This document shows, piece by piece, positions 1 to 64,000 of a DNA stretch of 64,000 nucleotides. The position numbers and the translations under genes were made by a program. The notes under the pieces are model-generated. The model saw nothing but the letters and a program-made list of their open reading frames with translations. It did no database searches and had not been told where the DNA came from. Positions within the stretch are counted from its first letter, which is position 1, and each line of letters opens with the position of its first letter. Source of the stretch: Candidatus Aminicenantes bacterium (lineage in GTDB: Bacteria; Acidobacteriota; Aminicenantia; Aminicenantales; Aminicenantaceae); assembly GCA_011772475.1 (NCBI GenBank), contig WVZK01000044.1, positions 14,727 to 78,726 on the forward strand, in the 5' to 3' direction.

Positions 1-1007
1 GAAATCCTTATGCTGAAAGAATCGGGAACAAGCCCTACATCGAGATTGAGATCAACAGAGAAGAAGCTGCCCGTTATGGCGTAAAAGTGGGTGATATCCA
101 GCACTTGATCATGACCGCCATAGGAGGGATGAACATCACCACGACAGTAGAAGGAAGAGAGCGCTATCCGGTTCGAATCCGGTACATGAGAGAACTCAGA
201 GACAGCTTCGAAGCTCTGGAAAGAACCTTTGTTCCCACTCCTTCCGGCGCGCAGATCCCTCTCAGTCAATTGGCCGTGATCCAGAAGGTCCCAGGACCAG
301 CCAAGATCGCAGGAGAAAACACTCTTCCCTACGTAAGGGTTTTTGTCGATGTCAATACAGACGAAGTGGGAATTGTAGACTTTGTCAATCAGGCTCAAAA
401 CATTGTCAATGAAAAACTAGTACTTCCCTCTGGCTATTACATTTCCTGGAGTGGACAGTATGAGTATGAAATGCAGGCCAGGAACCGTCTGATGGTCGTG
501 CTTCCGATCTGTATCTTCATCATTTTTATATTGCTCTACCTGAAGTTCAAACGGTTTTCATCAGCTTCGATCCTGATTTTTTCACTGCCTTTTGCCTTCA
601 TAGGAGGAATCTGGCTTCAATTCATACTTGGATTTAAGTTCAGTACCGCAGTCTGGGTGGGCTACATTGCTCTATTTGGAGTTGCAGTGGAAGCAGGAGT
701 GGTGATGATGGATTTCTTGGTGGAATATTCTCGGAAAAGCAGGGACATCGTGGAAAACATCGTTCAAGCTGCCTTGCTAAGAGTCCGTCCCATAATCATG
801 ACCACTACCACCACCATCTTAGCACTTATTCCGATCCTGATAAGCACAGGAACCGGCGCCGAGATCATGAAGCCCATCGCTACTCCAACAGTCGGCGGAT
901 TGGTCACCGCAACCATGCTAAATCTGATACTTGTTCCTGTTATTTTTACTTGGGTACTCCAGTTCCGATTAAAACGAGAAAGAAAAACTGATAGCGAAAA
1001 GGAGTGA
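1..1007 (+). CDS. C-terminal fragment of an RND heavy-metal efflux pump (CusA/CzcA family); 5' end lies outside the window
   Basis: Frame 3 is open from base 3 (NPYAERIGNKPYIEIEINREEAARYGVKVGDIQHLI...) and runs into the listed ORF 87..1007. It shows the typical RND C-terminal periplasmic/TM region with helices VVLPICIFIIFILLYL, FIGGIWLQFILGF and IMTTTTTILALIPILIS. Stop is TGA at 1005-1007. Confidence 0.85.
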   Translation, partial: NPYAERIGNKPYIEIEINREEAARYGVKVGDIQHLIMTAIGGMNITTTVEGRERYPVRIRYMRELRDSFEALERTFVPTPSGAQIPLSQLAVIQKVPGPAKIAGENTLPYVRVFVDVNTDEVGIVDFVNQAQNIVNEKLVLPSGYYISWSGQYEYEMQARNRLMVVLPICIFIIFILLYLKFKRFSSASILIFSLPFAFIGGIWLQFILGFKFSTAVWVGYIALFGVAVEAGVVMMDFLVEYSRKSRDIVENIVQAALLRVRPIIMTTTTTILALIPILISTGTGAEIMKPIATPTVGGLVTATMLNLILVPVIFTWVLQFRLKRERKTDSEKE

Positions 1008-1009
1008 TT

Positions 1010-1396
1010 ATGGCTCAGAATAGGAAAAATTTTTCAATAGTTTTGATTATCGGTGTCTCGTTATTGATAGGATTTTTGGGAGGGTATTTAGCAGGTTTTC
1101 GATATGGATTAAGGTTAAACAGACAGAATTTTATACCCCCAATGGCTCAGAAAACCCAGAGCCGGCCTTCGAGGACCCATCTTGATGCTGAGGCAATCGA
1201 GATTATCAAAGAATTAAATTGCGTCTGTGACTGTAAAATGAAGCTTTCGCCTTGTACGTGTGAAGAAGTAAGAGGATCAAAGGAAATAAAGGCATATGTT
1301 CAAGAACTTGTTGAACAGAGATTATTGAAATCAGAAGTAATGGAGCGCCTTGTGGAAAGATATGGTCAAGCCGTTCTAATAAAAAGGAGCTCATAG
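1010..1396 (+). CDS. small membrane-anchored Cys-rich protein with a CcmH/NrfF-like C-terminal region (hypothetical)
   Basis: ATG 1010 is preceded by AAAAGGAG (996-1003); the listed ORF starts at GTG 1004, overlapping the pump stop. There is one TM helix (FSIVLIIGVSLLIGFLGGYLAGF). It is followed by the cluster CVCDCKMKLSPCTCEE and then KEIKAYVQELVEQRLLKSEVMERLVERYGQAVL, which resembles the CcmH pattern (Cys motif ... RYG.xVL). Confidence 0.45.
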   Translation: MAQNRKNFSIVLIIGVSLLIGFLGGYLAGFRYGLRLNRQNFIPPMAQKTQSRPSRTHLDAEAIEIIKELNCVCDCKMKLSPCTCEEVRGSKEIKAYVQELVEQRLLKSEVMERLVERYGQAVLIKRSS

Positions 1397-1476
1397 GAAA
1401 CAAATAAGGGTCAGGTCCCCATTTTCGTCTCCTGTTTTGTTTTTTTCCTTTTTTTTTAGTTTTTTTTCGAAATCTT

Positions 1477-1505
1477 TTGACCTTGGGATTTTCCTGTGCT
1501 ATAAG
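1477..1505 (+). promoter_or_regulatory. sigma-70-type promoter upstream of carA
   Basis: TTGACC (1477-1482), a 17-nt spacer, then TATAAG (1500-1505). This leaves a ~140-nt leader before the carA start. Confidence 0.5.
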
Positions 1506-1651
1506 TTAGGAAAATTGGAGAGACTTTCTGTGTGTCTCTGTTTACAAGTTAGGGGATCAAACACAGGGACTCTCACTCTCATTAATAATATAAAGCCAGC
1601 CCTAACAGAAACTATTAAAAAGAAACAATCCAATTCTCCCGAGCAAAGGAA

Positions 1652-2716
1652 GTGAAAAAGACTGCACTTATATTAGAGGATGGCACACAATACGATGGTT
1701 TTTCTTTCGGTCAAGAAAAGTCGGTCTCAGGAGAAGTTGTTTTTAACACTGGCATGGTCGGCTATTACGAATCCTTGACCGATCCCAGCTACAAAGGCCA
1801 GATTCTGGTCCTCACTTATCCTTTAATAGGAAATTATGGTGTTCCTGGAAACGAAACTGAACACAACTTATCAAAACATTTTGAGTCAGACAAGATTCAA
1901 ATTTCTGCCTTGGTCGTTTCTGATTATTCTTTCTCCCATGACCATTGGAGCGCCGCCAAAAGTCTGTCTGAATGGCTGAAAGAAGGCGATATTCCTGCCC
2001 TCCACGGGATTGATACCAGAGCTTTGACTAAAAGGTTAAGAGAAAGAGGAACCATGCTGGGCAAGATTCGTTTTGGCCAGGATGTTGAATTTTACGATCC
2101 CAATAAAGATGATCTCGTACGCCAGGTTTCCATCAAAGAGCCGATAGCCTACAACGAAAAGGGGAGGATAAAGATCGTTGTTGTTGACTGCGGTGTTAAA
2201 TACAGCATTCTCAGAAGTTTGATAAAAAGGGATTGTTCTTTGATAAGAATTCCCTATGACTACAATTTCTTCGATTATTCTTTCGATGCTGTTGTCATCT
2301 CTAATGGACCTGGCAATCCCAAAATGTATCAAGAAACCATCGATAACATAAAAGTTTGCTTGGAGCGAGAAATACCGACTTTTGGCATTTGTATGGGAAA
2401 TCAGATCATGGCCTTAGCAGCTGGAGCGAATACCTACAAACTCAAATATGGTCATCGAAGCCAGAATCAGCCCTGCCTCCAGCTCGGAACAAAGAGGTGT
2501 TTTATCACTTCCCAAAATCACGGCTATGCCGTGGAAACAAAAACCCTCCCCAAAGGTTGGGAGCCCTGGTTCGTGAACATCAATGATCAAACGAATGAAG
2601 GGATCAAGCACAAAGCCAAGCCTTTCATGTCGGTACAGTTTCATCCTGAGCAGTTACCAGGTCCAGTGGACACTGAATATTTGTTCGACACTTTTTTAAA
2701 GATGGTAAAAAAATGA
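1652..2716 (+). CDS. carA: carbamoyl-phosphate synthase small (glutaminase) subunit
   Basis: 354 aa. N-terminus ALILEDGTQYDGFSFG...VVFNTGMVGYYESLTDPSYKGQILV, followed by a class-I amidotransferase region (FGICMGNQIMA, QFHPE). GTG start. The stop overlaps the carB ATG (ATGA at 2713-2716). Confidence 0.95.
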   Translation: MKKTALILEDGTQYDGFSFGQEKSVSGEVVFNTGMVGYYESLTDPSYKGQILVLTYPLIGNYGVPGNETEHNLSKHFESDKIQISALVVSDYSFSHDHWSAAKSLSEWLKEGDIPALHGIDTRALTKRLRERGTMLGKIRFGQDVEFYDPNKDDLVRQVSIKEPIAYNEKGRIKIVVVDCGVKYSILRSLIKRDCSLIRIPYDYNFFDYSFDAVVISNGPGNPKMYQETIDNIKVCLEREIPTFGICMGNQIMALAAGANTYKLKYGHRSQNQPCLQLGTKRCFITSQNHGYAVETKTLPKGWEPWFVNINDQTNEGIKHKAKPFMSVQFHPEQLPGPVDTEYLFDTFLKMVKK

Positions 2717-5700
2717 AAAAGGTCATCATCTTAGGAAGCGGAGCCCTCAAGATTGGTCAGGCCGGAGAATTCGACTACTCGGGAAGCCAGGCGATCAAGG
2801 CTCTCCAAGAAGAAGGAATAAAAGTCGTCTTGGTCAATCCCAACATCGCCACTATCCAAACTTCAGAGGCTTTAGCTGATAAAATCTATTTCTTGCCCGT
2901 GACTCCCTATTTTGTAGAGAAGGTCATAAAAAGAGAAAAACCAGAGGGAATACTCCTGGGATTCGGCGGGCAGACAGCTCTCAATTGCGGCGTGGAGCTA
3001 CATAGAAAAGGCGTGTTTGATAAACACAAGGTCAAAGTGCTGGGAACCTCGATCCAGGCCATAATGGATTGTGAAGACAGGGAACTCTTTGTGAAAAGAT
3101 TGAGCCAAGCCAATTTAAAGGTACCGCGGAGTACAGCTGTAAAATCTCCTGAAGAAGCTCTAGAAGCGGCTCGAAAGATTGGTTATCCGGTGATGGCTAG
3201 AGTCGCCTATGCCCTGGGTGGTCTGGCTTCTGGGGTATCATACACTGAAGAAGAGCTTTCAGAAAGAGTCGAGAAGGCCTTTTCCTTCACCAGACAAATT
3301 CTCATAGAGGAATATCTCGAAGGTTGGAAGGAGATTGAATACGAGGTGGTCAGAGACAGCGCTGATAATTGCATCACTGTTTGCAATATGGAGAATTTTG
3401 ACCCCATGGGGATCCACACTGGCGAAAGCATCGTCATCGCTCCCTCTCAGACTCTGACCAACCAGGAATACCATAGATTAAGAGATGTCTCGATTAAAGT
3501 CATCAAGCATTTGGACATAGTCGGAGAATGCAATATCCAGTTCGCCTTGGATAAGAAGAGCGATGATTATCGGATCATAGAAGTCAATCCAAGACTGTCA
3601 AGAAGCAGCGCTCTCGCCTCCAAGGCCACTGGATACCCATTGGCTTTTATTGCAGCTAAGCTGGCCCTGGGTTATTCCCTTGTTGACTTGGAAAATTCCA
3701 TAACTAAGAAAACAATGGCTTGTTTCGAGCCGGCTTTGGACTATGTGGTGGTGAAGATTCCAAGATGGGATTTGATCAAATTCAAAAGGGCTTCGAAAAA
3801 GATCGGCACCGAGATGAAGAGCGTCGGAGAAGTCATGGCTATCGGGAGGAAATTTGAAGAAGCTCTCCAGAAAGCCCTTCGAATGCTGCAGGTGGGGATG
3901 TATGGTCTGGTTGGCAATGATATTACTTTTGATGATCTAGAAAAAGAGCTCAAGAATCCTACGGATTTGAGAATATTTGCTATCGCTGAGGCCGTAAAAC
4001 ATTATCCTATCGATAAAATCCATGATTTGACCCAGATAAACAAATGGTTTCTCTACAAGTTGAAGAATATCGTTGATTTAGAACAAGAACTCAGAGTATA
4101 TGATTACAGTCAGATTACCAAAGAGCTGTTGCTGAAGGCGAAGCAACATGGATTCTCTGATAAGCAGGTTGCCCTTCTCTTTCATAAGGAAGAATTAGAT
4201 ATCAGGAATTTGAGAAAGAAGTTCGACCTCATGCCAGTCGTGAAGCAGATTGATACCTTGGCCGCGGAATACCCTGCCCAAACCAATTATCTCTATCTCA
4301 CCTATAATGGAATGGAAGATGATGTTGAATTTTCAGAAAAAAACAAGGTTATTGTTTTAGGCTCTGGCTCTTACAGAATCGGTTCTTCGGTTGAATTCGA
4401 TTGGTGCTGCGTAAACGCTGTTTTATCGCTAAGGGATATGGGCTACAAGACTTTGATGATCAACTATAATCCCGAAACTGTCAGCACGGATTATGATATC
4501 TGCGATAAATTGTACTTTGATGAACTGAGCTTTGAGACCGTGGCCGATATTTATGAGAAAGAAGCTCCCCTGGGGCTTATCATCTCTATGGGAGGGCAGA
4601 TTCCTAACAATTTGGCCATGAAATGTCACCAATACGGAGTAAAGATTCTGGGAACCTCTCCATTGAATATCGATAAGGCAGAGGACAGGCATAAGTTCTC
4701 GGCTTTGTTGGATAAGCTGAAGATTGACCAGCCAGAATGGAAGGAACTCACAGAAATTAGCGTAGCCAAAGCCTTTGCGAGCAAGGTAGGCTATCCAGTG
4801 CTCATTAGGCCAAGCTATGTTCTGAGCGGGGCAGCCATGTCTGTGGCCCTGAATGACTCGGAGCTGGTGAGCTACCTGGAGAAGGCCTCTCGAATCAGCC
4901 CTGAGTATCCGGTTGTCATCAGCAATTTTATCGAGAATGCCAAAGAAATAGAGATCGATGCTGTGGCTAAAAAAGGCGATTTATTCGTATACGCCATCTG
5001 CGAGCATGTTGAAAATGCTGGAGTCCATTCAGGGGATGCCACCATGGTGCTGCCTCCTCAAAGGACCTATCTTGAGACAACCCGAAGAATGAAAAGAATT
5101 GCCCGGAAGATTGCCAAATCTCTCCAGATCAATGGACCGTTCAATATTCAGTTCATTGCTAAAGAGAATGAGGTTAAAGTCATCGAGTGCAATCTGCGGG
5201 CCTCGAGGTCCTTTCCATTTGTCTCCAAAGTCTTCAAGCTAAATTTTATTGACTTGGCCACAAGGTTCATCATGGCAAAGGATATTCCCAGAATTGATAA
5301 GTCCTGTTTTGAGCTTGATTATGTTGGTGTTAAAGCACCTCAATTTTCATTCACCAGGATAAAAGGTGCTGATCCAGTTTTGAGCGTAGAGATGACTTCT
5401 ACCGGCGAAGTGGCCTGCATCGGAGATAACTTTGAAGAAGCTTTCTTAAAGGCCTTGCTATCGGTTGGGTTTGAATTTCCGAAGAAGAACATCCTCTTGT
5501 CTACGGGTCCCTTTGAAAGCAAGGCCAAATTTTTACCTAATGCCAAAAGATTGCAGGATCTGGGTTTTAGCCTCTTCGCAACTCGTGGGACAGCCGACTA
5601 TATGAAGTATCACGGCATTTATTCGGCAGCTCTTTACTGGCCTCTGGAGAAGAGAGAACCCAATACACTCTCTTACATAGCGAACAGAAAGCTTGATCTT

Positions 5701-5883
5701 ATCATCAACATCCCGAAAAGCATCGATGAAGATGAGCTGACCAATGATTACCTCATCAGAAGGAAAGCCACTGATTTTAATATCCCTTTGATCACTAATC
5801 TGCAGTTCGCCGAAAGATTCATCGATGCCATCTCCAGGACAAAGCTGAATGAATTGAAAATAAAATCCTGGGACGAGTATTGA
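2713..5883 (+). CDS. carB: carbamoyl-phosphate synthase large subunit
   Basis: 1056 aa with duplicated ATP-grasp halves (KVIILGSGALKIGQAGEFDYSGSQA and KVIVLGSGSYRIGSSVEFDWCCV) and an MGS-like C-terminal domain. Confidence 0.97.
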   Translation: MKKVIILGSGALKIGQAGEFDYSGSQAIKALQEEGIKVVLVNPNIATIQTSEALADKIYFLPVTPYFVEKVIKREKPEGILLGFGGQTALNCGVELHRKGVFDKHKVKVLGTSIQAIMDCEDRELFVKRLSQANLKVPRSTAVKSPEEALEAARKIGYPVMARVAYALGGLASGVSYTEEELSERVEKAFSFTRQILIEEYLEGWKEIEYEVVRDSADNCITVCNMENFDPMGIHTGESIVIAPSQTLTNQEYHRLRDVSIKVIKHLDIVGECNIQFALDKKSDDYRIIEVNPRLSRSSALASKATGYPLAFIAAKLALGYSLVDLENSITKKTMACFEPALDYVVVKIPRWDLIKFKRASKKIGTEMKSVGEVMAIGRKFEEALQKALRMLQVGMYGLVGNDITFDDLEKELKNPTDLRIFAIAEAVKHYPIDKIHDLTQINKWFLYKLKNIVDLEQELRVYDYSQITKELLLKAKQHGFSDKQVALLFHKEELDIRNLRKKFDLMPVVKQIDTLAAEYPAQTNYLYLTYNGMEDDVEFSEKNKVIVLGSGSYRIGSSVEFDWCCVNAVLSLRDMGYKTLMINYNPETVSTDYDICDKLYFDELSFETVADIYEKEAPLGLIISMGGQIPNNLAMKCHQYGVKILGTSPLNIDKAEDRHKFSALLDKLKIDQPEWKELTEISVAKAFASKVGYPVLIRPSYVLSGAAMSVALNDSELVSYLEKASRISPEYPVVISNFIENAKEIEIDAVAKKGDLFVYAICEHVENAGVHSGDATMVLPPQRTYLETTRRMKRIARKIAKSLQINGPFNIQFIAKENEVKVIECNLRASRSFPFVSKVFKLNFIDLATRFIMAKDIPRIDKSCFELDYVGVKAPQFSFTRIKGADPVLSVEMTSTGEVACIGDNFEEAFLKALLSVGFEFPKKNILLSTGPFESKAKFLPNAKRLQDLGFSLFATRGTADYMKYHGIYSAALYWPLEKREPNTLSYIANRKLDLIINIPKSIDEDELTNDYLIRRKATDFNIPLITNLQFAERFIDAISRTKLNELKIKSWDEY

Positions 5884-6037
5884 CCCCAATAGTCGAGTTT
5901 GGCATTCAATAATTTCAATAACATCCAGGAGAAGCAATGTCAGTGGAGTCAAGCCTTTATGACTTTTATAATGTCCTTAAAAAGGGGAGAGTTTATTTTT
6001 CGTCTCCTTTATCGTCATCAATGTGTTTTTTATTTAA

Positions 6038-6065
6038 TTGACAATTTTGATAGAGATTGTATAAT
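6038..6065 (+). promoter_or_regulatory. near-consensus sigma-70 promoter for the Cu-binding protein gene
   Basis: TTGACA (6038-6043), a 16-nt spacer, then TATAAT (6060-6065), about 30 nt upstream of the GGAGGAG RBS and ATG 6098. Confidence 0.6.
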
Positions 6066-6097
6066 TATTATTTAATAAAAAACTTTTGGAGGAGCGA

Positions 6098-6790
6098 ATG
6101 ACTAAACATTCAAAAGTATTAACTTTCTTTTTGGCGTTTTCCTTTGTTCTTAGTTTAGCAGCAATTGCCCAGCAGGCTGAAGAGACAGTCGTTTGTGCTG
6201 TGAGCGGCCATAAGATCAAAAAATCTGAAGCCAAAATTACCCATGAGTACAAAGGAAAGACCTACTATTTCTGCAGTGAGAAGTGCAAGGAGGAGTTCCT
6301 GGAGAATCCTGAGAAATATATCCAGAAGAAAGAAGAAATGAAGGCCGTCTATACTTGCCCCATGCACCCCGAAGTTAAGTCAGATAAACCTGGCAAATGC
6401 TCTAAATGCGGCATGAAGCTAGAGAAAAAGATGATGCACAAAGAAAAAATGGAGCACAAAGAGCAAATGATGCATAAGGAGAAGATGGAGCATAAGGAGA
6501 AGATGCATGCCCATATGCACAAACAGACTCATATGCATAGGGAAGCTAAAGAAAAACAATGCTGTCCCATGATGGGCATGATGGGAAGTGAAGATATTGA
6601 AATGACTGTCGAGAATACGAAAGATGGAATTGTTGTGAAAGTCACCTCAAAAAATGAAGAAACCGTGAAGAAAATTCAGGAAATGGCGTCCAAGATGAAA
6701 GAGTGCTGCCAGGAAGAAGGCGAGAAAGCAAAAACCTGTAAAAAAGAAGTAAAAAAAGAGGAAGTCAAAAAGGAAGTAATCGAGAAGTAA
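6098..6790 (+). CDS. secreted metal (probably Cu) binding protein: YHS/TRASH domain + HMBD-type CxxC...CxxC motif + His/Met-rich repeats
   Basis: ATG 6098 follows GGAGGAG; the listed ORF starts at TTG 6086. Signal peptide is MTKHSKVLTFFLAFSFVLSLAAIAQQ. The YHS-like segment is VCAVSGHKIKK...YKGKTYYFCSEKCKEEFLENPEKY. YTCPMHPEVKSDKPGKCSKCGMKL matches the heavy-metal-binding domain seen on CusB/CopA-type proteins. MMHKEKMEHKEQMMHKEKMEHKEKMHAHMHKQTHMH is a His/Met tract. Confidence 0.75.
   Translation: MTKHSKVLTFFLAFSFVLSLAAIAQQAEETVVCAVSGHKIKKSEAKITHEYKGKTYYFCSEKCKEEFLENPEKYIQKKEEMKAVYTCPMHPEVKSDKPGKCSKCGMKLEKKMMHKEKMEHKEQMMHKEKMEHKEKMHAHMHKQTHMHREAKEKQCCPMMGMMGSEDIEMTVENTKDGIVVKVTSKNEETVKKIQEMASKMKECCQEEGEKAKTCKKEVKKEEVKKEVIEK
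6431..6538 (+). repeat. in-frame 36-bp tandem repeat encoding the His/Met-rich tract
   Basis: 6431-6466 (atgatgcacaaagaaaaaatggagcacaaagagcaa) and 6467-6502 (atgatgcataaggagaagatggagcataaggagaag) are two diverged copies. 6503-6538 is a third, more degenerate H/M unit. Confidence 0.8.
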
Positions 6791-6804
6791 ACACTTAAAA
6801 CATT

Positions 6805-6849
6805 AAAAAAAATCCCTCTGGTTCCGTCGGGCCAGAGGGATTTTTTTTA
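6805..6849. terminator. bidirectional Rho-independent terminator between convergent genes
   Basis: The stem TCCCTCTGG (6813-6821) pairs with CCAGAGGGA (6832-6840). It is flanked by an A-run (6805-6812) and a T-run (6841-6848), so it reads as hairpin plus U-tract on both strands. Confidence 0.8.
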
Positions 6850-6912
6850 TAAAATCATTTCCTGCTTTCCAGTCCATCCGCTCAGGTGCCTCTGGCTCTC
6901 AATCCAGCGGGA

Positions 6913-7893
6913 TTATAGGAAACCTTTTTCTCTCAGCCAATCATCGTTGTATATCGTGCTCAGGTAGCGGTTAGCTGAGTCAGGAATAATTGTAACAATC
7001 CGAGCTGGTTTATCAATCTCTTTGGCGAGCTTGAGAGACGCCCAGAGAGCAGCTCCGCTTGAACCCCCAGCTAGTATGGCTTCTTTGTTGGCCAGCTCTC
7101 TAGTCATCTGGAAAGCTTGCTTGTCTGTGATTTGATAGACATTGTCGATCAGGTCAAAATCAACACAGCCGATGAGGAATTCATCGCCCAAGCCTTCGAG
7201 CAAATAGGGAGAAGGTTTTGTCAATTTTTTTATGTGAAAATAGTTAAAAAGTACCGAACCTAAAGGATCAATACCGATGACTCTAATTTTTGGATCTTTT
7301 TCTTTGAGGAATTTTGCTACTCCACTGATAGTTCCGCCTGTTCCCATGCCGGCGACGAAATAGTCGATTTTCCCTTCCATCTGTTTCCAGATCTCTGGAC
7401 CGGTTGTTTTGTAGTGGGCTTCGTTGTTTTCTCGATTATTGTGCTGGTTGAAGTAATAGCCATTGGGGCTTTTCTTGGCAATTCGGAGAGCTATGTTGTT
7501 GTAGCTATCAGGAGATTCGGGAGGGATAGTATGGTCTATCAGGACGAGTTCCACATTCAAAACCTTGAGAAACTCGATTTTTTCGGGGCTGATGTTATCC
7601 CGGACCACCATTTTCACCTTGTATCCTTTAAGCGCACCAACCATAGCCAATGCAAGGGCTGTGTTCCCAGAAGAGTTGTCCACGATCGTATCACCGGGCT
7701 TTATCCTCCCTTCCTTTTCAGCTTTTTCAATCATGTATTTTGCGATTCTGTCTTTGATACTTCCCATGGGATTGAGGAACTCGAGCTTGGCAAAGATATC
7801 AGCTTTGATCCCCTTTGTGATTCGATTCAATTTAATGAGAGGAGTGTTGCCGATTCCTTCCAGAACGTCTTTTGAGAAAAATTTCAGCGGCAT
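6913..7893 (-). CDS. PLP-dependent cysteine synthase family enzyme (CysK/CysM/CBS-like)
   Basis: 326 aa. GNTPLIKLNRI...AKLEFLNPMGSIKDRIA carries the PLP-lysine motif. SSGNTALALAMVGALKGYKVKMVV and the GTGGTISG glycine loop are also present. Confidence 0.85.
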   Translation of the reverse strand: MPLKFFSKDVLEGIGNTPLIKLNRITKGIKADIFAKLEFLNPMGSIKDRIAKYMIEKAEKEGRIKPGDTIVDNSSGNTALALAMVGALKGYKVKMVVRDNISPEKIEFLKVLNVELVLIDHTIPPESPDSYNNIALRIAKKSPNGYYFNQHNNRENNEAHYKTTGPEIWKQMEGKIDYFVAGMGTGGTISGVAKFLKEKDPKIRVIGIDPLGSVLFNYFHIKKLTKPSPYLLEGLGDEFLIGCVDFDLIDNVYQITDKQAFQMTRELANKEAILAGGSSGAALWASLKLAKEIDKPARIVTIIPDSANRYLSTIYNDDWLREKGFL

Positions 7894-7965
7894 ATTTTTG
7901 TTTTTCTCCTCGTTAAATTGGATATCTCTTGTTCACGTGCCTCTGTTTTTTGAGCATGGGGATAG

Positions 7966-7994
7966 TTTATAACATCGACAAAATTGTCTGTCAA
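7966..7994 (-). promoter_or_regulatory. sigma-70-type promoter for the cysteine-synthase-family gene
   Basis: On the minus strand: TTGACA (7994-7989), a 17-nt spacer, then TATAAA (7971-7966). Confidence 0.5.
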
Positions 7995-8103
7995 TAAAAG
8001 GACGTATTTCCTCCGAGTCGGGTATTTATAAATATTATAATAAAAACACAATTTGAAGCTCAACTTTTGGAGATGAGAATAATTTGGTATCCTAGGGGAT
8101 AAG

Positions 8104-9204
8104 ATGAAGAGAAAGCATAATAGAGTTGTTGTGGCCATGAGTGGAGGAGTGGATTCCTCACTCGCAGCAGCTCTCCTCCAGGAGCAGGGCTATGAAGTCA
8201 TCGGAATCACCATGAATCTTTTCTCCCTGCCCAAGGAATACTGCAGGTCAGAGCAGTTGAGAAGCTGCTGTGGCTGGCAAGCTGTAGAAGATGCCAATCA
8301 GGTGGCCCACACGCTGGGGATTTCTCATTATGTAGCTAATCTTCGCCAGGAATTCGAAAAAAAAGTGATTTCCGATTTCTGCGAACAGTATTCCCTGGGT
8401 AGAACTCCTAATCCCTGCATTCGGTGCAATCAATACATAAAATTCGAAACTTTGATGGGGCGAGCTAAAAAACTCAAAGCTGATTATTTAGCTACCGGCC
8501 ATCATGCTCGAATCGTTCATGATTCTAAGACCGGACGCTATCTTCTAAAAAAGGGAAAGGATAAAAAGAAAGACCAGTCATATTTTCTCTACCCTATCAC
8601 TCAAGACCAACTCTCTCGCACCTTGATGCCGATTGGAGATTTTACAAAAGAAAAGGTGAGAGAAAAAGCTCGTGAATTCGTTCTTCCAGTGGCTCAAAGG
8701 CCCGAAAGCCAGGAAATTTGTTTTGTTCCTGACAAAGATTACCCAGGATTCCTGCAAAGCAGAATTCCTGAAGCTTTCCGCTCCGGACCCATCGTCGACC
8801 TTAAAGATCGAGTTCTAGGTCAGCACAAAGGAATCGGGTATTACACAGTCGGCCAGCGCCGAGGCATGGGGATTGCTGCGCCTCAGCCGCTTTATGTACT
8901 GGCCATCCGGAGAGAAAAAAATACGATTGTTGTCGGGACAAATGACAAGCTCTATGAGAGAAAACTCCATGCCACAAGAGTGAATTTGATTTCGGGGGAA
9001 AGAATTGCCAAACCACTGAGGATAAAAGCAAAAATCAGGCACAAACACAAAGAGTCGAAAGCTCTTCTTACCCCCTCGAATTCGGATCAGGCAATAGTCG
9101 AATTCGAAAAACCGCAGAGGGCCATTACTCCAGGTCAGGCTGTTGTTTTTTACGACGGAGACGTGGTCGTTGGTGGGGGAATAATAGATAAAATCAAGTC
9201 CTAG
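8104..9204 (+). CDS. mnmA: tRNA-specific 2-thiouridylase
   Basis: 366 aa. PP-loop VVVAMSGGVDSSLAAALLQEQGYEVIGITM, GRTPNPCIRCNQYIKF and DQSYFLY motifs. Confidence 0.93.
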   Translation: MKRKHNRVVVAMSGGVDSSLAAALLQEQGYEVIGITMNLFSLPKEYCRSEQLRSCCGWQAVEDANQVAHTLGISHYVANLRQEFEKKVISDFCEQYSLGRTPNPCIRCNQYIKFETLMGRAKKLKADYLATGHHARIVHDSKTGRYLLKKGKDKKKDQSYFLYPITQDQLSRTLMPIGDFTKEKVREKAREFVLPVAQRPESQEICFVPDKDYPGFLQSRIPEAFRSGPIVDLKDRVLGQHKGIGYYTVGQRRGMGIAAPQPLYVLAIRREKNTIVVGTNDKLYERKLHATRVNLISGERIAKPLRIKAKIRHKHKESKALLTPSNSDQAIVEFEKPQRAITPGQAVVFYDGDVVVGGGIIDKIKS

Positions 9205-9277
9205 CACCTCTATAAAAATTTATAAGTCCTCTCTATTCAGTCTTTTAAGTGATTTTTTTAAAATTGGATGAAGGAGC

Positions 9278-9571
9278 TTATCTTTTGCCGACGGCTTTGA
9301 CCTTTGAATCAATTGTCGCCTCTTTGTCTAAACGGTGGTCAATCTTGAGGTCAATATGAATTCTTTTTGCTCCCATTCTTGCCATAGTTTCATGGCACTT
9401 CTCTATAACTTCAAGCAGAGTTTCCATATCTGGTGCCTCAATGGTCGTCGACATGCCTCCTGTCTCATGATACAGGCCCGAGTCTTCGATAACTCTTATG
9501 GCTTCTTTGACAAAGCGGCTTACGGATACCCCTTCACTCGTAGGAAATATTGACAGTTCAGCAATGATCAT
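9278..9571 (-). CDS. MTH1187/YkoF-family (UPF0045) thiamine-binding-like protein
   Basis: 97 aa. MIIAELSIFPTSEG...SRFVKEAIRVIEDSGLYHETGGMSTTIEAP...CHETMARMGAKRIHIDLKIDHR is the characteristic family pattern. Confidence 0.75.
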   Translation of the reverse strand: MIIAELSIFPTSEGVSVSRFVKEAIRVIEDSGLYHETGGMSTTIEAPDMETLLEVIEKCHETMARMGAKRIHIDLKIDHRLDKEATIDSKVKAVGKR

Positions 9572-9785
9572 GGCTTTTTGAAAATTGCTCCTTAATTATG
9601 CTTGTTCGTTTTTTAGCGCAAGAATTATAAATGCTTTGTTTCGATCCAATACAGAGAGCCTAAATTATACCTTGAAGCATGAGAGTTTTCAATGTCATGG
9701 ATGGCAAAAACTTGATTTTGATACTATAAGGCTGGGCAAGCTCGTCTGCGACCTTCTCAGGCCATTTTTATAAATATCTTATGAG

Positions 9786-9815
9786 TTGACATGTCTATTA
9801 TTTTTTTTATAGAAT
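9786..9815 (+). promoter_or_regulatory. candidate sigma-70 promoter of the 9-gene respiratory operon
   Basis: TTGACA (9786-9791) is followed, after 16-18 nt, by TATAGAAT (9808-9815). It lies in a very AT-rich 400-bp intergenic region with a duplicated AAAATAATAGAA (about 9907 and 9939). Confidence 0.4.
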
Positions 9816-9974
9816 TCTTTATTAAATGTTTACTATTCCAATCAATATTATATTTATTTTGAGTTAAGATTTCTATTCTATATTTTAAAATATTTTTTTT
9901 ATAGTAAAATAATAGAAAAAACGTACTAAAAAAATTAAAATAATAGAATTGAGAGCTAAACTCTTGGAAGAATA

Positions 9975-10508
9975 ATGAAAATACTCAGAAATATAAATGT
10001 TCCTTTTTCTAGAAATCAAATTTTAGCCATTTTGGGGGGCATCCTCGTCGTTGTTGTGATTTTGATCTTCATTTTTGGAGCTGTTTGGGGAGGCGTTAAG
10101 CAGCCCATTTCTTTTAATCATAAAATTCATGCGGAGAATGATTTGGATTGCTTGGATTGTCATCCCTATTTTAATGAACATGCTTCATCAGGGAGACCGA
10201 GTCTAGAGACATGCATGAGCTGCCATGAGGAACCTCAAGGTGAAAGCTTGGCTGAAAAAAAGCTTTTAGAATATATAAAATCTGGGAATGAGATTGACTG
10301 GCAAAGACTTTATCGGGTTCCTGAAGATGTTTATTTTTCCCATAGGAGGCATGTAGTTTTAGGGCAAATTGATTGTATGACTTGTCATGGAAATATCGGC
10401 GAAAGTCCCAAGCCGCCTTCAGAGCCTTTAAAAATAACTATGAAGAAATGCATGAAATGTCATGAAGAAAAAGAGGCTAGTAACGATTGTATTGCCTGTC
10501 ATAGATAG
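9975..10508 (+). CDS. membrane-anchored pentaheme cytochrome c (ActA / c3-c7 family-like)
   Basis: 177 aa with an N-terminal TM helix (ILAILGGILVVVVILIFIFGAVWG). Five CXXCH motifs: CLDCH, CMSCH, CMTCH, CMKCH, CIACH. FNHKIH...CLDCH is a typical c7/ActA-type start. Confidence 0.8.
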   Translation: MKILRNINVPFSRNQILAILGGILVVVVILIFIFGAVWGGVKQPISFNHKIHAENDLDCLDCHPYFNEHASSGRPSLETCMSCHEEPQGESLAEKKLLEYIKSGNEIDWQRLYRVPEDVYFSHRRHVVLGQIDCMTCHGNIGESPKPPSEPLKITMKKCMKCHEEKEASNDCIACHR

Positions 10509-10556
10509 AAGTGATTTGAATATATTCTTACCGAAAACTCCAAAAAGGACGAATAA

Positions 10557-13016
10557 ATGGGCTTAAAAAGAAGAGATTTCCTTAAAATAATCGGAGGATC
10601 AGCTCTTAGCTTTTCTCTCTATGATTGTTCTACTAAGAATTATCTTTCTCCGATAAGAGAAAAGGAATGGAGCCCCAAGGTTGAAGAATGGATTCAATCT
10701 GTTTGTTTCGCTTGCCCTGGAGGCTGTGGGATATTGGGCAGAGTGGTTGATGGCAAGCTCGTAAAAATTGAAGGGAACCCCGCTCATCCTATTAATCGAG
10801 GGAAACTCTGTCCTGTAGGCCAGGCAAGCCTTCAGGTTCTTTACAGTCCTGATAGAATCAAAGGGCCTATGAAAAAAATCGGAGGAAAAGATTCTAGCAA
10901 ATGGCAGAGCATTAGTTGGGAAGAGGCTATGGAGACCTTGGTTTCAAAGCTCAAAGAATTAAGGAACGCTGGAGACTCTCATAAATTAGTTTTGTTGAAT
11001 GGGGGAAATAGAGGAATTCTCAGTGAAATTTTTGATAGATTCATGAAAGTTTTTGGCTCTCCCAATCATTTCCGCTATGATTTTTATAATAGTCTTACCC
11101 AGGCCTATTATCTTACTCAAGGGATTGATGAATTATTAGCTTATGATTTTGAAAACAGCAACTATATTCTTTCTTTTGGCAGCAGTTTCTTAACCTCTTG
11201 GCCCTCACCTGTTCAATCTATGAGAGCGTATGCTTTTTTAAGGCAGGGAAGGCCAGGGAAAAAAGCAAAGATCGCTCAGATCGAGCCTAGGTTTTCGATA
11301 GCTGCTTGTCGAGCGGATAAGTGGATCCCTATCGAACCCGGCACAGAGGGGCTGCTGGCATTAGGAATCGCCTATGTTCTCATCAAAGAAAGGCTCTACG
11401 ATAGAAATTTTATCGAGAAATTTACCTTTGGTTTTGAAGATTGGGAAGATGAAGATGGAAATAGCCATTACGGATACAAGAACTTAGTATCGGAAAGATA
11501 TCGATTAGATTTTGTTTCAGAAACCACTGGAGTTTCAGTTGATGATATTGTTACTCTTGCCAAAGATTTTGCTATGAATAAGCCTGCCATAGCCATTTTA
11601 GACCATAATGCCACTAATTATTCTAATGGATTGTATAATGCATTGGCCATTCATTCATTAAACGCTCTGATCGGAAGCATCGATGTGCCAGGAGGAGTTT
11701 TAGTTCAGAGAAAAGTGCCTCTTCAAGAATTACCCAAGATATCTGTAGATGAGGCTACAAAGATGAATCTTTCTCAGCCAGCAATTGATAGCCCTGAAGA
11801 AGGCCAATTCCCCCTGGCCACTTCGACTCCTTCCCTGATTCCAGAAAACATTCTTAAGGGAAAGCCATATCCTGTGAATTTAGCTTTCATCTGCAAAGCC
11901 AATCCCTTATTCTCATCCCCGAATTCAGAGAAATACCGAAAAGCCTTTGAGAAGATTCCTTTTATTGTAAGCTTTTCTTCTTTCATGGATGAGAGCACTC
12001 TGTATGCTGACCTTGTTCTTCCGGATAAAACCTATCTTGAAAAATGGCAGTATGCAGAAAGTTCCCCTGTTTCAAAAACTCCAGCCATTGGCATCGGGAA
12101 GCCCATTGTAGAGAATTTATTTAATGCGAAGCCTACCGAAGATGTTATTTTAGAGGCGGCTCAAAGGATGGGATCATCTTTTGCGAGTCATTTTCCTTGG
12201 AAAAATTCTAAGGATTTTCTCCTTTACAAGATTGATACTCTTTTTCGAGCTCGCAAAGGTATTATCTTCTCTGATCCTTTTGAAGAAACTCAGTTAAAGC
12301 TTTTGGAAGAGCGTGGTTGGTGGGTTCCTCAATTCACTTCAGCCAGCGAATTTAAGGCAGAATTAATGCAAAAAGGAGGATGGTGGGATCCGGCTTATAG
12401 CTTTGGCCAAAGGAGCTTTGTATTCAGGACTCCATCAAGAAAGTTTGAATTTTATTCTCAATTATTTGTAAAAAGGATTGAAAAAATTGCAGAACAAATA
12501 GGAGAGAATAGAGAGGATAAGAAGGATGTTATTTTTAATCAACTAAATTTTGAATCCAGAGGAGACGATTTTTTCATGGCTCATTATGAAAAGCCGCAAT
12601 TTGAGGGCGATAAGAAGGAATTTCCTCTGTATTTGTATATATATCAACCTTTTAGTTTAACCAATGAATATGAAGCTAACCAACCTTGGTTTCAGGAAAT
12701 TATGGGATTTCACCTTAACATGAACTGGGATTCATGGGCTGAGATTAATCCCCATACAGCTTCTGAATTAGGAATCGCAGATAATGATTTAATTTGGATT
12801 GAGTCTGTTCATGGAAAAGTTAGAGTTAAGGCAAAGATTTATTCCGGAGCCATGCCTGATGTGGTAAGTGTCCCTTTTGGATTGGGACATAGAGCTCTTG
12901 GCCAATGGGCCAAAAATAGAGGAATCAATCCTATTGATCTTATAGGAGCAAACTTTGATCAGCTGACGGGCTTAGCTATGAAATTATCAACGCGAGTAAA
13001 AATCTATAGAGCCTAG
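10557..13016 (+). CDS. Tat-exported molybdopterin-oxidoreductase-family large subunit (PsrA/ActB1/QrcB-like)
   Basis: 819 aa. Twin-arginine signal MGLKRRDFLKIIGGSALSF. N-terminal 4Fe-4S motif CFAC-PGG-C-x27-C. Whether it binds Mo/W cannot be decided by eye. Confidence 0.8.
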   Translation: MGLKRRDFLKIIGGSALSFSLYDCSTKNYLSPIREKEWSPKVEEWIQSVCFACPGGCGILGRVVDGKLVKIEGNPAHPINRGKLCPVGQASLQVLYSPDRIKGPMKKIGGKDSSKWQSISWEEAMETLVSKLKELRNAGDSHKLVLLNGGNRGILSEIFDRFMKVFGSPNHFRYDFYNSLTQAYYLTQGIDELLAYDFENSNYILSFGSSFLTSWPSPVQSMRAYAFLRQGRPGKKAKIAQIEPRFSIAACRADKWIPIEPGTEGLLALGIAYVLIKERLYDRNFIEKFTFGFEDWEDEDGNSHYGYKNLVSERYRLDFVSETTGVSVDDIVTLAKDFAMNKPAIAILDHNATNYSNGLYNALAIHSLNALIGSIDVPGGVLVQRKVPLQELPKISVDEATKMNLSQPAIDSPEEGQFPLATSTPSLIPENILKGKPYPVNLAFICKANPLFSSPNSEKYRKAFEKIPFIVSFSSFMDESTLYADLVLPDKTYLEKWQYAESSPVSKTPAIGIGKPIVENLFNAKPTEDVILEAAQRMGSSFASHFPWKNSKDFLLYKIDTLFRARKGIIFSDPFEETQLKLLEERGWWVPQFTSASEFKAELMQKGGWWDPAYSFGQRSFVFRTPSRKFEFYSQLFVKRIEKIAEQIGENREDKKDVIFNQLNFESRGDDFFMAHYEKPQFEGDKKEFPLYLYIYQPFSLTNEYEANQPWFQEIMGFHLNMNWDSWAEINPHTASELGIADNDLIWIESVHGKVRVKAKIYSGAMPDVVSVPFGLGHRALGQWAKNRGINPIDLIGANFDQLTGLAMKLSTRVKIYRA

Positions 13017-13030
13017 AAAAGGAGAAAGAA

Positions 13031-13723
13031 ATGCCTCGATGGGGAATGGTTATTGATTTAGATAGGTGTACTGCATGTCAAGCGTGCGTTGTGGCATGTA
13101 AAGCTGAGAATAATATTCCCTTTTCTTCACCCAAAGAAGCTGGAAGAAGAAGAATTATCTCCTGGATGCGTGTATTACCAATGATGGAGGGAGAATATCC
13201 TAACCTTAGAGAAAGGTTTATTCCCAGGCCATGTATGCATTGCGATAATCCTCCTTGCGTAAAAGTCTGTCCCGTTGGTGCTACTTATAAGAATAAAGAA
13301 GGATTAATTGCCCAAGTCTATACCCAATGTATAGGCTGTCGCTATTGTACCAATAACTGTCCTTATACTCTAAAGTACTTTAATTGGTTTAGACCCGAAT
13401 GGCCGGAGGAAATGGAAAATTATCTAAACCCAGATGTCTCGATTCGAAGCAAGGGTGTGGTCGAGAAATGCACTTTCTGTCATCATCGCCTCCAAAAAGC
13501 CAGAGAAAAAGCTCGGGCAGAAAACAGAGAGCTTAAGGAAGAAGATTATATCCCTGCTTGTGTTCAGACATGTCCCACTGATGCCATCTATTTTGGAGAT
13601 TTGGATGATTCTAAAAGCAAAGTGGCCCAGTTGGCAAGAAGTCCTCGAGCCTTTCGTCTTTTAGAAGAATTAGGAACAGAACCCAAGGTCTACTATCTCT
13701 CTGAAGGAGAATGGCATGGATAA
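13031..13723 (+). CDS. four-cluster 4Fe-4S ferredoxin subunit (PsrB/NrfC/ActB2/QrcC-like)
   Basis: 230 aa. Cys groups are CTACQACVVAC, CMHCDNPPCVKVC, CIGCRYCTNNC and CTFCHHR...CVQTC. It has no signal peptide, consistent with hitch-hiking on the Tat subunit. Confidence 0.88.
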   Translation: MPRWGMVIDLDRCTACQACVVACKAENNIPFSSPKEAGRRRIISWMRVLPMMEGEYPNLRERFIPRPCMHCDNPPCVKVCPVGATYKNKEGLIAQVYTQCIGCRYCTNNCPYTLKYFNWFRPEWPEEMENYLNPDVSIRSKGVVEKCTFCHHRLQKAREKARAENRELKEEDYIPACVQTCPTDAIYFGDLDDSKSKVAQLARSPRAFRLLEELGTEPKVYYLSEGEWHG

Positions 13724-15086
13724 AGATACATTAGATGAGCATTTTGTTGATGAGGTTGCGCATGAAGATGCTCCCATTCTCAAGCCTATCCTCTACACGA
13801 GCAAGAGATTTTATACAGTCGTTTTTATTCTTGTGGTCATTATCCTAATTGGCGTTCTCGCTTGGATATTCCAGCTTAGAAAGGGACTGGGAATCACAGG
13901 ACTAAATCAGCCAATATTTTGGGGATTTTACATAACTAACTTTGTCTTTTTTATCGGAATTAGCCATGCTGGGACATTGATTTCGGCTATTCTTCGTTTG
14001 GCTCGAGCGGAATGGAGAAGAGCCATCACTCGCTCAGCTGAAGTTATAACAGTTCTAGTCCTCTTTTTTGGGGTTTTCAACATCATTACTGATTTGGGTC
14101 AGCCTGGTCGGATGTTTAAAGTCTTTACCGATGGCAAGCTGAGTTCTCCGTTGCTTTGGGATGTTTTAAGTATATCGCTTTATTTAGCAGCGAGCGCCAT
14201 CTATCTTTATTTGCCTCTTATTCCAGACATTGCCTTGATGAGAGATAAATTTAAAAGTAAAACTAAAAGACTTTTTTACAGGATACTGGCTTTAAACTGG
14301 AAAGGAACAGAAAAACAATGGGCGATACTGGAAAAAGCCATTTCTATAATGGCCGTGGTCGTTATCCCTGTTGCAGTTTCCGTTCATACGGTTGTTTCTT
14401 ATGTTTTTGCCATGACCATTCAGCCTATGTGGCACAGCACAATTTTTGGCCCCTATTTCGTCACCGGAGCAATTTTCTCTGGCATTGCTGCCTTGATCAT
14501 TGCCATGTATTTTATCCGGCGAAGCTATCATCTTGAAGATTATTTAAAGCCTATTCATTTTAACAATTTAGGTTTATTGCTTCTGGTAATGAGTCTCTTG
14601 TGGTTTTATTTCACTTTTACCGAGAATCTGACAGCTTTTTATGGGGCCGAGCCTGCTCATCTGACCGTTTTTTGGAGCAAATTCATTGGAGGATATGCCC
14701 CATATTTTTGGACTATGGTGGGAAGCTGTTTTGTCATTCCTCTCGTTATTTTATCTAACAGAAGAACAAGGACTGTAACAGGCACGACGATAGCTTCGGT
14801 ATCAGTAATTATAGGGATGTGGCTGGAGAGATTCACGATAGTTTTGCCAACTTTAATAAATCCCAGACTCCCTTATGAAAAAGGAATGTACCATCCGACA
14901 TGGATCGAATTTGCTGTTACTGCAGGATGCTTTGCTACCTTTATTTTACTCTATGTATTATTTACAAAATTTTTCCCTATAGTTTCTATATGGGAAGTGA
15001 AAGAAGGCAAAGAGATAGGCGTGAAAGAGACTGAGGAACGCATTAAAAGTTATCTTCCTGGGAAAGAAAAAGAAAATTTGAAATGA
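13716..15086 (+). CDS. NrfD/PsrC/ActC-family integral membrane quinone-interacting subunit
   Basis: 456 aa and polytopic (about 10 predicted helices). The start overlaps the FeS gene by 8 nt. IFWGFYITNFVFFIGISHAGTLISAILRL is typical of the NrfD family. Confidence 0.85.
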   Translation: MDKDTLDEHFVDEVAHEDAPILKPILYTSKRFYTVVFILVVIILIGVLAWIFQLRKGLGITGLNQPIFWGFYITNFVFFIGISHAGTLISAILRLARAEWRRAITRSAEVITVLVLFFGVFNIITDLGQPGRMFKVFTDGKLSSPLLWDVLSISLYLAASAIYLYLPLIPDIALMRDKFKSKTKRLFYRILALNWKGTEKQWAILEKAISIMAVVVIPVAVSVHTVVSYVFAMTIQPMWHSTIFGPYFVTGAIFSGIAALIIAMYFIRRSYHLEDYLKPIHFNNLGLLLLVMSLLWFYFTFTENLTAFYGAEPAHLTVFWSKFIGGYAPYFWTMVGSCFVIPLVILSNRRTRTVTGTTIASVSVIIGMWLERFTIVLPTLINPRLPYEKGMYHPTWIEFAVTAGCFATFILLYVLFTKFFPIVSIWEVKEGKEIGVKETEERIKSYLPGKEKENLK

Positions 15087-15125
15087 AATATTAATATTTG
15101 CATCTAGAAGAAGAAGGAAAGAGAG

Positions 15126-16709
15126 ATGAATGAATCGATTAAAAAAACGAAAAATATTTATTTTATCTTAGGCATAATTTTCACTACTGGCGTTTTGATT
15201 TCCTTGTTCGCTGCTGAAGAAAATAAGAGCTTTACTTTTCCAGAAGATCCTTTGAAAGGAAGTAAGCTTTTTGTCAGCAAAGGTTGTATAAAATGCCATT
15301 CTATATGGGGAATCGGAGATACTCTTGGTCCTGATCTTGCCGACATGAGTAGAGAACAAAATCTTCTCCAGTTAGCTGGATTACTGTGGAGCCACTCTCC
15401 TAAAATGATAGAAATCATGCATGAGAGAGGAGTTTCTCGTCCCCTCTTTACTCCTCAAGAAATGGGCGATTTAATGGGCTATATTTATTATTTCAATTAT
15501 TTTGGTCGACCCGGTAATTTTATAGAAGGGGAAAAGCTGTTTCAGGAAAAGGGTTGTACAAGCTGCCATTCAGTAGGCGAGAATGGAGGCAAAACTAAGA
15601 TTTCCTTGGATGATTATGGGAAGTACATTTCTCCTTCGTTTTTAGTGACTGGTCTTTGGAATCATAGCCCTGAGATACTTTCTGAAATAAGAAGATTAGG
15701 TATAGAACAACCTGAATTCCATGGTCAGGAATTGGCTCATCTGCTGGCTTATATGCGAGGCGCAGCTCTAAATGAGGATGGAGACATCACCTATGCAGAA
15801 CCAGGAAGCCCGAAAAGAGGAAAAGATATCTTCATACAAAAAAAATGCAATGTGTGCCATGCTGTTTTCGGCGAAGGAGGAAGACGAGGGTCTGATTTGG
15901 GAAAAAGAGAGCTGCGGCTGACTCTCACTGAGATTTCAGGAAAAATATGGAGCCATTCTGGTCAAATGTGGCAGGAAATGAAGAGGATTGGCATTCCTTT
16001 TCCGATTTTTTCGCCTAAAGAAATGGCCGACCTCATTTCTTTTCTCTACTTCATTCAGTTTTATGAGGAGAAGGGAGATCCAGTAGAGGGAAAAAAACTT
16101 TTTAGAGAGAAAGTTTGTATTTTTTGTCATGCCCTAGAGGGGGAAGGAGAAAACGTTGGCCCTGATCTTACCAAGAGCGAGGCCCATTTTTCGCCAATTT
16201 TTTTGGCCTCTTCAATGTGGAATCATGCGATCGTAATGGAAGATATGCTGGCCGAGAAAGATCTGGGATGGCCACGCTTTTCTGGAAACGAGATGCGGGA
16301 TCTTGTTAGCTATGTTCAAGAAGCTTCCGAAAGATCTAAGGAAGAACGAATGAAAAGGCCTATCGTTCCTTCAAAACCAAAAGTTCTTTTTCTTTCTGAA
16401 AATAGGTTTGACCTTGAACTTGCCAGGAGCGGAAAAAAGATTTATATAGCGAAGGCATGTAATGCTTGCCACAACATCACTGGGAAAAAGCGTGCCATGG
16501 GTGGAGACCTCAAAGACATCACTAAAATAAGAGATTTGCAATGGCTTTTTAATTTTATTAAAAACCCAAAATCGATGCTTAAAACAGATGATCTAGCAAA
16601 GCAACTTCTTCAAGAATTCAACAATATCCCCATGCCACAACAGGGTTTGACCGATGAAGAAGTCATTGCCATTATCGAATATTTAAAGTCTCCTGAAAAA
16701 ATAGAATAG
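15126..16709 (+). CDS. membrane-anchored cytochrome c with five tandem class-I monoheme domains
   Basis: 527 aa with an N-terminal TM helix. There are five repeats of the G-x-x-[LI]F-x-x-K-x-C-x-x-CH pattern: CIKCH, CTSCH, CNVCH, CIFCH, CNACH. Confidence 0.8.
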   Translation: MNESIKKTKNIYFILGIIFTTGVLISLFAAEENKSFTFPEDPLKGSKLFVSKGCIKCHSIWGIGDTLGPDLADMSREQNLLQLAGLLWSHSPKMIEIMHERGVSRPLFTPQEMGDLMGYIYYFNYFGRPGNFIEGEKLFQEKGCTSCHSVGENGGKTKISLDDYGKYISPSFLVTGLWNHSPEILSEIRRLGIEQPEFHGQELAHLLAYMRGAALNEDGDITYAEPGSPKRGKDIFIQKKCNVCHAVFGEGGRRGSDLGKRELRLTLTEISGKIWSHSGQMWQEMKRIGIPFPIFSPKEMADLISFLYFIQFYEEKGDPVEGKKLFREKVCIFCHALEGEGENVGPDLTKSEAHFSPIFLASSMWNHAIVMEDMLAEKDLGWPRFSGNEMRDLVSYVQEASERSKEERMKRPIVPSKPKVLFLSENRFDLELARSGKKIYIAKACNACHNITGKKRAMGGDLKDITKIRDLQWLFNFIKNPKSMLKTDDLAKQLLQEFNNIPMPQQGLTDEEVIAIIEYLKSPEKIE

Positions 16710-16743
16710 ATTCTTGAATTGAAAGAAAACTACGGGCATAAAA

Positions 16744-18672
16744 ATGAAGTATAAAGTGTGGGTGCCAGATTTATTATGGTATAGAACAAATATTTTATGT
16801 ATGGAAGCCTGCCCTGTTCATACTGATTCTGGAAGATATGTTCAACTCATCGGGATAGGAGAAGATCAAGAGGCCTATTTAGTCGCACGGTCCTCCAACC
16901 CTTTTGCCTCTGTTTGTGGTCGGATATGCGCTGCTCCTTGTGAAGACGCCTGCCGAAGAGGAAAAATCAATGAATCTATTACAATTAGGTCTTTGAAAAA
17001 ATTTGTTACGGAAAAATATGGTGTTGAATCTAAGATAGCCCATACTCAAGAGCTGCTTACAGAAGGAAAGAAAATTCCACAAGGATCTGTGTGGCCTCTC
17101 CATGTGTCTTCTGTGATTAAGAGAGAAACATCTAAGACAAGGAAAAAAGTCGCTGTCGTCGGAGGAGGGCCTTCGGGATTAGCTTGTGCCCATGATTTGG
17201 CCTTGAGAGGCTATCAAGTAACCATATTTGAAGCCTCTAATATGCTGGGCGGAATGCCGAGAACAGCTATTCCAGAGTACAGATTGCCAAAAGATATTTT
17301 GAGAAAAGAGGCAGAATTTGTGCTTTCTTTAGGAGTTGAAGTCAGATTTAATACGCCTCTCAGTGAAAATTTCGGCCTTGATGAATTGAAGAAGCTGGGT
17401 TTCGAAGCATTTTATATTTCTGTGGGAGCCCAGCAGAGTCGAGAACCTAATATTGAAGGCACAGAGTTGGAAGGTGTTTTTAATGCCACTGATTACCTTT
17501 TGAATATAAACCAAGGTTATAAAATAGAATTAGGAAGAAGGACGGTTATCATCGGAGGAGGTCTAGTGGCTCTAGATTCGGCTCGAACCGCGTTGAGAGA
17601 AGTTCTGGCTCACCTTTCTGATTCGGAAGAAGCAAAGCTAGCTATCGATATATCTGCAGAGGCTGGAATGATGATGACTGCGATTGATGTTGCTCGAACA
17701 GCCTTGAGAAGAGGAACACTTAAGGTTGATGTGGCTAGCCTTGAGTCATTTGAAGAGATGCCGGCTACCCAAAGCACTCAAGGAAAAGAAGAATTTGAAG
17801 AATCTGTTAGAGAAGGAATTACTTTCCATCCCTCCCGAGGTCCAAAGCGAATTATTGGCGAGGGCGGACAAGTCAAAGCTGTTGAGTTTCTCAAAGTCAA
17901 AAGAGTTTTTGATGAGAAAGGGCGATTTAATCCTGAGCTTGAGCCGAAAACAGAAGAGATCATTGAAGCCGATTCTGTAATCCTGGCTATAGGTCAAAGG
18001 CCTGATCTTACATTTATTAGACCAAAAGATGGGGTAGAAATAACGCCCCAGGGGACGATCAAGGTGGATCCTCATACTCTGGCCACGACTCGAGAAGAGG
18101 TATTTGCAGGAGGAGATGCAGCTTTTGGGGCGAGAATCCTTATCGAGGGAGTGGCTAATGGGAAAGTGGCTGCCCACTCAATTGACAATTATTTGCGTAA
18201 AAAGAGAGGCACAGAGAAAATGTGTTCTGTCTCTATAAAGGTTCTATCACACCAAGATTATAAGAAGCCTGAAGAATATGAGATTAGGGAGAGAAAGACA
18301 CCTGATAAAATTTCTCTGGAACACCGAACAGGAGCAAATGAAGTGGAACTCTCTTTTGAAGAAAAAGAAGCTCGATCACAGGCACAGCGCTGTTTGATTT
18401 GCCATATTAACACTATTTATGACTCTGAGCTATGTATTCTTTGCGGCGCCTGTGTTGATCACTGTCCAAACAACTGCTTAAAGCTTGTTCCCTTCTCTGA
18501 GATTGAACTTGAACAAAGAGAAATCATAGAAAAGAAAATAAAAAATAAGAAAAGAAAATCATTAACGGCAATGATCAAAGATGAGATAGTTTGTATACGC
18601 TGCGGCATTTGTGCCGACGTATGTCCTACTAGAGCCATGACCATGGAAAGATTTTCTTTTAGGGAGATGTAG
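16744..18672 (+). CDS. GltD-like NAD(P)H-dependent FAD oxidoreductase with N-terminal FeS Cys motifs and a C-terminal 2x[4Fe-4S] ferredoxin domain
   Basis: 642 aa. CMEACPVH...NPFASVCGRICAAPCEDACRRG is the glutamate-synthase small-subunit type. Dinucleotide folds are KKVAVVGGGPSGLACAHDLALRG and RTVIIGGGLVALDSA. C-terminus carries CLICH...CILCGACVDHCP and CIRCGICADVCP. Confidence 0.82.
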   Translation: MKYKVWVPDLLWYRTNILCMEACPVHTDSGRYVQLIGIGEDQEAYLVARSSNPFASVCGRICAAPCEDACRRGKINESITIRSLKKFVTEKYGVESKIAHTQELLTEGKKIPQGSVWPLHVSSVIKRETSKTRKKVAVVGGGPSGLACAHDLALRGYQVTIFEASNMLGGMPRTAIPEYRLPKDILRKEAEFVLSLGVEVRFNTPLSENFGLDELKKLGFEAFYISVGAQQSREPNIEGTELEGVFNATDYLLNINQGYKIELGRRTVIIGGGLVALDSARTALREVLAHLSDSEEAKLAIDISAEAGMMMTAIDVARTALRRGTLKVDVASLESFEEMPATQSTQGKEEFEESVREGITFHPSRGPKRIIGEGGQVKAVEFLKVKRVFDEKGRFNPELEPKTEEIIEADSVILAIGQRPDLTFIRPKDGVEITPQGTIKVDPHTLATTREEVFAGGDAAFGARILIEGVANGKVAAHSIDNYLRKKRGTEKMCSVSIKVLSHQDYKKPEEYEIRERKTPDKISLEHRTGANEVELSFEEKEARSQAQRCLICHINTIYDSELCILCGACVDHCPNNCLKLVPFSEIELEQREIIEKKIKNKKRKSLTAMIKDEIVCIRCGICADVCPTRAMTMERFSFREM

Positions 18673-18677
18673 TTTCA

Positions 18678-19142
18678 GTGAAAGAAAATGAAAGAAAAAT
18701 AACTAGAAGATTCTTTTTTGGAGTCTTAGGCAAAACATCAATTATCGTGGCTTTACTGGCAGAAGCAATAGGAGCAATTAAAGCTTTTATTCCTAAGGTC
18801 CTCTATGAACCGCCTTCTAAATTTAAAATTGGCAAACCAGAAGACATCCCAGAAGGAATAACTTTTCTTCCACAACATAGATTATACATTTTTAGAAATA
18901 ATGATGACTTTCATGCAATTTCAGCTGTGTGCACTCATCTGAAATGCATCGTCGATTGGAAACCAGATCAAAGGGAATTTTACTGCCCCTGTCATGGAAG
19001 TATATTTTCTCAAGCTGGGATTAATCTAACAGGACCTGCTCCAAAGCCTCTTCCATGGTATCCTTTATCCCTTGCTCCTGATGGTAACTTGGTTATAGAT
19101 TCAAGCAAACAAGTCAAGCCAGATTATAAGTATTCCCTTTAA
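18678..19142 (+). CDS. Rieske [2Fe-2S] protein
   Basis: 154 aa, GTG start. Tat-like anchor TRRFFFGVLGKTSIIVALLA. Rieske boxes CTHLKC and CPCHGS. Confidence 0.9.
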   Translation: MKENERKITRRFFFGVLGKTSIIVALLAEAIGAIKAFIPKVLYEPPSKFKIGKPEDIPEGITFLPQHRLYIFRNNDDFHAISAVCTHLKCIVDWKPDQREFYCPCHGSIFSQAGINLTGPAPKPLPWYPLSLAPDGNLVIDSSKQVKPDYKYSL

Positions 19143-19154
19143 AGAGAGATATAT

Positions 19155-20456
19155 ATGAAAGAAAAGTTGACTAATATATGGAGGAAATTAACCTGGTCTT
19201 GGTCTCCACGATCAGAACGGGAGGCGAGCGAATCTGTCATCAAAAATTTCTGGTTACACTGGTTCCCATCGCGGATATCTCTCCGGAGTTTAGGCTGGAG
19301 TTATTCTCTTTGGTTGGGAACAATTGCTGCCTGCCTGTTTATCATCTTGGCAATCACTGGACTTTTGCTTCTTTATTTCTATATTCCTTCCGTCCGGAGC
19401 GCTTATTGGAGCATAAAGGACTTAGAAAATGTTGTTGTTTTTGGCTCGCTTCTCCGAGCTCAACATCGGTGGGCTGCTGAGTTAATGGTTGCAGTTGTTT
19501 TCATTCATCTGATGAGGGTCTTTTTTACTGCCTCATATCGTGACCAGAGAGTATGGAATTGGTATATTGGAATTGGTCTCTTGGTCATAACGCTTTTTCT
19601 TTCCTTTACCGGCTATATTCTTCCCTGGGATCAGCTCGCTTATTGGGCCTTGACTATAGGGATGAGTATTGCCAGCGAAATTCCTTTTCTTGGCAAGAGT
19701 ATCAGTTTTCTTTTGGCCGGAGGAAATGTATTAGGACAAAATAGCCTCCTCCGTTTTTTTGTTCTTCATAATTTTTTTCTTCCCGCTATGCTTCTCTTTC
19801 TGTTTGCTCTTCATATGTGGAGAATTAGAAAAGATGGAGGGCTAACTTCTATGGACAGGTTGATACGAGAAACGCAATTAAAAGAAACTCCTGTCAGTCC
19901 TACCAAGTCATATTCCTTGCTGGGGGTTACCGAAGGAACAACCATTCAGGTCACAACAACACAAGTGCTTGATGAAAGAAATTCCGTGAGGAGCTCTCCT
20001 CATTTACTCCGTAGAATTGCAGTTGTTTTTTTGATCACAACAATCTTCACTTTAGGACTTGCTCTTCTTTCTCCAGCACCATTGGAAGAGCCTGCTAACC
20101 CTTCTGTAACTCCAATTCCTGCCAAGGCTCCCTGGTATTTTCTCTGGCTTCAGGAATTGATTGCTATTACAACTATCAAAATCGGGAAGATAACAATAAG
20201 CGGTGGCCTGATCGGAGGAATTCTAGTTCCAGGCTTTCTTTTTCTTTTAGCTATTCTCTGGCCTTTTTTGGATAGAAGCCCCAAAGAAGCCATTGGAGTC
20301 TGGTTTCATAAAAAAAGAAGAATTCAAAACAGTGTTTTCATTTTAATCTGCGTGGTGATTATAGTTCTTATCATAATTGGCCTTTATTTAAGAGGACCAT
20401 ACTGGAAATTTTTCTGGCCATGGCAGCCTTGGCCTGAAATTCCGGCTCAATTCTAG
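19155..20456 (+). CDS. cytochrome b (fused b6 + subunit-IV-like, extended C-terminus)
   Basis: 433 aa and polytopic. RAQHRWAAELMVAVVFIHLMRVFF and FTGYILPWDQLAYWALTIG are cytochrome b/b6 signatures. Confidence 0.88.
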   Translation: MKEKLTNIWRKLTWSWSPRSEREASESVIKNFWLHWFPSRISLRSLGWSYSLWLGTIAACLFIILAITGLLLLYFYIPSVRSAYWSIKDLENVVVFGSLLRAQHRWAAELMVAVVFIHLMRVFFTASYRDQRVWNWYIGIGLLVITLFLSFTGYILPWDQLAYWALTIGMSIASEIPFLGKSISFLLAGGNVLGQNSLLRFFVLHNFFLPAMLLFLFALHMWRIRKDGGLTSMDRLIRETQLKETPVSPTKSYSLLGVTEGTTIQVTTTQVLDERNSVRSSPHLLRRIAVVFLITTIFTLGLALLSPAPLEEPANPSVTPIPAKAPWYFLWLQELIAITTIKIGKITISGGLIGGILVPGFLFLLAILWPFLDRSPKEAIGVWFHKKRRIQNSVFILICVVIIVLIIIGLYLRGPYWKFFWPWQPWPEIPAQF

Positions 20457-20468
20457 GAGATCAAAGTT

Positions 20469-21689
20469 TTGAACAATAAAAAGAATTTCAATCCTGACAA
20501 AGATTTTTACTGGCTGGCTTTCTTTTCTTTCCTTCTATTCGTAGTGGTGATCATAGCTTTCTACAGGGAGGCAAATCCTGAATGGAAGAAATATCAGCGA
20601 GAATTCAAAAATTATCTCGAAGAAAACATAAGCCCAGAGTCAGCTTCTGCCTTTGAGTTTTCTGTAAAACAGCTCTGGCTTCCGGAGCTTAATAAGGTCG
20701 ATCGCTGCATCAGTTGTCATTTAGGATATGACCAACCTAATCTGACTGAAGCGCCGGAGCCTTATGCAGCCCACCCTGATATTTTGCCTCATTCTGTGTT
20801 GAAAATGGGATGCACTATTTGTCATGGAGGACAGGGTTTTGCACTCAAGAAAAAAGATGCTCATGGAGAAGTAGAACACTGGGAAGAGCCTATGTTGGGA
20901 GCGAAGCTGGCCAAAAAATATGGTTTTGAGTCTGAGAAAATATTGATGCAGATGAATTGTAACACTTGTCATCGCCGTGATGAGGATTTGACTGGAATGG
21001 AAATGATAAATCTTGGCAAGAACCTCTTGACTCAGAAGAAAAAATGTCAAACCTGCCATATCATAGATGGAAAAGGTGGAAAATTGGCAGCTGACCTAAC
21101 ATTTATCGGAGATAAACCGGCGGAGAGATTCGATTTTTCTCAAATTAAAGATAAACTTATCGAAAGCGAAAGACCTCTCTCCGTGTTGAGCTGGCATTTT
21201 GAACACTTTATGAATCCCAAGGCTGTTGTCCCTGATAGTAAAATGCCCTATGTCAAATATACAGAAGAGGAGGCATGGGCTTTAGCAATGTTAATGATGA
21301 GCTGGAGAAGTGTCAGCCTGCCCGTTATGCTCATACCCGAAGAAAAAAGGGAGGAAGTGCCACCTCCTGAAAAAAAGCTCGAGAAAAGGAAACTATCCAT
21401 TGTTGAATGGGGAAAAGAGCTCTTTGAAAGTAAGGGCTGTTCTGAGTGTCATACTATTGGAGGGGGAGTAGAGGTTGGTCCTGATCTAATAGGTATAACG
21501 AAATTGAGAGACATACAATGGTTGAGAAAAATGATTCTTGACCCTGAGAAAATGGAACAAACTGATCCACTAGCCAAAAAATTGTATCAAGAATATGAAG
21601 AAACTGGAATGCCTACAGAAGAATTAACCCTGCAAGAAGTCGAAGCGATCATTAAATATATTGAGTCCTTTAATAAGGAAAGTAATTAG
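20469..21689 (+). CDS. membrane-anchored pentaheme cytochrome c of the Rieske/cyt b complex
   Basis: 406 aa, TTG start 8 nt after AGGAGA, with an N-terminal TM helix. Motifs are CISCH, CTICH, CNTCH, CQTCH, CSECH. The last class-I domain is clearly paralogous to the last domain of the 15126..16709 protein (KLRDIQWL / KIRDLQWL, EAIIKYIES / IAIIEYLKS). Confidence 0.8.
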   Translation: MNNKKNFNPDKDFYWLAFFSFLLFVVVIIAFYREANPEWKKYQREFKNYLEENISPESASAFEFSVKQLWLPELNKVDRCISCHLGYDQPNLTEAPEPYAAHPDILPHSVLKMGCTICHGGQGFALKKKDAHGEVEHWEEPMLGAKLAKKYGFESEKILMQMNCNTCHRRDEDLTGMEMINLGKNLLTQKKKCQTCHIIDGKGGKLAADLTFIGDKPAERFDFSQIKDKLIESERPLSVLSWHFEHFMNPKAVVPDSKMPYVKYTEEEAWALAMLMMSWRSVSLPVMLIPEEKREEVPPPEKKLEKRKLSIVEWGKELFESKGCSECHTIGGGVEVGPDLIGITKLRDIQWLRKMILDPEKMEQTDPLAKKLYQEYEETGMPTEELTLQEVEAIIKYIESFNKESN

Positions 21690-21816
21690 AAACAAAAAAT
21701 ATACTTTTTACTCATTACTATTCTTTTGGTGACATTTAAGTAATTCCATATCGAAATACTGCGGCAGTTAACCAGTAAAATCACAGGATAAACTAAATTC
21801 AATTCCCCTAATTTCG

Positions 21817-21845
21817 TTGACAGAAAAAAGTTAATCCTATAATAT
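21817..21845 (+). promoter_or_regulatory. sigma-70-type promoter for the cytochrome-porin fusion gene
   Basis: TTGACA (21817-21822) is followed by TATAATAT (21838-21845). That gives a -10 at either 15- or 17-nt spacing. Confidence 0.5.
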
Positions 21846-21889
21846 AGTATTTCTATATTTATAGTATATAAATCACAGAAGGATTTAAA

Positions 21890-23116
21890 ATGAAAAGAAA
21901 ATTTATATTCTCAATTCTTTTTCTAGGAATTTGCGTTATAGCATCCGCTCAAGGCGATTCTTATCAAGGAGAGAGGCTATACCAACTTAAGTGTGGACGC
22001 TGCCATTTTGCCTATTCCCCTAGTAAGTATTCTGCTGAGGAATGGAAGACAATCATCAGCGAAATGGGCCCGCTTTCTGGATTAAACAAAGAGACCGAAG
22101 AAGTCATCTTGGATTACCTTCGACAGGAAGCTTCAAAAAAGGAAAGAGAGGCTCTGCCATCGAGTCCTGTCTTGGCTGGCTATGTTTACACTGAATTATT
22201 TTCATCTAAAGATATAACAGATACTTTTGACATCCACTATTTGAACATCAATCTAACGGGCCGAGTCCATGAAAGAATATCCTATCGCGCAGAATTTGAG
22301 TTTGAGCACGGAGGAGGGAAAGATGATCCCCCATTTATTGAACAGGCTTATATTGATGTATGGTTTTTGAAAAATGTAGGTTTAAGAATAGGGGCCATGT
22401 TGACTCCCTTCAATCGCTTTGATGAATTCCATGGTCCCTTAGAGAATCTTCTCGTCACCCGTCCCCAAGTGTCGAGGGAAATTGGAGTCAGTGCTTGGAA
22501 GGAAGTCGGTGTCAACCTTCATGGTAATCTCTTTATTAATAAAGATTTATACCTCAATTACGATGCTTATGTGATAAATGGGCTTGGCAGTGGAAGCCGA
22601 TTGAGAGGAAGTCGTCAATATCGAGACAATAACGATGCCAAAAGCTTTGGGGTTCGTTTAAGCGGAGTTTATTTAGATAGATGGGAAGTGGGTGCCTCAT
22701 ACTATAGGGGTGCCTGGGACGATGCAGGTGATTTCGATTTAAGCATTTATGGCTTTCATCTCATGGGAAAAATCGGTGAATTAAATCTTTTTGCTGAGTA
22801 TTCACGTTCCCTTTCTGAAAATCCAGATCCCTTTGAAGAGGGAAAAGCTGATGGGTATTTTATCCAAGCCTCTTACTTGATCAATGATAAATTCAGACCT
22901 ACGATCAGGTATGGAACTCTGGATTATTTGGACGGGGGAGGGCTCTTGGGTCGTAGCCCAACGGATTTCGATACCAGAGTCTTGGCCTTAGGATTCAATT
23001 ATTACCTCACTCGGGCCATTGTCTTTAAGATTGAATACGACATCGTTCAAGAGGGAGAAAGAAAAGAAGAGAAAGATAATAATCTTCTCGCCTTGCAAGC
23101 TGCAGTCAGGTTCTAA
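21890..23116 (+). CDS. outer-membrane porin-like beta-barrel (porin O/P-like) with an N-terminal monoheme cytochrome c domain
   Basis: 408 aa. Signal peptide MKRKFIFSILFLGICVIASAQ. Heme domain is GERLYQLKCGRCHFAY...EEWKTIISEMGPLSGL...EVILDYLRQ. The remainder has alternating amphipathic strands and ends in an aromatic residue (LALQAAVRF). Confidence 0.65.
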   Translation: MKRKFIFSILFLGICVIASAQGDSYQGERLYQLKCGRCHFAYSPSKYSAEEWKTIISEMGPLSGLNKETEEVILDYLRQEASKKEREALPSSPVLAGYVYTELFSSKDITDTFDIHYLNINLTGRVHERISYRAEFEFEHGGGKDDPPFIEQAYIDVWFLKNVGLRIGAMLTPFNRFDEFHGPLENLLVTRPQVSREIGVSAWKEVGVNLHGNLFINKDLYLNYDAYVINGLGSGSRLRGSRQYRDNNDAKSFGVRLSGVYLDRWEVGASYYRGAWDDAGDFDLSIYGFHLMGKIGELNLFAEYSRSLSENPDPFEEGKADGYFIQASYLINDKFRPTIRYGTLDYLDGGGLLGRSPTDFDTRVLALGFNYYLTRAIVFKIEYDIVQEGERKEEKDNNLLALQAAVRF

Positions 23117-23186
23117 CGGAACGTCTCAGCTATGGTGCAGTTAGAGGTGCCTAATTCTATTCCCTCTCCAAAAAGAAAAGAGATCA

Positions 23187-23618
23187 TTAGGATATTGATG
23201 AGAGAGCGGTTGCTATTCCTGTAAGCAATAGAATCGCGATCCCTAGAATAAATCCTATAGTAGCGAGATTGATCTGCATCTTTTGAAGTCGTGCCACCTC
23301 TGGTGATAGACCTTGTGCAGCAAGTCGTGAAACTTTGGGAGCTAGGATTTCCAAGGCGTATACAGCAAGAATGACTAACGGTACAGTGAAAATATGCTTA
23401 ATTAAAGTAACAAGAGTCCAAAGGTTGCCAAACCTAAAGACCCCTAAATAGCTCTTGTTGAGAAGGTTCATCACTATCCCTGTTACAGCGAGGAGCATCA
23501 TGCTGGCATAGACTAAGCTGCGAAACCTCTTCATGACTGAACCCATCAGTTTTCCCATAAACGCAGGCTCCAGCGTTTCCCTCATAGAGGGTAGGAGAAT
23601 TAATAAATTAGTGGCCAT
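23187..23618 (-). CDS. small polytopic membrane protein (CopD/DUF2269-like), possibly an N-terminally truncated remnant
   Basis: 143 aa, about 4 TM helices. The reading frame stays open upstream across a single TAG (23628-23630): ...APSIATVV*IGAMATNLLIL. Confidence 0.4.
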   Translation of the reverse strand: MATNLLILLPSMRETLEPAFMGKLMGSVMKRFRSLVYASMMLLAVTGIVMNLLNKSYLGVFRFGNLWTLVTLIKHIFTVPLVILAVYALEILAPKVSRLAAQGLSPEVARLQKMQINLATIGFILGIAILLLTGIATALSSIS

Positions 23619-23748
23619 GGCGCCAATCTAGACTACGGTTGCTATAGATGGAGCGTATTCATTAAAGAAAGCAAAATTAATAAAAGCGTCGGTGACGTTT
23701 GATCACCTTATGTTTTTTGGAATTAAAATTTCTTTTTTCGTTCAAGTC

Positions 23749-24633
23749 TTATTTTGCCCATTGTAATTTAGCTAAAGCGGCTGGGGTATGAACTAAATGG
23801 CATTTGAAACAACTCTCCATCCCTATGTTCATGAATAGTTTCTCCACAGCACTCTTATTAACGGAAGAACTGCTAATAGTCCTTCCCAACTCATCTATCA
23901 TAGCTTTAACGCTCTCATCAATATAATACTTCCTCTCCTCGGCACCATGACATTCTTCACATGTCTCCTCCATTGCCTGAAACCTCGCTTTGAATCCTTG
24001 AAGCTGTTTCTGAGCTTTCTCACTCTGGCCTTGCTCAACATCGACAATGATTCCTATGAAGCTTGTATTCAGATACTGCATGAGTTGGGTGAAGTTTACT
24101 TTCTCATCAGTTAAAGGGTCCTTGGTCATGATTCCACGGAAATCTCGCCAGTGATATTTTTGTTGAACTTTGACCATATTCACTTCATGACATTCATGAC
24201 AGACTTTGCCCACTTTCTCATAAGCTGTCATCACTTTATCCTGGCCTCCATTCTCTAGTGCTTTTTCGAGCTCTTCGAGCGGCGCTATGGGAAAATCCTT
24301 CTCCCATTCAGGAACTAATTGTGAGACTTCTGAATACTGGACTTTGAATTTGTCAAAGTTAGCTTTGACATTTTGAGGTTCATTCTCAAACAAGTCGACC
24401 ATAATGCCAACAAAGGGAGTCGCCATTCCCAACATTCTGAACAAATACACGGGTTGTTCTGTCTTTGGAGGATACAGAAGGTCAAGTGAGCTAGGAGGTG
24501 GAGTAGCCATTTCCGGAGGAGCTTTTTTTCCCAGTTGGGGGGTTTCAATTTTTTGAGTTTTCGGGATTGTGTTAGCGAGAATAAAAACCAGGATGAATAG
24601 AAAGATTATCACCAGAAAAACTAATTTTTTCAT
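23749..24633 (-). CDS. secreted triheme cytochrome c (three helical modules, each ending in CXXCH; class-II-like)
   Basis: The likely start is ATG 24633 (MKKLVFLVIIF...) after GAGAGG; the listed ORF extends to 24660. Motifs are CHECH, CEECH and CFKCH, each near the end of a roughly 90-aa segment. Confidence 0.6.
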   Translation of the reverse strand: MKKLVFLVIIFLFILVFILANTIPKTQKIETPQLGKKAPPEMATPPPSSLDLLYPPKTEQPVYLFRMLGMATPFVGIMVDLFENEPQNVKANFDKFKVQYSEVSQLVPEWEKDFPIAPLEELEKALENGGQDKVMTAYEKVGKVCHECHEVNMVKVQQKYHWRDFRGIMTKDPLTDEKVNFTQLMQYLNTSFIGIIVDVEQGQSEKAQKQLQGFKARFQAMEETCEECHGAEERKYYIDESVKAMIDELGRTISSSSVNKSAVEKLFMNIGMESCFKCHLVHTPAALAKLQWAK

Positions 24634-24903
24634 ATTAAACCTCTCTTTTAAATATGGCAAATATTTTTTTCAATTTGGACGAATATGAGAAATATTTTGC
24701 ATTAGTATCCCTTCACTTAATCATTATTTTAAAATGTGAATTTCACGTTTTAGTTTTTTTATTTAATTGTTCCTATAAAATTTATATTAATAATTGAGTA
24801 TATCATAATAGTAATATTTAAAGTCAAGAAAAAATTAGGTGCTTAAGAGAGTTCATTAAAAATAGATCTTTAGCCTTTTGAAATGATAAGATGAGGTTTA
24901 GCC

Positions 24904-26070
24904 CTACAAAATGGATTCTTTAAGACCAAGGAATATTCGTCTTTGAGCTTCGATATATCGGTAATAATAAACGGCAAAAAATACACATAGAAAAGTTAAA
25001 ATTATTGAAAACCAGATCTGTTGGATACCGAACCTGAGCCATACGTAGCTTAAGATAAGAAGAAGGCCTGTTACTAAATGTCCCATTACAGTAAAGGCAT
25101 TGGCGGGAGCAAGATCAAAAGATTTTTCATGGAATGCTTGAGAAATCTTTATAGCTTTAAGAAAGAAGGGGGAAGATGCGATTGCAGTTAAAGTTATTAA
25201 AGGTAGGATTGAGAGCATGATTCTGATGATAATAGCAAGATAGGTCATGGCGATGAGAGCAATGAATCCAAAAAAAGCCTTTTTTCTTCCCAAGCGAACA
25301 ACAAGTGTTTTTTTCCCGACTGCCCTATCAGCTTGATAATCAGGAAATTCGTTGATATAAAGCACTGCTGTGATGAGAAAAGCAATTGGGAGGCTGACAA
25401 TTATAGGTTCTGCAGCAATTCTCTGAGTTTGGACGTAGAAAGCGCCGAGAGTCATTAAGACTCCATAGTTGAGACCCACTAAAAATTCTCCAAATCCTCT
25501 GCTTGCCCAATTCAAAGAAGGCCAACTGTAAAATAATCCGGAGATAAAACCGATGAATCCTAGAAGAAGTATGAACATTCCTCTTTCGATAGCAAGATAA
25601 AGTCCAATCAAACCTCCAAATAAAAAGAAAAGCAATCCACCTACTAAAACCTCTGAGGGCGTTAATAGGCCGAGCTGAATCAGCCTGCTTCCGCCGCTGA
25701 AGGGTCTGACAAATTCCCGGTTTATCTCGTCCTTTCCACTTTTATGATCAAAATAGTCATTTAAGACGTTCGTTCCTGCATGGAGCAATAAACCCCCTAA
25801 AAGAGTGAGCAGAAAATATCCCAAATGGAAAATTCCAGTCTTAACCCAAGCTATCACGGTACCTAAAAAAATTGAAATGCCAGAAGCAGTAAAAAAAGGT
25901 GCTCTGAGCTCTTTTATCCAGCTTTTTACCTTTCTGATGATAAGGCTAATATCTTTCATCGCTTCCTTATTTTCAGGGAATTCAATCACAGTAGGAGAGA
26001 CACCCTGAACAATCTCTTCGAAGATTCTAAGCTTAACTGTTTGAGGTATAATCTTGATACAGTCAAGCAT
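24904..26070 (-). CDS. UbiA-family prenyltransferase, MenA-like (1,4-dihydroxy-2-naphthoate polyprenyltransferase)
   Basis: 388 aa as listed. NVLNDYFDHKSGKDEIN and YINEFPDYQADRAVGKKT are the two Asp-rich UbiA/MenA motifs, with about 8 TM helices. The first ~35 residues belong to an upstream soluble domain (see the pseudogene entry). Confidence 0.8.
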   Translation of the reverse strand: MLDCIKIIPQTVKLRIFEEIVQGVSPTVIEFPENKEAMKDISLIIRKVKSWIKELRAPFFTASGISIFLGTVIAWVKTGIFHLGYFLLTLLGGLLLHAGTNVLNDYFDHKSGKDEINREFVRPFSGGSRLIQLGLLTPSEVLVGGLLFFLFGGLIGLYLAIERGMFILLLGFIGFISGLFYSWPSLNWASRGFGEFLVGLNYGVLMTLGAFYVQTQRIAAEPIIVSLPIAFLITAVLYINEFPDYQADRAVGKKTLVVRLGRKKAFFGFIALIAMTYLAIIIRIMLSILPLITLTAIASSPFFLKAIKISQAFHEKSFDLAPANAFTVMGHLVTGLLLILSYVWLRFGIQQIWFSIILTFLCVFFAVYYYRYIEAQRRIFLGLKESIL

Positions 26071-26436
26071 TGATTCGTTTTGAGTATCCCTTAGATAAGC
26101 TACAACAGGAGATCTCTTAGCAATAGCCTCTAAAGCTTTAGCTCGATTCTTTTCTTCCTAAAGAATCAAAGCTTTCCCGATAAGTTCGACTTCCTTTGAT
26201 TTATTTATATCCTCTTTGCCCTTATAGGCTAGCAAAGTGATTGAAGAGTTATTGGCGAGCTGAATTATCTTGGGATCTCCTTTCATACTGGCCTAATAAA
26301 TATTAAATTCATCGTCTAGGGCAAAATGCATCATTCGAATTCTGATGTGGTCTCCTCCTGAAGTGGCTATTCCTGCAACTTCTAAATCATTGAGAATTGA
26401 AAGAATCTCTTGTTTTGTGTGTTTTGGCCCTGTCAT
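26071..26436 (-). pseudogene. PNPOx/general-stress-protein-26-like FMN-binding-fold domain, in frame with menA-like but interrupted by two TAG codons
   Basis: Codon-by-codon translation from ATG 26436 gives MTGPKHTKQEILSILNDLEVAGIATSGGDHIRIRMMHFALDDEFNIY*ASMKGDPKIIQLANNSSITLLAYKGKEDINKSKEVELIGKALIL*EEKNRAKALEAIAKRSPVVAYLRDTQNES, then MLDCIKIIPQTVKLRIFEEIV... (the MenA ORF). The stops are TAG at 26295-26293 and 26160-26158. Confidence 0.55.
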
Positions 26437-26445
26437 CTTTTGATT

Positions 26446-27594
26446 TTATTTCGACATCATTTTTACATCTTCAGCCATTATAACTCTCATCTCTGTAGGC
26501 CTCAGAATTGCAGTCCTGTAGAGATAGTCTACCCGAGCGGTTATCGTAATTTTCTTATTTCTGGGTTTGGCAAAAGCGAACCTCTCCATCCTTGTTTCTC
26601 TGGGTTTTATCCGGTTATCGAAAGAGATTTTTGCCGCTTGGAGGAAGACGGTGCCTTCTTTTTTGATCTCCTTCCCAGACTCATCTTGCATAATTTTTTG
26701 GTAGATTCGCTGTTGAGAAAAATATTCATTAGGAGTTCTTAATTCGACTAAAAGAATCAATTTTCTTGCTGGAATGCCAGTGGGAACGAAATGCCCAGAT
26801 CCCGAGTTCGTCACTCCTACCACAACCTCAATCACATCTTCTTCCAGGTGAATATTTTTGATTTCCACTTTGACGGCTTTTTGCAATTGTTCAGTCGAAT
26901 GACTAGCTGATATGGCGTGCAAGTTTATTCTCTTCTGTTTTATAGCTTTGATTTCAGGTTTTACGATTTTTCCTATGATCAGTGGCATATGGCAATTCTG
27001 GCAGTGAGTTCCTTCTTCTGCGTAGGGACTTTCCTTCCATTCAGAATAGGTGCCTAATATTTTTACCCCTTTATCATTCGTATACTCATGACATCCTGCA
27101 CAAAGCTCTGAGGATTTAAAAAGAGAAGATGGCTCAGTTTTATGAGCTGGAGAGTCCACATTGGATAGTGGGCCTCTTTTTGTTTCTCCAATTTCGAGTT
27201 CAAAAGGATTGTCTCTATTGTCTAGATTCACTTTTTTTACAGAATGACAGAAATCGCAACTTACACCCTCCCTCGTAATTTCATTTTTTAAATCATAGTC
27301 GTTATTGATGAGGGATACAGGCGCATGACAGCGCATACAATTAAATTTCGCTTCACCCGCAGTGTTTAAATAGGACTCCATGTAGGCAGCTTTGAATATA
27401 GGGTCTTCAATAGACATGGAATGCATGGCATTTTTCCAATGATTGTGTATTTCTTCATGACATTCTTTGCAGCTTTCACTGGATGTGAACGTAGGAGCTT
27501 TTTGAAGAGCTGATTTAGACCCAACATGAGAATGCAGAAAAAAGAGAAAAATCCCCAAGATAAGAATTGACCATATTGTCATTTTTCTTGCCAT
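26446..27594 (-). CDS. secreted pentaheme cytochrome c (cytochrome c554-family-like N-terminus, beta-rich C-terminal domain)
   Basis: 382 aa with a signal/anchor. Motifs are CKECH, CMRCH, CDFCH, CAGCH, CQNCH. CKECHEEIHNHWKNAMH and GSGHFVPTG resemble multiheme c554-type proteins. Confidence 0.7.
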   Translation of the reverse strand: MARKMTIWSILILGIFLFFLHSHVGSKSALQKAPTFTSSESCKECHEEIHNHWKNAMHSMSIEDPIFKAAYMESYLNTAGEAKFNCMRCHAPVSLINNDYDLKNEITREGVSCDFCHSVKKVNLDNRDNPFELEIGETKRGPLSNVDSPAHKTEPSSLFKSSELCAGCHEYTNDKGVKILGTYSEWKESPYAEEGTHCQNCHMPLIIGKIVKPEIKAIKQKRINLHAISASHSTEQLQKAVKVEIKNIHLEEDVIEVVVGVTNSGSGHFVPTGIPARKLILLVELRTPNEYFSQQRIYQKIMQDESGKEIKKEGTVFLQAAKISFDNRIKPRETRMERFAFAKPRNKKITITARVDYLYRTAILRPTEMRVIMAEDVKMMSK

Positions 27595-27626
27595 TTTCTC
27601 CTCCTTAAATTTTATGAGTCCAGCAG

Positions 27627-30281
27627 CTAAAGAGATGTATGATGCAATGCCAATCTTTTCTTAAAAATTTTGTTTACCATTGTTTTGAAAGCTGAACGGA
27701 GAAGAAGCTTAAAATTTCTTACCTCGAGCCAGGTATTCTTGTACGTTTCCTGGCCCGACACTATATTAAAAAATGCTCTTTTCAGGCCCTTTTCGTTTTT
27801 TGCCACTTCAAATACACTATCCAATAAACCGAATTTTGTAGACTGGATTATTAAAAATCTTAAAATTTTTCCATAGGGCATGTCATCAGTGAGTTCACAA
27901 CAATTCTCTAAATATTTTTGAAAGGCAGTTTTTGAAATTCCGTAGTTGACGATAACCTCGGCCGCTTTTATCCCGGTCATAATTGCTGAATTTATGCCCT
28001 TTCCTTTGAAAGGACGATTCAAGCCGGCCGCATCTCCTACCATCACATACCTGTTCCCGAAGATGCCCTTTGCTGGAAGAGTGGGAAATTTGCCCTTAAA
28101 GTAATAAAGGTGAGGCAAGAAATTGTCCGCATTATCAGGCAGTGCTTTTCTTACCGACGGAAGATTGAGGAACTTGTCCATCATCCCGGCATTGATTTCT
28201 CTTCCAGCTATATTCAAGCTTAGATGGTTTCCTTTGGGTGTAATAGCTCCAAATTCGACATGAGGAAGGGATGAAGGAAGAAAAGCGTGCAAATACTTTC
28301 CAAACTCATTCATCGCCTTTTCTCCCGGGTGAATTTTAGTCACAATGGAGTAGAGAAAATTGGGCTGACGATAAGGAGTGGCCCTTTCAAAAATTTTGGC
28401 CATGCCGTCATCCAAGCCAAAGGCGCCGATAACGACATCGGCTTTAATATTATTGCTTTCGCTGTAAACCATGACTCCATCATGGTCAAAATCAACGTCA
28501 GTAGCTCGAGCAGGAAAAATCTCTATTCCAATCTCCTTTGCCTTCTGAAAAAGATAATTGTCAAACTCCACTCTTCGACACGCATAAGAAGGTTCATGCT
28601 CTCCTGAGAGTTTCAGTATATTATTATCGGAATAGACAAAATAGCCATTTATTTCTTTTTGAACGATCGGCCAAGGGAAAGGCACCTCTAATTCTTCCTT
28701 CATAATTTTTCCTAGAGGAGGTGAAAGCACTCCCAAGCACTGGTTATAATAGCTCTTTTTTTCAAATCTTTTTCCTTCATAGATAATTATCCTGGGATTT
28801 ATTCCTTTCTGGAGACACAATCTTTTAAGCTTGATAGCGCAGCTGGAGCCCGCAGGTCCGCCTCCTATGATGACGATAATGCTTTTATCTTTAACAGAGC
28901 CGATGGTCGTATTTTTAACGGACATGTTCGATAAATTCTTACTCGCGCTTTTTTTTTTAAAAGGAAGTTTCAGGGTGTTGGATAAAAGATCCATTTGGAA
29001 TTTTAGGTCTAGTGAATCCCTGAAAATATCCCTATAAGGGATATTTCCGGAGAACATATTCCAAAGAATCGACCTTAACCTTTTTGGAGAATCTTTGTTC
29101 CCCTTCTGTTTGGCTAATGATAAATGGGATTTGGTCAAGAGAGGAACAGAGGATATTATATCATTTATCCAAAAAAGAAGCTGGCCATAATAATTGTCGT
29201 TGATGATCAATTTTTTAGCTCTCTTATGATAAGAAGAAAAAGACGAGGTATCAAGTCCGGTGTTGAAGGCTGTTTCTGCAGCCAATTTGGCTGTGATAAA
29301 AGCAGATTCAATCCCATTTTTATAATGTCGAGAAAAGCTGGCATCACCGATCATTACCAACCGATCGGAGAAAGGCTTTTTTGAAGGGGAAACAGCTATT
29401 CTTGGATAACAGAAACAGTGAGGCTTAATAGAAGGAATTCGATCTTTAATTTCTTCGAGATTAAGGAATTCTTGAAAGATGTCTTTTGTTGCATCTTTTT
29501 TCCCGATTAAGGTTACTGTGATGTAATCTACTTTAGGAATAACTGTGGCGTACCTGATAGCTTTTGATTTAGGCATGTAAACATGGATCGTGTTGCCAAA
29601 ATTTTCATGGACTTTTTCGCGGCCCATTTTCAGCTCAGCTTGGTAGGTTATGAGCGTGGAGGGAGGCTTGTAGCCGAAGCCAAGGTTTTGAAATTTTCTT
29701 AATAGATAGGTGTTCACTCCAAAAGCCCCAACAACTAAATCCGCCTTGTCTTCATAAAGATCATCTTTCTTTCCAAAGTAGAGGAGCAAAGGCTCTTGTC
29801 TTCGCTCAGGCAATTTAACGTCCCAGACGGGCAAGGATGTGACTTTAGCTCCTCTATCTTGTGCCCAAGTCAAGAGAAAATCATCGAAACTGATGTTCTC
29901 AGGAAAGGTTGAATACCGAGGGCCATTTCCTCTAAAAACAGTGGCAATCGATTTTATCTCGTTTTCTGCACAAGAGAGATAGAGGCTTTCGCCATGCATA
30001 TGAAGACAGTAGCCTTCGACTCGGTTAATGATCCTTTTTTCAGGGAGGTATATGCTTTCTTCTTGCAGTTTTTGATTTAAGCTCTCTGATATAACACCTG
30101 CGCAAAGGTTGCATCCTTTAGGTCCACGTTCCAGGAAATCCTTACCGTCGTAAATAGTAATCGTGACATCTATGCCTTTTTGTGAAGCCAATTTTTGGCC
30201 AAAATGCGCAAAAAAGGAACCTGCAGGACCGCCTCCGATTATGGCAATTTTGGAGCCGTCTCTGAGGGCCAGATCCTTCAT
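27627..30281 (-). CDS. tandem-duplicated FAD-dependent oxidoreductase of the geranylgeranyl-reductase family
   Basis: 884 aa with two complete halves, each opening with a Rossmann FAD motif: KIAIIGGGPAGSFFA at the N-terminus and IIVIIGGGPAGSSCA near residue 470. Each half ends with a GDAAG/GDASF-type motif (MIGDASFSRHYKNGI; MVGDAAGLNRPFKGKGI). Confidence 0.7.
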   Translation of the reverse strand: MKDLALRDGSKIAIIGGGPAGSFFAHFGQKLASQKGIDVTITIYDGKDFLERGPKGCNLCAGVISESLNQKLQEESIYLPEKRIINRVEGYCLHMHGESLYLSCAENEIKSIATVFRGNGPRYSTFPENISFDDFLLTWAQDRGAKVTSLPVWDVKLPERRQEPLLLYFGKKDDLYEDKADLVVGAFGVNTYLLRKFQNLGFGYKPPSTLITYQAELKMGREKVHENFGNTIHVYMPKSKAIRYATVIPKVDYITVTLIGKKDATKDIFQEFLNLEEIKDRIPSIKPHCFCYPRIAVSPSKKPFSDRLVMIGDASFSRHYKNGIESAFITAKLAAETAFNTGLDTSSFSSYHKRAKKLIINDNYYGQLLFWINDIISSVPLLTKSHLSLAKQKGNKDSPKRLRSILWNMFSGNIPYRDIFRDSLDLKFQMDLLSNTLKLPFKKKSASKNLSNMSVKNTTIGSVKDKSIIVIIGGGPAGSSCAIKLKRLCLQKGINPRIIIYEGKRFEKKSYYNQCLGVLSPPLGKIMKEELEVPFPWPIVQKEINGYFVYSDNNILKLSGEHEPSYACRRVEFDNYLFQKAKEIGIEIFPARATDVDFDHDGVMVYSESNNIKADVVIGAFGLDDGMAKIFERATPYRQPNFLYSIVTKIHPGEKAMNEFGKYLHAFLPSSLPHVEFGAITPKGNHLSLNIAGREINAGMMDKFLNLPSVRKALPDNADNFLPHLYYFKGKFPTLPAKGIFGNRYVMVGDAAGLNRPFKGKGINSAIMTGIKAAEVIVNYGISKTAFQKYLENCCELTDDMPYGKILRFLIIQSTKFGLLDSVFEVAKNEKGLKRAFFNIVSGQETYKNTWLEVRNFKLLLRSAFKTMVNKIFKKRLALHHTSL

Positions 30282-30463
30282 CTTGAGTGTATTATATTAT
30301 TTTTTTTATTTTTACGATAGATTAAATAAAATAAAATAATAAAATATGGCTAAATATTATTGGGAGGGAATGAAATCTTTATGCTGCTTTCAATTTAGAC
30401 TTTTTAGTATTTAAATAGTTTTTTTATACTCATATCATTCAATTTTTTTAAGTGCTTTTTTTC

Positions 30464-31075
30464 TTATTCTAAAACCTTTAATTGGACGACTCGTTCAAAG
30501 TAATTACCCTTCATTCCTTCTTTTGCTTTTCCTTTTACAGATTCCCCTTTGGTTAGCATGATTTGAAGCTTCAATCCTGCATCTTGAGCGTCATCTCCAG
30601 GCCGGATGCTCATGGGAAGCGAAGTGATGTTTGCACTTTCAAATCCTTTTAGTCTGTCTCCGACGATTCGGCAGGCCATGGGCAGATTTACCCTCCATCC
30701 AGAAGCGAACTTGGAGAGTGAATTGCTCTTTATCCTTTTGGGGTCGACATAGAGCCAGGCATTCCTGTACGGAACCTCGGCTGTATCCTCCTTTTTGCGG
30801 CCAATAACTGTTAAAACTGTTTTAACCTTTCCTCTCTGTACCTCGATTAAGAAACTGCCGTCAGGTTGGGCAAGGGACTTTTTAGTCTCTTTATCCAAGA
30901 TATCGATGATTGTGTTTTCCTCATCCTCCCATGGGCCGTTGTTGACATGGCAGGTAAGACAGTTTTTAGCTTTACCTACGATACCTACAGCAGGGGGATA
31001 GGAGAAAGTATTTTGTGCAAGGCATATTGCTATACCGATTACGATTGATATGGTTAGAATGATTTTTATTTTCAC
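30464..31075 (-). CDS. secreted monoheme c-type protein of unknown function
   Basis: 203 aa. Signal peptide, then a single CLTCH 20 residues after the predicted cleavage region. I recognise no other family signature. Confidence 0.45.
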   Translation of the reverse strand: MKIKIILTISIVIGIAICLAQNTFSYPPAVGIVGKAKNCLTCHVNNGPWEDEENTIIDILDKETKKSLAQPDGSFLIEVQRGKVKTVLTVIGRKKEDTAEVPYRNAWLYVDPKRIKSNSLSKFASGWRVNLPMACRIVGDRLKGFESANITSLPMSIRPGDDAQDAGLKLQIMLTKGESVKGKAKEGMKGNYFERVVQLKVLE

Positions 31076-31208
31076 TTTTCGCTCCTCCTTTTCTCATTAA
31101 ATAAATAATATTTAAAGTCCAGATTGATGACTAAATATCAGGCTGGAATTTGAGTTTCTACAGATGATGGAAAAACAAGTGCGCATGATACATTTTTCCA
31201 CATTTTAT

Positions 31209-32021
31209 TCATTGGGATTGTATCTTCGCTCCCTCCTTCATTTGTTTTTCATCTATCGTGTAGAGAGCATCGAGCATGGCGACCTGAAAACTCCCAGGAG
31301 CTTGGGCTGTTTTAGCTGCCCTCTCGCCTGCAAGGCCAAAATAGGCTAAGGCTGTTGTTGTGGCTTCGACCGGGTCGCGATCTATCGCCAGGAATGCTCC
31401 AATAATAACCGATGCAGTACATCCTGTTCCGGTGACAAATCCCATCAGCTCGTGGCCATTGAATACACGGTAGATGCGCTCTCCGTCTGTGATCAGATCC
31501 ACTTCACCGGTAATGGCAAGAGTGGTTTCGAGTTCCTTAGCGAGTATGAGTGCAGAATCAGCAGCATCATCGACACTGTGGACGGAATCAACTCCTTTTG
31601 TTCTAGAACCCTCATGGGCAAGAGAAAGCACCTCAGAGGCATTTCCTCTAACCACACTGATAGATAGCTCATCTATCAATTTCTTGGCGGAATCGGTCCT
31701 CAATTTCGTAGCCCCAGAACCAACTGGATCCAGAATAATCGGGACATTCAATTCGTTTGCTCGTTTGCCTGCCCTGAGCATCGAATCAATCCAGTAAGGA
31801 GTAAGGGTTCCGATATTGAGTACGAGTGCACCTGCAAAGGAAACCATCTCTACTACTTCCTCTGATGCATGCGCCATCACCGGAGAAGCGCCACAGGCGA
31901 GCAATGCATTGGCAGTATAATTCATGACCACATAATTTGTGATGTTATGGATCAGAGGCTTCTTCTCCCGAAGGTTACTTAGGTTTTTTCCTGCTTTTTG
32001 GGCTAGAAGCTGGTCAAACAT
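31209..32021 (-). CDS. thiM: hydroxyethylthiazole kinase
   Basis: 270 aa. PLIHNITNYVVMNYTANALLACGASPVMA, ILDPVGSGAT and VTGTGCTASVIIGAFLA motifs. Confidence 0.92.
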   Translation of the reverse strand: MFDQLLAQKAGKNLSNLREKKPLIHNITNYVVMNYTANALLACGASPVMAHASEEVVEMVSFAGALVLNIGTLTPYWIDSMLRAGKRANELNVPIILDPVGSGATKLRTDSAKKLIDELSISVVRGNASEVLSLAHEGSRTKGVDSVHSVDDAADSALILAKELETTLAITGEVDLITDGERIYRVFNGHELMGFVTGTGCTASVIIGAFLAIDRDPVEATTTALAYFGLAGERAAKTAQAPGSFQVAMLDALYTIDEKQMKEGAKIQSQ

Positions 32022-32031
32022 TCTCTCCTCC

Positions 32032-33057
32032 TCACTTTGAAAAGTGGTTCCAACCAGAAGGGATCACATGACGATGAGTACCGTTGGGAAGTGTCAGCTG
32101 GATATCTCCGACTGAATCTGTGATCCTGCCAACTTCAGTGACAGGCACATCGCTCACCGCAGCAATAGCAGAACGAATCTGAGTTACGTTATCAGGAGGA
32201 CAGGTTATGATCAGTTCATAATCGTCACTTTCCTGCAAGACCAGTTTGTAGGGATCGAGCTTCAATTCGGCGGCAGCATTGCGCAGGTCCTCATTGACGG
32301 GCAATTTTTCTTGAATCAAAACAGCACCCACACCACTACTTTGACAGATGTGTCCCAGATCCCCTAAAAATCCATCGCTGGTGTCGATCATCGCTGTAGC
32401 AAAGCCTGAATGTGCAATCGCTTGTCCCTCCCTGGCACGGTGTGAAGGAGTCGTATGAGCGCAGACTAATCGATGTTCTCGTAAACCTTCGGTTGATTTG
32501 GAATGCGAGAGGAGTTGCAGACCGGTAGCAGCTTGTCCTGGATACCCTGTCACTAAGATTGCATCGTCTACCTTAGCGTTTGAACGGAGCATGAGTTTGC
32601 CTTGTTCTACCTCGCCGATCAAAGTGATATCAATGAAAAGAGCATCGTCTGTTTTGGTGATATTGCCGCCTACAATAGAGGCTTCGAACGGATTGAGTTC
32701 CATGATGAATCCACGATAAATGGCTTCTACATCTGCAACAGAAGTATCTGTTTTTAAACCTAAAGATACAAGAGCATACAGCGGGCGGCCACCCATGGCG
32801 CCGATGTCACTGATATTCACCACCATCGCACGCCGCCCTAGGTCCAAGGGAGTGATGAAATCCGGCAAAAAATGTTGGCCGGCGACTAGACAGTCACAGG
32901 TCACCAAAATTTCGTATCCTGGACGAGGTTGGAATGATGCGCTATCATCTCCAATTCCCAGCGTCACTCCAAGAGCAAGAGCACTCTCTTTTTGGAGGAG
33001 TTTGTGAATTCTATCAATCAGTCCGAATTCGCCGATGTCAGCTAGAGTTTCAGACAT
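32032..33057 (-). CDS. thiL: thiamine-monophosphate kinase
   Basis: 341 aa, AIR-synthase-related fold. LADIGEFGLIDRI, GIGDDSA, NISDIGAMGG and IVGGNIT motifs. Confidence 0.9.
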   Translation of the reverse strand: MSETLADIGEFGLIDRIHKLLQKESALALGVTLGIGDDSASFQPRPGYEILVTCDCLVAGQHFLPDFITPLDLGRRAMVVNISDIGAMGGRPLYALVSLGLKTDTSVADVEAIYRGFIMELNPFEASIVGGNITKTDDALFIDITLIGEVEQGKLMLRSNAKVDDAILVTGYPGQAATGLQLLSHSKSTEGLREHRLVCAHTTPSHRAREGQAIAHSGFATAMIDTSDGFLGDLGHICQSSGVGAVLIQEKLPVNEDLRNAAAELKLDPYKLVLQESDDYELIITCPPDNVTQIRSAIAAVSDVPVTEVGRITDSVGDIQLTLPNGTHRHVIPSGWNHFSK

Positions 33058-33079
33058 GGTGTCCTCCTGTGTTTCCTGC

Positions 33080-33697
33080 CTACAGAGCTTGAGAAAGAAT
33101 CCGAGTTGCTTGTTCAGGATTTTCGTGACAACAAACAGCGGATATCACAGCGATTCCGTGTGCACCTGCCTGCATCACCTCTGGTGCATTCTCTGCGTTT
33201 ATTCCACCAATGGCAACAATCGGCAACGGAATCGACTCCACAGCTTGAGTCAGAAGGTCAACACCAGAGACAGGGCCTGCATCTAATTTGGATGTCGTGT
33301 GATAAACGGGGCCAAAGCCAATGTAGTCTGCTCCTTCTGCAAGGCATTTATGGGCTTCCTCAAGCGTTCCAGCAGAACCACCAATGATCAAGTCTTTACC
33401 AAGCAATTCTCGCCCAAGGGGAATAGGAAAATCATCCTGTCCCAGGTGGACTCCATCCGCCTCGGCTGCAATCGCAACATCCACACGATCGTTTACGATA
33501 AATGTCACCTCAGCAGCCACACACATTTGTCTCAACTGTCGAGCAATCTCGATCATCTCACGTGTGGACCCAGTCTTCTGACGGAATTGGATGGTATCTG
33601 CGCCTCCCGCAATTGCCAACCTGGCGATGTCTTGGTGTGAGAATCGGGACTGCAATATCGTATCGGTGAGTACATGTAATTTTCCGATTTTTTTCAT
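33080..33697 (-). CDS. thiE: thiamine-phosphate synthase
   Basis: 205 aa. LHVLTD, IQFRQK, FIVNDRVDVAIAAEADGVHLGQDD, YIGFGPVYHTTSK and VAIGGI motifs. Confidence 0.92.
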   Translation of the reverse strand: MKKIGKLHVLTDTILQSRFSHQDIARLAIAGGADTIQFRQKTGSTREMIEIARQLRQMCVAAEVTFIVNDRVDVAIAAEADGVHLGQDDFPIPLGRELLGKDLIIGGSAGTLEEAHKCLAEGADYIGFGPVYHTTSKLDAGPVSGVDLLTQAVESIPLPIVAIGGINAENAPEVMQAGAHGIAVISAVCCHENPEQATRILSQAL

Positions 33698-33939
33698 TAT
33701 GGTTTCCTTAGGCAGCTACCATGATACCGGATGACAGCCAATTATTGATTTATGAGCACTCATTACGATAATTCAGAAGCCGATGTGGTGGATGTGCTGG
33801 ATTATTTCCCTAGCGCAATGATTAAAGTTAGCAATCACATCGATGTGGCTCATGTCAGGGCACGAGTCTCGGCCATAAGGGAATAGAACTTGTTCTTTTT
33901 CCAGTTTGCCTTCATTTTTTTCTTTGATTCCGATTAAAA

Positions 33940-33968
33940 TTTATAGCATAGGAGAAATACGGTGTCAA
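33940..33968 (-). promoter_or_regulatory. sigma-70-type promoter of thiE-thiL-thiM, giving a ~235-nt leader
   Basis: On the minus strand: TTGACA (33968-33963), a 17-nt spacer, then TATAAA (33945-33940). Confidence 0.55.
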
Positions 33969-34220
33969 AACTTGTGGAGTTATGAGAAAGAAATAGTCTC
34001 GAAGCCATAGAAGGTTGGGTAGTGTTCAACAGTAGGCATGCTTGCCGGGTTCGTACTAAAATCCCCTTTATGATAGTCTATCAAGATCCCTTTTGGCCTG
34101 CTTTTTTCAAGAGACCAAAAAAAACTTAGGATTTTGATCAGTTTGAAATGGATTTATACAGAAAAGAAGTTTGGTACTTGATATATTAAATTCAGAATAC
34201 GAATTATTTAAATTCTCAGC

Positions 34221-34745
34221 TTATTCTGTTTCTGGAACAGGGTGTTTTATTTTCTCCCAAGCTGCATCAAAATCAAAACTTTTCTCATGGGCATTCTCAT
34301 GACAGGACAAGCAATGCTTTTTTATAGCGTCCGGCGATTCATAGGCGACCATTCCATTCGCCACAGACTCTTCTCTGCTTTTCATAATGTTTAGTTTTTT
34401 ATAAGCGCTCCCTGGGCCGTGACAGACTTCACAGGTGACTCCTTCCTCTTTAAAGTCAGCTGCTTTATCAGAAAGAGGAGCATGACAGCTAAGGCATTTG
34501 GGGCTTTCTACCGGATTTTCTACTCCTGCTTCTTGGGCCTTGGCAGACGCATCTGGAGAGCTTAAAGCCGCGAAAGATTTGGAATGTTTGCTCTCTTCCC
34601 AGATAGGAAATTGTTTTCCTCGTTTTTCACTCTTATGGCAGGTTTTACACTTTGCGGCCCCAACATACGTGAAATCCTGACCAAAAAGACTGATGATGAA
34701 TACAAAGGCAATGAGAACAATTGCGATAAATAGGACTTTTTTCAT
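34221..34745 (-). CDS. periplasmic tetraheme cytochrome c (c554-family-like)
   Basis: 174 aa with a signal peptide. Motifs are CKTCH, CLSCH, CEVCH, CLSCH. The RBS AAGGAGG lies just upstream. Confidence 0.8.
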   Translation of the reverse strand: MKKVLFIAIVLIAFVFIISLFGQDFTYVGAAKCKTCHKSEKRGKQFPIWEESKHSKSFAALSSPDASAKAQEAGVENPVESPKCLSCHAPLSDKAADFKEEGVTCEVCHGPGSAYKKLNIMKSREESVANGMVAYESPDAIKKHCLSCHENAHEKSFDFDAAWEKIKHPVPETE

Positions 34746-34791
34746 CCATTCCTCCTTGCAGTAATAAACCTTATTCGCATCTGCATTTATA

Positions 34792-34806
34792 GCAAAATAT
34801 GTGCCA
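34792..34806 (-). promoter_or_regulatory. sigma-54 (-24/-12) promoter of the tetraheme gene
   Basis: The minus strand reads TGGCAC-ATATT-TTGCT, an exact match to the TGGCAC-N5-TTGCW consensus, about 45 nt upstream of ATG 34745. Confidence 0.7.
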
Positions 34807-35034
34807 AAATAAAAGAGTTATATTTAGTTGTTGTAAAGATGGGAATCAAAGAACCTAAGAAAATTTTTAGAGAGAAATGGAGAAATTTGGCTAAAAGACT
34901 GGATATGATTCAATAATTATTCATCTACTTTCTGTCAAATAATAAAAAAAGAAAACTTAGATAAAAATTAATGGGAATTCTTATTTCTCGGCAAAGTATG
35001 ATAAATCAAAATCGATAAAAACTTGATAAAAATT

Positions 35035-35048
35035 GGGTGATATGACCC
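35035..35048. promoter_or_regulatory. candidate enhancer (UAS) palindrome for the NtrC-type activator
   Basis: GGGTGATATGACCC matches the perfect palindrome GGGTGATTTCACCC at 52745-52758 at 12 of 14 positions. It lies about 122 bp upstream of the -24 element at 35162 and about 237 bp upstream of the one at 34806. Confidence 0.45.
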
Positions 35049-35161
35049 AGCATTGGGGAAAATCCCCCTAAAGATAGAACCAGTACTACTTTCATTTAAT
35101 TTACTGTTATCTAACTTTATTATTTTCTATGAGATAGTAATCTATATATTTTTAAGACACT

Positions 35162-35176
35162 TGGCACAAAAAATGC
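35162..35176 (+). promoter_or_regulatory. sigma-54 (-24/-12) promoter of the CbcL-like gene
   Basis: TGGCAC-AAAAA-ATGC, with GG-N10-GC spacing correct. It is nearly identical to the promoter at 52640-52654 and lies about 65 nt upstream of the start. Confidence 0.65.
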
Positions 35177-35238
35177 CATCTAAATCATGGAGAAATATAT
35201 GAATTAGATCTCAAGATGATACGAAAACTTAAAGTTGT

Positions 35239-37302
35239 TTGAGAATGAGGATTTTTTATAAGCTGATTTTAACTTCATTTCTTTCGTTAGTGTTGATGAT
35301 CACATTAACGCAGGGCCAAACTCCAGAGGAGTCTTCTTGCTTAGATTGTCACGATGATGTTCGGGTTACCTCTTCTGCCCACAAAGATTTGGATTGTATT
35401 GAATGTCATTCCAATATTAAGAAAATACCTCATAAGGAAGGACTTCTGAAGGCACTCACTGGAAAAAGACTCTGCGTCCAATGTCATGAGGAAACTGTTT
35501 CCAATCTCAATACCAGTGTTCATGAAAAATCCTCCTGCGGGGCTTGTCACAGAAAAGCACACGCAATTCCGAAACCATCTGAAAGGCCTTGTACTTCCTG
35601 CCATAGGTCTGAAAGCCAAGACTTCCTAGAGAGTGTCCATGGGGAAACTCTGGAATGTGTTACTTGTCATAAAGACTCTCACAAGATCACACCTTCTTCC
35701 AACTTCGATTCTCCAGTATCTCCACTGAAACAGATTGAGACCTGCCGAGAGTGTCATGATTCGCCTCCTCAACTCATTGAAGGTTTTTTGGAAAGTGTCC
35801 ATGGCCGCGGATTGGTCCTCTCTGGATTAACCATTGCTCCCACCTGCGCGCACTGCCATGGAGGACATGGGATCTTTCCACACACCGACGCACGCTCGAC
35901 CGTTTCTTATGAGAAGGTTCCTAAAACCTGCGGTTCCTGCCATCGTTACATCGTCGATAGATGGGTGGAGAGAAGCGCTCATGGACAAGGATGGAACAAG
36001 GGCAAAGAAGTTCCGGTCTGCATTACCTGTCATACCTCTCACAGTATTGAGGAACCTCGCATCGGAATCGCTCGTCTGAAGTTCCCTGAAACCTGCGGTG
36101 GTTGCCATGGCGAGAGTTATTCAAGTTATCGGGACAGCTTCCATGGGCAAGCTACAGACCTTGGCTTCATTACTGGAGCTACCTGCTCTGACTGTCATAC
36201 GCCGCATGAGAACCTGCCCAAGAGTGAATCAGGGTCCTCCATCTATCCTTCCAATCTTGAAAAAACGTGCGGAAGGTGTCACGGAGAAGTCACTGCTGCT
36301 TTCGCCACCTTTAATCCTCATATGAATCCCCGCAACCCCGAACAAAACCGCAATGTTTACTATGTCTGGCTCTTCATGAGGGGACTCATCATATTCATCT
36401 TTGGATTCTTTAGCATTCACTCTGTCTTATGGTTTCAGCGCTCATTGGTGGGATTGATCCGGAAAGAGCTCAAGACTATCCGACGGGAAGGAGATGTCTA
36501 CTTCCTGAGGTTTACTCCTGTGCATCAATGGATACACGTTACTATTATTGCGACTTTTCTGATCTTGGCTGCCAGTGGACTTCCTTTGAAGTATCATTTT
36601 ACAGGATGGGCGAATATGCTTTCGCTCTTTCTTGGTGGAATCTCCGCTGCTCGACTTTTCCATCGTTTTGCAGCCATTCTGACCTTTGGCTATGCTCTCT
36701 TCTATGTGGGATATCTCTTGTATCATATTCTGATCAAAAGAGAGTGGGGTATCCTTTCTGGGTGGCGCTCTATGGTACCGCGGAAGAAAGACTTTTTGGA
36801 CCTTTTTCACAATATCCGTTGGTTCTTTTATCTCGGTCAACAGCCCAAACTGGACCGGTGGACTTACTGGGAGAAATTTGACTATTTTGCTGTTTTCTGG
36901 GGAATCCCTATCATCGGAATCTCGGGACTGATGCTCTGGTTTCCCAAGTTTTTTAGCCAATTCCTTCCTGGTTGGGTGCTGAACGCAGCCTATGTGGTCC
37001 ACAGCGATGAGGCGACGTTGGCGGTGGGGTTTATATTTCTATTTCATTTCTTCCACAACCATCTCCGTTCCGAAAATTTCCCGATTGATCCTGTGATCTT
37101 TACAGGAAGGCTTCCGCTGGAACGATTCAAAGAAGAGCGTCCAGTAGAATATGAACGACTGGTCAAGAATGGCGAGCTGGATAAACGTCTTGTTGGCCCT
37201 CCATCCAACTGTCACCGGGTGGCCGCCTATGTTTTTGGTTTCATTACCTTCGCTATCGGGATCATTCTTATTGTCGCTATTCTCTGGACGGGATTAGTCT
37301 AA
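35239..37302 (+). CDS. inner-membrane fusion of a 13-heme periplasmic cytochrome c domain and a FdnI/HydC-type b-cytochrome membrane domain (CbcL-like)
   Basis: 687 aa (TTG 35239; alternative ATG 35245) with a signal peptide. There are 13 CXXCH motifs: CLDCH, CIECH, CVQCH, CGACH, CTSCH, CVTCH, CRECH, CAHCH, CGSCH, CITCH, CGGCH, CSDCH, CGRCH. About 5 TM helices follow, with conserved His ([42 protein letters not shown]). Confidence 0.8.
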
Positions 37303-37440
37303 ACGCGTCAACCTATACTTTTTCCTTAATTTTTCAAGTTGTTATTTTACAGAACTGTCTTCATTTTCACTGGAAGTGTAAAAGTAAGTATAGATCCTCC
37401 TATTCCTCATTTTATTAGAATGCTGAAATCTAAGAATGGT

Positions 37441-38706
37441 TTAAGTGGAGGTCTTTCTATCAATCTGCTTGATTTTAAGAAAAAGGGCTATGGCCAGAAG
37501 AAAGATGAATAGAGTGGCAATAATTAGTCCTGTTTTTCTGAATCTAGCTTCTCTTAAAGCATTTTCTCCAGCTTCTGTGACCTCAACTACGATTTTTTCC
37601 CCTTCTTCTATTTTCTCTTCAATTTCCACCAGAGAAAAACTATGGGTTAAATTTCGCACGAATATCAGTGCGGTGTTTGCTTCTGTTAACCTGAACTTGG
37701 GTTCGCTAACCTCGACTCCCTGCCTGTCTGCTCGCTCGAGGAGATTTTCGGCATGCCGAATTTTTTCGATGAACTCGTCAAGTTTCTCCTTAATGCGGGA
37801 AGCTATCTGGTAGGGCTCAGAATCAGGCTCATGACACTGGATGCAAACAGCCCTTTCCCCTGTTCCGAGCATTTCATCTGAAGGGGGAAGAATCTTATGA
37901 TTTCCATGACAGGCTTCGCACTCGGATATTCCCATCTCATCATAAGCTTTTTTGTGAGGACTTTGGGAGAAGAGTTCCCCAGCACTGGGATGGCATTGAT
38001 GACAGACATAAGCGATGGATGTAACTTCAGGTGGAGAAGCGCCATGATTGCCGTGACAGTCATTGCAGACAGGAGCAGACAAATCTTTTTTTTCGAAAAG
38101 GGCGTGAGCGTGGACACTCTCTTTGTATTCCTCCCACTGATTGGTGGGTATTTTGTAGCCTTTCATGTACTCTTTATCAGAGTGGCAGCGGCTGCATGTT
38201 TGAGGGATGTTCCAGGGAAAAGTCCAAGATTTGGGGTGGGTGGCAGCCTGGATGCCATGAGTTCCATGGCAATCCGTGCAGACCGCAACCCTGGTATCCT
38301 TTTTTTTAAAAAGCTGACCGTGCTCGCTTGTCCAATAGATAGCGAGTTGGTCAACTCTGAGACTGGGATTATAATGTCTCATATAGCTGGAGTCAGAATG
38401 GCAGGAAGCGCAGAAATCAGGGATTTGCGATCTTTTGGGGATTCCTTTAAAAGATTCATCCTTGGCTAAATCCATATCTTCTTCAGAAGCATTTCCTCCA
38501 TGGCAGTCCACACAACTCAACCCGAATTGTTGATGGATATCTAATTGAAAGGTTTCAACAGGTGCCAGAAGTTCATCTTCTAGTTCTTGGTGACACTCGA
38601 TGCAGGAATTTCTTTGGGCAAAGAGAGCATGGTGGGAAATGAATATAGCCAGGATCATAGGAAAGGAAAAGAATATAATTTTTCTCATTCCCGATGTTTT
38701 TTTCAT
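37441..38706 (-). CDS. nonaheme cytochrome c with a C-terminal membrane anchor
   Basis: 421 aa with a signal peptide. Motifs are CIECH, CVDCH, CASCH, CTDCH, CSRCH, CNDCH, CHQCH, CEACH, CIQCH. C-terminal TM helix GLIIATLFIFLLAIALFL. The start is 3 nt after the cyt b stop. Confidence 0.8.
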   Translation of the reverse strand: MKKTSGMRKIIFFSFPMILAIFISHHALFAQRNSCIECHQELEDELLAPVETFQLDIHQQFGLSCVDCHGGNASEEDMDLAKDESFKGIPKRSQIPDFCASCHSDSSYMRHYNPSLRVDQLAIYWTSEHGQLFKKKDTRVAVCTDCHGTHGIQAATHPKSWTFPWNIPQTCSRCHSDKEYMKGYKIPTNQWEEYKESVHAHALFEKKDLSAPVCNDCHGNHGASPPEVTSIAYVCHQCHPSAGELFSQSPHKKAYDEMGISECEACHGNHKILPPSDEMLGTGERAVCIQCHEPDSEPYQIASRIKEKLDEFIEKIRHAENLLERADRQGVEVSEPKFRLTEANTALIFVRNLTHSFSLVEIEEKIEEGEKIVVEVTEAGENALREARFRKTGLIIATLFIFLLAIALFLKIKQIDRKTST

Positions 38707-38709
38707 CTC

Positions 38710-39789
38710 TTATAATCCCGGGAGAAGATAGGTCAAAGCAGTCATGACTACAATGTAAAGGAAGACAATCCAACCTATTGTAGAAAAAACCGGGCTCTTC
38801 CTTTCCTTGGCTGCATTACGATCCAAAAGGGGAACCAGCATCCAGAAAAATCCTCCTATCATGAAACCAAATATAGCCAGAATCTCTCCTTCTAAGGTAA
38901 AAATATGGGCAGGTATGATTTTCAGAGTCGTGAACATGAAAGTAAAATACCATTCAGGTTTTATTCCGAGGGGTGTTGGAGCAAAAGGATCAGCCTTTTG
39001 ACCGACTTCCCAAGGGAAGAAAACACATAAAACACCGATGAGAGCCAGGATGAGCATCCAGCCTAAAGAGTCCTTTAGGATGAAATTTGGGAAAAAGGGA
39101 ACCTCACTTACTTTCTTTTTGCCGAGTCCTATGGGGGTACTCATTCCAAGAATCTGGACTAAGAGCACATGGATTCCAAGGACTATTATTGTCAACAGAG
39201 GAAGAATAGCTATATGGAGCCAGAAAAAGCGCGAAATAGTGGCTCCGGAAACCTCAGTCCCTCCAAGGATAAATGACTTAATCTGACTGCCAATTAAAGG
39301 CAGAGTTCCTGCAAGATCAGTTGCCACTCGTGTGGCAAAAAAGGAAAGCTCGTTCCAAGGGAGAAGATATCCGCTGAAACCAAAAAGAAGGAAAATCAGA
39401 AGAAGGAAAAAACCGGTGATCCAGGTGAGTTCCCGCGGGGATCTGTAAGCTTTGAGAAAAAAGGAGCTGAACATATGAATGAAAATTGCTGCAATAAGAA
39501 TATTCGCGGACCAGCTATGGACAGAGCGCATGAGCCAGCCAAATTTGACTTGGCTCATGATGTATTGAATGCTTTCGTGGGCGGAATCTACAGACGGGGT
39601 GTAGTAAAGGAGGAGCAGGATCCCGGTGAGGACTTGTATAACAAAAAGAAAAAGACAAATGCCCCCAAAATAATACCAGAAGGAATACCTATGTTCAGGA
39701 ACTTTCTTTTTTTTAGCGAATAGAATGAGGCTGGAGAGCTTAAAACGGGAATCTATATAAGAATAAATATTTTGGAGCGCTTTTTTCAT
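38710..39789 (-). CDS. cytochrome b (fused b6 + subunit-IV-like)
   Basis: The probable start is ATG 39789 (MKKALQNIYSYIDSRF...), 1 nt after the Rieske stop; the listed ORF extends to 39834. Signatures are SVHSWSANILIAAIFIHMFSSFF and FSGYLLPWNELSFFATRV. Confidence 0.88.
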   Translation of the reverse strand: MKKALQNIYSYIDSRFKLSSLILFAKKKKVPEHRYSFWYYFGGICLFLFVIQVLTGILLLLYYTPSVDSAHESIQYIMSQVKFGWLMRSVHSWSANILIAAIFIHMFSSFFLKAYRSPRELTWITGFFLLLIFLLFGFSGYLLPWNELSFFATRVATDLAGTLPLIGSQIKSFILGGTEVSGATISRFFWLHIAILPLLTIIVLGIHVLLVQILGMSTPIGLGKKKVSEVPFFPNFILKDSLGWMLILALIGVLCVFFPWEVGQKADPFAPTPLGIKPEWYFTFMFTTLKIIPAHIFTLEGEILAIFGFMIGGFFWMLVPLLDRNAAKERKSPVFSTIGWIVFLYIVVMTALTYLLPGL

Positions 39790-39790
39790 C

Positions 39791-40216
39791 TTAGGCTTTT
39801 TTGGAAACGATGATATCATCTCCTGAAATTTCAACGTTGTAGGATTCTAAAGGAGCAGGGGGAGGGCCAGAGACAACATTTCCGCTTAAATCGAATCTCC
39901 CGTTGTGACAGGGGCAAAGAATCGTGCCTGTATCGCTCTCATAGATGATAGTACAGGTGAGGTGAGTGCAGATAGCAGAGAAAGCCCTTAACTCGCCATC
40001 AGGAGTGTTTATGAGAATGCCGGGAGAGGTTCCGAATTTAAAGATTTTAGACATATTGGGGGCAAGTTCACCTAGCTTGGCAGCGGTAATTTTTTTTATG
40101 ACAGCCTCGGTTTGCTTGGTCGGCAAGATAAAGCTAATAATTGGGTAGAGAAAAGCAATAATTGTACCTACTAGACTCCCTCCTAAAAAGTAGTTGATGA
40201 AATTTCTTCTTTTCAT
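39791..40216 (-). CDS. Rieske [2Fe-2S] protein
   Basis: 141 aa with an N-terminal anchor (MKRRNFINYFLGGSLVGTIIAF). Rieske boxes CTHLTC and CPCHNG. Confidence 0.9.
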   Translation of the reverse strand: MKRRNFINYFLGGSLVGTIIAFLYPIISFILPTKQTEAVIKKITAAKLGELAPNMSKIFKFGTSPGILINTPDGELRAFSAICTHLTCTIIYESDTGTILCPCHNGRFDLSGNVVSGPPPAPLESYNVEISGDDIIVSKKA

Positions 40217-40217
40217 T

Positions 40218-42209
40218 CTACATTGGTTTACCCAAAGATTCTAATTCTTTTTGAAGATTTGTCAATATCTCTTCTGTAGATGTATAGTTATGAATTCCAG
40301 AACTCCCATCGAGTTCAATGTTACGAATGGTCTGTTCAATATTTAAAAGTTGCGCTTTTTCTCCCTCAGATAAGCTGAGTTTTTTCTTTTCTCTTACAAT
40401 AACCTTAGTAGAATCTATGAGATTTTTTATGGAATCTTGCCATTCAGAGAAAATTTCTCTGTAATCTTCATCATGGCAGTCAAGACATTTATTTTTGTCT
40501 GAAAGAAAAATCTGATTCTGAGGGCCAAGATGGCAGTCGATACATTCTGCTTCCGCTTCGAACATTATATCCTTTGCAATGTCATGGCCATTTAATTGAC
40601 CTCCTTGATAGAAGGTTTTTTGTAATTGATGGCAAACAGTACAGTCCTTCTTAGTGTCCTTGTGGTGACAAACAGCGCAACCATGCTTAGTGGCGATGAA
40701 TTCCCCATGTTTTCTGACATTAGAATGGCAGACATTGCACTGTATTTTCTGTTCGATCAAGTGCTTTTGATGAGGAAAGTCTAGTCCGAAAATCTGCATA
40801 TTTATTTCTTCAATCCCGGCGTGGCAATTGTAACACTGGATAGGAATTTCTTTGGATACTGCTAAAAATGCTTCTGGTTTATATGAAGAGCCTATGATCC
40901 CAAGAGCCTCCACGACACTATTATAGGAAGCGGAAAGGAGTTCCTGAGAGTATTCAACATTATGAACACTCTTTCCTCGGTCGACTATGTCGATGTTAAA
41001 GGCAGCTTCCTCAAGCGTTTTCTGAGCTTTTTCTTTCTCTGTATTTTTAGATTGCTCGAGCTCCTGACTGGCTTTGTTATAGATGGTCCTGAGTTTACTC
41101 AATTTTTTATCTGTAGAGATTTCCCAATCCTTCATGATTCTCGCAAAGCCTCTTCCATGACAGGACTCGCAGGCTTGGGCCTTTGAGGTGAAGGTCTCAC
41201 TTTTTATAATTTTCCCACCTGTTTCTTCGTGAAAAATATGGCAGCCTTTACAGCTCAATCCCTTCTCCAGCATGATATTAGGCACTGGGTGGGAAATGCC
41301 CTTACCTCCCTCTCCGATGAAGAGAATCTTTTGAGCTTTGTGATAGTCGGTATGGCATGTCTGGCAATCGGCGATGGTCTCAATTTCTTTGATGATCTTA
41401 TGTTGAATATCCATGTGACATTGATTACATTCGATTTTATGAGAAAAAATATGCACAAAATGCATCTGATCAGTATCAACATATTTATTGAGTCGGTCTA
41501 TTTCCCAGTGGCATTTATAGCAGTTTTCTCGAGGCACCACACCGTCACCTAAGATGGTATGGCTGTGGCATTTGTTACATTCAAAGCCATTATCAAAAAC
41601 AAGGGAATGGTTGAATTTTGACGTCTTTTCCGAAATCAAATCTTCTCGATGATGGCAGTGGTAACATTCGCTTATCTGAGGATAATGGTCACTTTTTTTG
41701 AAATGACAAATAAAACAGGTGCTTTCTGTAACGGTGATATGTTCTCCTTGGACAATTTGGGAATGACAACTTGTACACCGGAGTTGTTTGCCTCTTTTTA
41801 GGTCTGTAAAGTGGATTTTATGGTCGAAAGCGACTCTTTTGAACTTCACTTTGCCTTCCAGAAGCCTCTTCTTGTGACATCCCTCCCGAAGACAGCTTTC
41901 ATCCGGAATTTCAGCCCAAGGCTTTGATTTCAGGTAGAGCTTGGTCCAGTAGCGACCGACTTGAAGAATCCCTTCGATTTTAGCTCGGATTTTTGGTCTA
42001 ATTCCTGGAGGATAATGACAGGCGTTACACTCGATGTGGCTGTGTGAAGAGGTCTTCCAGCTTTGGTAAAAGGGTTTCATATAATGACAGGAATTACAAA
42101 AATAGGAGTGAGAAGTGTACTCGACTGAACCCAGAGTTAGAATGAGGACAAATCCTATAATTGAGAGAAAGATTATTCTTTTCTTCTTATTAATCTTTTT
42201 TTTCTTCAT
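40218..42209 (-). CDS. membrane-anchored multiheme cytochrome c with 17 CXXCH plus one CX4CH; NapC/NirT-like N-terminus
   Basis: 663 aa. TM helix IIFLSIIGFVLILTLG is followed by CNSCH...CNACH, the NapC/NirT-type start. The remaining motifs are CTSCH, CFICH, CYHCH, CNKCH, CYKCH, CNQCH, CQTCH, CKGCH, CESCH, CYNCH, CNVCH, CAVCH, CTVCH, CIDCH, CLDCH. CLREGCH is encoded at 41894-41874. Confidence 0.8.
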   Translation of the reverse strand: MKKKKINKKKRIIFLSIIGFVLILTLGSVEYTSHSYFCNSCHYMKPFYQSWKTSSHSHIECNACHYPPGIRPKIRAKIEGILQVGRYWTKLYLKSKPWAEIPDESCLREGCHKKRLLEGKVKFKRVAFDHKIHFTDLKRGKQLRCTSCHSQIVQGEHITVTESTCFICHFKKSDHYPQISECYHCHHREDLISEKTSKFNHSLVFDNGFECNKCHSHTILGDGVVPRENCYKCHWEIDRLNKYVDTDQMHFVHIFSHKIECNQCHMDIQHKIIKEIETIADCQTCHTDYHKAQKILFIGEGGKGISHPVPNIMLEKGLSCKGCHIFHEETGGKIIKSETFTSKAQACESCHGRGFARIMKDWEISTDKKLSKLRTIYNKASQELEQSKNTEKEKAQKTLEEAAFNIDIVDRGKSVHNVEYSQELLSASYNSVVEALGIIGSSYKPEAFLAVSKEIPIQCYNCHAGIEEINMQIFGLDFPHQKHLIEQKIQCNVCHSNVRKHGEFIATKHGCAVCHHKDTKKDCTVCHQLQKTFYQGGQLNGHDIAKDIMFEAEAECIDCHLGPQNQIFLSDKNKCLDCHDEDYREIFSEWQDSIKNLIDSTKVIVREKKKLSLSEGEKAQLLNIEQTIRNIELDGSSGIHNYTSTEEILTNLQKELESLGKPM

Positions 42210-42382
42210 TTACTAATTAGATAAGATTTATAGAGAGCGCATAAAGCGTCGTCAAGCCAAAGCTTAAATTATGCAGATACTGCTCTCAGATCAAAGAAGT
42301 ATCAGAGAATTTTTTAATCTATTAAGTACTATTATAAAGCAAGTGATGCATAATTTCTATAATTTTTATTAATTTTATAATT

Positions 42383-42411
42383 TTGACAATTTCTATACTT
42401 TTAATTATAAT
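42383..42411 (+). promoter_or_regulatory. consensus sigma-70 promoter of the octaheme-NrfC-NrfD operon
   Basis: TTGACA (42383-42388), a 17-nt spacer, then TATAAT (42406-42411). Confidence 0.65.
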
Positions 42412-42429
42412 TCTGAAAACATTATTAAA

Positions 42430-43209
42430 ATGAAAGATATTTCCTTCCTCGCGAAGTGGGCAAAAAAATTTTGGAAAAAAGTCCCTGACCAGGTAGTACG
42501 TCTTTCCATACCAATATTGATATTAATCATTGGCTTCATTGTCATGAGAAATCTTCTTGTTCCTTCTGACTTCGGCAAGTATGGACATTTCCGAGCTGCT
42601 GCAATTGACGAATTAGTATCACAGGAAATACAATACAGCGAGCATGAGATGTGTTTTGAGTGTCATGATGATGTCGTAAAAGCCAAGAACATGTCCTATC
42701 ACAGAGGTGTGGAGTGCGAGGTGTGCCATGGTCCCGCAGCAGCCCACATTGAAGACCCAGAAGGCAATCAACTTCCAGCCCCAAGAGAGAGAGGCTACTG
42801 TCCACTCTGCCATGAGTATCTTCCATCAAGACCTACTGGCTTTCCTCAGATTGTTTCAGAGTCACATAACCCATTTAGAGCTTGCGTCTCCTGTCATGAT
42901 GCTCATGACCCGAAACCGCCTACTGTGCCGAAGGAATGTGAGGCTTGTCATGCTGAGATTGCTCGGACCAAGGCTCTTTCTCATCATGTTTACATTTCGT
43001 GTATCAGATGTCACAAAACCCCTAAAGAGCACAATATACGCCCGAGAGCTCATCGGCCTGAGAAACCAAGCACGCGGGAGTTTTGTGGGGAATGTCACGA
43101 TGAGAAGGCACCGAGTGCCAAAGGAGTCCCTAGGGTGAACATGGAGACTCACGGCGAAAGATATGTGTGTTGGCAGTGTCATTATCCTCACTTACCAGAG
43201 GCGCATTAA
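42430..43209 (+). CDS. membrane-anchored octaheme cytochrome c (c3-family-like)
   Basis: 259 aa. TM helix LSIPILILIIGFIVM. Motifs are CFECH, CEVCH, CPLCH, CVSCH, CEACH, CIRCH, CGECH, CWQCH. Confidence 0.78.
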   Translation: MKDISFLAKWAKKFWKKVPDQVVRLSIPILILIIGFIVMRNLLVPSDFGKYGHFRAAAIDELVSQEIQYSEHEMCFECHDDVVKAKNMSYHRGVECEVCHGPAAAHIEDPEGNQLPAPRERGYCPLCHEYLPSRPTGFPQIVSESHNPFRACVSCHDAHDPKPPTVPKECEACHAEIARTKALSHHVYISCIRCHKTPKEHNIRPRAHRPEKPSTREFCGECHDEKAPSAKGVPRVNMETHGERYVCWQCHYPHLPEAH

Positions 43210-43983
43210 ATGAAGGAAGCAAATATCGAAAGAAGAGATTTTTTGAAAAGACTTATCGTCTCAGTTCTTTCTTTTTCATCGCCCGGGCTACTTAAGGCCC
43301 AAGAAAAAAGTAAGGAAAGTACGTCACTTTATGAGAAAGGTTATGATCCAGAAGAACACCTTTGGGGGATGGGAATAAGGATAAATAGATGCATCGGGTG
43401 CGGACGGTGTGCTGATGCCTGCAAGAGAGAAAATGATGTACCAAGACTGCCCTTTTTTTTCCGTACCTGGGTAGAACGCTATATTATCCTTGAGGGAGAT
43501 GAAGTTGTTGTGGATAGCCCCACCGGGGGAGTGGATGGCTTCAAAACCCATGTCCAGGAGAAAAAATTAGTCAGAAGCTTTTTTGTGCCTAAATTATGTA
43601 ACCAGTGCGATAAGCCTCCGTGTGTCCAGGTTTGTCCTGTTGGTGCGACCTACAAGACTGAAGATGGAGTTACTCTTGTTGATTCAGAGTATTGTATAGG
43701 ATGTCGGTACTGCATTCAGGCCTGCCCCTACGGAGCTCGTTTTATTCATCCCAGGACCCATACGGCTGAAAAGTGCACTTTTTGTTATCACCGGATTGTA
43801 AAGGGCTTAATCCCCGCCTGTGTTAAAGTGTGTCCCACCCAGGCGAGGGTATTCGGAGATACAAAAGGAAGGGCTAGTCCTCTCGTTAGATTCATGCGCA
43901 TGAATAAGATACGAGTCCTTAAACCTTATCTCAACACAGAGCCCAAGGTCTTTTATGCCGGACTTGATATGGAAGTAAAATAA
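43210..43983 (+). CDS. Tat-exported four-cluster 4Fe-4S ferredoxin subunit (NrfC/HybA/PsrB-like)
   Basis: 257 aa. Twin-arginine signal ERRDFLKRLIVSVLSF. Cys groups are CIGCGRCADAC, CNQCDKPPCVQVC, CIGCRYCIQAC and CTFCYHR...CVKVC. The start abuts the previous stop. Confidence 0.88.
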   Translation: MKEANIERRDFLKRLIVSVLSFSSPGLLKAQEKSKESTSLYEKGYDPEEHLWGMGIRINRCIGCGRCADACKRENDVPRLPFFFRTWVERYIILEGDEVVVDSPTGGVDGFKTHVQEKKLVRSFFVPKLCNQCDKPPCVQVCPVGATYKTEDGVTLVDSEYCIGCRYCIQACPYGARFIHPRTHTAEKCTFCYHRIVKGLIPACVKVCPTQARVFGDTKGRASPLVRFMRMNKIRVLKPYLNTEPKVFYAGLDMEVK

Positions 43984-43985
43984 GA

Positions 43986-45179
43986 ATGGAAGAAATCGCT
44001 CACCAATTAGCACCAATCCTTGAACAGATAACCGGATATATCTATCCGAATGAGATCGAATTGCACTGGCGTATCCTCATCGTTGTCTACCCTTATATTA
44101 CGGGACTCGTTGCTGGTGCCTTCATCCTCGCTTCGCTGGTAAAAGTATTCAATGTTAGAGAGGTTCAGCCGACCTATCGTCTTTCTCTTCTTACAGCTCT
44201 TGCCTTTTTAATAGTGGCCCCTTTGCCGCTTTTGGCGCATATCGGACACCCTGAAAAATCCCTGGAGATATTCCTGACCCCAAATTTTAGCTCTGCCATG
44301 GCAATGTTTGGATTCATATACGCCTGGTACCTCATGGCAGTTTTATTGCTTGAAATATGGTTTGACTACAGAAGAGACCTCATCATCTGGGCTAAGAATG
44401 AGAAGGGATTGATGAAGTGGATACACAGGATATTCACCTTGTTTTCCACAGACACTTCAGAAAGAGCAGTGCGCTTTGATAAAAGATCAATAAAAGCCAT
44501 AACAATAGTTGGAATTCCTTCCGCCTTTCTACTGCATGGATATGTGGGATTTATCTTTGGTTCTGTGAAGGCCAATCCCTGGTGGTCAAGCGTGCTCATG
44601 CCAATTGTGTTTCTTTTTTCGGCGATTGTATCAGGAATTGCCCTGGTATTACTCATCTACATGGTAGTGACTCTGGTGCGAGGAAAAGAGATAAATATGG
44701 CCTGTCTGGATAAACTCGCAGGCTATTTGTTTTATACGATGATTATTGATTTCTCCCTCGAAGCTTTAGATTTCATTCACCGATTGTATGAGTCAGAGGA
44801 ATCCATAGAAATACTCTCCCAGCTGATCTCAGGAAGATTATTTGTGAGCCTTATCGTTATCCAGCTCCTTCTTGGAATGATATTGCCTCTAGCCGGGCTT
44901 TCTTCAGTCAAATTATTCCGGGTGCCAGCCGAATTAAGAAGGCATATCTACTTTGTCTCAGCTTTACTTGTTCAAGTTGGTATTTTTACGACTAGATGGA
45001 ATGTCGTTATTGGAGGACAATTGTTCTCTAAAAGCTTTAGAGGTCTTACGGCTTATAAGATGTCTCTGGGCGGGGTAGAGGGACTACTCGTATCTTTGGG
45101 TTTTCTTATCCTTCCTTTCATAGTTCTGTATATTCTCGTTAAAATTTTCCCCCCTTGGCAAGAAGCCAAACAGCCCTGA
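43986..45179 (+). CDS. NrfD/PsrC-family integral membrane quinone-interacting subunit
   Basis: 397 aa, about 8-9 TM helices. HWRILIVVYPYITGLVAGAFILASL is the typical NrfD-family first helix. Confidence 0.82.
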   Translation: MEEIAHQLAPILEQITGYIYPNEIELHWRILIVVYPYITGLVAGAFILASLVKVFNVREVQPTYRLSLLTALAFLIVAPLPLLAHIGHPEKSLEIFLTPNFSSAMAMFGFIYAWYLMAVLLLEIWFDYRRDLIIWAKNEKGLMKWIHRIFTLFSTDTSERAVRFDKRSIKAITIVGIPSAFLLHGYVGFIFGSVKANPWWSSVLMPIVFLFSAIVSGIALVLLIYMVVTLVRGKEINMACLDKLAGYLFYTMIIDFSLEALDFIHRLYESEESIEILSQLISGRLFVSLIVIQLLLGMILPLAGLSSVKLFRVPAELRRHIYFVSALLVQVGIFTTRWNVVIGGQLFSKSFRGLTAYKMSLGGVEGLLVSLGFLILPFIVLYILVKIFPPWQEAKQP

Positions 45180-45302
45180 GTCTTAGACTTAGGAAGAACA
45201 GGTTTCGCTTTTGGTCATCATTTCTACAGGATTTTCTATAAGATAGAAAGGGCCAATTTTTCTGATGGATCTGAAAGTAATTTGTCTTTTGAAAAATCGA
45301 TC

Positions 45303-46121
45303 TTAGGCATAGCTGTGCAGGCCAGCCAGAAGATAATTCACGCCGAAATAGGTGAAGAGAGCAGCTAAGAAGCCAAGGACGGCAATATAGGCAGATCTGC
45401 GTCCTTTCCAGCCCATTACGATCCGGGTATGGAGGTAGAGAGCAAAGACAAACCAGGTTATCAGACTCCAAACTTCTTTGGGGTCCCAGCTCCAGTAGCT
45501 TCCCCAAGCGTAATAAGCCCATATCATGCCAAAAACGAGGCCCCCTAGAGTAAAGAGTGGAAAGCCGATGGCGATACATCTGTAGCTGATAGAATCGAGT
45601 TTTTCTGACGATATTCCCGTTTTCTTGGCCTTGCCTTTTTTTTCTTTTGAATCAGCCACTAAATACATGATGCTGGTGACAAAAGCCAAGGCAAAGAAAG
45701 CTTCGCCGAGGAGTGTGACCGAGACATGGAGCCAGAGCCAATAACTCTGGAGGGCAGGAACCAGGGGGGTTGCCTCTTTTGGCATCAACGGAGAAGAAGC
45801 TAAAGCCATGATGGCTATAACGACCAGCATAAAAAGGGCTCCTGCTTTTCGAATCTTGAATTTCCACTCGATAATGACATAGGCGAGAATAGCACTCCAT
45901 GCAAGGAAGGAAAGAGATTCATACATATTGGTGAAAGGTGCATGTCCGCTTTCCACAGTTCTCATAATAAGGGCAGCAGTATGGAGAAGCAGCCCGATGA
46001 ACGCTATGCTAAAGCCTGTTTTGGCCAGATTTTCTTTTTTTGAAAAGAAGTAAGAGAAGTAGAAAAACGCTGCTAAGAAATAGAATATGAAGGTTACGAG
46101 AAATAGGGTTGATTCGCTCAT
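45303..46121 (-). CDS. ccsA: System II cytochrome c biogenesis heme-handling protein CcsA/ResC
   Basis: 272 aa and polytopic. WWD (tryptophan-rich) motif WGSYWSWDPKEVWSLITW and conserved His residues. Confidence 0.9.
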   Translation of the reverse strand: MSESTLFLVTFIFYFLAAFFYFSYFFSKKENLAKTGFSIAFIGLLLHTAALIMRTVESGHAPFTNMYESLSFLAWSAILAYVIIEWKFKIRKAGALFMLVVIAIMALASSPLMPKEATPLVPALQSYWLWLHVSVTLLGEAFFALAFVTSIMYLVADSKEKKGKAKKTGISSEKLDSISYRCIAIGFPLFTLGGLVFGMIWAYYAWGSYWSWDPKEVWSLITWFVFALYLHTRIVMGWKGRRSAYIAVLGFLAALFTYFGVNYLLAGLHSYA

Positions 46122-47470
46122 TTTGATCTCCTTAGGGAAGTCATGATTTTCTCGAATTCAGATTGAAAGGCATCCCGGTTTTTGGAAGCGATTCCTCCTG
46201 CAGTGACTTCTGTTTTCCCGTGGCTCTCTTCCAGAATAACTTTAACCTCTCGAATAGGCCAGTAAAAAGCCAGGGCAAGTCCTAACATTAAAAAGCCGCA
46301 TCCAATCCAAATAATGTTAACTCCTGGGTCTTTAGATGCCTGGATGACAGAGAATTGACTGGACTTGAAATCACGAAGTTCTAGAGTCAAATCCATTTCC
46401 TTTTCTGAGTGAATACGGGCAAAATCGGGAAATTTGGCAAAGATCCAGCCTGAAAAAATTCTCTGTTCGTCTTGCCATCCTTCTATGAAAGCGGCTGGAT
46501 TGTTAGGTTCATTCGAGCGGGATGTAATCTCATTTTTATCGTTAATAATGAAGTCAGGTAGAAAATGGAGGGCAATAAGTTGAATATCATCGTCCCCAAG
46601 ACTGACTCTCTGCCCAACTTTGAACTCTAATTTCCTCAAGAATGATGGGTCCTTTCTTTTTTTAACCCAGATTTCCAAAGAAGGACTTTCCCAGTCCCAG
46701 CCATAGCCACTCTGGTAAAACGCGAAACCTTGGTAGGCCAGGGGATGGTTAACCTCGACAATTTTGCTGAGCTGAGGTTTCTCATTTTCGAGGACTGTTA
46801 GGGTGCTCTTCCAGTCTCTAACCCTTCCATCAGGATAGAATTCAGTTTCGAACTTATCCAGTCTTACCTGAAAGTCGGCCTTGGGGACCGGGAGAACTTG
46901 TCCTTCAAAAAGAGTCAAGTCCGCTTTGAATCCTCCCAGACCGCTGATGATTCCCCCTGCGAGTATGATGAGAAGGCCGAGATGGACAATATCTGACCCA
47001 AACAATCCCAGAGTCTTCTTTCGAGCCAGCAGGAAGCTTCTAGCTTCCTTTTTTTCCTCTTTCAGACGATAATGCCTGGCGGAGAACTCCCTTCCCAACT
47101 CTTCTCTAGTCCTGGCCAAATTCCAGTTTTTCCTGAATTTCTCCCTGATTTTTAAGGAATTGATGTTTTTTGTCTCGAATCGAAGCCTTGGCTGAAAAAC
47201 TCTTTTAAATTTCGGAGAAAGTCGATTCAAGGTACAGATGATGATATTTAAAGAAAAAAGGAAAAGAAGGCCATTGTACCACCAGGAATGGTAGAGGTTT
47301 GTGAACTGGAGGCGGATGAGAAGGCCGGCCAGCTGACCATAGCGAACAGCATATTCGGCAGCACTCCTTTGTTGAGGAATCAAGGTGCCCAGGATAGAGG
47401 CGCAAGTGATGATGATCAACAACACTATGGCTAATTTTACAGAGCTAAAAAATTTAATTAAAGATTTCAT
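46118..47470 (-). CDS. ccsB: System II cytochrome c biogenesis protein CcsB/ResB
   Basis: 450 aa. N-terminus FFSSVKLAIVLLIIITCASILGTLIPQ, a large periplasmic loop and a C-terminal TM. There is a 4-nt overlap with ccsA. Confidence 0.85.
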   Translation of the reverse strand: MKSLIKFFSSVKLAIVLLIIITCASILGTLIPQQRSAAEYAVRYGQLAGLLIRLQFTNLYHSWWYNGLLFLFSLNIIICTLNRLSPKFKRVFQPRLRFETKNINSLKIREKFRKNWNLARTREELGREFSARHYRLKEEKKEARSFLLARKKTLGLFGSDIVHLGLLIILAGGIISGLGGFKADLTLFEGQVLPVPKADFQVRLDKFETEFYPDGRVRDWKSTLTVLENEKPQLSKIVEVNHPLAYQGFAFYQSGYGWDWESPSLEIWVKKRKDPSFLRKLEFKVGQRVSLGDDDIQLIALHFLPDFIINDKNEITSRSNEPNNPAAFIEGWQDEQRIFSGWIFAKFPDFARIHSEKEMDLTLELRDFKSSQFSVIQASKDPGVNIIWIGCGFLMLGLALAFYWPIREVKVILEESHGKTEVTAGGIASKNRDAFQSEFEKIMTSLRRSK

Positions 47471-47490
47471 CTAAATACTAATCCTTAGGT

Positions 47491-48786
47491 CTAAATTCTT
47501 CCAGATAATAATGAATTCATCTCGTTATTGTTACTGTATCTAATGTTGTTCTGCTGATGGTTTTTACGCATCTCTTTGGCCGTGGCCTTGATCACACCCA
47601 AGGAACGCTGCATCTCACTCCATCCGTACCAGAGAGCATAATCAGGATTAGCGTGGAATGTTCCCTGGAAAGTTCTCATCCGGTGTTCTAGAAACATGAC
47701 AAACAGTTCTTGTTCGATGGCTGTGGGAGCATCATGGAAGGTCAGCAAGTCAGGGAAAGGATAGGAATAGTTTTCGGGTTTGGTGAGGAGACCATCCTTG
47801 TATAATCCGGCTACTATGCGTATAGCTTCTGCCATGAGGTAGTCTGCTTCTTTGATCATCTGATCACCCTTATCCAGCTCATTCTTAGCAAAATTCAGAG
47901 AATGGCATTGATTACATGTCTTGAGCATCTTATCTCGTTCTTGTTGCCAGTCTTCCTGGGTAAGCCTGGCGAGATCTGCTGCCTTGACGATATCGAGCCT
48001 TGCAGTAGGATTACCCTCTGGATCCAGGACTCCAAGACCTTGAAGGATTGTTACTCGGTCAGCAGTCCATTGCTCATCTTCTGGCATAGGAAGCCTGACC
48101 GCTAGGAATCCCCAGGCAGTTCTCACAGCATGATTCCCTTTTTCCATATGACAGGTCTGGCAGGTTGGTGCGGCCACTGTTTCTGGAAGCGTCTTGTTCT
48201 GCTTCAATAAATATCGAACGCCATGTTTAGAGCCTGAATACATCTCCCATTGAGGATGGTCGAAACCCATATGGCAGGTCTGACAGGCTTGAGGCTGCTT
48301 AGCTTCCTTCACCGAGAAGATATGACGGGTATGGCAGGCATCACAGGAGGCAACTCCGAAACCTGCCCCATCTTTTTTCAGTTCTGTTATCTCTTCTTTG
48401 GTCTTCAACCCGATCTTATGGCATCCTCCACATCCTTTCATTCCTTCCATCATAGCCATTGGCTGCCAGTGGGCGGTGGGCATAGCTTTCATAGCTGCCC
48501 AGGCGAAGGCATGCTTGCCTTTCTTGAATTGGGCTACTTTCTCATCATGACATTCAGCGCAGGTCTCAGGCGTAGGAATCTGCACTTTGGCCACATCATA
48601 GGAGTCTTTATGAGCTTCTCCGTGGCAGACTGAACAGTCAACTTCATTCTGGCTGTGCTTGCTCAATTGCCAGTCGGTAACGATATTAGGAGTAACATCC
48701 TTGTGACACTTCACACACTCCTGGGCGAATGCTCCTGTACAGAAAGCAATGCTTAAAAGGATAACAGCCATAGTTTTGTGATTCAA
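47491..48786 (-). CDS. octaheme cytochrome c of the hydroxylamine oxidoreductase (HAO) family
   Basis: 431 aa. The TTG start at 48786 is 6 nt after AGGAGGTGA. Signal peptide present. Motifs are CVKCH, CSVCH, CAECH, CGGCH, CDACH, CQTCH, CQTCH, CNQCH. CQTCHMGFDHPQWEMYSGSKHG and FHANPDYALWYGW are HAO-family signatures. Confidence 0.85.
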   Translation of the reverse strand: MNHKTMAVILLSIAFCTGAFAQECVKCHKDVTPNIVTDWQLSKHSQNEVDCSVCHGEAHKDSYDVAKVQIPTPETCAECHDEKVAQFKKGKHAFAWAAMKAMPTAHWQPMAMMEGMKGCGGCHKIGLKTKEEITELKKDGAGFGVASCDACHTRHIFSVKEAKQPQACQTCHMGFDHPQWEMYSGSKHGVRYLLKQNKTLPETVAAPTCQTCHMEKGNHAVRTAWGFLAVRLPMPEDEQWTADRVTILQGLGVLDPEGNPTARLDIVKAADLARLTQEDWQQERDKMLKTCNQCHSLNFAKNELDKGDQMIKEADYLMAEAIRIVAGLYKDGLLTKPENYSYPFPDLLTFHDAPTAIEQELFVMFLEHRMRTFQGTFHANPDYALWYGWSEMQRSLGVIKATAKEMRKNHQQNNIRYSNNNEMNSLLSGRI

Positions 48787-49057
48787 GGCTCACCTCCTTT
48801 TAAATTTATTCGAAAACCTTCTAATTTTTCTACCCCTGCTTGGCTTAAAACATATATCATTGTTGCCATAAATTGTCAAAGCTAAACTCGTGCTCTAAAT
48901 TCTTATGATTTTACAAATTAATAGATACTAATAATATAGAATTAGTAGATTTTTTTCAATAGAAATAGTCTATGAATTTCTCTATGAATGTTTATTCGAG
49001 TTTTTGGTCTTTTTGGCGACAATTTTGATGGATGGCTTCTTCTCTATTCAGGAGGTG

Positions 49058-49095
49058 AGGAAAAAAGAGAGAAGCAGTTAACTTCTCTCTTTTCT
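49058..49095 (-). terminator. Rho-independent terminator after the MtrB-like gene (hairpin readable on both strands)
   Basis: AGAGAGAAG (49066-49074) pairs with CTTCTCTCT (49082-49090) across a 7-nt loop. It is flanked by an A-run (49061-49065) and TTTCT. On the minus strand the hairpin is followed by TTTTTCC. Confidence 0.7.
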
Positions 49096-49139
49096 AAAAA
49101 ATTTATGAGTTGTCTTGTTTCTCTCTACTTCTTATCTTA

Positions 49140-51254
49140 TCAGAATCTGTAGCCAAACCCAAAATAGAGAATGTGGTAATGTCCTGAGTCCTCATATCCT
49201 CCTGTAGCATGGATGACAAAGGCTTTATCTTTATAGTCTTCGTACTTCCATTTTCCAAACACCGAGACATTCTTCATGAGAAAATAGTCAGCTCCTGCCG
49301 AAATCCTGTAATGGGCAATATCCTGGTCACTGAGATCGGCCAGACCTGATGTGTCCTCTTCTATACCCTCAATTCCAGTTGAAACCCAATCTGATTTTCC
49401 TATAGTCATTGAAAAGTCACCGAATATGGAGAAATTGTCAGAGAGTCTGTAATCAAGAGCTACCAAGAAAACATTCACATTTTTGTTGTAAGGAACATCT
49501 TTATCTTCTCGGGCTATCCTTTGGCCTTGGTACTCGTATTGTGTCCCGTAGATGAGGCTGTTCACGATCTTCTCGTTTAGGTAAGTGTAGGCCGCAGTGA
49601 TTGAAACTTTGTTTGTCAGAGCATACCATAAACTAAAAACAATGTTATGTCTTTTTTGAGACGAGTCTATCTGGTCGTTTTTGCCTGAATTATAGAAGTA
49701 GTTCGCAGTGAGAGCAAATCTGTTAGCCGGGATTACCGAAACGCCTGCTGAGACTAGATGAATATCAGTGTACAAGCTGGTCATGAAACGTTCCGTGGTA
49801 GGATCAACAGGATTTTCTTCAGCCGAGTGGGGCACACCAAGGGGATTTTCTATGCTTTTTCCTTTGTAACGGAGAAAACCCTTTATTTTTGGAGAGGGAT
49901 AGAAAGTAACTCCCACACGATAAGTGGTGGTTTTCATCTCCTCGAGGTACTTATCCATGAGGTCTTTTTCTTCTTCTTCTACTTCTGAAGCCCAACTAAA
50001 ATTCCTTTTCAGGCTGTTGTAGTCTAATCCGGCTCTTAGGTGGATTTTCTGCTTGGGAATCCTGTAGGAAGCATCAGCCCCTATAGCGTATCCATCTGTG
50101 GATAAGTGGTTGGCCACAAGGGTACTTGTGTCAAAAGCATAGTCAGGATCTAGGTTGTTTTCATACTTGTTGTTTCCATATCTCAGCGTGAGGTTAAAGC
50201 CTTTACCCAAGAGGGCTCGAAACCGGGAGAGAAAATTCTTGATATCAGCTTCTCCGTTGTTATTCTTGTTCTTGACTTTGGCAATTGTGTAGCTTCCAAA
50301 GAGTGAAGCATTCTTTACCGCATCAACTTTAGCTTTGAGAGTATCAGCATTCTTCTCAGAATCCGGAATATGGGCAAATTCTTGAGTTCCTTCGAAAGGG
50401 AAACTGCCGTAAGGATTTGTATACTCATGGTATAAAGGGTTGGCTTTATTTTCAAAGCTCCGCCCCAGGTGAGAGTAACTTAAGGCTACACCCTTGGTTT
50501 TGAACTCAGCTCCTATGATGAAATCCCTGGTTCTCTGATCGATGGCTTGAGTTTGGGCCTCGATATGGCACACTGTGCACATCTCGAAGGTTCTTGCCTG
50601 TTGGGAACCATTTTCATGGACATATCTGACTTGGGATTTAATTTTTAAGTTGGGGATCGAGGGGATAACGAGATCTGTTTTGTTGATTATTTCGGTTCGG
50701 GTTGTAGAATAGACATCGTCAGGATTGCTGTCTACAAAAGGGAATTCATGTTGAGCCTCGGGATCTGGATCCACATTCGTTAAGGGGTCATGATCCAGGC
50801 GGTGGATGAATCGACTAGATTGGAATTCAGTTCTTACGATTCTTCCTATGTCAAGCCCAGCGTAATAGGCCTGTTCATCCTTGTGGTAGGACTTGCCCGA
50901 GAGGTTGAACAAGCTATTATCTCCCAAGAATCCCTTCAGTCCAAAACCAGCTCCAGCAGAGGAACCAACAGTGGAAAACTCTGCTGCTCTTCCGCCAGAA
51001 AGCCCTGAGACATTTAACGGCAAGTCGCTTTCATCAGTCAATAGAAATCTTTGGAAGACGGAGACGTGTCCTGAAATATCAGTTTTTGTCTCTTTGGCTG
51101 CTCCTTCTGGAGCTAAGGCAAAGCTCTTGAGCGCGGATTTGACCAATTCGCTCGGTGAGTGGACTGGATTATCGTTCTTTTTTGATTCAGCAAAGCTCGA
51201 AGAGAGGCTGATTATGCCGATGATGGCTACGATTACGATTATTTTTTTTCTCAT
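49140..51254 (-). CDS. MtrB/PioB-like large outer-membrane beta-barrel (porin partner of the decaheme cytochrome), containing one CXXCH
   Basis: 704 aa with a signal peptide. It has long alternating-strand architecture and a C-terminal aromatic (FGFGYRF). Its size matches MtrB/PioB/MtoB, and it lies 9 nt downstream of the decaheme gene. CTVCH is at residues 226-230 (50579-50565). Confidence 0.65.
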   Translation of the reverse strand: MRKKIIVIVAIIGIISLSSSFAESKKNDNPVHSPSELVKSALKSFALAPEGAAKETKTDISGHVSVFQRFLLTDESDLPLNVSGLSGGRAAEFSTVGSSAGAGFGLKGFLGDNSLFNLSGKSYHKDEQAYYAGLDIGRIVRTEFQSSRFIHRLDHDPLTNVDPDPEAQHEFPFVDSNPDDVYSTTRTEIINKTDLVIPSIPNLKIKSQVRYVHENGSQQARTFEMCTVCHIEAQTQAIDQRTRDFIIGAEFKTKGVALSYSHLGRSFENKANPLYHEYTNPYGSFPFEGTQEFAHIPDSEKNADTLKAKVDAVKNASLFGSYTIAKVKNKNNNGEADIKNFLSRFRALLGKGFNLTLRYGNNKYENNLDPDYAFDTSTLVANHLSTDGYAIGADASYRIPKQKIHLRAGLDYNSLKRNFSWASEVEEEEKDLMDKYLEEMKTTTYRVGVTFYPSPKIKGFLRYKGKSIENPLGVPHSAEENPVDPTTERFMTSLYTDIHLVSAGVSVIPANRFALTANYFYNSGKNDQIDSSQKRHNIVFSLWYALTNKVSITAAYTYLNEKIVNSLIYGTQYEYQGQRIAREDKDVPYNKNVNVFLVALDYRLSDNFSIFGDFSMTIGKSDWVSTGIEGIEEDTSGLADLSDQDIAHYRISAGADYFLMKNVSVFGKWKYEDYKDKAFVIHATGGYEDSGHYHILYFGFGYRF

Positions 51255-51263
51255 CTTGGTCTC

Positions 51264-52166
51264 CTATCTCATGAATCTTCCGGCGCCTGATAACGACGGA
51301 TTGTCGCTCCCGTGAATCTGGGAATGACAGTGAGTGCACCTGGTAAAGAAGCTGACGTTCCATGTTTGAAGACTCAGAGCGGGATGGCGTCGATCTTCAT
51401 GGCTAGTGTGGCACTGCATGCAGAGGAATGGTTCAGTCTGACGCTGGAGATGGTTGGCGATGCTTCCGTGCGAGTCGTGGCAAATAGCGCAGCTTTCAAC
51501 AACAGGAGCGTGCTCAAAAGTGAAGGGTCCCTGTTTTTCAGCATGACAGCTGAGACAGAGCTCGTTAAGAGTTTCAGCTTTGATGTTTCTTTCTCCTCCC
51601 CCGTGAGAATCATGGCAGGAAGAGCAGTTCATTTTTTTCTCGCGAATGGGGTGATGCGAGGGAAAATTTATTTGAGCTCTCTTGTCAGCGTGGCACTTGA
51701 AGCAGAGGTCAGGATCGTTCTTGGCTAATTGATTCTTGGCAGCGGTGTGAGAGCGATGACAGCTCGTGCAGGAGACACCGCTTATGTCATGGGAACTTCC
51801 AGGCCAGTTCATCTGCATTCCGCTTCGGTGACACTTCAGGCAAATCTCCCCAGCTTCGGTAGGGGAGAGTTCCTTCAGGCGGATAATCTTTTCCGGGTCT
51901 TCCTCTTCCACGTGCAGGCTTCCTGGACCATGGCAAGCTTCGCAGCCAGCGATTTTCCCCTTGAGTTCAAAATCAGCCAGTCTTCCGTGGATTGTTTTCT
52001 TGAAGGCTTCTCCGACTTCCTCATGACATTCCATACAGGTCTCTGAACCAACATATTCTCCTTCGGAAGCCGGCTCTACAGCGCAAAGAGAGGAATACAG
52101 GAAGAAAATACCAGTAAGAACAAAAGCGCAGGTGATGAGTCCAATCAGTAAACTGCTTTTTTTCAT
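51264..52166 (-). CDS. periplasmic decaheme cytochrome c, MtrA/DmsE/PioA/MtoA family-like
   Basis: The probable start is ATG 52166 (MKKSSLLIGLITCAF...) after AAGGAG; the listed ORF extends to 52244. There are 10 CXXCH motifs: CMECH, CEACH, CLKCH, CTSCH, CFKCH, CSSCH, CLSCH, CAICH, CMQCH, CTHCH. About 300 aa. The C-terminal CTHCHSQIHGSDNPS is typical of the family. Confidence 0.8.
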   Translation of the reverse strand: MKKSSLLIGLITCAFVLTGIFFLYSSLCAVEPASEGEYVGSETCMECHEEVGEAFKKTIHGRLADFELKGKIAGCEACHGPGSLHVEEEDPEKIIRLKELSPTEAGEICLKCHRSGMQMNWPGSSHDISGVSCTSCHRSHTAAKNQLAKNDPDLCFKCHADKRAQINFPSHHPIREKKMNCSSCHDSHGGGERNIKAETLNELCLSCHAEKQGPFTFEHAPVVESCAICHDSHGSIANHLQRQTEPFLCMQCHTSHEDRRHPALSLQTWNVSFFTRCTHCHSQIHGSDNPSLSGAGRFMR

Positions 52167-52261
52167 CTTCTTCTCCTTAGTGAAAATTTCCGATAAATTG
52201 AATGCACCAATACCTTGTTTTATTATTTTCTGTTTGATTCCCACCTCCTTTGTTCATTCTC

Positions 52262-52618
52262 TTAATCTAAAGCCTCTTTGACAAGCGTTTTCATCTGCTC
52301 AGCGTTGAAAGGTTTTTCGACGACTGAAAAGACGTTTAAAGTGCTCAATTGAGGCTCTATTTGGTATTTCGGGTGTGCCGATAAAATTACAATTTTCGTC
52401 GACGGCTGGATTTTATTGACTTCTTTTAACATATCAAGACCAATTTCTTCATCTATTTCTATGTCCGCAAAGATGAGATGATAAGCATCGTTTGAGGCCC
52501 GGCTCAAAGCATCCTTGGTCGTGGCCACAGTATCAACTTCGTATCCTTCTTGAGCGAATATTTCCCTTAAAGACCATCGAATAAGCTTGTCGTCATCAAC
52601 GACTAGAATTTTATACAT
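52262..52618 (-). CDS. single-domain response regulator (CheY-like receiver)
   Basis: 118 aa. KILVVDDD...FADIEI...ILSAHPK receiver pattern, with no output domain. Confidence 0.85.
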   Translation of the reverse strand: MYKILVVDDDKLIRWSLREIFAQEGYEVDTVATTKDALSRASNDAYHLIFADIEIDEEIGLDMLKEVNKIQPSTKIVILSAHPKYQIEPQLSTLNVFSVVEKPFNAEQMKTLVKEALD

Positions 52619-52639
52619 TTCAATCCACGGAAGAAGATA

Positions 52640-52654
52640 GCAATTTTTGTGCCA
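52640..52654 (-). promoter_or_regulatory. sigma-54 (-24/-12) promoter of the receiver / MtrA-like / MtrB-like operon
   Basis: The minus strand reads TGGCAC-AAAAA-TTGCT, an exact consensus match, about 20 nt upstream of ATG 52618. Confidence 0.7.
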
Positions 52655-52744
52655 ATAAAAGGCACGGTCTTGGCTTTCTAATTTATTGAAAATAAATAAA
52701 TTACTTGCTATATAAATTCAGCAGTTTCTGGAGGTGACAAAAGT

Positions 52745-52758
52745 GGGTGATTTCACCC
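52745..52758. promoter_or_regulatory. candidate enhancer (UAS) palindrome for the NtrC-type activator
   Basis: GGGTGA-TT-TCACCC is a perfect 6-2-6 palindrome about 99 bp upstream of the -24 element at 52654. A related site lies at 35035-35048. Confidence 0.45.
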
Positions 52759-52842
52759 TCTAATGGGCTATATTTCCCATAATTATTAGGGGTTTACTAT
52801 TATTTTTTGAAGAGATTTTGTGAGAAGGAGTGGAGGGGGGAT

Positions 52843-54234
52843 TTACTCTGAAAAATGAAAGCGTTCGGGCGTGATATTGAATTTTTTAATCTTATAACGC
52901 AGAACATCTCGAGTAATGTTCAGTAATCTTGCGGCCTTGGTTTTATTCCCGTTTGTTTTTTTCAAGGCTTGAATCATCAGTTTTTGTTCCATATCGTACA
53001 GAGATAAGTTTTGGTCAGAAGTTTCGTCTAAGGAGCCTTCTGGAGATGAGAAAGAATCTCCGTTTAGATGAATGGGCAGATATTTGGCAGTGATTGAAGA
53101 ATTTTCTTCGAAGATCATGGCTCGTTCCACGGCATTTTTTAGCTCTCTGACATTTCCGGGCCAGTCGTATTCCAGAAAAAGCTTTTCTGTCTGCTTGTCC
53201 AATCCTTTAATGCTCTTTCTGAATTTTTTATCATAATGGAAAATGAAATGATTAGCTAAGGGCAGGATATCTTCCCTTCTCTCCCTTAAAGGCGGAATGT
53301 AGACAGGACAGACATTCAATCGATAAAACAAATCTCTCCTGAATTTTTCTTCTCTTGAGGCAAGCTCAATATCCTGGTTAGTGGCCGCTATGACTCGGAT
53401 ATCCACTTCGATATCTTTCAATCCGCCTACCCTCTTAAAAGAATGGATTTCCAGAAACCTCAACAGCTTGGCTTGGAGATGAAGGTTTAGAGTGCTTATT
53501 TCATCCAGGAACAAGGTTCCTCCGTCAGCCAGTTCGACTAGCCCTTTCTTCTGTGCCTTGGCGTCAGTAAAAGCTCCTTTTTCGTAGCCGAAGAGCTCGC
53601 TTTCCAGAAGGTTATCAGGAATGGCTGAACAGTTTATGGCGAGATAAGAGGCGTTTCTACGCCGGCTGAGATGATGAATGGCTTGAGCCAAGAGGTCCTT
53701 TCCAGTACCACTTTCTCCCTGAAGAAGAATGATAGAAGCTTCGCTTTCGGCAATCTTCTTGACCATTTCCAGGATCTGTTTCATTGCTTTTGAGTTGGTT
53801 ATAATCTGATCAGCATCAAATCTATTTTGTTCCTTTTCTTTGTAATAGGCGATTTCTTGTTTCAGAGAGGCAGCCTCCAGGGCGTTTTTTACAGTGTTCT
53901 GAAGCTTTGTGTAATCAATTGGCTTGGTGATGAAATCATAGGCTCCTCGGCGCATGGCCGTCACTGCATCTTCTATGACTCCGAAGCCGGTCATCATGAT
54001 GACCGGAAGCTCTGGCTGGGCCTTCTTTAATTCCATCAATAAATCCGTGCCTTTCTTATCCGGGAGTTTGACATCGAGCATCACGAGATCAGGTGTTTCT
54101 TCTTCTGCCAGGCGCAGGCCTTGAGCTCCGTTTTCAGCAGTAGAAGCTTCAAGGTTCCATTTGTTTAATTTCTGGCTGAGTGTCCAGCGGATGAGTTTTT
54201 CATCATCGACGATTAAGATCTTTTTTTTGCGCAT
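52843..54234 (-). CDS. sigma-54-dependent response regulator (NtrC family: REC + AAA+ + Fis-type HTH)
   Basis: 463 aa. ILIVDDE...MLDVKLPD receiver, Walker A GESGTGKD, ESELFGYEKGAFTDA (GAFTGA-type loop) and a C-terminal HTH (NKTKAARLLNITRDVLRYKIKK). Confidence 0.92.
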   Translation of the reverse strand: MRKKKILIVDDEKLIRWTLSQKLNKWNLEASTAENGAQGLRLAEEETPDLVMLDVKLPDKKGTDLLMELKKAQPELPVIMMTGFGVIEDAVTAMRRGAYDFITKPIDYTKLQNTVKNALEAASLKQEIAYYKEKEQNRFDADQIITNSKAMKQILEMVKKIAESEASIILLQGESGTGKDLLAQAIHHLSRRRNASYLAINCSAIPDNLLESELFGYEKGAFTDAKAQKKGLVELADGGTLFLDEISTLNLHLQAKLLRFLEIHSFKRVGGLKDIEVDIRVIAATNQDIELASREEKFRRDLFYRLNVCPVYIPPLRERREDILPLANHFIFHYDKKFRKSIKGLDKQTEKLFLEYDWPGNVRELKNAVERAMIFEENSSITAKYLPIHLNGDSFSSPEGSLDETSDQNLSLYDMEQKLMIQALKKTNGNKTKAARLLNITRDVLRYKIKKFNITPERFHFSE

Positions 54235-54236
54235 CC

Positions 54237-55718
54237 TTAATCTCCTTGTTGTAAAACCGGAAGTCGGATAAGAAAAGTGGTGCCTTTCCCTTCCTTGCTT
54301 TTCACTTGAATGGAACCTTGGTGGGCAGCAGTAATTTTCTTGCAGATGGAAAGACCGAGACCAGTGCCTCTGCTCTTGGTAGTGAAAAAAGGATTAAATA
54401 TCTGAGACAAGTGGTCTTTTTTTATCCCTTTCCCGTTGTCTTCAAATATAATTTCTAACTCTTTTTCATTCCTTTTGAGGAGCTTGATATCGATTTGACC
54501 TTTGTTATCTATGGCCGAAATACTGTTCAGCATGAGATTCAGCATGAGCTCTTGAATCTTGTCCGCATCTAGACGGGCTAGGGTGTTGTTAGCCAGTTTC
54601 TGAAAATGAAAGATGATATCTTTGCTTTTTTTTTGAGGTTGGGCGAGTTTGATGGCATTTTCTACACATTCGTTAGGATTAACAAGACTGAAGCTCATCT
54701 CTTTTGGCTTGGCATAGCTGAGGAGGTCCTGGATAACTTTATGCATTTTTTCGATTTGAAGCAGAATTTCATTAAATATTTCTTTCTTAGGGTCAGCGGG
54801 ATCGGTTTTTTGACCGATGATTTCCAAGGCTCCTTTCATTCCGGCGATGGGGTTTTTCATCTCATGAGCTAGCCCGGCAGCTAGCTCTCCTATGGAAGCC
54901 AGATGTTCAGCCTTTTCCATCTGCTGGCTATGCAGGTGTTCTATTTTTTGGTTAGCTTCGCGGAGCTTTTTCACCATGGCATTGAAGCTTTCAGCTAGGT
55001 TTCCGATTTCATCGTGTTTGACGACCGGAAATTGAATGTTCAAGTCTCCCTCCTGGACGGTCTTCATGTTGCCTTTTAATCGGGAAATGGGGCGATTGAC
55101 CAACTTTTCGAATAATCGGAGGATGATGAAGATGAGGATGGATATCGATACCAAGCCTATAAGAATACCCTTGAGCTGGCTTTTTTTAAGAAGAATGGCA
55201 GCAGCTGTATAATCGACGTTGATTTCTAAGATACCATTGATTTTCGCCTGAGGAGAATGGCAGGCATAGCATTCTTGTCTGTTTTCGATAAGACGAAAAT
55301 TCTGTATGGTTGATTTTGGCTTAAGGAAGTAGATATTAGATCTGGTTCCGTTCGAAAAAAGTTCTTTCAGTTTGTTTTGAATACTAGCTTCAGAGGAGCT
55401 CCCGATTTCATTCTCGTGAGAAGAGCGAAGTATCTTTCCTTCAGCAGAGATAATACGAATTTTTTTAATATAGCTGGAAGAGGCTGTTTGGCTGATGATA
55501 TCTTGAACTTCCTCTGGCTTTCCCTCTTTCATGGCCTGGAAAAGGCTGTTTTCGATCATCAAGCCTGCAACCTCAGCTTTTTGTCGGCTCACAGAGTGGA
55601 TGATGTTCCTCTGGCCTCTTAGATAGAGAACAATCAAGACAAGAGTTGTTATGATTCCGATGACTAACACATGGAGAATGACCTTATTCCTCAGACTCCA
55701 CTGCTTTAAGCTCTTCAT
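54237..55718 (-). CDS. sensor histidine kinase with a periplasmic c-type-heme motif, HAMP, HisKA and HATPase domains
   Basis: 493 aa. TM1 is VILHVLVIGIITTLVLIVLYL and TM2 is GILIGLVSISILIFIILRLF. CYACH (residues 150-154, 55271-55257) sits in the ~135-aa periplasmic loop. H-box is HEMKNPIAGM. G-boxes are present (GTGLGLSICKKI). Confidence 0.88.
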   Translation of the reverse strand: MKSLKQWSLRNKVILHVLVIGIITTLVLIVLYLRGQRNIIHSVSRQKAEVAGLMIENSLFQAMKEGKPEEVQDIISQTASSSYIKKIRIISAEGKILRSSHENEIGSSSEASIQNKLKELFSNGTRSNIYFLKPKSTIQNFRLIENRQECYACHSPQAKINGILEINVDYTAAAILLKKSQLKGILIGLVSISILIFIILRLFEKLVNRPISRLKGNMKTVQEGDLNIQFPVVKHDEIGNLAESFNAMVKKLREANQKIEHLHSQQMEKAEHLASIGELAAGLAHEMKNPIAGMKGALEIIGQKTDPADPKKEIFNEILLQIEKMHKVIQDLLSYAKPKEMSFSLVNPNECVENAIKLAQPQKKSKDIIFHFQKLANNTLARLDADKIQELMLNLMLNSISAIDNKGQIDIKLLKRNEKELEIIFEDNGKGIKKDHLSQIFNPFFTTKSRGTGLGLSICKKITAAHQGSIQVKSKEGKGTTFLIRLPVLQQGD

Positions 55719-55925
55719 CAGTTTTTCTTTATAATAAGTATATTTATGGAAACTATAGTCTTTATATAATTGATGATTATAATAGAATCAATTTATATTT
55801 ACAAGTTTGAGAAATGAGTCAGCTGAGGGGAAAAAAAGGAAACTGTTTAGAATTCTTAGAGTGGAATGGAGAGAAATACAAATATCAAAGGATAATCGTA
55901 TATATTACAGGGAGGATTCAAGATT

Positions 55926-55968
55926 CAGAAAAGAGGACCCTTTCTTTAAAATTTAAGTTCAGGTCCTC
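55926..55968 (-). terminator. possible terminator downstream of the Rrf2 gene
   Basis: On the minus strand GAGGACC (55968-55962) pairs with GGTCCTC (55939-55933), followed by TTTTCTG. The 22-nt loop is large, so the call is tentative. Confidence 0.35.
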
Positions 55969-55983
55969 AAAGGGAAGAATTCA

Positions 55984-56442
55984 CTAAGCTCTGGAAGCAG
56001 ACTTCTTTTTCGCCTGTCGATTTTTTTTCTTTTGGATTTCTATAAGGTCTTGGAGAGTTATTCCGTCGAAATAGCTTTTCAACATATTGGTGGCCTCTTT
56101 CCAGACTTCAAAAGTAGCACAGATAGGAATGCGGTTACAATAATCATTATCCTCAATGCAGTCTACCAAACAGCAGGAGCCTTCTAAAGCATGGAGAATT
56201 TCACTCAGTCTAATTTCAGAAGGAGCACGGGATAAAGTGTAACCTCCTCCTGCGCCTCGAATGCTTTTTACGAGCCTGGCAATTTTAAGGGGGATAATGA
56301 TCTGTTCTAGATAGCGAATTGATATTTCTTCTTCATCAGAGATGCTCTTGAGAATAACAGAATGATTTCCGTTATTATAATTTTGAGCAAGATTGAGCAT
56401 AAGGCGACTCCCATATCTTCCCTTAGTGGAAAGCCTTATCAT
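55984..56442 (-). CDS. Rrf2-family transcriptional regulator (IscR/NsrR-like, Cys-rich C-terminal half)
   Basis: 152 aa. MIRLSTKGRYGSRLMLNLA winged-helix start, GGGYTLSR, and cysteines in GSCCLVDCIEDNDYCNRIPIC that could ligate an Fe-S cluster. Confidence 0.85.
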   Translation of the reverse strand: MIRLSTKGRYGSRLMLNLAQNYNNGNHSVILKSISDEEEISIRYLEQIIIPLKIARLVKSIRGAGGGYTLSRAPSEIRLSEILHALEGSCCLVDCIEDNDYCNRIPICATFEVWKEATNMLKSYFDGITLQDLIEIQKKKNRQAKKKSASRA

Positions 56443-56744
56443 AGATAACTCCTTATAAATTGTTATAGAACCTAAATCTACCTAATCCACACTCTATATT
56501 AATCAATTTATTTACTTTTTTCAACATAATTTTATAGAAATTGTAAGATTTATTTTTTATCCTTGAAAGCTTGTGTTTTTCTTAAACTTAAGCTGCAGGT
56601 TAAAATCCGAGATCTACAAAAGAATACTTTCTCTAATTTTGGATGGATCAAAGAGCATCTTGAGAAGTTGATTTTTGGTTTGGAGGGCTCGATGATTTAA
56701 AGTCTGACTAAGACTATAAAAACCTGATTTGGTTCTATTCGAGA

Positions 56745-57686
56745 TTAAGATTTTGATTTTCGTTTTTGATTTTCAAGAATCCGGACAACCCTGGTCAAGG
56801 CTTCAAGATAGGGAGTAGGGCTGCCGATTTCTTTCCCGTAATCAATAATAGGCTGATAGACATACTCTACGGGATTACCAGCCTCTAGATCGAGGCTCAT
56901 CGAGGGTTTGTGATGGCCTGCGCCTGATAAATAAGCCAAGCCTTTTTCAACAAAGTCGGCTTCATACTCATAGCCTAATTTTTTTGCCACTTGGATACAT
57001 TCCAGGAGAATTTTTTCGGTGAGGAACCGTGTTTCTTCGAATTCCATAGCCTCCTTCATGGTTAAGTCAGTAGTGGCGCAGACAGGCATCAAGGCCGCGT
57101 TAAGGATTGTTTTTCTCCATTCATACTTTTTTATCTCAGGCGTGAAAACTGTTTCCAGGCCTGCATCACTGATGAATCCGGCGATTTCTTGCGCCAGAGA
57201 TTCATTCTTATCAGATAGGGCTCCGATATAGTTCGGAGGATGAAAGAAGGACATCTTGACTGTGCCCGGTTTGACAATCATTCCAGCATAATTGATAACA
57301 AACCGGAGGACATCATCCGGGCTGAGTTTTTCAGCTGCTCGGTCTTCGTTATCGATCCCATTTTGAATGAGTAAGATTTTTTGGCCGGGCTTAAAAATCT
57401 TTTTGATATCGTCTAAGACCGAATCTAGAAAATTGAATTTGACAGCGATAAAATACAAGTTAACATCGAAGCAGGCTAATCCCGCTGCTGAGATGCCTGT
57501 TCCGTTGACTTGAGTTTGGAAGTTATCGCCCGTCCCGGTGACAGATATTCCTTGTTGGTCTATGGCTAATATCAATTCTTCCTTGATGTCGATGAGGTAG
57601 ATATTCTCTTTGTTCCGGGCGAGGTGAGCAGCCATCAGGCTTCCCACAGGTCCGGCTCCGATGATTCCGATATTATGACCTGGCAT
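56745..57686 (-). CDS. 2-dehydropantoate 2-reductase family (ketopantoate reductase, PanE/ApbA)
   Basis: 313 aa. N-terminal IGIIGAGPVGSLMAAHLA Rossmann motif. The C-terminal domain carries SMSLDLEAGNPVEY (the family S-M-x-x-D...E motif). Confidence 0.75.
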   Translation of the reverse strand: MPGHNIGIIGAGPVGSLMAAHLARNKENIYLIDIKEELILAIDQQGISVTGTGDNFQTQVNGTGISAAGLACFDVNLYFIAVKFNFLDSVLDDIKKIFKPGQKILLIQNGIDNEDRAAEKLSPDDVLRFVINYAGMIVKPGTVKMSFFHPPNYIGALSDKNESLAQEIAGFISDAGLETVFTPEIKKYEWRKTILNAALMPVCATTDLTMKEAMEFEETRFLTEKILLECIQVAKKLGYEYEADFVEKGLAYLSGAGHHKPSMSLDLEAGNPVEYVYQPIIDYGKEIGSPTPYLEALTRVVRILENQKRKSKS

Positions 57687-57961
57687 TGAAGTTTCCCTGA
57701 GTATTCTTAGCCATCAGTTTTGCGGTAATTATAAAAAAAGTACCCTGTCATTGCAAACACCACAGAAAAATGTGAACAATGGGGTCGGGCCTTTATAATT
57801 TTTTAATTGGTTAAAAATTAGAACGGTCGTGCTCATATTCATGAAAAGTCAGAAAAAATTAGAACTGACTTTTTATAAAATCAGTAACTTTCAGCCTAAA
57901 ATTCCGCTATAATAAACAATAGGAATAAACTGGAAAAACAGAAAAAGGAGCCCCTTTTGGT

Positions 57962-59464
57962 ATGAATGAGGTCTATGTGGCTGGAGTCGGCTCAACTCCT
58001 TTTGGCAAGGATTTCAGACCCATCGGAGTAATTTTGGCTGATGCCTGCCAGAAGGCCATCCAAGATTCTCTATCTTTCACCACTGATTTGGTCCCCGATG
58101 CGCTGGTCATCGGCGCCATGGATCCCATAGGATTTGCCCGACAAACTGGTCTTGATTCTCTGGTGGGAATGGAAATGGCCATAGACAGAGACACAGAGAT
58201 TTATCATGTCGAACGGGGTTCAGCTACCGGAGCAGCAGCGGTAGACCTGGGAAAGCGATTGGCTTCTTCAGGACTGAAGGTCTTGGTCTGCTTCGGGGAG
58301 AAGATGAAAGGAAAACTCAAGAACGAGGAGATTCCTTCTCAAATTTCTACCGTGATATCTGAGGAAGAAAGAGAACGAGGGTTGGGAGAAATGCCGGCTG
58401 TAGCTGCTTTAGCCTCCATAAATTATATGGATGCCTATAAGATTTCCGCTAAAGAGTTCAGGAATATCTGTTACGAGATGAGCGCACGATGCCTTGGCTA
58501 TGGAGCCTTGAATGAGGTTGCTTATTTTAAAAAATCTGTCACCAGAGAAGAGTATGATAATCCTGAAATCAACAGAATTATCGCCAAACCTTTGACAAAA
58601 TTTGACTGCAGCGGGTCTTATAACGGGGCGGGAGCAGTCTATTTGGTTCCTTTTCCCACTGACATAAAACTCACCAGCGTCAGATCTGCCTTTGACAATA
58701 TAAAGATTGCCGAGCGAAAGACTCTGCTTTCCATGGAAGCGGCTGTGTTAGCTGGAAGGAAGGCCTACCAAGAAGCTTCTCTCAATCCTCATGAGATGGA
58801 CCTTTGCGAGCTCCATGACGCGTTTAAGACTGTTCCCTGGATAGTCGCTGAAGATTTAGGCCTGGCCGACAGGGGAAAAGGCCATAAGTTTGTGATGGAA
58901 GAAAAGAACACCCAAGGCAGGAGGGTTTACTTCAATCGGTCGGGGGGATTCTTAGCTAAGACCCACCCTTTAGGAGCCTCTGGCGGAGCCCAGCTGGTGG
59001 AGCTTGTCTGGCAGCTTCGAGGACACAATCAGTATCAGGAAATGTTCGGAGAGACGTTGAGTGACTTGAATTACGGGCTCTGGTTCAACATGAGTGGGTT
59101 TGGTAATGCCTGTATCGTCGGGATTGTGGAGAGGACCGAACCAACGCGGAGGCGGGAAGGATTCAAGGAAGAATACCAGCCTCAATCCATTCCTGAAGAG
59201 CTTATTTCTAAAGAGGCGCCCCCGAAAGATAAGGTTCTGGTAACGACAGAATATATATCTCCCGAAGATGAGAAGGTTAACGTAGCTATCATTCAGACCA
59301 GGGAGGGCGATTTCAGGATCGGACTAGCCAAAGGCCCCCATGGCGTGAAAAAAGGAAAATACATAAAATGGGTCAAGCCTGAAGAAGGGCCCTATTTTAT
59401 AAAAGAAGGGTATATTAAGGGAAAATTGTCCGACTTCCTCCGCCTCTTCCGCAAAAAATCATAA
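57962..59464 (+). CDS. thiolase-like (SCP-x/archaeal-type) protein fused to a C-terminal DUF35/OB-fold-like segment
   Basis: 500 aa. VYVAGVGSTPFGK start, CELHDAF and GASGGAQLVEL thiolase-like motifs. GSATG occupies the position where the nucleophilic Cys (C-A-[ST]-G) is expected. The last ~100 aa (KVLVTTEYISPEDEKVNVAIIQTREGDFRIG...) resemble DUF35. Confidence 0.6.
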   Translation: MNEVYVAGVGSTPFGKDFRPIGVILADACQKAIQDSLSFTTDLVPDALVIGAMDPIGFARQTGLDSLVGMEMAIDRDTEIYHVERGSATGAAAVDLGKRLASSGLKVLVCFGEKMKGKLKNEEIPSQISTVISEEERERGLGEMPAVAALASINYMDAYKISAKEFRNICYEMSARCLGYGALNEVAYFKKSVTREEYDNPEINRIIAKPLTKFDCSGSYNGAGAVYLVPFPTDIKLTSVRSAFDNIKIAERKTLLSMEAAVLAGRKAYQEASLNPHEMDLCELHDAFKTVPWIVAEDLGLADRGKGHKFVMEEKNTQGRRVYFNRSGGFLAKTHPLGASGGAQLVELVWQLRGHNQYQEMFGETLSDLNYGLWFNMSGFGNACIVGIVERTEPTRRREGFKEEYQPQSIPEELISKEAPPKDKVLVTTEYISPEDEKVNVAIIQTREGDFRIGLAKGPHGVKKGKYIKWVKPEEGPYFIKEGYIKGKLSDFLRLFRKKS

Positions 59465-59465
59465 T

Positions 59466-59698
59466 TTGGGGTCAGACCAAGCTATCTCATTTATTTTTAA
59501 TAAGATAGTTCTAATTTAGGCTTGTTTTTAGCTCTTAAAGCGCCGTTTTTAGGGGCAAAATCATCACTTTAAGCACTCTAGGCCCGTTTTCTTAAAACAG
59601 TGTTTTTGACCCCGAAATCTGCATTTTAAGAACCAAAATACCATTAAAATTGAACTTTATTTATTTAATTTCAATTAGTTAGTTTGGTCTGACCCCAA
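59466..59698. mobile_element. MITE-like non-autonomous element (233 bp) with 15-bp perfect terminal inverted repeats and a TAAT target-site duplication
   Basis: TTGGGGTCAGACCAA (59466-59480) is the exact reverse complement of TTGGTCTGACCCCAA (59684-59698). TAAT directly flanks both ends (59462-59465 and 59699-59702). There is no ORF inside. Confidence 0.55.
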
Positions 59699-59712
59699 TA
59701 ATTAAGTTTTTA

Positions 59713-59742
59713 TTGACAGGCGGAAGAAGGGGTAACTATAAT
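59713..59742 (+). promoter_or_regulatory. sigma-70-type promoter of the thiolase-hbd-acyl-CoA dehydrogenase-crotonase genes
   Basis: TTGACA (59713-59718), an 18-nt spacer, then TATAAT (59737-59742). Confidence 0.55.
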
Positions 59743-59812
59743 AGTGGCTCTCCGATGAAGTCTCTTTTATATGGTGCTTCACATCAAGAATTCATAAACA
59801 GGGAGGTTACCC

Positions 59813-60997
59813 ATGAGTGATATTGTCATTGGCAGCGCTGTCAGAACAGCTGGAGGCAGTTTTGGCGGTTCTTTCAAAAGAGTTTCTGCTGTAGAATTAG
59901 GAGCTCTTGTCCTTCAGGAGGCTGTTCGACGGGGTGAGATCGAGCCCAACCAGGTGGAAGAAGTGGTCTTCGGTACTGGATGGCAGGCCGGACTCGGACC
60001 AAATATTGGGCGTTTGGCTACTGTTAAGGGAGGTCTACCCCATGAAGTTCCCGCCTTTACCGTGAACAAGCGCTGTGGTTCCTCGCTGCGAGCTGTTTCT
60101 TTAGCTGCCCAGATGATCAAGGCCGGAGATGCAGAGGTCATTTTGGCTGGTGGAGCTGAGAACACTTCCCAGGTTCCCTACATTGCTCAGGGAGCTCGAT
60201 GGGGGAACCGCATGGGAGACAGCAAATTGATCGATATCATGCACCAGGATGGCTTCATGTGCCCCTTAGCCGGCCATCTGATGGGAATGACTGCGGAAAC
60301 ACTCGTCGAAAAATATTCTATCAGCCGTGAGGAACAGGATACTTTTGCCCTTGAAAGCCAGGAAAAAGCTCTTAAAGCGGTAAAAGAAGGCAAGTTCAAA
60401 GAAGAAATCCTTCCGGTGGAGGTGCCGTTAAAAAAAGGACAAACAGAGACCTTTGACACCGAGGAGATCCCGAGAGAGGGAGTCACTTTAGAGAAACTGG
60501 GTAAACTCCCACCGGTTTTTAAAAAGGATGGATCTGTCACAGCTGGAAACAGCTGTGCTCTCTGCGATGCTGCTGCAGCCGTCTTAGTCATGAAAAGCGA
60601 CAAGGCCTCTGAGTTTGGAGTCAAGCCCCTTGCCAAAATTGTATCCTACGCTCATGCTGGAGTTGACCCGGCTGTTATGGGGATAGGACCCGTGCCAGCT
60701 GTTAATAAAGCCTTGGAGAAAGCCGGACTCAAACTTGAAGACATTGACATTATCGAACTCAACGAAGCCTTCGCAGCTCAAATCTTGGCTGTTGAGCGCG
60801 ACCTGGAATGGGACCGGGCCAAGGTCAATGTGCACGGCGGAGCCATAGCGCTCGGCCATCCTGTGGGTGCTACTGGAGCGAAAATACTGACGACTTTGCT
60901 CTATGCTCTGAAAACTTATGATAAGACTCTGGGATTAGCGAGCATGTGCATCGGAGGCGGACAGGGCGTAGCTCTTATAGTCGAAAGACTATCTTAG
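59813..60997 (+). CDS. acetyl-CoA C-acetyltransferase (thiolase II)
   Basis: 394 aa. VNKRCGSSLRAV (active-site Cys), NEAFAAQ, HGGAIALGHPVGATG and MCIGGGQG motifs. Confidence 0.93.
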   Translation: MSDIVIGSAVRTAGGSFGGSFKRVSAVELGALVLQEAVRRGEIEPNQVEEVVFGTGWQAGLGPNIGRLATVKGGLPHEVPAFTVNKRCGSSLRAVSLAAQMIKAGDAEVILAGGAENTSQVPYIAQGARWGNRMGDSKLIDIMHQDGFMCPLAGHLMGMTAETLVEKYSISREEQDTFALESQEKALKAVKEGKFKEEILPVEVPLKKGQTETFDTEEIPREGVTLEKLGKLPPVFKKDGSVTAGNSCALCDAAAAVLVMKSDKASEFGVKPLAKIVSYAHAGVDPAVMGIGPVPAVNKALEKAGLKLEDIDIIELNEAFAAQILAVERDLEWDRAKVNVHGGAIALGHPVGATGAKILTTLLYALKTYDKTLGLASMCIGGGQGVALIVERLS

Positions 60998-61083
60998 CTC
61001 TTTCCTTAAACCTGCCAACTTGGATGTATTGAAGGTTTGGAAATAGATATTTAGGATTATTAACTTAAAACGGAGGAATTAGG

Positions 61084-61935
61084 ATGGATGTTAAAAAGCC
61101 TTTTGTGGTGGGCGCAGGAATCATGGGCTCTGGTGTCGGGCAACTCTGTGCTCAGCAAGGTTATGAAGTCACTGTGGTCGATATTGCAGATGAGCTCGTC
61201 GAAAAAGCTAAAAATAAAATCACTGCCGGATTGACAAGACGGATTGAAAAAGGAAAAATCACTCAGGAGGATATGGACTCTATCCTTTCGCGGATGAACT
61301 GGTCGACAGACCTGAACCTCGCCAGCGATTGTGATTTCGTCGTCGAAGCTATTTCTGAGAACATCGAAGCAAAAAAAGAAGTCTTCAGTAAACTGGATTC
61401 TATCTGTTCGCCCCAGACAATCCTGGCCACCAACACCACCGCCCTCTCGGTGAGCGAGATCGCTTCAGCCACTTCCCGTCCCGATAAAGTCATTGGCATG
61501 CATTTTTTCAATCCAGCGGTCATCATGAAACTGGTGGAGATCATCCGGGGCGAGCAAACCTCGGAAGAAACCATTGCCACCACCAAAAAGTTTGCAGAAG
61601 ACCTGGGTAAAATTCCTGTGGCCACGACTAAAGAAGCGCCCGCCGGTATCGTCAGCAGGGTCTTAGCAGGGCTCCTGAACGAAGCAGCCGTTGTTTACGC
61701 TGACGGTGTGGCTTCTCCAGAAGATATTGACGAAGCTATGAAGCTCGGTGCCGGCCTTCCAATGGGTCCGCTAGCACTCATTGATATGATTGGATTGGAT
61801 ATCCATCTGGCAAAAATGGAAACTCTGTACGAAAAGCTGAAAGATGAGCGATACAAGCCGCCAGAGATCATCAAGAAGATGGTGGCCGAGGGGAAATTAG
61901 GGAAAAAATCAGGTGAAGGATTCTATAAATATTAA
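61084..61935 (+). CDS. hbd: 3-hydroxybutyryl-CoA (3-hydroxyacyl-CoA) dehydrogenase
   Basis: 283 aa. VVGAGIMGSGVGQLCAQ Rossmann motif, HFFNPA, and the GKKSGEGFYKY C-terminus. Confidence 0.92.
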   Translation: MDVKKPFVVGAGIMGSGVGQLCAQQGYEVTVVDIADELVEKAKNKITAGLTRRIEKGKITQEDMDSILSRMNWSTDLNLASDCDFVVEAISENIEAKKEVFSKLDSICSPQTILATNTTALSVSEIASATSRPDKVIGMHFFNPAVIMKLVEIIRGEQTSEETIATTKKFAEDLGKIPVATTKEAPAGIVSRVLAGLLNEAAVVYADGVASPEDIDEAMKLGAGLPMGPLALIDMIGLDIHLAKMETLYEKLKDERYKPPEIIKKMVAEGKLGKKSGEGFYKY

Positions 61936-62045
61936 ATAGAATCCCCGAATCAGGTATTCAATAAACCAAGAGGGCTGGGATTGCTAGGCTGGCTAATCCA
62001 GCCAGACCAGTGAGTCTAGCTGATATCTCTTGAAAGGAGCGGGCC

Positions 62046-63200
62046 ATGGATTTTGATTTAACCGAAGAACAAAGGATGATCCAGGAAACGATCAGTAAAT
62101 TCGCGAAGGAAGAGATAGCTCCCGTGGCGAGTGAAAACGACAAGAAAGCTCATTTCCCCCGCGATATTTTTAAAAAATTGGCAGGTTTGGGCTTTATGGG
62201 CACACCCATTCCCCATGAATATGGCGGAGCAGGATTTGATTACATTAGCCATGCTATAGTGGCTGAGGAAATAGGCAGAGTAGATTCATCCATGCGAGGC
62301 ACCTATTCTGTTCAGGTTTCCCTGGTTGAGCTTCCCCTTCTTAAGTTCGGTAATGAGGAGCAAAAGAGAAAATATCTTCCCAAGCTCACTAGTGGAGAGT
62401 GGATCGGCTGTTTTGGCCTGACAGAACCGAATGCAGGCAGTGACCCGGCCAGCATGATCTCATCAGCAGAGGAAGATGGAGATCATTACGTGCTCAACGG
62501 CCAAAAGACATGGATCACCAACGCCGGAATCGCTGATCTGGCCATAGTCTATGCCAAGACTGACAAAGATGCAGGCCCCAAAGGGATCACAGCTTTTCTG
62601 GTGGAAAAAGGCACCGAGGGCTTTTCCACCAAAGACCTCCACGACAAGCTAGGTCTTCGTGCCTCGAATACTGGGGAGATCTACCTTGAGAACTGCCGTG
62701 TTCCCAATGAAAATATCTTGGGCGAGCTAAATAAAGGCTTTAAGGTGGCCATGGGGACTCTAGATTTTGGCCGTTTCACTGTGGCCGCAGGCTGTGTAGG
62801 AGCAGCTCAGGGATGCATCGACATCTGTAAAGAATACGCCAAGCAGAGAATCCAATTCGGGAAGCCCATTGCCAGCTTCCAGCTTGTCCAGCAGATGATC
62901 GCTGACATGGTCGTCGAGTGTGAAGCTGGACGCCTTCTTGTCTACCGGGCAGGGCATCTGAAAAACAAAGGTGAGCCCAATACCAGGGAAACCTCTATCG
63001 CCAAATATTACTGTAGCGAAATGGTGAACCGAGTGGCCTACAAGGCTATCCAGATTCATGGGGGATATGGCTTCTCTGGCGAATACGACGTGGAGCGCTT
63101 TTACCGGGATGCCAGAATCAACACACTGTATGAGGGAACTTCCCAGATCCAGCAGCTCATCATCGGTGCCATCGAGCTGGAGATCAGAGCTTTCACTTAA
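62046..63200 (+). CDS. acyl-CoA dehydrogenase (short/butyryl-chain type)
   Basis: 384 aa. GCFGLTEPNAGSD, QKTWITNAG, IHGGYGFSGEYDVERFYRDARINTLYEGTSQIQ motifs. Confidence 0.92.
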   Translation: MDFDLTEEQRMIQETISKFAKEEIAPVASENDKKAHFPRDIFKKLAGLGFMGTPIPHEYGGAGFDYISHAIVAEEIGRVDSSMRGTYSVQVSLVELPLLKFGNEEQKRKYLPKLTSGEWIGCFGLTEPNAGSDPASMISSAEEDGDHYVLNGQKTWITNAGIADLAIVYAKTDKDAGPKGITAFLVEKGTEGFSTKDLHDKLGLRASNTGEIYLENCRVPNENILGELNKGFKVAMGTLDFGRFTVAAGCVGAAQGCIDICKEYAKQRIQFGKPIASFQLVQQMIADMVVECEAGRLLVYRAGHLKNKGEPNTRETSIAKYYCSEMVNRVAYKAIQIHGGYGFSGEYDVERFYRDARINTLYEGTSQIQQLIIGAIELEIRAFT

Positions 63201-63209
63201 AGTTCATAA

Positions 63210-63362
63210 GTCATTACGAGGAGCGAATCAGATTGCCATTGAGGGGCGTGTAGCGCCGAAGTTATCTCATAAAATAAATATGTCATGGCGACGAACGAAT
63301 GAATGTCATTGCGGGCAATAAATTTAAATTGTCATTGCGAGCAAAGCGAAACAATCTCATAA
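63210..63362 (+). repeat. cluster of four degenerate GTCATTGCGAG-type short repeats
   Basis: The copies are GTCATTACGAGGAGCGAA (63210), GTCATGGCGACGAACGAA (63282), GTCATTGCGGGCAATAAA (63305) and GTCATTGCGAGCAAAGCGAAACAATCTCATAA (63331). The ATCTCATAA tail is also present at 63264-63272. Confidence 0.7.
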
Positions 63363-63381
63363 GATGAAAAGGAGTGTAATC

Positions 63382-64000
63382 ATGTTTAAGACACTCATTT
63401 ATGAAAAAAAAGAAAATATCGGTCTCCTGACCATCAATCGGCCTGAAAAAATGAATGCCATTTCCAATGAATTGACTACCGAGTTAAAGAAGTTTCTTGA
63501 TAAAGTCGAAAAGGATAAAGACCTCAGAGTGCTGGTGATCACTGGCGCTGGGAATAAAGCCTTTGTCGCTGGTGCAGATATCAAAGAGCTTATTGACCGT
63601 GATGCCAGCCAGGGAAGAGAGGTCACTCAGGAAAGGCAAGAAGCTTTCTCCCGCCTTGAGAACCTTCAAGTTCCGGTCATCGCCGCGGTTAACGGTTATG
63701 CCTTGGGAGGGGGCCTGGAATTAGCTTTAGCCTGTTCTGTCCGAATCGCGTCTGATAATGCTCAGTTTGGAGCTCCAGAAGTCAAGCTGGGAATCATTCC
63801 TGGAGATGGAGGAACCCAGAGGCTTCCCCGCTTAGTCGGTTTAGGCCGGGCTATGGAAATGATACTCACCGGAGATTTCATCGATGCCCAGGAAGCCTTT
63901 CGCATTGGCCTGGTGAACAAGGTCATTCCCCAGAAGAAATTGATGGAGGAGGCCATGGCCCTCGCTCAAAAAATCGCTGCAAGACCGCCCCTAGCCGTGA
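63382..64000 (+). CDS. enoyl-CoA hydratase (crotonase family), 3' end outside the window
   Basis: ATG 63382 follows AAAGGAG. Translated by eye: MFKTLIYEKKENIGLLTINRPEKMNAI...VITGAGNKAFVAGADIKE...AAVNGYALGGGLELALAC...FGAPEVKLGIIPGDGGTQRLPRLVG. It is absent from the ORF track because no stop is reached. Confidence 0.9.
   Translation, partial: MFKTLIYEKKENIGLLTINRPEKMNAISNELTTELKKFLDKVEKDKDLRVLVITGAGNKAFVAGADIKELIDRDASQGREVTQERQEAFSRLENLQVPVIAAVNGYALGGGLELALACSVRIASDNAQFGAPEVKLGIIPGDGGTQRLPRLVGLGRAMEMILTGDFIDAQEAFRIGLVNKVIPQKKLMEEAMALAQKIAARPPLAV

What the first reader, a model, noticed from the sequence alone, without database searches (positions are those of the whole stretch)
21890..23116. 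Monoheme cytochrome c domain fused to a porin-like outer-membrane barrel, immediately after the big respiratory operon
The protein has a signal peptide followed by an ~80-aa domain with CGRCH and the pattern EEWKTIISEM...L...EVILDYLRQ. That pattern is reminiscent of small heme-binding domains such as the quinohemoprotein amine dehydrogenase heme domain. Next comes an ~320-aa region with porin O/P-like strand periodicity ending in ...LQAAVRF. It has its own promoter (21817-21845). A redox cofactor tethered to the periplasmic side of a porin suggests either a docking point for periplasmic electron carriers or a substrate-gated redox function.
Basis: partly seen in the sequence, partly recalled or inferred. 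Interest (0 to 1): 0.6.

Follow-up and report, generated by a model that had tools for sequence, protein, structure and literature searches.

The report
One-haem cytochrome fused to porin
This gene of an uncultured Aminicenantes bacterium encodes an outer-membrane pore with a single-haem cytochrome fused to its periplasmic end; it is built like the iron oxidase Cyc2 but uses a different cytochrome module, so this design has probably arisen more than once.

Summary
ORF 21890-23116 encodes a 408-aa protein with four parts: a signal peptide, a roughly 60-aa monohaem cytochrome c domain (CGRCH plus Met59), a linker of fixed length, and a 16-strand barrel of the OprO/OprP type ending in Phe.

All 116 full-length homologues keep the haem motif. 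The cytochrome part is a class I domain homologous to the first half of dihaem cytochrome DHC and to the C-terminal domain of TorC.

It is not the Cyc2 cytochrome. The PxFAR[Q/K][T/Y] motif is absent, and profile comparison matches only around CXXCH.

The barrel's closest relatives are haem-less porins of about 340 aa, which most sampled genomes of the order carry. Cyc2 barrels are more distant, but a single shared origin is not statistically excluded (AU p = 0.19).

The fusion is sporadic, found in 10 of 201 genomes of the class. It lies next to respiratory cytochrome modules in 7 of 15 loci and co-occurs with the neighbouring class I tetrahaem cytochrome. It mostly occurs in genomes without canonical Cyc2.

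Best reading (about 0.5): a Cyc2-like one-haem electron relay at the outer membrane, with substrate and direction unknown.

This scan noted a relative on other DNA (e1-1494248) with the same reading. I class it as a new variant of a known kind, of moderate interest.

The parts
21817..21845 (+). Sigma-70-like promoter candidate, TTGACA-17-TAATAT
   Evidence: 10 of 12 matches, the best site in 21600-23700. Such sites are no more frequent here than in shuffled sequence, so this is only a candidate.
21879..21883 (+). Shine-Dalgarno-like AAGGA, 6 nt before the ATG
   Evidence: Read directly from the sequence.
21890..23116 (+). Coding sequence of the 408-aa cytochrome-porin fusion, stop codon included
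21890..21949 (+). Signal peptide, residues 1-20 (KRK, hydrophobic core, ASA|QG); no lipobox
   Evidence: Sequence. This region is variable in the family (column identity 0.33). The cleavage site is inferred from the AxA rule.
21950..22129 (+). Class I monohaem cytochrome c domain, residues 21-80, of the type found in the DHC N-terminal half and the TorC C-terminus
   Evidence: Pfam DHC: 34.6 bits on the isolated domain, model positions 1-60 of 116. PDB 3u99, E = 9e-5. TorC C-terminus. Three helices with pLDDT 77-90 in the full-length model.
21992..22006 (+). Haem attachment motif C35-G-R-C-H39; His39 is the proximal ligand
   Evidence: K34, C35, R37, C38 and H39 are invariant in 30 sequences. 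The motif is present in 116 of 116 full-length homologues.
22064..22066 (+). Met59, the inferred sixth haem ligand
   Evidence: It is the only Met in the domain, and His39 is the only His. It is at least 90% conserved. It lies exactly 17 residues before Y76-L77, the class I spacing described for DHC (H51 to Y69-L70; PMC2909971).
22130..22168 (+). Linker, residues 81-93: variable in sequence, nearly constant in length, ending in the conserved LPxSPVLxGY
   Evidence: Alignment. The same 'sPlLAG' stretch follows the first haem domain in the Shewanella DHC 3u99.
22169..23113 (+). 16-strand outer-membrane beta-barrel, residues 94-408, of the OprO/OprP superfamily, with a C-terminal Phe
   Evidence: AF2/DSSP gives 16 strands. 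Foldseek matches OprP and OprO. Pfam Porin_O_P and Porin_4.
22397..22501 (+). Long loop L3, residues 170-204, TPFNRFDxFHGPLxNxLxTRPxxSREIGVSAWK; the presumed constriction loop and one of the two most conserved parts
   Evidence: Column identity 0.87. The motif is shared with haem-less relatives. Its assignment as L3 follows from the strand order.
22583..22639 (+). Loop L4, residues 232-250, NGLGSGSRLRxSRQYRDNNDAKS, rich in Arg
   Evidence: Column identity 0.87. It is also shared with haem-less relatives, as GxQFxDNNxNK.
23134..23161 (+). Weak terminator-like hairpin with a T-rich tail
   Evidence: 5 pairs, of which 3 are G-C. Low confidence.
15126..16709 (+). Context: class I multihaem cytochrome c of the upstream FeS/NrfD module, the candidate periplasmic partner
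   Evidence: Four Cytochrom_C stretches. It is directly upstream of the fusion in L191 and L192 and in the same operon in three further loci. It co-occurs with the fusion in 5 of 10 fusion genomes, against 5 of 191 other genomes.
23749..24660 (-). Context: trihaem cytochrome with cytochrome c'-like similarity, a recurrent neighbour
   Evidence: Pfam. It lies beside the fusion in the window, in L190 and in L191.

Best explanation
The gene encodes an outer-membrane cytochrome-porin. After Sec export and cleavage near residue 20, the genome's cytochrome c maturation system attaches one haem covalently to C35/C38. His39 and, by inference, Met59 are the axial ligands of a small class I cytochrome domain. 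BAM inserts the C-terminal 315 residues as a 16-strand barrel of the OprO/OprP type.

A linker of fixed length holds the cytochrome at the periplasmic mouth of the barrel. I propose that this haem acts as a one-electron relay. On one side it would exchange electrons with a small soluble redox-active solute that enters the pore; iron species or another diffusible shuttle are the most likely candidates. On the other side it would exchange electrons with periplasmic class I multihaem cytochromes, such as the one in the neighbouring FeS/NrfD module.

This is the working principle of Cyc2, reached here with a different cytochrome module grafted onto a porin lineage that is otherwise haem-less.

Shown: the domain composition, the conservation of the haem ligands, the barrel fold, non-membership of the Cyc2 cytochrome family, the genomic association with respiratory cytochromes, and the presence of maturation and BAM genes.

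Inferred: Met ligation and hence a positive redox potential, the position of the haem relative to the pore, the electron-relay function, the substrate, and the direction of electron flow. Because the genome shows no oxygen reductase, outward flow or non-aerobic electron uptake is more likely than classical aerobic iron oxidation.
For: Architecture.

Haem site: CXXCH is present in 116 of 116 full-length homologues, and Met at the class I sixth-ligand position in 114 of 116.

Homology of the cytochrome domain to known electron-transfer modules, DHC and the TorC C-terminus.

The linker is constant in length and ends in a conserved LPxSPVLxGY, which argues for a fixed, docked geometry.

Neighbourhood: 7 of 15 loci lie beside respiratory cytochrome modules in two different arrangements. 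The class I tetrahaem cytochrome is found in 5 of 10 fusion genomes against 5 of 191 others. In two of the five it is not adjacent: G103 carries it on another contig and G183 about 23 kb away.

Distribution relative to canonical Cyc2: Cyc2 is found in 93 of 201 genomes of the class, but in only 1 of 10 fusion genomes and 1 of 34 genomes of the window's family. This is compatible with functional substitution.

The own genome is rich in cytochromes: 95 ORFs with CXXCH, 14 of them with at least 8 motifs. It also has CcsA-like and Omp85 genes.

The same architecture has proven Fe(II) oxidase activity in Cyc2 (PMC8406198, PMC13692758).
Against: The position of the haem relative to the pore could not be read, because no model coordinates were available. 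The isolated domain model (pLDDT 72) gave no significant structural match.

Eight of 15 loci have no cytochrome neighbours, and 5 of 10 fusion genomes lack the tetrahaem cytochrome.

All conserved barrel motifs, including L3 and L4, are shared with haem-less porins that most relatives carry. Nothing in the barrel is visibly specialised for redox chemistry, so it could be only an anchor.

No haem-copper oxidase, cytochrome bd or NosZ propeller was found in the 87.6%-complete genome. The NosZ search also found nothing in any control genome, so it says little. A classical Fe(II)-to-O2 chain is therefore not supported.

The co-occurrence counts come from related genomes and are not independent.
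Confidence: 0.5

Rival explanations
1. The protein is an outer-membrane-tethered periplasmic cytochrome. The barrel is an ordinary diffusion porin used only as an anchor. The haem domain is a periplasmic electron carrier or docking site held near the outer membrane, for example to serve MtrAB-like conduits or a periplasmic reductase. No redox chemistry is coupled to passage through its own pore.
For: The barrel motifs are the same as in haem-less relatives. In this porin superfamily the N-terminal periplasmic extension is a swappable module: many relatives carry coiled coils there, and at least two other lineages carry different cytochrome domains (P0190, P0263). TorC's homologous C-terminal domain is a docking and electron-donor module for a periplasmic molybdoenzyme (my own knowledge, not tested here), and a molybdopterin subunit is encoded upstream.
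Against: The constant linker length and conserved junction suggest a defined position at the barrel mouth rather than a loose tether. A single class I haem fixed to the outer membrane cannot bridge the periplasm by itself. Half of the loci have no cytochrome or reductase nearby.
Confidence: 0.25
2. The protein is a true iron oxidase, a functional equivalent of Cyc2. It would oxidise Fe(II) at the outer membrane for energy or for detoxification and pass the electrons inward.
For: The layout is the same as in Cyc2. A surrogate Cyc2 HMM matches the barrel at 52.6 bits. The distribution mostly does not overlap with canonical Cyc2.
Against: The Cyc2-defining PxFAR[Q/K][T/Y] motif is absent, and the cytochrome domains are not homologous beyond CXXCH. 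The same Cyc2 HMM scores haem-less porins as high or higher. No oxygen reductase or NosZ was found in this genome.
Confidence: 0.13
3. The haem is not a relay. It would serve as a sensor or gate, for example closing or opening the pore in a redox- or ligand-dependent way, or in binding of haem or iron.
For: The loops that line the pore are extremely conserved. There is weak local similarity to the ferric-enterobactin-binding protein FepB.
Against: A six-coordinate His/Met class I haem has no free ligand site. The FepB similarity is marginal (E about 0.005) and covers helices, not a binding site. The conserved loops are also found in haem-less relatives.
Confidence: 0.07

Closest known systems
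Cyc2, the fused monohaem cytochrome-porin Fe(II) oxidase (A. ferrooxidans Cyc2, Leptospirillum Cyt572, Mariprofundus Cyc2PV-1, Ghiorsea Cyc2TAG1)
   Same: Signal peptide, one CXXCH close to the mature N-terminus, a cytochrome module fused N-terminally to a 16-strand OprO/OprP-like barrel, a size of about 400 aa, and a terminal aromatic residue. The barrels belong to the same superfamily: a Cyc2 HMM gives 52.6 bits over residues 107-407.
   Different: The PxFAR[Q/K][T/Y] motif is absent. Here the sequence is GExLYxLKCGRCH, and Pro is followed by x-K rather than x-L. The cytochrome module is a roughly 60-aa, three-helix class I domain of the DHC/TorC type, not the short Cyc2 module of about 35 aa. 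Profile comparison aligns only 14 columns around CXXCH. The barrel's nearest relatives are haem-less porins. Conservation is the reverse of Cyc2: here the barrel loops (0.87) are more conserved than the cytochrome domain (0.64) (against PMC8406198).
DHC, the soluble dihaem cytochrome c of the SHP operon (R. sphaeroides 2FWT/2FW5; Shewanella baltica 3U99); Pfam PF09626
   Same: The N-terminal class I haem domain and the following linker are homologous (Pfam 34.6 bits, 3u99 E = 9e-5). The spacing from the sixth ligand to the Y-L signature is the same.
   Different: Only the first half of DHC is present. The second haem domain is replaced by a beta-barrel. The sixth ligand is Met rather than His, which predicts a higher potential. 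The protein is membrane-embedded, not soluble.
C-terminal monohaem domain of TorC (pentahaem TMAO-reductase cytochrome)
   Same: Weak but specific sequence similarity to TorC residues 325-385 of 387 (E = 1.5e-5). It is a single-haem module attached to a larger membrane-bound protein.
   Different: It is attached to an outer-membrane barrel rather than to an inner-membrane tetrahaem NapC/NirT-type module. The score is far below the family cut-off (24 against 478 bits).
OprP/OprO phosphate- and pyrophosphate-selective porins of Pseudomonas aeruginosa
   Same: Best structural matches (2o4v E = 9.5e-14, 4rjw and 4rjx). The Pfam Porin_O_P score is above the cut-off. The barrel has 16 strands with a long L3.
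   Different: Sequence identity is 14-16%. OprP/OprO have no cytochrome. Anion selectivity and an arginine ladder were not established here.
Porin-cytochrome complexes (MtrAB/MtoAB/PioAB, Geobacter Pcc)
   Same: Both are outer-membrane barrels combined with c-type haem for electron transfer across or at the outer membrane.
   Different: Those are separate polypeptides, with a decahaem or octahaem wire threaded through a barrel of about 26 strands. Here there is one haem, one polypeptide and 16 strands.

Membership tests
Cyc2 fused cytochrome-porin (definition of Keffer et al. 2021, PMC8406198) | Signal peptide, single CXXCH near the N-terminus, and length of at least 365 aa | tested here: met
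   408 aa, one CXXCH at residues 35-39.
Cyc2 fused cytochrome-porin (definition of Keffer et al. 2021, PMC8406198) | [A]xPxFAR[Q/K][T/Y] motif just upstream of CXXCH, unique to Cyc2 and used as an inclusion criterion | tested here: not met
   The sequence upstream is QGERLYQLK-CGRCH. No member of alignment A1 and none of the 150 representatives has the motif. No ORF with the motif exists in the own genome. As a positive control, the same kind of search recovered about 98 true Cyc2 proteins with IPAFARKY in other genomes.
Cyc2 fused cytochrome-porin (definition of Keffer et al. 2021, PMC8406198) | PxL motif about 4 residues after CXXCH | tested here: not met
   Pro44 is at the right distance (H39-FAYS-P44), but the motif is P-S-K here and P-x-K in the family consensus, not P-x-L.
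Cyc2 fused cytochrome-porin (definition of Keffer et al. 2021, PMC8406198) | Homology of the cytochrome domain | tested here: not met
   The Cyc2 HMM gives 0.2 bits on residues 29-42. hhalign aligns 14 columns around CXXCH only.
Cyc2 fused cytochrome-porin (definition of Keffer et al. 2021, PMC8406198) | 16-strand OprO/OprP-like barrel C-terminal to the cytochrome | tested here: met
Cyc2 fused cytochrome-porin (definition of Keffer et al. 2021, PMC8406198) | Barrel groups with Cyc2 barrels rather than with other porins | tested here: inconclusive
   In the best tree, Cyc2 forms one side of a branch (SH-aLRT 98) and the fusion sits among haem-less porins (97-99). The family HMM scores Cyc2 at 14.6 bits or less, against 100-200 bits for haem-less relatives. 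However, the AU test does not reject holding the fusion and Cyc2 together (p = 0.19).
Cyc2 fused cytochrome-porin (definition of Keffer et al. 2021, PMC8406198) | Fe(II) oxidase activity | not testable with these tools
   This needs heterologous expression and an assay.
DHC dihaem cytochrome c (Pfam PF09626) | Pfam score above the gathering cut-off | tested here: met
   30.5 bits for the whole protein and 34.6 bits for the domain alone, against a cut-off of 22.2. Only model positions 1-61 of 116 are matched.
DHC dihaem cytochrome c (Pfam PF09626) | Two haem-binding sites in two domains | tested here: not met
   There is one CXXCH in the whole protein. The second domain is replaced by the barrel.
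DHC dihaem cytochrome c (Pfam PF09626) | His as the sixth ligand of haem 1 (H51 in DHC; PMC2909971) | tested here: not met
   The domain has a single His, His39 of the CXXCH. Met59 occupies the equivalent position.
OprO/OprP porins (Pfam PF07396) | Pfam score above the cut-off and a 16-strand barrel fold | tested here: met
   46.4 bits against 20.9. 16 strands. OprP is the top Foldseek match.
OprO/OprP porins (Pfam PF07396) | Arginine ladder and lysine cluster conferring phosphate selectivity; trimer | not tested
   Conserved Arg residues exist in L3 and L4 (R191, R196, R237, R239, R242). Their position in the lumen could not be checked without model coordinates.
MtrAB/Pcc-type porin-cytochrome complexes | Separate multihaem cytochrome inserted in a barrel of about 26 strands | tested here: not met
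   Single polypeptide, one haem, 16 strands.

The most novel reading that the evidence does not exclude
Cytochrome-porin fusion would be a recurrent invention. At least three separate haem-less porin lineages (this family, P0190-like and P0263-like), besides Cyc2, would each have captured a cytochrome module. In this organism the DHC-type fusion would be the outer-membrane entry point of an oxygen-independent electron-uptake chain. Electrons taken from Fe(II) or a reduced shuttle would pass to the adjacent class I cytochromes. From there they would reach the Qrc-like menaquinone reductase and the Rieske/cytochrome b complex with its NAD(P) flavoprotein, yielding quinol and NAD(P)H. This would be lithotrophic electron uptake in a lineage regarded as fermentative.
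Probability: 0.12. Interest if true: 0.8.

Novelty: new variant of a known kind. Interest (0 to 1): 0.55.

Why it matters
Cyc2 is currently the only recognised family of fused cytochrome-porins, and it is widely used as a marker gene for microbial iron oxidation.

A second family with the same layout, built from a different cytochrome module on a different porin branch, has three consequences. First, 'one haem at the mouth of a 16-strand pore' would be a general, repeatedly evolved solution for redox chemistry at the outer membrane. Second, searches that rely on a porin-dominated HMM plus a CXXCH check could confuse the two kinds. Third, part of the widespread sediment and subsurface class Aminicenantia, usually described as fermenters, would have an uncharacterised outer-membrane redox protein that tends to travel with respiratory cytochrome modules.

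The protein is small and single-subunit, and it should be expressible by the protocol already used for Cyc2. Its function is therefore directly testable.

Tried and rejected
1. My working idea that the published 'cyc2' calls in Aminicenantes (FeGenie; the Bothnian Sea bioreactor study) were really this family is wrong. The FeGenie output shows a true Cyc2, MPAFARKYQMTCKTCH. Canonical Cyc2 is in fact common in the class, in 93 of 201 genomes.

2. The metagenome scan for the Cyc2 motif was wasted. The genome-contig scan with variable gaps then worked.

3. Supplements of PMC8406198 were checked for Cyc2 sequences. They hold none.

4. The isolated cytochrome domain was folded from 5 sequences (pLDDT 72) and searched against the PDB. 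There was no significant match; the best class I hit was SorB 2blf_B at E = 5.2 and TM 0.53. This is inconclusive.

5. A statistical exclusion of a common origin of this barrel with Cyc2 barrels failed (AU p = 0.19).

6. The conserved loops L3 and L4 are not a redox-specific feature. They occur in haem-less relatives too.

7. A lipoprotein reading was rejected: LGIC is not a lipobox, and the Cys is not conserved.

8. A gene-fusion artefact was rejected: 116 full-length homologues come from many samples.

10. The position of the haem domain relative to the barrel could not be determined, because the tools return no model coordinates.
Full report
**What is there**

ORF 21890-23116 on the plus strand encodes a 408-aa protein. 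It starts with a typical Sec signal peptide: KRK, a hydrophobic core, then ASA|QG. The Cys in LGIC is not in a lipobox context and is not conserved.

Pfam assigns three families above their curated cut-offs: DHC 'dihaem cytochrome c' on residues 31-87, matching only the first half of that model, and Porin_O_P and Porin_4 on residues 108-383. NCBIfam finds only a weak match of residues 27-87 to the last 60 residues of TorC. Among solved structures, the Shewanella dihaem cytochrome 3u99 matches residues 31-98.

An AlphaFold2 model built on 30 homologues (pLDDT 76.7, pTM 0.76) has three helices in the N-terminal domain followed by 16 beta-strands. Its best Foldseek match in the PDB is OprP, with OprO and the general porins close behind. 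The protein ends in Phe, as outer-membrane barrels usually do.

**The haem site**

In an alignment of 30 homologues with 53-78% identity to the window protein, K34, C35, R37, C38, H39 and W52 are invariant, and M59 is present in at least 90%. Among the best 120 database hits, all 116 full-length proteins have CXXCH, 114 have the Met, and 115 end in Phe.

The domain in the window protein contains a single His and a single Met, so the ligands are not in doubt if the haem is six-coordinate. Met59 lies exactly 17 residues before Y76-L77. A paper on DHC describes this same spacing between the sixth ligand (H51 in DHC) and the Y-L signature of the C-terminal helix of a generic class I cytochrome (PMC2909971).

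I therefore read the domain as a class I cytochrome c with His/Met ligation. From general knowledge of class I cytochromes this predicts a positive midpoint potential; that is an inference, not a result.

The genome has the machinery to make and place such a protein. A CcsA-like haem lyase gene lies on the same contig, and Omp85/BamA genes are present.

**Comparison with Cyc2**

The obvious known comparator is Cyc2, the fused monohaem cytochrome-porin that oxidises Fe(II). Keffer et al. define Cyc2 by four features: a signal peptide, one CXXCH, a unique [A]xPxFAR[Q/K][T/Y] motif just before the haem site with a PxL after it, and a 16-strand OprO/OprP-like barrel.

The window protein has the layout but not the motif. 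Its sequence is GERLYQLK-CGRCH-FAYS-PSK. None of the family members or of the 150 representatives carries the motif.

To test homology directly I collected about 98 genuine Cyc2 proteins from named genomes, including Acidithiobacillus, Sideroxydans and Gallionella, by a motif scan, and built an HMM from 79 of them.
- That HMM matches the window protein's barrel at 52.6 bits (residues 107-407) but its cytochrome region at only 0.2 bits.
- It scores haem-less porins just as high: median 34.6 bits, maximum 68.6.
- The HMM of the window's family scores Cyc2 proteins at 14.6 bits or less.
- A profile-profile comparison of the two cytochrome regions aligns 14 columns around CXXCH and nothing else.

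The protein therefore fails the membership test for Cyc2 on the cytochrome domain, while sharing the porin superfamily.

**Origin of the fusion**

An exhaustive profile search found 4887 related proteins. Nearly all of the best 150 are porins without any haem motif, and many have an N-terminal coiled coil instead. Haem-less relatives share the conserved barrel motifs: E-x-E-x-EHGG, PFxxF, the W-x-D-x-G of loop 3 and the QxxDNNxxK of loop 4. These striking loops belong to the porin scaffold and are not a redox feature.

In a maximum-likelihood tree of barrel regions:
- Cyc2 forms one side of a branch (SH-aLRT 98).
- The window's family, together with a high-GC sister group carrying the same cytochrome, is nested among haem-less porins (97-99).
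- Two other cytochrome-bearing porins, P0190 and P0263, each sit with different haem-less porins.

This points to repeated, independent capture of cytochrome modules. However, an AU test does not reject a tree that holds this family and Cyc2 together (p = 0.19). The case for an independent origin therefore rests mainly on the unrelated cytochrome domains.

**Distribution**

In a sample of 201 genomes of the class, the full-length fusion occurs in only 10. Seven of them, counting the window's own genome, are in the window's family. About 100 genomes, nearly all in the same order, carry a haem-less relative of about 340 aa; the window's genome has one on contig C103. In a sample of 401 genomes of the phylum, only two genomes, both of this class, have the fusion. 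It is therefore an accessory gene added to a common porin repertoire, not a replacement.

Canonical Cyc2, with the PAFARKY motif, is common in the class: 93 of 201 genomes. It is present in only 1 of 34 other genomes of the window's family and in only 1 of the 10 fusion-bearing genomes. This also corrected an error of mine. The 'cyc2' reported for Aminicenantes by FeGenie is a genuine Cyc2, not this family.

**Genomic context**

In the window the gene follows, after 200 bp, a nine-gene operon. The operon encodes a c7-type cytochrome, a molybdopterin subunit, an FeS protein, NrfD, a class I multihaem cytochrome, an NAD(P)-type flavoprotein, a Rieske protein, cytochrome b and a further multihaem cytochrome.

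A promoter-like site (10 of 12 matches) and a Shine-Dalgarno sequence precede the gene, so it may be transcribed on its own.

Across 15 loci the neighbourhoods fall into three groups:
- In five loci the gene follows the FeS/NrfD/class I cytochrome module. In two of these it lies directly after the cytochrome, with no Rieske/cytochrome b part.
- In two loci it lies beside genes for 9-, 4-, 19- and 11-haem cytochromes and a Rieske/cytochrome b pair.
- In eight loci the neighbours are unrelated.

The class I tetrahaem cytochrome is found in 10 of the 201 genomes. Five of these are fusion genomes, which gives 5 of 10 against 5 of 191. In two of the five it is not adjacent to the fusion.

These genomes are related, so the counts overstate independence, but the association is clear at the level of four genera. 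The window's genome is rich in cytochromes: 95 ORFs with CXXCH, 14 with eight or more. No haem-copper oxidase or cytochrome bd was found, and the 87.6% completeness leaves some room for a miss. A search for the NosZ propeller also found nothing but is uninformative, because it found nothing in any control genome either.

**How it most likely works**

The cytochrome domain is N-terminal to strand 1 of a porin-type barrel and so lies on the periplasmic side. It is joined by a linker whose sequence varies but whose length does not, ending in the conserved LPxSPVLxGY. That argues for a fixed position at the barrel mouth.

The most economical model is the one proposed for Cyc2, where current models also place the haem domain at the periplasmic end of the barrel. 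A small redox-active solute enters the pore, exchanges one electron with the haem, and the haem exchanges it with periplasmic cytochromes.

Substrate and direction are unknown. Without an oxygen reductase, classical aerobic iron oxidation is unlikely here. Outward transfer to soluble Fe(III) or shuttles, or oxygen-independent electron uptake into the Qrc-like module, both remain possible.

The main rival is that the barrel merely anchors a periplasmic cytochrome. Two points favour this rival: the barrel shows no redox-specific feature, and the N-terminal extension is a swappable module in this superfamily.

**Limits**

- Model coordinates are not returned, so the distance from haem to pore is unknown.
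- The isolated domain model gave no significant structural match.
- One metagenome scan was lost to a typing error.

**Novelty**

I found no paper describing a DHC-type cytochrome fused to a porin. Public records call these proteins 'porin' or 'hypothetical protein'.

An earlier report of this scan (e1-1494248) described a relative in another genome as a 'haem-carrying outer-membrane porin, not Cyc2'. My tests agree with it, but that is not independent evidence.

I class the finding as a new variant of a known kind, the cytochrome-porin fusions, of moderate interest.

Noticed in passing
G000 contig C113:12400-32390 (locus L190), outside the window: A second contig of the same genome bin repeats the whole window region gene for gene: the operon, the fusion (P0020, 74% identity), the pentahaem cytochrome, and thiM/thiL. 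Protein identity is 57-88%. A CcsA-like gene is also duplicated on C121. This looks more like two related populations binned together than a true paralogous duplication.
   Followed up: partly
Class-wide search, not in the window: Canonical Cyc2 with the PAFARKY motif is present in 93 of 201 sampled Aminicenantia genomes, a class usually described as fermentative. It is nearly absent (1 of 34) from the window's own family.
   Followed up: partly
window 23749-24660 (-): A 303-aa trihaem cytochrome with cytochrome c'-like similarity is a recurrent neighbour of the fusion. It lies beside it in the window, in L190 and in L191, on varying strands. It may be a partner.
   Followed up: partly
window 45315-45929 (-), which is C185:60041-60655: A CcsA/CcmC-type cytochrome c assembly gene (PF01578, 190 bits) lies in the same window as the many cytochrome genes.
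   Followed up: no
Proteins P0171 (490 aa) and P0237 (342 aa) from the representative search: These proteins consist of six and three tandem copies of the same monohaem domain.
   Followed up: partly
Proteins P0190 (415 aa) and P0263 (467 aa) from the representative search: These are two further porins of the same superfamily with N-terminal CXXCH domains of different sequence. Each branches with different haem-less porins in the barrel tree, so they are candidate additional independent cytochrome-porin fusions.
   Followed up: partly
G000:C103:44465-45400 (-), outside the window: The genome also encodes a haem-less relative of the barrel, of about 340 aa. This type is found in about half of the sampled genomes of the class and in nearly all of the order. 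Many more distant relatives carry an N-terminal coiled coil instead of a cytochrome.
   Followed up: partly
G135:C17:25363-26688, G022:C15:39888-41057 and G158:C731:10773-11888: Homologues of the class I tetrahaem cytochrome in three other genomes each contain one in-frame stop codon (TAA, TAG and TAA). These could be two genes, a broken gene or an assembly error.
   Followed up: no
window 10557-13016 (+): The molybdopterin subunit of the upstream operon scores about equally against the ArrA, QrcB and PhsA models, and all three scores are far below their cut-offs. Its substrate class is therefore open.
   Followed up: no

Follow-up and report, generated by a model that had tools for sequence, protein, structure and literature searches.

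Two divergently oriented cytochrome genes lie at the centre of this locus, one encoding a small tetrahaem c-type cytochrome and the other a protein in which a multihaem c domain is fused to a b-type membrane domain, and the spacer between them measures 493 bp (34746-35238). We describe them within the window, by which we mean the whole 64-kb stretch of DNA from an Aminicenantes MAG analysed here; the features are collected in Table 1. The fusion ORF can be read from a TTG (687 aa) or from an ATG two codons on (685 aa); the ATG is the start used in the NCBI product (NIM58013.1) and in every homologue. The fusion gene is monocistronic and lies about 12-15 kb from a second unit of interest, an operon encoding a receiver, a decahaem cytochrome and an outer-membrane barrel.

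Table 1. Positions of genes, DNA elements and protein domains in the window (fusion-protein residues in 685-aa numbering).
Feature	Position	Strand	Description
Cyc2-like fused cytochrome-porin	21890-23116		
Tetrahaem c-type cytochrome gene	34221-34745	-	174 aa, 4 CXXCH (ORF reading)
-24/-12 element TGGCACATATTTTGC, 'class B'	34792-34806	-	Faces tetrahaem gene
Palindromes TGGGTGATATGACCCA and GGGGAAAATCCCCC	35034-35068		Centres 20 bp apart; between divergent promoters
Conserved A/T-rich block TCTAACTTTATTATTTTCTATGAGATAG	35110-35137	+	Between palindromes and promoter
-24/-12 element TGGCACAAAAAATGC, 'class A'	35162-35176	+	About 69 nt upstream of ATG 35245
Fusion cytochrome gene	35245/35239-37302	+	685/687 aa, 13 CXXCH, six TM helices
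Fusion protein, signal peptide	residues 1-24		Hydrophobic N-terminus ending TQG/QT
Fusion protein, periplasmic domain	residues ~25-365		13 CXXCH, within residues 32-346
Fusion protein, membrane domain	residues ~366-685		Six TM helices, predicted FdnI-type dihaem-b core
NapC/NirT-like protein	40218-42209		663 aa, 17 haems; separate from fusion protein
HAO-family octahaem	47491-48786	-	PF13447 E 8e-31; just downstream of barrel gene, same strand
Outer-membrane beta-barrel, GSU2204-like	49140-51254	-	704 aa, one CXXCH
Decahaem cytochrome, DmsE/MtrA family, GSU2203 (OmcK) subfamily	51264-52244	-	10 CXXCH
Stand-alone response-regulator receiver	52262-52618	-	118 aa; PF00072 E 2e-22; first gene after third promoter
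Third -24/-12 element TGGCACAAAAATTGC, class A	52640-52654	-	Faces receiver gene
Second palindrome pair ATGGGAAATATAGCCCAT and AGGGTGAAATCACCCA	52744-52780	-	90 and 110 nt upstream of third promoter
NtrC-family sigma-54 activator	52843-54234	-	Receiver, AAA+ sigma-54 interaction domain with GAFTDA, Fis-type HTH
Sensor histidine kinase	54237-55718	-	TM, ~150-aa periplasmic domain, TM, HAMP, HisKA, HATPase
Beta-oxidation genes	57962-63200		

The fusion cytochrome and its family

Hydropathy and an AF2 model place the six transmembrane helices of the fusion protein at residues 369-405, 425-450, 466-497, 541-565, 577-603 and 655-684, a layout that parallels that of Geobacter CbcL (GSU0274) in Table S2 of the published family survey (PMC6295460). 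Compared with the PDB by Foldseek, the model has FdnI (1kqf_C) as its best match, at E 3.4e-5 and a target TM-score of 0.78, with Hyd-1 cytochrome b as second match, and a profile of the C-terminal domain has FdnI as its sole PDB match (E 0.0022). The predicted b-haem ligands are His431, His473, His586 and His601, invariant in 38 family sequences; the first three align with His18, His57 and His155 of FdnI, and His601 lies one residue off FdnI His169. PF01292 is detected in 31 of the 38 family members, and in family-model searches the window protein by itself reaches only TIGR01583 (E 0.0018). The modelled fold and the profile comparison confirm the membrane part as a HydC/FdnI-related dihaem b cytochrome and, together with the ORF reading, bear out an earlier note on this DNA, which had described a 687-aa ORF with 13 CXXCH and an FdnI/HydC-type b half. 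Like FdnI (1KQF chain C) and HyaC-HydC, the protein has a predicted four-helix dihaem-b fold with four His ligands; unlike them it has no molybdo- or NiFe-enzyme partner and carries two extra helices, and a covalent multihaem c domain takes the place of the FeS subunit as periplasmic electron entry or exit. The ImcH family, also named for comparison in that note, is rejected: here haems come first and helices last, the opposite domain order, and a Pfam search of the fusion protein gives no NapC/NirT match. An ImcH protein, as we take it, starts with three helices, has a NapC/NirT-like region and ends with about seven CXXCH.

In the c domain, 15 non-motif His are available for 13 haems, and the haem spacing is 19-26-21-18-22-29-34-28-30-25-30-28. 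The terminal 28-30-25-30-28 is also found in members of the published family table (PMC6295460), and the total of 13 arises through a two-haem N-terminal extension. Proteins with 13 haems are in the minority, at 16 of the 120 best matches, and the 2018 CbcL/MtrH/MtoC family table has no entry of this kind (PMC6295460). The same study reports 15 phyla and anything from 3 to 23 haems for this family (PMC6295460). The earlier note had correctly given nine haems for CbcL (PMC6295460), and the larger haem number on which it remarked is already on record for this architecture. Homologues of the window protein number more than 3,389, and more than 557 species genomes across many phyla carry one; relatives in Dadabacteria, Calditrichota and Opitutaceae (36-47% identical) have length and haem-spacing fingerprints equal to the Table S2 entries of those taxa (PMC6295460). 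Judged from its sequence, the window protein belongs with CbcL, MtrH and MtoC in one family, and its architecture is not new.

Which branch of the family it belongs to is a separate matter. CbcL, too, joins a multihaem c domain and a HydC/FdnI-type dihaem b domain in a single polypeptide and has its six helices arranged alike, and to this extent the earlier description of the protein as CbcL-like stands. By its haem-spacing fingerprint, however, it groups with the MtoC/MtrH/Dadabacteria branch and not with Geobacter CbcL. GSU0274 has 619 aa and 9 haems spaced 23-25-23-24-29-28-43-28, against 685 aa and 13 haems here, and identity with CbcL in the strict sense (9 haems, 609-625 aa, Desulfuromonadia spacing) is rejected on length, haem count and spacing. 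CbcL and the MtoC/MtrH group are reported to be only about 35% identical (PMC6295460). Both MtoC/MtrH (Daro_1404 of Dechloromonas aromatica, Galf_2006 of Gallionella capsiferriformans, Rfer_4073 of Rhodoferax ferrireducens) and the 11-haem Dadabacteria/Omnitrophica members resemble the window protein in domain order, with multihaem c at the N-terminus and then six helices with conserved His, in a terminal spacing of …25-30-28 and in a length of 650-700 aa. MtoC/MtrH-type members are often encoded near MtrA/MtoA decahaems and are proposed to act in the inner membrane as the quinone/quinol oxidoreductase that serves an outer-membrane conduit, a function that for MtoC/MtrH is itself a proposal. 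The window protein differs from them in its 13 CXXCH, its Aminicenantes host, the divergent tetrahaem gene, the predicted sigma-54 promoters and a gene position outside the decahaem operon.

Sigma-54 elements, palindromes and a haem-motif kinase

Two back-to-back -24/-12 elements stand in the spacer exactly as the earlier note had read them, and the nearly identical promoter that it had assigned to the decahaem operon is also found, as the third element of Table 1. The 3' end of TGGCACATATTTTGC lies 46 nt upstream of the tetrahaem ATG with a GGAGG Shine-Dalgarno in between, and the third element is 21 nt from the receiver-gene ATG, with a leader of only about 10 nt. TGGCAC-N5-WTGC occurs three times in the 64 kb where 0.13 matches are expected (an enrichment of about 20-fold), a count reached in 1 of 100 shuffles. 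With GG and GC fixed and at most one mismatch to TGGCAC-N5-TTGC allowed, the window holds four matches, one in coding DNA and three intergenic, each oriented to the next gene; intergenic DNA makes up 13% of the window. The three intergenic elements have 0-1 mismatch, with GG and GC 10 nt apart, and no sigma-70-like site above background is found in the 493-bp spacer.

The elements are kept in relatives that are 76-79% identical at the protein level, amid otherwise diverged spacers. On the minus strand the tetrahaem element reads TGGCACGTATTTTGC in related locus L003, TGGCACATATTTTGC in L007 and TGGCCTATATTTTGC in L002, and the class B type TGGCATATATTTTGC precedes an mh259-like gene in L002 and L003. 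The plus-strand element is identical in L002 and L003, despite a leader there of about 250 nt, of which about 190 nt and the Shine-Dalgarno are missing in the window. It might be argued that these strings are chance matches, or operators of another regulator, and that a housekeeping sigma factor transcribes the genes: the plus-strand element in the window sits within a palindrome, TGGCA-N7-TGCCA, and L007, a close relative in which the tetrahaem promoter and the fusion gene are kept, lacks both the plus-strand element and the upstream palindromes described below. But the TGGCA-N7-TGCCA palindrome is lost in L002, in L003 and at the third promoter, all of which keep the GG/GC spacing, and the enrichment, the confinement of matches to the correct intergenic positions, a fixed spacing to tandem palindromes in six cassettes, the adjacent sigma-54 activator gene and the lack of a sigma-70 match better than background all make this explanation very improbable. 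The evidence supports the two elements as real, non-random and phylogenetically conserved, that is, as predicted promoters. Of 80 family loci only 4 show a good -24/-12 match in the DNA just before the fusion gene, and sigma-54 control would therefore be clade-specific. A Myxococcota MAG (L053) has a canonical element, TGGCATGTATTTTGC, just upstream of a 19-haem fusion gene that adjoins kinase and activator genes. No rpoN was seen within the 64-kb window.

The regularity extends further upstream. At six fusion-type promoters, TGGC lies 90-93 and 110-113 nt downstream of the ends of two 14-bp palindromes, and such tandem pairs occur 10 times in 1.43 Mb of loci and 0 times in shuffles. In an alignment the A/T-rich block is kept across six orthologous and paralogous cassettes and may be a DNA-bending or IHF-type site. 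The palindromes of the spacer are a candidate upstream activator sequence for an NtrC-type activator, common to both divergent promoters. In L004, where the fusion protein is 58% identical, kinase, activator and fusion genes form one operon with this palindrome pair in front of it, and the activator encoded there directly upstream of the fusion gene is 46% identical to that of the window (PF00158 E 9e-67, PF00072, PF02954).

The kinase next to the activator carries one CXXCH (Cys150) in its periplasmic domain, conserved in homologues that adjoin fusion genes in five loci (L004, L053, L057, L059, L077), which makes the domain a candidate haem-c sensor. Searches give it no significant match (PF21563 at E 0.0027 falls below threshold, PF11845 does not match, and 3b42 reaches only E 0.73), its Cache/PDC-like signals are weak and its structure model is of low confidence; such profile and fold hints as there are point weakly toward Cache/PDC sensors and the Mcp40H-20 sensor family. 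In its single CXXCH, its ~150-aa periplasmic domain and the two flanking helices it resembles the PAS-like GSU0582/GSU0935 and the sCache_haem DUF3365/Tll0287 sensors; unlike these, it lacks a significant match to either family and its output is a kinase, which would feed a sigma-54 activator.

Partners and the direction of electron flow

The tetrahaem protein (NIM58012.1, named 'cytochrome C554' by NCBI) starts with a signal or anchor sequence and, beyond its 4 CXXCH, contains exactly 4 other His. It scores 50.3 bits against PF13435 Cytochrome_C554 (cut-off 20.8), and its structural-database matches, to Nitrosomonas c554 (1bvb, E 8.8e-4) and OcwA (6i5b), are weak; orthology with Nitrosomonas CycA is rejected (NF043010, 36.8 bits, cut-off 400). 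In 12 of the related loci a homologue is encoded no more than 10 kb from a fusion gene; Bacteroidota and Calditrichota are among the phyla with homologues near fusion genes, and the tetrahaem is a candidate periplasmic partner of the fusion protein.

The third promoter precedes an operon that had been called MtrAB-like. The cytochrome half of that name holds: the decahaem belongs to the DmsE/MtrA family (NF041028, the GSU2203 family, 355 bits, cut-off 325; TIGR03508, 253 bits, cut-off 192), and NCBI names the product DmsE family decahaem. The first gene, however, is a stand-alone receiver (27% identical to the activator's receiver domain), and the barrel (PF13505 OMP_b-brl, E 8e-10; NF041027, 267.6 bits, below the cut-off of 350) has no Pfam match to the MtrB/PioB family of porins with 26-28 strands, PF11854 included, at E <= 0.01; what it does match are generic OMP barrel models and, below cut-off, the GSU2204 family of CXXCH-bearing proteins. 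With its own CXXCH, its GSU2204-like character and this lack of a match, identity with MtrB is rejected; the barrel may still work like MtrB. The mixture of Geobacter-type with Shewanella/Fe-oxidiser-type parts is a known combination, because mtoC/mtrH genes adjoin mtoAB/mtrAB in several published genomes (PMC6295460; PMC8805035).

We think it likely that the locus encodes a branch of a respiratory electron-transfer chain that can be induced. In the fusion protein a 13-haem c domain, exported by Sec, occupies the periplasm, and a single helix links it to the FdnI-type dihaem-b core; this core, of four helices, carries the predicted quinone/quinol site and is followed by the sixth helix. Through the protein, electrons would pass between the menaquinone pool and cytochromes of the periplasm. 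CbcL of Geobacter sulfurreducens is a quinol oxidase required when acceptors are of low potential, and in vitro its c domain passes electrons to the periplasmic cytochrome PpcA (PMC9129911); the c554-like tetrahaem would likewise be the likely first partner of the window protein. Most likely, the fusion protein would oxidise quinol and the electrons would go on to the decahaem/porin unit. A quinone site on the cytoplasmic side, as in FdnI, would make quinol oxidation non-conserving or dissipative, which counts against this reading.

Electrons might also run the other way, with the fusion protein reducing quinone with electrons from outside, taken up by the decahaem/porin or Cyc2-like porin-cytochrome and relayed by the tetrahaem, as proposed for MtoC of Fe(II) oxidisers. 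Fe(II) oxidisers and Fe(III) reducers alike have members of the family, whose sequences show no feature that separates the two (PMC6295460), haem spacing puts the window protein on the MtoC/MtrH side, the window encodes a Cyc2-like protein (cyc2 homologues are reported in Aminicenantes), and electrons in FdnI run inward to menaquinone. Yet the step from Fe(II) to quinone is uphill and the required energy input is not evident here, neither a terminal oxidase nor a nitrate reductase is found in the window, and the window has anaerobic-organotroph genes such as those for beta-oxidation; we consider reversed flow unlikely, if a serious contender. Where the electrons go is also debatable. As a CymA/NrfH-like quinol-oxidising hub, the fusion protein and tetrahaem would feed soluble periplasmic reductases, and the kinase would sense a small ligand such as NO. 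Candidates for such reductases are the octahaem (a weak hydrazine/hydroxylamine-dehydrogenase-like match), whose gene follows directly on the porin gene, and a reductase of nitrite, hydroxylamine or a sulfur compound. Haem-c Cache sensors fused to signalling modules act as NO sensors (PMC12889525), and about 64 of 80 family loci have no MtrA-like gene within 10 kb. But MtrA-like decahaems do recur within that distance in about 16 of the 80, many contigs being short; one of the three predicted promoters that share the cassette drives a decahaem and an outer-membrane barrel, the signature of a trans-outer-membrane conduit; and the kinase domain has no DUF3365/Tll0287 match. All told, a hub of this kind is improbable.

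Taking quinol oxidation toward the conduit as the preferred reading, a complete extracellular electron transfer route, as the earlier note had suggested, is plausible, but as one of several wirings. In addition to the Cyc2-like protein, the window carries two Rieske/cytochrome b clusters and two NrfD-type modules, four further candidates for a link to quinol, which could supply that periplasmic pool as well.

A recurring regulatory cassette

In regulatory terms, the NtrC-type activator would bind the palindromes and the adjacent kinase would phosphorylate it, so that expression would follow the periplasmic redox state or a haem ligand. In Geobacter cbcL is constitutively expressed, which differs from a fusion gene with a predicted sigma-54 promoter, and a regulatory parallel is found in CbcBA/BccR (GSU0593-0598, G. 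sulfurreducens). There the cbcBA operon requires the sigma-54 activator BccR, and an inner-membrane b/c cytochrome, a sigma-54 promoter and a receiver-AAA+-HTH activator occur together as they do here; the regulated operon includes an extra response-regulator gene and is induced as an alternative quinol oxidase. CbcBA, however, consists of two polypeptides (a dihaem b protein and a seven-haem c protein with a C-terminal anchor) where the window has a fusion, and the available part of the published account describes neither a cognate haem-bearing kinase nor a tandem palindrome cassette.

The cassette comprises two 14-bp palindromes, the A/T block and a -24/-12 element, and often a second sigma-54 promoter points in the opposite direction; the cassette is a well-defined regulatory unit, possibly not described before. 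We propose tentatively, giving it a little under an even chance, that this repeated ~150-nt cassette, the haem-motif kinase and the NtrC-type activator together form an undescribed regulon that recurs across phyla and senses periplasmic redox or a haem ligand. If so, CbcL/MtoC-type quinol oxidoreductases would be switched on together with their small periplasmic partners and with outer-membrane conduits, and the regulon would be a counterpart of the Geobacter BccR-CbcBA switch in which sensor and operator can be identified.

The fusion protein and its family

The C-terminal half of the fusion protein is a cytochrome b of the FdnI/HydC type, as the earlier note had read it. A single-sequence PDB search with this half returns nothing, and FdnI is reached only by profile and fold comparison: it is the only PDB match of the domain profile (E 0.0022), and the AF2 model (pLDDT 75.7) matches it with an E of 3.4e-5 and a target TM-score of 0.78, with E. 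coli Hyd-1 cytochrome b as the second match. PF01292 is found in 31 of 38 aligned family members, the invariant His431, His473 and His586 align with His18, His57 and His155 of FdnI (His601 falls one residue off His169), and the six TM helices comprise an FdnI-like core with one extra helix before it and one after.

Homologues number in the thousands (typically about 645 aa long and about 50% identical) and are carried by at least 557 GTDB species, spread over Acidobacteriota, Gammaproteobacteria, Myxococcota, Verrucomicrobiota, Planctomycetota, Bacteroidota, Calditrichota, Elusimicrobiota, Omnitrophota and Dadabacteria. Among the 120 best homologues, 97 have 11 CXXCH motifs, 16 have 13, four have 10 and three have nine; more distant fusion loci have 19. 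Just such a multihaem c plus membrane architecture defines the CbcL/MtrH/MtoC family of Zhong and Shi (PMC6295460), whose 138 members from 15 phyla measure 416-1034 aa with 3-23 CXXCH, conserved His and mostly six TM helices, and whose mtrH/mtoC genes adjoin mtrAB/mtoAB in several genomes. Table S2 of that survey lists GSU0274 (619 aa, nine haems) and MtoC/MtrH proteins of 655-673 aa. Our relatives from Dadabacteria, Calditrichota and Opitutaceae show the same length and haem-spacing fingerprints as its entries for those taxa, and they and MtoC/MtrH have the terminal spacing 28-30-25-30-28 in common with the window protein, whereas the haem spacing of Geobacter CbcL differs. Architecture and fingerprints therefore place the fusion protein in the published family, on the MtoC/MtrH side and with a two-haem N-terminal extension. 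An ImcH-like identity is rejected because the domain order is opposite and a NapC/NirT region is absent. The main points of the earlier note are right. A framing as new architecture and mixed route is already covered by the literature; the known family here gains a member from a new lineage, the Aminicenantes.

The fusion start in the homologues and in the NCBI model is the ATG at 35245, which gives 685 aa, and the gene is monocistronic, since the next gene (37441-38706) converges on it. In a window of 42% GC, the order thiL-thiE-tetrahaem, divergent fusion gene and convergent nine-haem/cytochrome b/Rieske/NapC-like operon is common to the window and three related contigs, L002, L003 and L007, whose fusion proteins are 76-79% identical to ours. 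L007 (CAYFVQ010000210.1) is labelled 'uncultured Eubacteriales bacterium' yet is syntenic with the Aminicenantes window, its fusion protein being 77% identical, and has probably been binned under the wrong label. The 523-bp gap (33698-34220) that separates thiE from the tetrahaem gene has no ORF of 60 aa or more, and an Rfam scan detects in it neither a TPP riboswitch nor any other family; the same scan has zero matches in the whole window, and therefore finds no riboswitch or known leader RNA.

Features of the window and of related loci (coordinates are those of the window unless a locus is named)
Feature	Coordinates	Strand	Remarks
Molybdopterin-FeS-NrfD cluster	9975-16709	+	
Second Rieske/cytochrome b set	18678-21689	+	
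Cyc2-like fused cytochrome-porin	21890-23116	+	408 aa, signal peptide, CXXCH at residue 35, porin beta-barrel
Tetrahaem cytochrome, NIM58012.1	34221-34745	-	174 aa, 4 CXXCH; annotated 'cytochrome C554'
Fusion protein, NIM58013.1	35239-37302	+	687 aa, 13 CXXCH; annotated 'hypothetical'
NapC-like/Rieske/cytochrome b/nine-haem operon	37441-42209	-	
Octahaem-cytochrome-FeS-NrfD operon	42430-45179		
System II cytochrome c maturation genes (ResB/CcsB)	45303-47470		Among cytochrome genes
Octahaem cytochrome, HAO/multi-haem family	47491-48786	-	PF13447 E 8e-31; weak hydrazine-dehydrogenase-like match
Receiver-only response regulator	52262-52618	-	Stand-alone domain; first gene of the sigma-54-driven decahaem/barrel operon (third promoter); 27% identical to activator receiver domain
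NtrC-type activator	52843-54234		Receiver domain, sigma-54 interaction domain with GAFTDA, Fis-type HTH; directly upstream of third cassette
HAMP histidine kinase	54237-55718	-	Adjoins activator gene
Second divergent sigma-54 pair with palindrome cassette	L002 7960-8480; L003 11190-11690	divergent	Between NapC-like and octahaem-cytochrome-FeS-NrfD operons

Promoter elements and the palindrome cassette

Both sigma-54 motifs that had been proposed in the 493-bp spacer between the tetrahaem and fusion genes read exactly as described. The 64 kb contain three instances of the pattern TGGCAC-N5-WTGC, where 0.13 would be expected; with GG/GC fixed and one mismatch to TGGCAC-N5-TTGC allowed, the window has four sites, three of them intergenic (intergenic sequence makes up 13% of the window), each upstream of, and facing, a cytochrome operon. 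No sigma-70-type site rises above background in the spacer, and a sigma-70 and terminator scan of 33600-37500 gives counts like those expected by chance. What it calls a 'terminator' at 35049-35034 is in fact the first palindrome of the cassette described below, and no gene reads into it.

The spacers of L002, L003 and L007 have diverged with large indels and the promoters are largely retained. L002 and L003 have the plus-strand element TTGGCACAAAAAATGC unchanged; from L007 it is missing, along with the palindromes. The minus-strand element is kept in L003 and L007 and changed to TGGCCTATATTTTGC in L002. A reading of the plus-strand element as a TGGCA-N7-TGCCA operator was rejected because that palindrome is not conserved. 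The distance of the element to the ATG is about 250 nt in L002 and L003 versus 69 nt in the window, where the fusion leader (35177-35244) is about 190 nt shorter than theirs (L002 600-849, L003 3733-3985) and lacks their GAGG-type Shine-Dalgarno sequence. The two long leaders have sequence blocks in common, and a small ORF considered within them has no conserved frame. At the third promoter, which serves the receiver-decahaem-barrel operon, the leader is only about 10 nt.

The palindromes TGGGTGATATGACCCA and GGGGAAAATCCCCC stand about 110 nt upstream of the plus-strand promoter, 20 bp from centre to centre, and a matching pair, ATGGGAAATATAGCCCAT and AGGGTGAAATCACCCA, precedes the third promoter (52640-52654). 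In all six measured promoters of the TTGGCAYAAArAWTGC type (window fusion and receiver-decahaem, and fusion and NapC-like in each of L002 and L003), the two palindromes stop 90-93 and 110-113 nt short of TGGC, on its upstream side. These six cassettes can be aligned over about 150 nt with 75% column identity; the aligned stretch takes in an A/T-rich block that separates the palindromes from the promoter. Promoters of the TGGCAYrTATTTTGC type (tetrahaem and mh259-like genes) lie 228-306 nt from the palindromes, on the opposite side. Tandem palindrome pairs occur 10 times in the 1.43 Mb of fetched loci and not once in shuffles; one stands in front of an Acidobacteriota cluster of monohaem cytochrome, fusion gene, decahaem and large ORF.

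In L002 and L003 the pair recurs between the NapC-like and mh259-FeS-NrfD-like operons, flanked by two divergent -24/-12 elements. The corresponding window spacer (42210-42429) is shorter and has no second cassette, having instead a perfect TTGACA-17-TATAAT before 42430; regulation at this spacer is therefore apparently being rewired between strains, among close relatives.

Sigma-54 promoters are not a family-wide trait: among the neighbourhoods of the 80 closest of the at least 557 relatives (80 that include none from Geobacter, Gallionella or Dechloromonas), a good match lies within 500 nt upstream of the fusion gene in only four. Such a promoter is clade-specific, with an independent case in Myxococcota.

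The adjacent activator and kinase

The activator and kinase genes stand beside the third cassette, and the GGGTGAWATCACCC pairs are candidate targets of the activator's HTH domain. In L004-L006, loci with a fusion protein 58% identical to ours, a kinase gene comes first, preceded at short distance by the same palindrome pair, and is followed by an activator gene and then by the fusion gene; this activator shares 46% identity with that of the window. A 19-haem fusion gene in the Myxococcota locus L053 comes after kinase and activator-like ORFs, and TGGCATGTATTTTGC, with GGAGG following it, lies between them. Promoter and palindrome conservation, the adjoining activator and kinase, and the loci L004-L006 and L053 together make it likely that sigma-54 control is exerted through this kinase-activator two-component system, which would activate the cassette promoters with binding, phosphotransfer and start sites as we infer them. 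As a separate observation, L004 also has a perfect TGGCACGGGCCTTGC at 19058-19072 (+), just upstream of a ComEA-like helix-hairpin-helix gene.

The periplasmic domain of the window kinase (product residues 33-180, ~150 aa) contains one CXXCH, the CYACH at residue 150, and the same motif is found in kinase homologues beside fusion genes at five loci from several phyla (L004, L053, L057, L059 and L077). The domain gives weak Cache/PDC-type family and fold signals, the model being of low confidence, and has no significant match to a known haem-sensor family. Assignment as a DUF3365/Tll0287 haem-Cache domain was rejected, there being no Pfam and no PDB sequence match, only the weak Cache/PDC fold matches of that model. 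For the receiver-only regulator, a role as phosphate sink or feedback element is conceivable; a response regulator is likewise part of the cbcBA operon of Geobacter.

Likely partners, branches and meaning

Quinol/quinone chemistry would take place at the FdnI-type site of the fusion protein, which would exchange electrons with the tetrahaem and onward with the decahaem/barrel unit. The c554 domain model matches the tetrahaem, whose further His number exactly four; in 12 examined loci, mostly of 19-haem variants from Bacteroidota and Calditrichota, a homologue of it is encoded within 10 kb of the fusion gene. Because CbcL reduces PpcA in vitro (PMC9129911), the tetrahaem is, by analogy, likely the first periplasmic partner. 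The operon that the earlier note called MtrAB-like is so only in part: its DmsE/MtrA-family decahaem falls in the GSU2203 (OmcK) subfamily above both curated cut-offs, and the function holds by analogy, but the 704-aa barrel, with one CXXCH, is GSU2204-like below cut-off and has no MtrB/PioB match. In about 16 of the 80 loci, an MtrA-like decahaem is encoded no more than 10 kb from the fusion gene. An octahaem cytochrome encoded between the barrel gene and ResB/CcsB, immediately downstream of the former and on its strand, could be a terminal reductase or a further part of the conduit.

The 64 kb hold 14 cytochrome genes with 94 CXXCH. The NapC-like operon specifies a NapC/NirT-like protein of 663 aa that has 17 CXXCH, a Rieske protein (39791-40216), a cytochrome b6/subunit-IV-like fusion (closest NCBIfam neighbours b6 and ExtP) and a nine-haem cytochrome of 421 aa anchored at its C-terminus; these products resemble a Rieske/cytochrome b complex connected to multihaem cytochromes. 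A long same-strand run (9975-21689, +) starts with a pentahaem c7-like cytochrome, after which come genes for a molybdopterin oxidoreductase, an FeS protein, NrfD and a multi-domain cytochrome c of 527 aa; further on are an FAD/FeS oxidoreductase, the second Rieske protein of the window, a cytochrome b and a cytochrome with five haems. The Cyc2-like product has a single CXXCH and a weak DHC-domain match. Cyc2-type cytochrome-porin fusions are linked to Fe(II) oxidation, and the FeGenie authors reported cyc2 homologues in Aminicenantes. Electrons may flow through the fusion protein either way: the CbcL/MtrH/MtoC family is present in both Fe(III) reducers and Fe(II) oxidisers (PMC6295460), and a Cyc2-like protein is also in the window.

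The NapC-like operon, the octahaem-cytochrome-FeS-NrfD operon, the molybdopterin-FeS-NrfD cluster and the second Rieske/cytochrome b set are other quinol-linked modules of the window, so the fusion protein is one branch among several. This set resembles the ImcH/CbcL/CbcBA branching of Geobacter, in which cbcL is constitutive and cbcBA is controlled by BccR, a sigma-54 activator. Aminicenantes are known mostly as fermenters. The family, for which a role as the point where extracellular electron transfer enters or leaves the inner membrane has already been proposed, gains a 13-haem subtype and this lineage; the main added value is a delimited, conserved sigma-54 cassette together with a candidate haem-based sensor kinase. 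The compact, sequence-defined set of operator pair, promoter, activator and haem-bearing kinase is open to direct heterologous testing and, if the reading is true, metagenomes could be searched for the palindrome motif as a predictor of co-regulated electron-transfer genes. The cassette and the 14 cytochrome genes suggest that, like Geobacter with its ImcH, CbcL and CbcBA, uncultured Aminicenantes tune a branched electron-transfer chain to redox conditions.

What the first reader, a model, noticed from the sequence alone, without database searches (positions are those of the whole stretch)
45303..48786. HAO-family octaheme cytochrome co-transcribed with its own System II (CcsB/CcsA) maturation genes
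A 431-aa secreted protein with eight CXXCH and HAO-family signatures (CQTCHMGFDHPQWEMYSGSKHG, FHANPDYALWYGW) is followed after 20 nt by ccsB, and then by ccsA with a 4-nt overlap. It is separated from the upstream MtrB-like gene by a terminator, so it probably has its own promoter in 48787-49057. The short length resembles reductive HAO-like enzymes rather than the longer nitrifier HAO. I cannot tell by eye whether the cross-linking tyrosine is present. Placing the only cytochrome-maturation genes of the island behind this gene suggests co-regulation of heme attachment with a nitrogen-oxide or hydroxylamine-transforming enzyme. The gene sits next to an outer-membrane electron conduit.
Basis: partly seen in the sequence, partly recalled or inferred. 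Interest (0 to 1): 0.6.

Follow-up and report, generated by a model that had tools for sequence, protein, structure and literature searches.

The report
Tyrosine-less HAO cytochrome beside housekeeping ccsBA
An uncultured Aminicenantes bacterium encodes a short eight-heme enzyme of the hydroxylamine-oxidoreductase family, probably a reductase for nitrite, NO or hydroxylamine, and the heme-attachment genes behind it are the cell's general machinery for all its cytochromes, not a private set.

Summary
At 47491-48786 (-) lies a secreted 431-aa protein with eight CXXCH motifs. ccsB follows after 20 nt, and ccsA overlaps ccsB by 4 nt. A strong terminator separates this block from the upstream porin gene.

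The protein is a true HAO-family member (PF13447; the nine best PDB fold matches, all those with E <= 0.001, are HAO-family entries). It has L385/W386 where oxidative HAOs carry the cross-linking tyrosine, and it keeps the distal Asp-His pair. It belongs to a ~410-aa clade that is 68-83% identical across more than 15 phyla. In other phyla this clade often sits beside Rrf2 regulators, NapH-like ferredoxins, flavodiiron proteins or NOR-like proteins. A reductive N-oxide role is therefore the best inference.

"Its own maturation genes" is not supported:
- All eight heme motifs are canonical, and CcsA has the canonical WWD motif.
- No System I was found.
- 55 of 61 related genomes have effectively one CcsA.
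- 39 of 61 related genomes lack the HAO yet keep ccsBA at the same place in the same cytochrome island.
- A conserved promoter-like box precedes ccsB.

The HAO is an optional insert between an outer-membrane conduit and the backbone ccsBA.

The scan has already met this clade in 58 other genomes, once in the same arrangement. This is a new member of a known kind, of modest interest.

The parts
48851..48879 (-). Promoter-like box for hao: TTGACA-N17-TATATG, about 65 nt upstream of the TTG start
   Evidence: Read. The same TTGACA-N17-TATAAG is conserved in the diverged second copy on C121, while the surrounding spacer is not. Function is not shown.
47491..48786 (-). hao-like gene: secreted 431-aa octaheme cytochrome c of the HAO family, with a signal peptide ending AFA|QE
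   Evidence: PF13447 scores 107.7 bits. The best PDB match is 6h5l (Kustc0458).
48418..48432 (-). Fourth heme motif CGGCH (residues 119-123), which is the catalytic, five-coordinate heme position in HAO-family structures
   Evidence: Position. The motif is invariant in 38 clade members. The assignment as the catalytic heme rests on homology with HAO structures (PMC8042395), so it is an inference.
48256..48261 (-). Asp176-His177, aligned with the distal Asp267-His268 pair of Nitrosomonas HAO
   Evidence: HMMER alignments (CHMGFDHPQWE against CHSGVDHNNWE). Invariant in the clade.
47626..47640 (-). Y383-A-L385-W386-Y387: the segment homologous to the cross-linking Tyr of oxidative HAOs. Leu or Trp stands at the Tyr position.
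   Evidence: NeHAO Y467 aligns with L385. Anchoring on the conserved His378 (His+8 = Tyr in NeHAO and, by sequence index, Tyr415 of the Kustc1061 chain) gives W386, as in Kustc0458. The HMMER alignment to Kustc1061 would instead give Y387, so there is an ambiguity of plus or minus one residue.
47494..47547 (-). C-terminal extension of about 18 aa that is specific to this genome's HAO and reads into what is hao-ccsB spacer in relatives
   Evidence: Alignment A1 and spacer comparison.
47505..47534 (-). Promoter-like box for ccsBA (GTAACA-N18-TATTAT) inside the 3' end of hao
   Evidence: It aligns with the conserved TTGC(A/C)A-N17-TAT(A/T)TT box in the hao-ccsB spacer of four of the five relatives aligned. 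Function is not shown.
46118..47470 (-). ccsB (ResB): System II cytochrome c synthase subunit with a VNHP motif at 46742-46753
   Evidence: PF05140, E = 1.7e-81 over the full length. Motif. Motif definition from PMC4222556.
45303..46121 (-). ccsA: System II heme-handling subunit with the canonical WWD motif WAYYAWGSYWSWDPKE at 45474-45521
   Evidence: TIGR03144, 275.5 bits against a cut-off of 187.6. Motif against the published consensus.
49061..49095 (-). Intrinsic terminator after the GSU2204-family porin gene, which ends the upstream conduit operon
   Evidence: -18.8 kcal/mol, z = -5.6, 0 of 200 shuffles fold as well, and a U-run follows.

Best explanation
**The HAO-like gene.** It encodes a soluble periplasmic octaheme enzyme of the hydroxylamine-oxidoreductase family.
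- It is of the tyrosine-less kind. Seven hemes act as a bis-His wire and the fourth heme is the open catalytic site, with the family's distal Asp-His pair.
- It most likely takes electrons from the periplasmic multiheme network encoded around it and reduces a nitrogen oxide or hydroxylamine (NO2-, NO or NH2OH). The purpose would be detoxification or an accessory respiratory sink.
- It is transcribed from its own promoter.

**The two genes behind it.** ccsB and ccsA form the organism's general System II cytochrome c synthase.
- They export heme and attach it to every CXXCH apocytochrome of the cell.
- They belong to the conserved backbone of the Aminicenantales cytochrome island. The order is sensor kinase, NtrC, [conduit], [HAO], ccsB, ccsA, 17-heme cytochrome, Rieske, cytochrome b.
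- The HAO gene is an optional insert just upstream of them.
- Read-through from hao into ccsBA is possible, because no terminator lies between them. ccsBA probably also has its own promoter.

**Shown:** family membership, motif content, gene order and its conservation, and single-copy status of ccsA in relatives.

**Inferred:** reductive direction, substrate, electron donor and transcription pattern.
For: **Family membership.**
- PF13447, E = 8e-31.
- All sequence matches in the PDB except one weak hit (6lod, E = 0.0023) are HAO, HOX, HDH or IhOCC entries, with Kustc0458 (the reductive HAOr) best at 147.5 bits.
- The nine best Foldseek matches are all HAO-family entries. NrfA and ONR score only E > 1.

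**Reductive type.**
- Leu385/Trp386 stand at the cross-link position.
- Trp at this site is reported for epsilon-Hao (PMC8940962).
- Tyr-less HAOs tested so far are reductases (PMC8042395).
- Asp176-His177 are invariant.

**N-oxide context in other phyla.** 24 of the 80 related loci examined carry one or more of the following within 6 kb; all but one of them (L011, Rrf2 only) lie outside Aminicenantes:
- an Rrf2 regulator (12 loci);
- a NapH/MauN-like ferredoxin (11);
- a flavodiiron NO-reductase-like protein (5);
- a heme-copper NOR-sized subunit (5);
- a hemerythrin-DUF438-PAS protein (5).

**ccsBA is general, not dedicated.**
- There are eight canonical motifs and a canonical WWD motif.
- There is no CcmE, and the only PF01578 hits are this ccsA and the collinear C121 copy.
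- The assembly has 30 ORFs with four or more CXXCH motifs, 11 of them in this window.
- 60 of 61 genomes of the order have CcsA. 54 have exactly one hit, and 55 if a split gene is counted once. Five closed genomes are among these.
- Only 22 of 61 have the HAO.

**Position in the island.**
- In all 16 genomes where both genes are on one contig, hao lies about 1.3-1.9 kb (typically ~1.6 kb, one ccsB length) upstream of the CcsA match on the same strand.
- HAO-less genomes have NtrC-ccsB-ccsA-17heme (G057) or conduit decaheme then ccsBA (G015, G009).

**Promoter-like boxes.** Both are conserved.
Against: - No activity, spectrum or transcript data exist.
- The alignment around the tyrosine site is ambiguous by one residue either way. 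Two invariant tyrosines (Y383, Y387) flank it, and HMMER's alignment to Kustc1061 pairs its Tyr415 (by index) with Y387.
- The AlphaFold model is poor in the heme core (mean pLDDT 62.5), so no structural check of the site was possible.
- This genome (87.6% complete) shows no NrfA, Hcp, Nap or Nar. A source of nitrite or NO for a respiratory role is therefore not evident.
- In Aminicenantales none of the N-oxide neighbours is present. The neighbour there is an electron conduit.
- About two thirds of the loci from other phyla carry none of the listed neighbours either.
- The invariably tight hao-ccsBA adjacency across several families is not explained by 'optional insert' alone.
Confidence: 0.62

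Rival explanations
1. Dedicated maturation. This CcsBA pair is a specialised heme lyase that co-evolved with the HAO-like protein and is co-regulated with it, as NrfI serves NrfA and CcsA1 serves MccA in Wolinella.
For: - hao and ccsB are adjacent in every informative relative, 16 of 16.
- The gap here is 20 nt with no terminator.
- Another window of the scan shows the same arrangement (e1-4444091).
Against: - The HAO has no non-canonical heme motif.
- CcsA has the canonical WWD motif.
- No other synthase is present to serve the roughly 30 other multiheme ORFs.
- 39 of 61 relatives have ccsBA without the HAO.
- In G043 the HAO is a pseudogene while ccsBA stays intact.
- A conserved promoter-like box lies in the spacer.
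Confidence: 0.06
2. Non-catalytic relay. The octaheme is simply a periplasmic electron carrier that links the inner-membrane quinol-oxidising complexes of the island to the adjacent outer-membrane conduit, in the way OmaB or PpcA-type proteins do.
For: - In at least 13 HAO-bearing relatives a DmsE/GSU2203-type decaheme conduit gene lies 2-7 kb upstream on the same strand.
- No N-oxide genes are nearby in Aminicenantales.
Against: - The distal Asp-His pair and the whole heme-4 surroundings are invariant across phyla.
- In most other phyla the gene stands without any conduit, and often beside NO-stress genes.
- 68-83% identity across phyla is unusually strict for a mere wire.
- Conduits occur without the HAO in G015, G009, G013 and G046.
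Confidence: 0.17
3. Oxidative enzyme. Y387 or Y383 forms a P460-type cross-link, and the protein oxidises hydroxylamine (or hydrazine) and passes the electrons to the outer-membrane conduit.
For: - HMMER's alignment to Kustc1061 puts its Tyr415 (sequence index) on Y387.
- Y383 and Y387 are invariant in the clade.
- The gene lies next to an electron-export conduit.
Against: - Both the alignment to NeHAO and the ungapped alignment to the closest structure, Kustc0458, put Leu/Trp at the site.
- Relatives at 35-58% identity mostly have Trp at His+8, and several have no Tyr at His+9.
- Published surveys find non-nitrifier, non-anammox HAOs to be tyrosine-less.
- No ammonia monooxygenase or hydrazine synthase context is present.
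Confidence: 0.05

Closest known systems
Kustc0458/Kustc0457 (HAOr) of Kuenenia stuttgartiensis, PDB 6h5l
   Same: - Best sequence match (147.5 bits with the clade profile) and best fold match.
- Eight hemes.
- No cross-linking Tyr.
- The same spacing between the conserved His and the G of the xWxGx segment, so the two align without gaps there.
- Characterised as a nitrite-to-NO reductase that cannot oxidise hydroxylamine (PMC8042395).
   Different: - Only 23% identity over the Foldseek structural alignment.
- About 100 residues shorter.
- No diheme partner gene (Kustc0457 type) next to it.
- On a quick tree the three solved references group apart from all ~410-aa relatives (SH-aLRT 97).
Epsilonproteobacterial Hao (epsilon-Hao) of Nautilia, Caminibacter and Campylobacter, and the 'epsilon-Hao' proposed for Caldithrix abyssi
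   Same: - Short, tyrosine-less and periplasmic.
- Trp at the position of the cross-linking Tyr when anchored on the conserved His.
- Those enzymes reduce nitrite and hydroxylamine in vitro (as cited in PMC8042395, PMC8940962 and PMC5317091).
- A Calditrichota MAG carries a 75%-identical orthologue (L068).
   Different: - The Met reported eight residues before that Trp is His378 here.
- No nap cluster lies nearby, either in this genome or at the Calditrichota locus L068.
- I could not obtain epsilon-Hao sequences, so orthology was not tested.
Nitrosomonas europaea HAO and anammox HOX/HDH (oxidative P460 enzymes)
   Same: - The same family, heme motif order and distal Asp-His pair.
- The C-terminal helical region aligns.
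   Different: - No Tyr at the cross-link position.
- 100-150 residues shorter.
- No amo, hzs or cytochrome c554 context.
Dedicated System II lyases NrfI and CcsA1 of Wolinella succinogenes
   Same: A ccs gene (here a ccsB/ccsA pair; a fused CcsBA-type gene in Wolinella, from my own knowledge) placed directly behind the gene of a multiheme enzyme.
   Different: - Those lyases serve non-standard motifs (CXXCK, CX15CH) and coexist with a general CcsA2 (from my own knowledge).
- Here all motifs are CXXCH and no other synthase exists.

Membership tests
HAO family of octaheme cytochromes c (Pfam PF13447) | Eight heme-binding motifs in the family's order, and a profile match above the curated threshold | tested here: met
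   Eight CXXCH motifs. PF13447 scores 107.7 bits against a cut-off of 21.9, covering residues 47-218 plus a second stretch.
HAO family of octaheme cytochromes c (Pfam PF13447) | The closest solved structures are HAO-family members, not ONR, OTR, MccA or NrfA | tested here: met
   Searches return only HAO, HOX, HDH and IhOCC at E <= 1e-20. In one search the top nine are all HAO-family, and NrfA and ONR score E > 1. The model is of low confidence, so TM-scores are low (0.30-0.38).
HAO family of octaheme cytochromes c (Pfam PF13447) | Distal Asp-His pair at the catalytic heme (Asp267/His268 in NeHAO) | tested here: met
   D176-H177 align with NeHAO D267-H268, and with the DH pair of Kustc0458 and Kustc1061. 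Invariant in 38 clade members.
HAO family of octaheme cytochromes c (Pfam PF13447) | Homotrimer with a ring of 24 hemes and a five-coordinate heme 4 | not testable with these tools
   Only a monomer model without hemes was obtained (pLDDT 62.5). Nine invariant non-motif His besides H177 would suffice for seven bis-His hemes; this is an inference.
Oxidative (P460) HAO/HOX/HDH | Tyrosine that cross-links to heme 4 of the neighbouring subunit (Y467 in NeHAO) | tested here: not met
   NeHAO Y467 aligns with L385. Anchoring on His gives W386. The register is uncertain by one residue and Y387 is adjacent, so a residual doubt remains.
Epsilon-Hao type reductive HAO | Trp at the Tyr position and a conserved Met eight residues before it (as summarised in PMC8940962) | tested here: inconclusive
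   W386 fits the Trp criterion. Eight residues before it stands His378, not Met. No epsilon-Hao sequence was available for direct alignment.
HAOr complex (Kustc0458/0457) | A diheme cytochrome partner encoded next to the HAO | tested here: not met
   The neighbours are a porin gene upstream and ccsB downstream.
System II cytochrome c synthase (CcsB/CcsA) | A ResB-family protein followed by a CcsA with the WWD motif WAXX(A/S)WGX(F/Y)WXWDXKE, and a VNX1-4P motif in CcsB | tested here: met
   PF05140, E = 1.7e-81. TIGR03144 scores 275.5 against a cut-off of 187.6. WAYYAWGSYWSWDPKE and VNHP are present (motifs from PMC4222556).
Dedicated (substrate-specific) System II heme lyase | A non-canonical heme motif in the adjacent apocytochrome, and a separate general synthase elsewhere in the genome | tested here: not met
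   All eight motifs are CXXCH. There is no CcmE and no further PF01578 hit apart from the collinear copy. Relatives carry one CcsA, five closed genomes included.

The most novel reading that the evidence does not exclude
In Aminicenantales the tyrosine-less HAO may be the periplasmic catalytic end of the adjacent outer-membrane conduit. Electrons taken up from outside the cell (Fe(II), reduced humics or a syntrophic partner) would be delivered through the porin-decaheme wire directly to an N-oxide-reducing octaheme. Alternatively, the same pair might run in reverse. The fixed position conduit-HAO-ccsBA in at least 13 genomes would then reflect a functional module and not chance insertion.
Probability: 0.1. 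Interest if true: 0.7.

Novelty: new member of a known kind. Interest (0 to 1): 0.3.

Why it matters
**Annotation.** Genes of this clade are routinely annotated 'hydroxylamine dehydrogenase' in metagenomes and are counted as nitrification or hydroxylamine-oxidation potential. This protein lacks the tyrosine that oxidative HAOs need, and its clade is nearly invariant across more than 15 anaerobe phyla. Such counts are therefore probably misleading, and the real substrate of a very widespread enzyme remains untested.

**Gene-neighbourhood reasoning.** A maturase next to a cytochrome gene is not necessarily dedicated to it. In this lineage one System II pair, sitting in the middle of the cytochrome island, must serve dozens of multiheme proteins.

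Tried and rejected
2. **Structural check of the tyrosine site.** The AlphaFold2 model built from a 38-sequence alignment was poor in the heme core (pLDDT 62.5, below 50 for residues 90-228). Fold search returns no residue alignment. It therefore served only to confirm the family.
3. **Papers not held.** The Kustc0458 structure paper, Maalcke 2014 and Haase 2017 could not be read. Kustc1061 'Tyr451' was therefore matched to sequence index 415 only by my own recollection of the numbering plus the shared His+8 spacing.
4. **Second hao-ccsBA locus on contig C121 as a within-genome paralogue.**
   - All of contig C185 is mirrored at 70-82% nucleotide identity by a chain of small contigs.
   - About 300 kb of the bin is involved, concentrated on C185.
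   - It is either a co-binned relative or an old large duplication, and I could not decide which. In either case each ccsBA copy follows a hao copy.
5. **A universally conserved partner gene next to the HAO across phyla.** None was found. Clustering of all neighbours in 80 loci gave only lineage-specific partners.
6. **Sigma-54 promoter upstream of hao.** By eye the best candidate (GAGCAC-N..-TAGCT) lacks the invariant GG, so it was not pursued.
7. **Family tree.** It was a quick search, with reference sequences transcribed in part from HMMER output. Inner branches are poorly resolved (31 of 56 open). I use only the split between the solved references and the ~410-aa group.

Full report
**Observation**

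- The 431-aa product of 47491-48786 has a signal peptide ending AFA|QE. It has eight CXXCH motifs at residues 24, 51, 76, 119, 148, 168, 209 and 291, and both quoted signatures are present.
- ccsB starts 20 nt after the hao stop, behind an AAGGA Shine-Dalgarno sequence. ccsA overlaps ccsB by 4 nt.
- After the upstream GSU2204-family porin gene there is a hairpin of -18.8 kcal/mol (z = -5.6) followed by a U-run.
- The TTG start is supported by a GGAGGT 5 nt upstream and by conservation of TTG-AAT-CAC-AAA in a diverged second copy.

**Identity of the cytochrome**

- Pfam places the protein in PF13447 (107.7 bits against a cut-off of 21.9).
- Searches of the PDB with the sequence and with a clade profile return only HAO-family entries at E <= 1e-20 (one unrelated multiheme domain, 6lod, appears at E = 0.0023). 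The reductive Kustc0458 (6h5l) is best, followed by Nitrosomonas HAO, anammox HOX, HDH and IhOCC.
- The AlphaFold model is weak (pLDDT 62.5). Even so, Foldseek ranks the same nine HAO-family entries first and gives NrfA and ONR only E > 1.
This is an HAO-family protein.
- Asp176-His177 align with the distal Asp267-His268 pair of NeHAO and are invariant in the clade.

**The cross-linking tyrosine**

- In both HMMER alignments NeHAO Tyr467 (GGWTYTEGW) falls on Leu385 of NPDYALWYGW.
- A second way is to anchor on the conserved His (His459 in NeHAO, His378 here). The Tyr is His+8 in NeHAO and, by index, in Kustc1061. This gives Trp386.
- Kustc0458 has the same spacing as this protein and aligns without gaps. 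It also has Trp there.
- Trp at this site is what has been reported for epsilon-Hao (PMC8940962).
- Relatives at 35-58% identity mostly read (H/L)-W-Y-G-W.
- HMMER's alignment to Kustc1061 would instead pair its Tyr with Tyr387. Tyr383 and Tyr387 are invariant. The register is therefore uncertain by one residue, and only a spectrum or a trimer structure can close the matter.
- On balance the protein lacks the cross-link. All such enzymes tested so far are reductases (PMC8042395).

**The clade and its contexts**

- The organism is an Aminicenantes (Acidobacteriota) MAG, judged from the source names of the closest homologues.
- The protein belongs to a very uniform group of ~410-aa proteins. They are 68-83% identical among Aminicenantes, Ignavibacteria, Bacteroidota, Zixibacteria, Thermodesulfobacteriota, Nitrospirota, Gemmatimonadota, KSB1, Calditrichota, Latescibacterota and others. 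More than 150 columns are invariant.
- On a quick tree this clade is one side of a branch (SH-aLRT 97). The three solved references included sit together, outside all ~410-aa relatives. I treat this with caution because the references are partial sequences and the search was quick.
- No neighbour is conserved across phyla.
- 24 of the 80 loci, all but one (L011, Rrf2 only) from outside Aminicenantes, carry at least one of the following within 6 kb:
  - an Rrf2 regulator (12 loci);
  - a NapH/MauN-like membrane ferredoxin (11);
  - a SAM methyltransferase (7);
  - a flavodiiron protein resembling NO-reductase flavorubredoxin (5);
  - a NOR-sized heme-copper subunit I (5);
  - a hemerythrin-DUF438-PAS protein (5).
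- In Ignavibacteria, Bacteroidota and Calditrichota the genes form an Rrf2, NapH-like, (methyltransferase), HAO string.
- Earlier notes of this scan report flavodiiron, rubrerythrin and Crp/Fnr contexts for the same clade in other genomes.
- This is guilt by association. It points to NO, nitrite or hydroxylamine handling, with a NapH-like quinol dehydrogenase as a likely donor in those lineages.

**Are the ccs genes the HAO's own?** Several independent results say no.
1. The HAO has only canonical motifs, and CcsA carries the canonical WWD motif and CcsB its VNHP motif. Known dedicated lyases serve odd motifs.
2. The assembly (87.6% complete) has no CcmE. Its only PF01578 hits are this ccsA and one on contig C121. 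CcdA-like genes lie elsewhere.
3. C121 is collinear with window 38000-48800 at about 77% nucleotide identity, and the whole of C185 is mirrored by small contigs. That copy is therefore the same locus from a co-binned relative, or an old duplicate. It is not a separate general system.
4. The assembly has 30 ORFs with at least four CXXCH motifs. Eleven are in this window. All depend on this synthase.
5. In a sample of 61 genomes of the same order, 60 have CcsA. 54 have exactly one hit, and 55 if a split gene is counted once; five closed genomes are among them. Only 22 have the HAO orthologue.
6. In all 16 genomes where hao and ccsA share a contig, hao lies about 1.3-1.9 kb (typically ~1.6 kb, one ccsB length) upstream of the CcsA match on the same strand. 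The rest are split by contig ends. In G043 the hao is broken by several stop codons while ccsBA is intact.
7. HAO-less genomes keep the same backbone:
   - G057 has sensor kinase, NtrC, ccsB, ccsA, 17-heme cytochrome.
   - G046 has ccsB, ccsA, 17-heme cytochrome.
   - G015 and G009 have a conduit decaheme about 4 kb upstream of ccsA with no HAO.
8. In relatives the hao-ccsB spacer is 74-225 nt. In four of the five relatives aligned it holds a conserved TTGC(A/C)A-N17-TAT(A/T)TT box about 40 nt before the ccsB start. In the window the hao ORF is about 18 codons longer and has swallowed this box (GTAACA-N18-TATTAT, 47534-47505).

ccsBA thus very probably has its own promoter, although read-through from hao cannot be excluded. 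hao in turn has a conserved TTGACA-N17-TATA(T/A)G box at 48879-48851.

**Context in this genome**

- Upstream lie a REC protein, a GSU2203-family decaheme and a GSU2204-family heme-bearing porin (earlier notes e1-2869403 and e1-2869404), with a sensor kinase and NtrC beyond.
- Downstream of ccsA, on the other strand, lie an octaheme, a four-cluster ferredoxin and an NrfD protein. Next come the 17-heme NapC-like cytochrome, Rieske protein, cytochrome b and a nonaheme cytochrome.
- In the relatives examined (G001, G014, G029, G057, G046) ccsA is followed directly by the 17-heme gene. The octaheme-ferredoxin-NrfD module is therefore an insertion in this lineage.
- The genome shows no NrfA, no Hcp and no recognisable Nap or Nar. 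Its molybdoenzymes look like a NuoG/formate-dehydrogenase type by its N-terminal Fe-S motifs (not scanned against family models) and a PhsA-like enzyme, the latter by an NCBIfam match below the cut-off.
- A classical nitrate-ammonification chain is thus not evident. Detoxification or opportunistic use of external nitrite or NO seems more likely than a main respiratory role.

**Verdict**

- The finding is real, and its family assignment and 'short, reductive-like' reading hold.
- The central interpretive claim does not hold. There is no private maturation system and no sign of co-regulated heme attachment.
- The HAO is an accessory gene inserted between a conduit operon and the lineage's single, housekeeping System II synthase.
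- The clade is known in outline: tyrosine-less HAOs of non-nitrifiers. The scan has already met it in 58 other genomes, one with the same hao-ccsB-ccsA-NapC-like order.
- Two things remain open and mildly interesting. One is the untested substrate of this extraordinarily conserved enzyme. The other is the constant conduit-HAO-ccsBA order in Aminicenantales.

Noticed in passing
whole contig of the window (G000:C185) against C113, C121, C81, C96, C44, C22, C78 and others: The 103-kb contig is mirrored, collinearly and at 70-82% nucleotide identity, by a chain of short contigs of the same bin. About 300 kb of the 3.14-Mb bin has such a partner, concentrated on C185 (56% of it). This is either a co-binned related organism or an old large duplication of the cytochrome island. 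The mirror contig C113 skips the carAB genes.
   Followed up: partly
window 21890-23116 (+): A 408-aa porin-like protein (Porin_O_P/Porin_4) carries an N-terminal dihaem cytochrome c domain (PF09626, residues 31-87). It looks like an outer-membrane barrel fused to a small cytochrome.
   Followed up: no
window 42430-45179 (+): The octaheme, four-cluster ferredoxin and NrfD module lies between ccsA and the 17-heme gene only in this genome and its C121 copy. In relatives G001, G014, G029, G057 and G046, ccsA is followed directly by the 17-heme gene. The module is therefore a lineage-specific insertion.
   Followed up: partly
L096 (G043:C37:8000-17000), about 4700-5720: In a relative of the same family the HAO orthologue is interrupted by several stop codons, while ccsB and ccsA behind it remain. 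ccsB itself appears there as two pieces.
   Followed up: partly
L025, L027, L050, L054, L056, L069, L078, L084, L068, L032 (loci from other phyla): A recurrent string of Rrf2 regulator, NapH/MauN-like membrane ferredoxin, (SAM methyltransferase) and HAO-like gene occurs in Ignavibacteria, Bacteroidota and Calditrichota. In the Calditrichota-type loci (L068, and the near-identical L032, which is labelled Actinomycetota) a hemerythrin-DUF438-PAS-DUF2249 protein follows the HAO. It is a candidate NO-responsive operon.
   Followed up: partly
L068:1017-2276 (Calditrichota MAG): This orthologue has a three-residue duplication right at the tyrosine-site segment (PDYALWYGWYGWSEM). This shows that the loop tolerates an insertion.
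   Followed up: no
window 9975-13016 (+): A small pentaheme cytochrome gene is followed by an 819-aa molybdopterin-family protein (PF00384 hit) and further membrane proteins. The layout recalls alternative complex III. This was not checked further.
   Followed up: no
L009:1817-5847 and the equivalent stretches in L011, L015, L017 and L019: In other Aminicenantes the conduit upstream of hao has three parts: a decaheme, a 623-aa barrel with no Pfam match, and a 715-aa multiheme cytochrome. It ends only about 150 nt before hao. The window's conduit has two parts and a terminator.
   Followed up: partly
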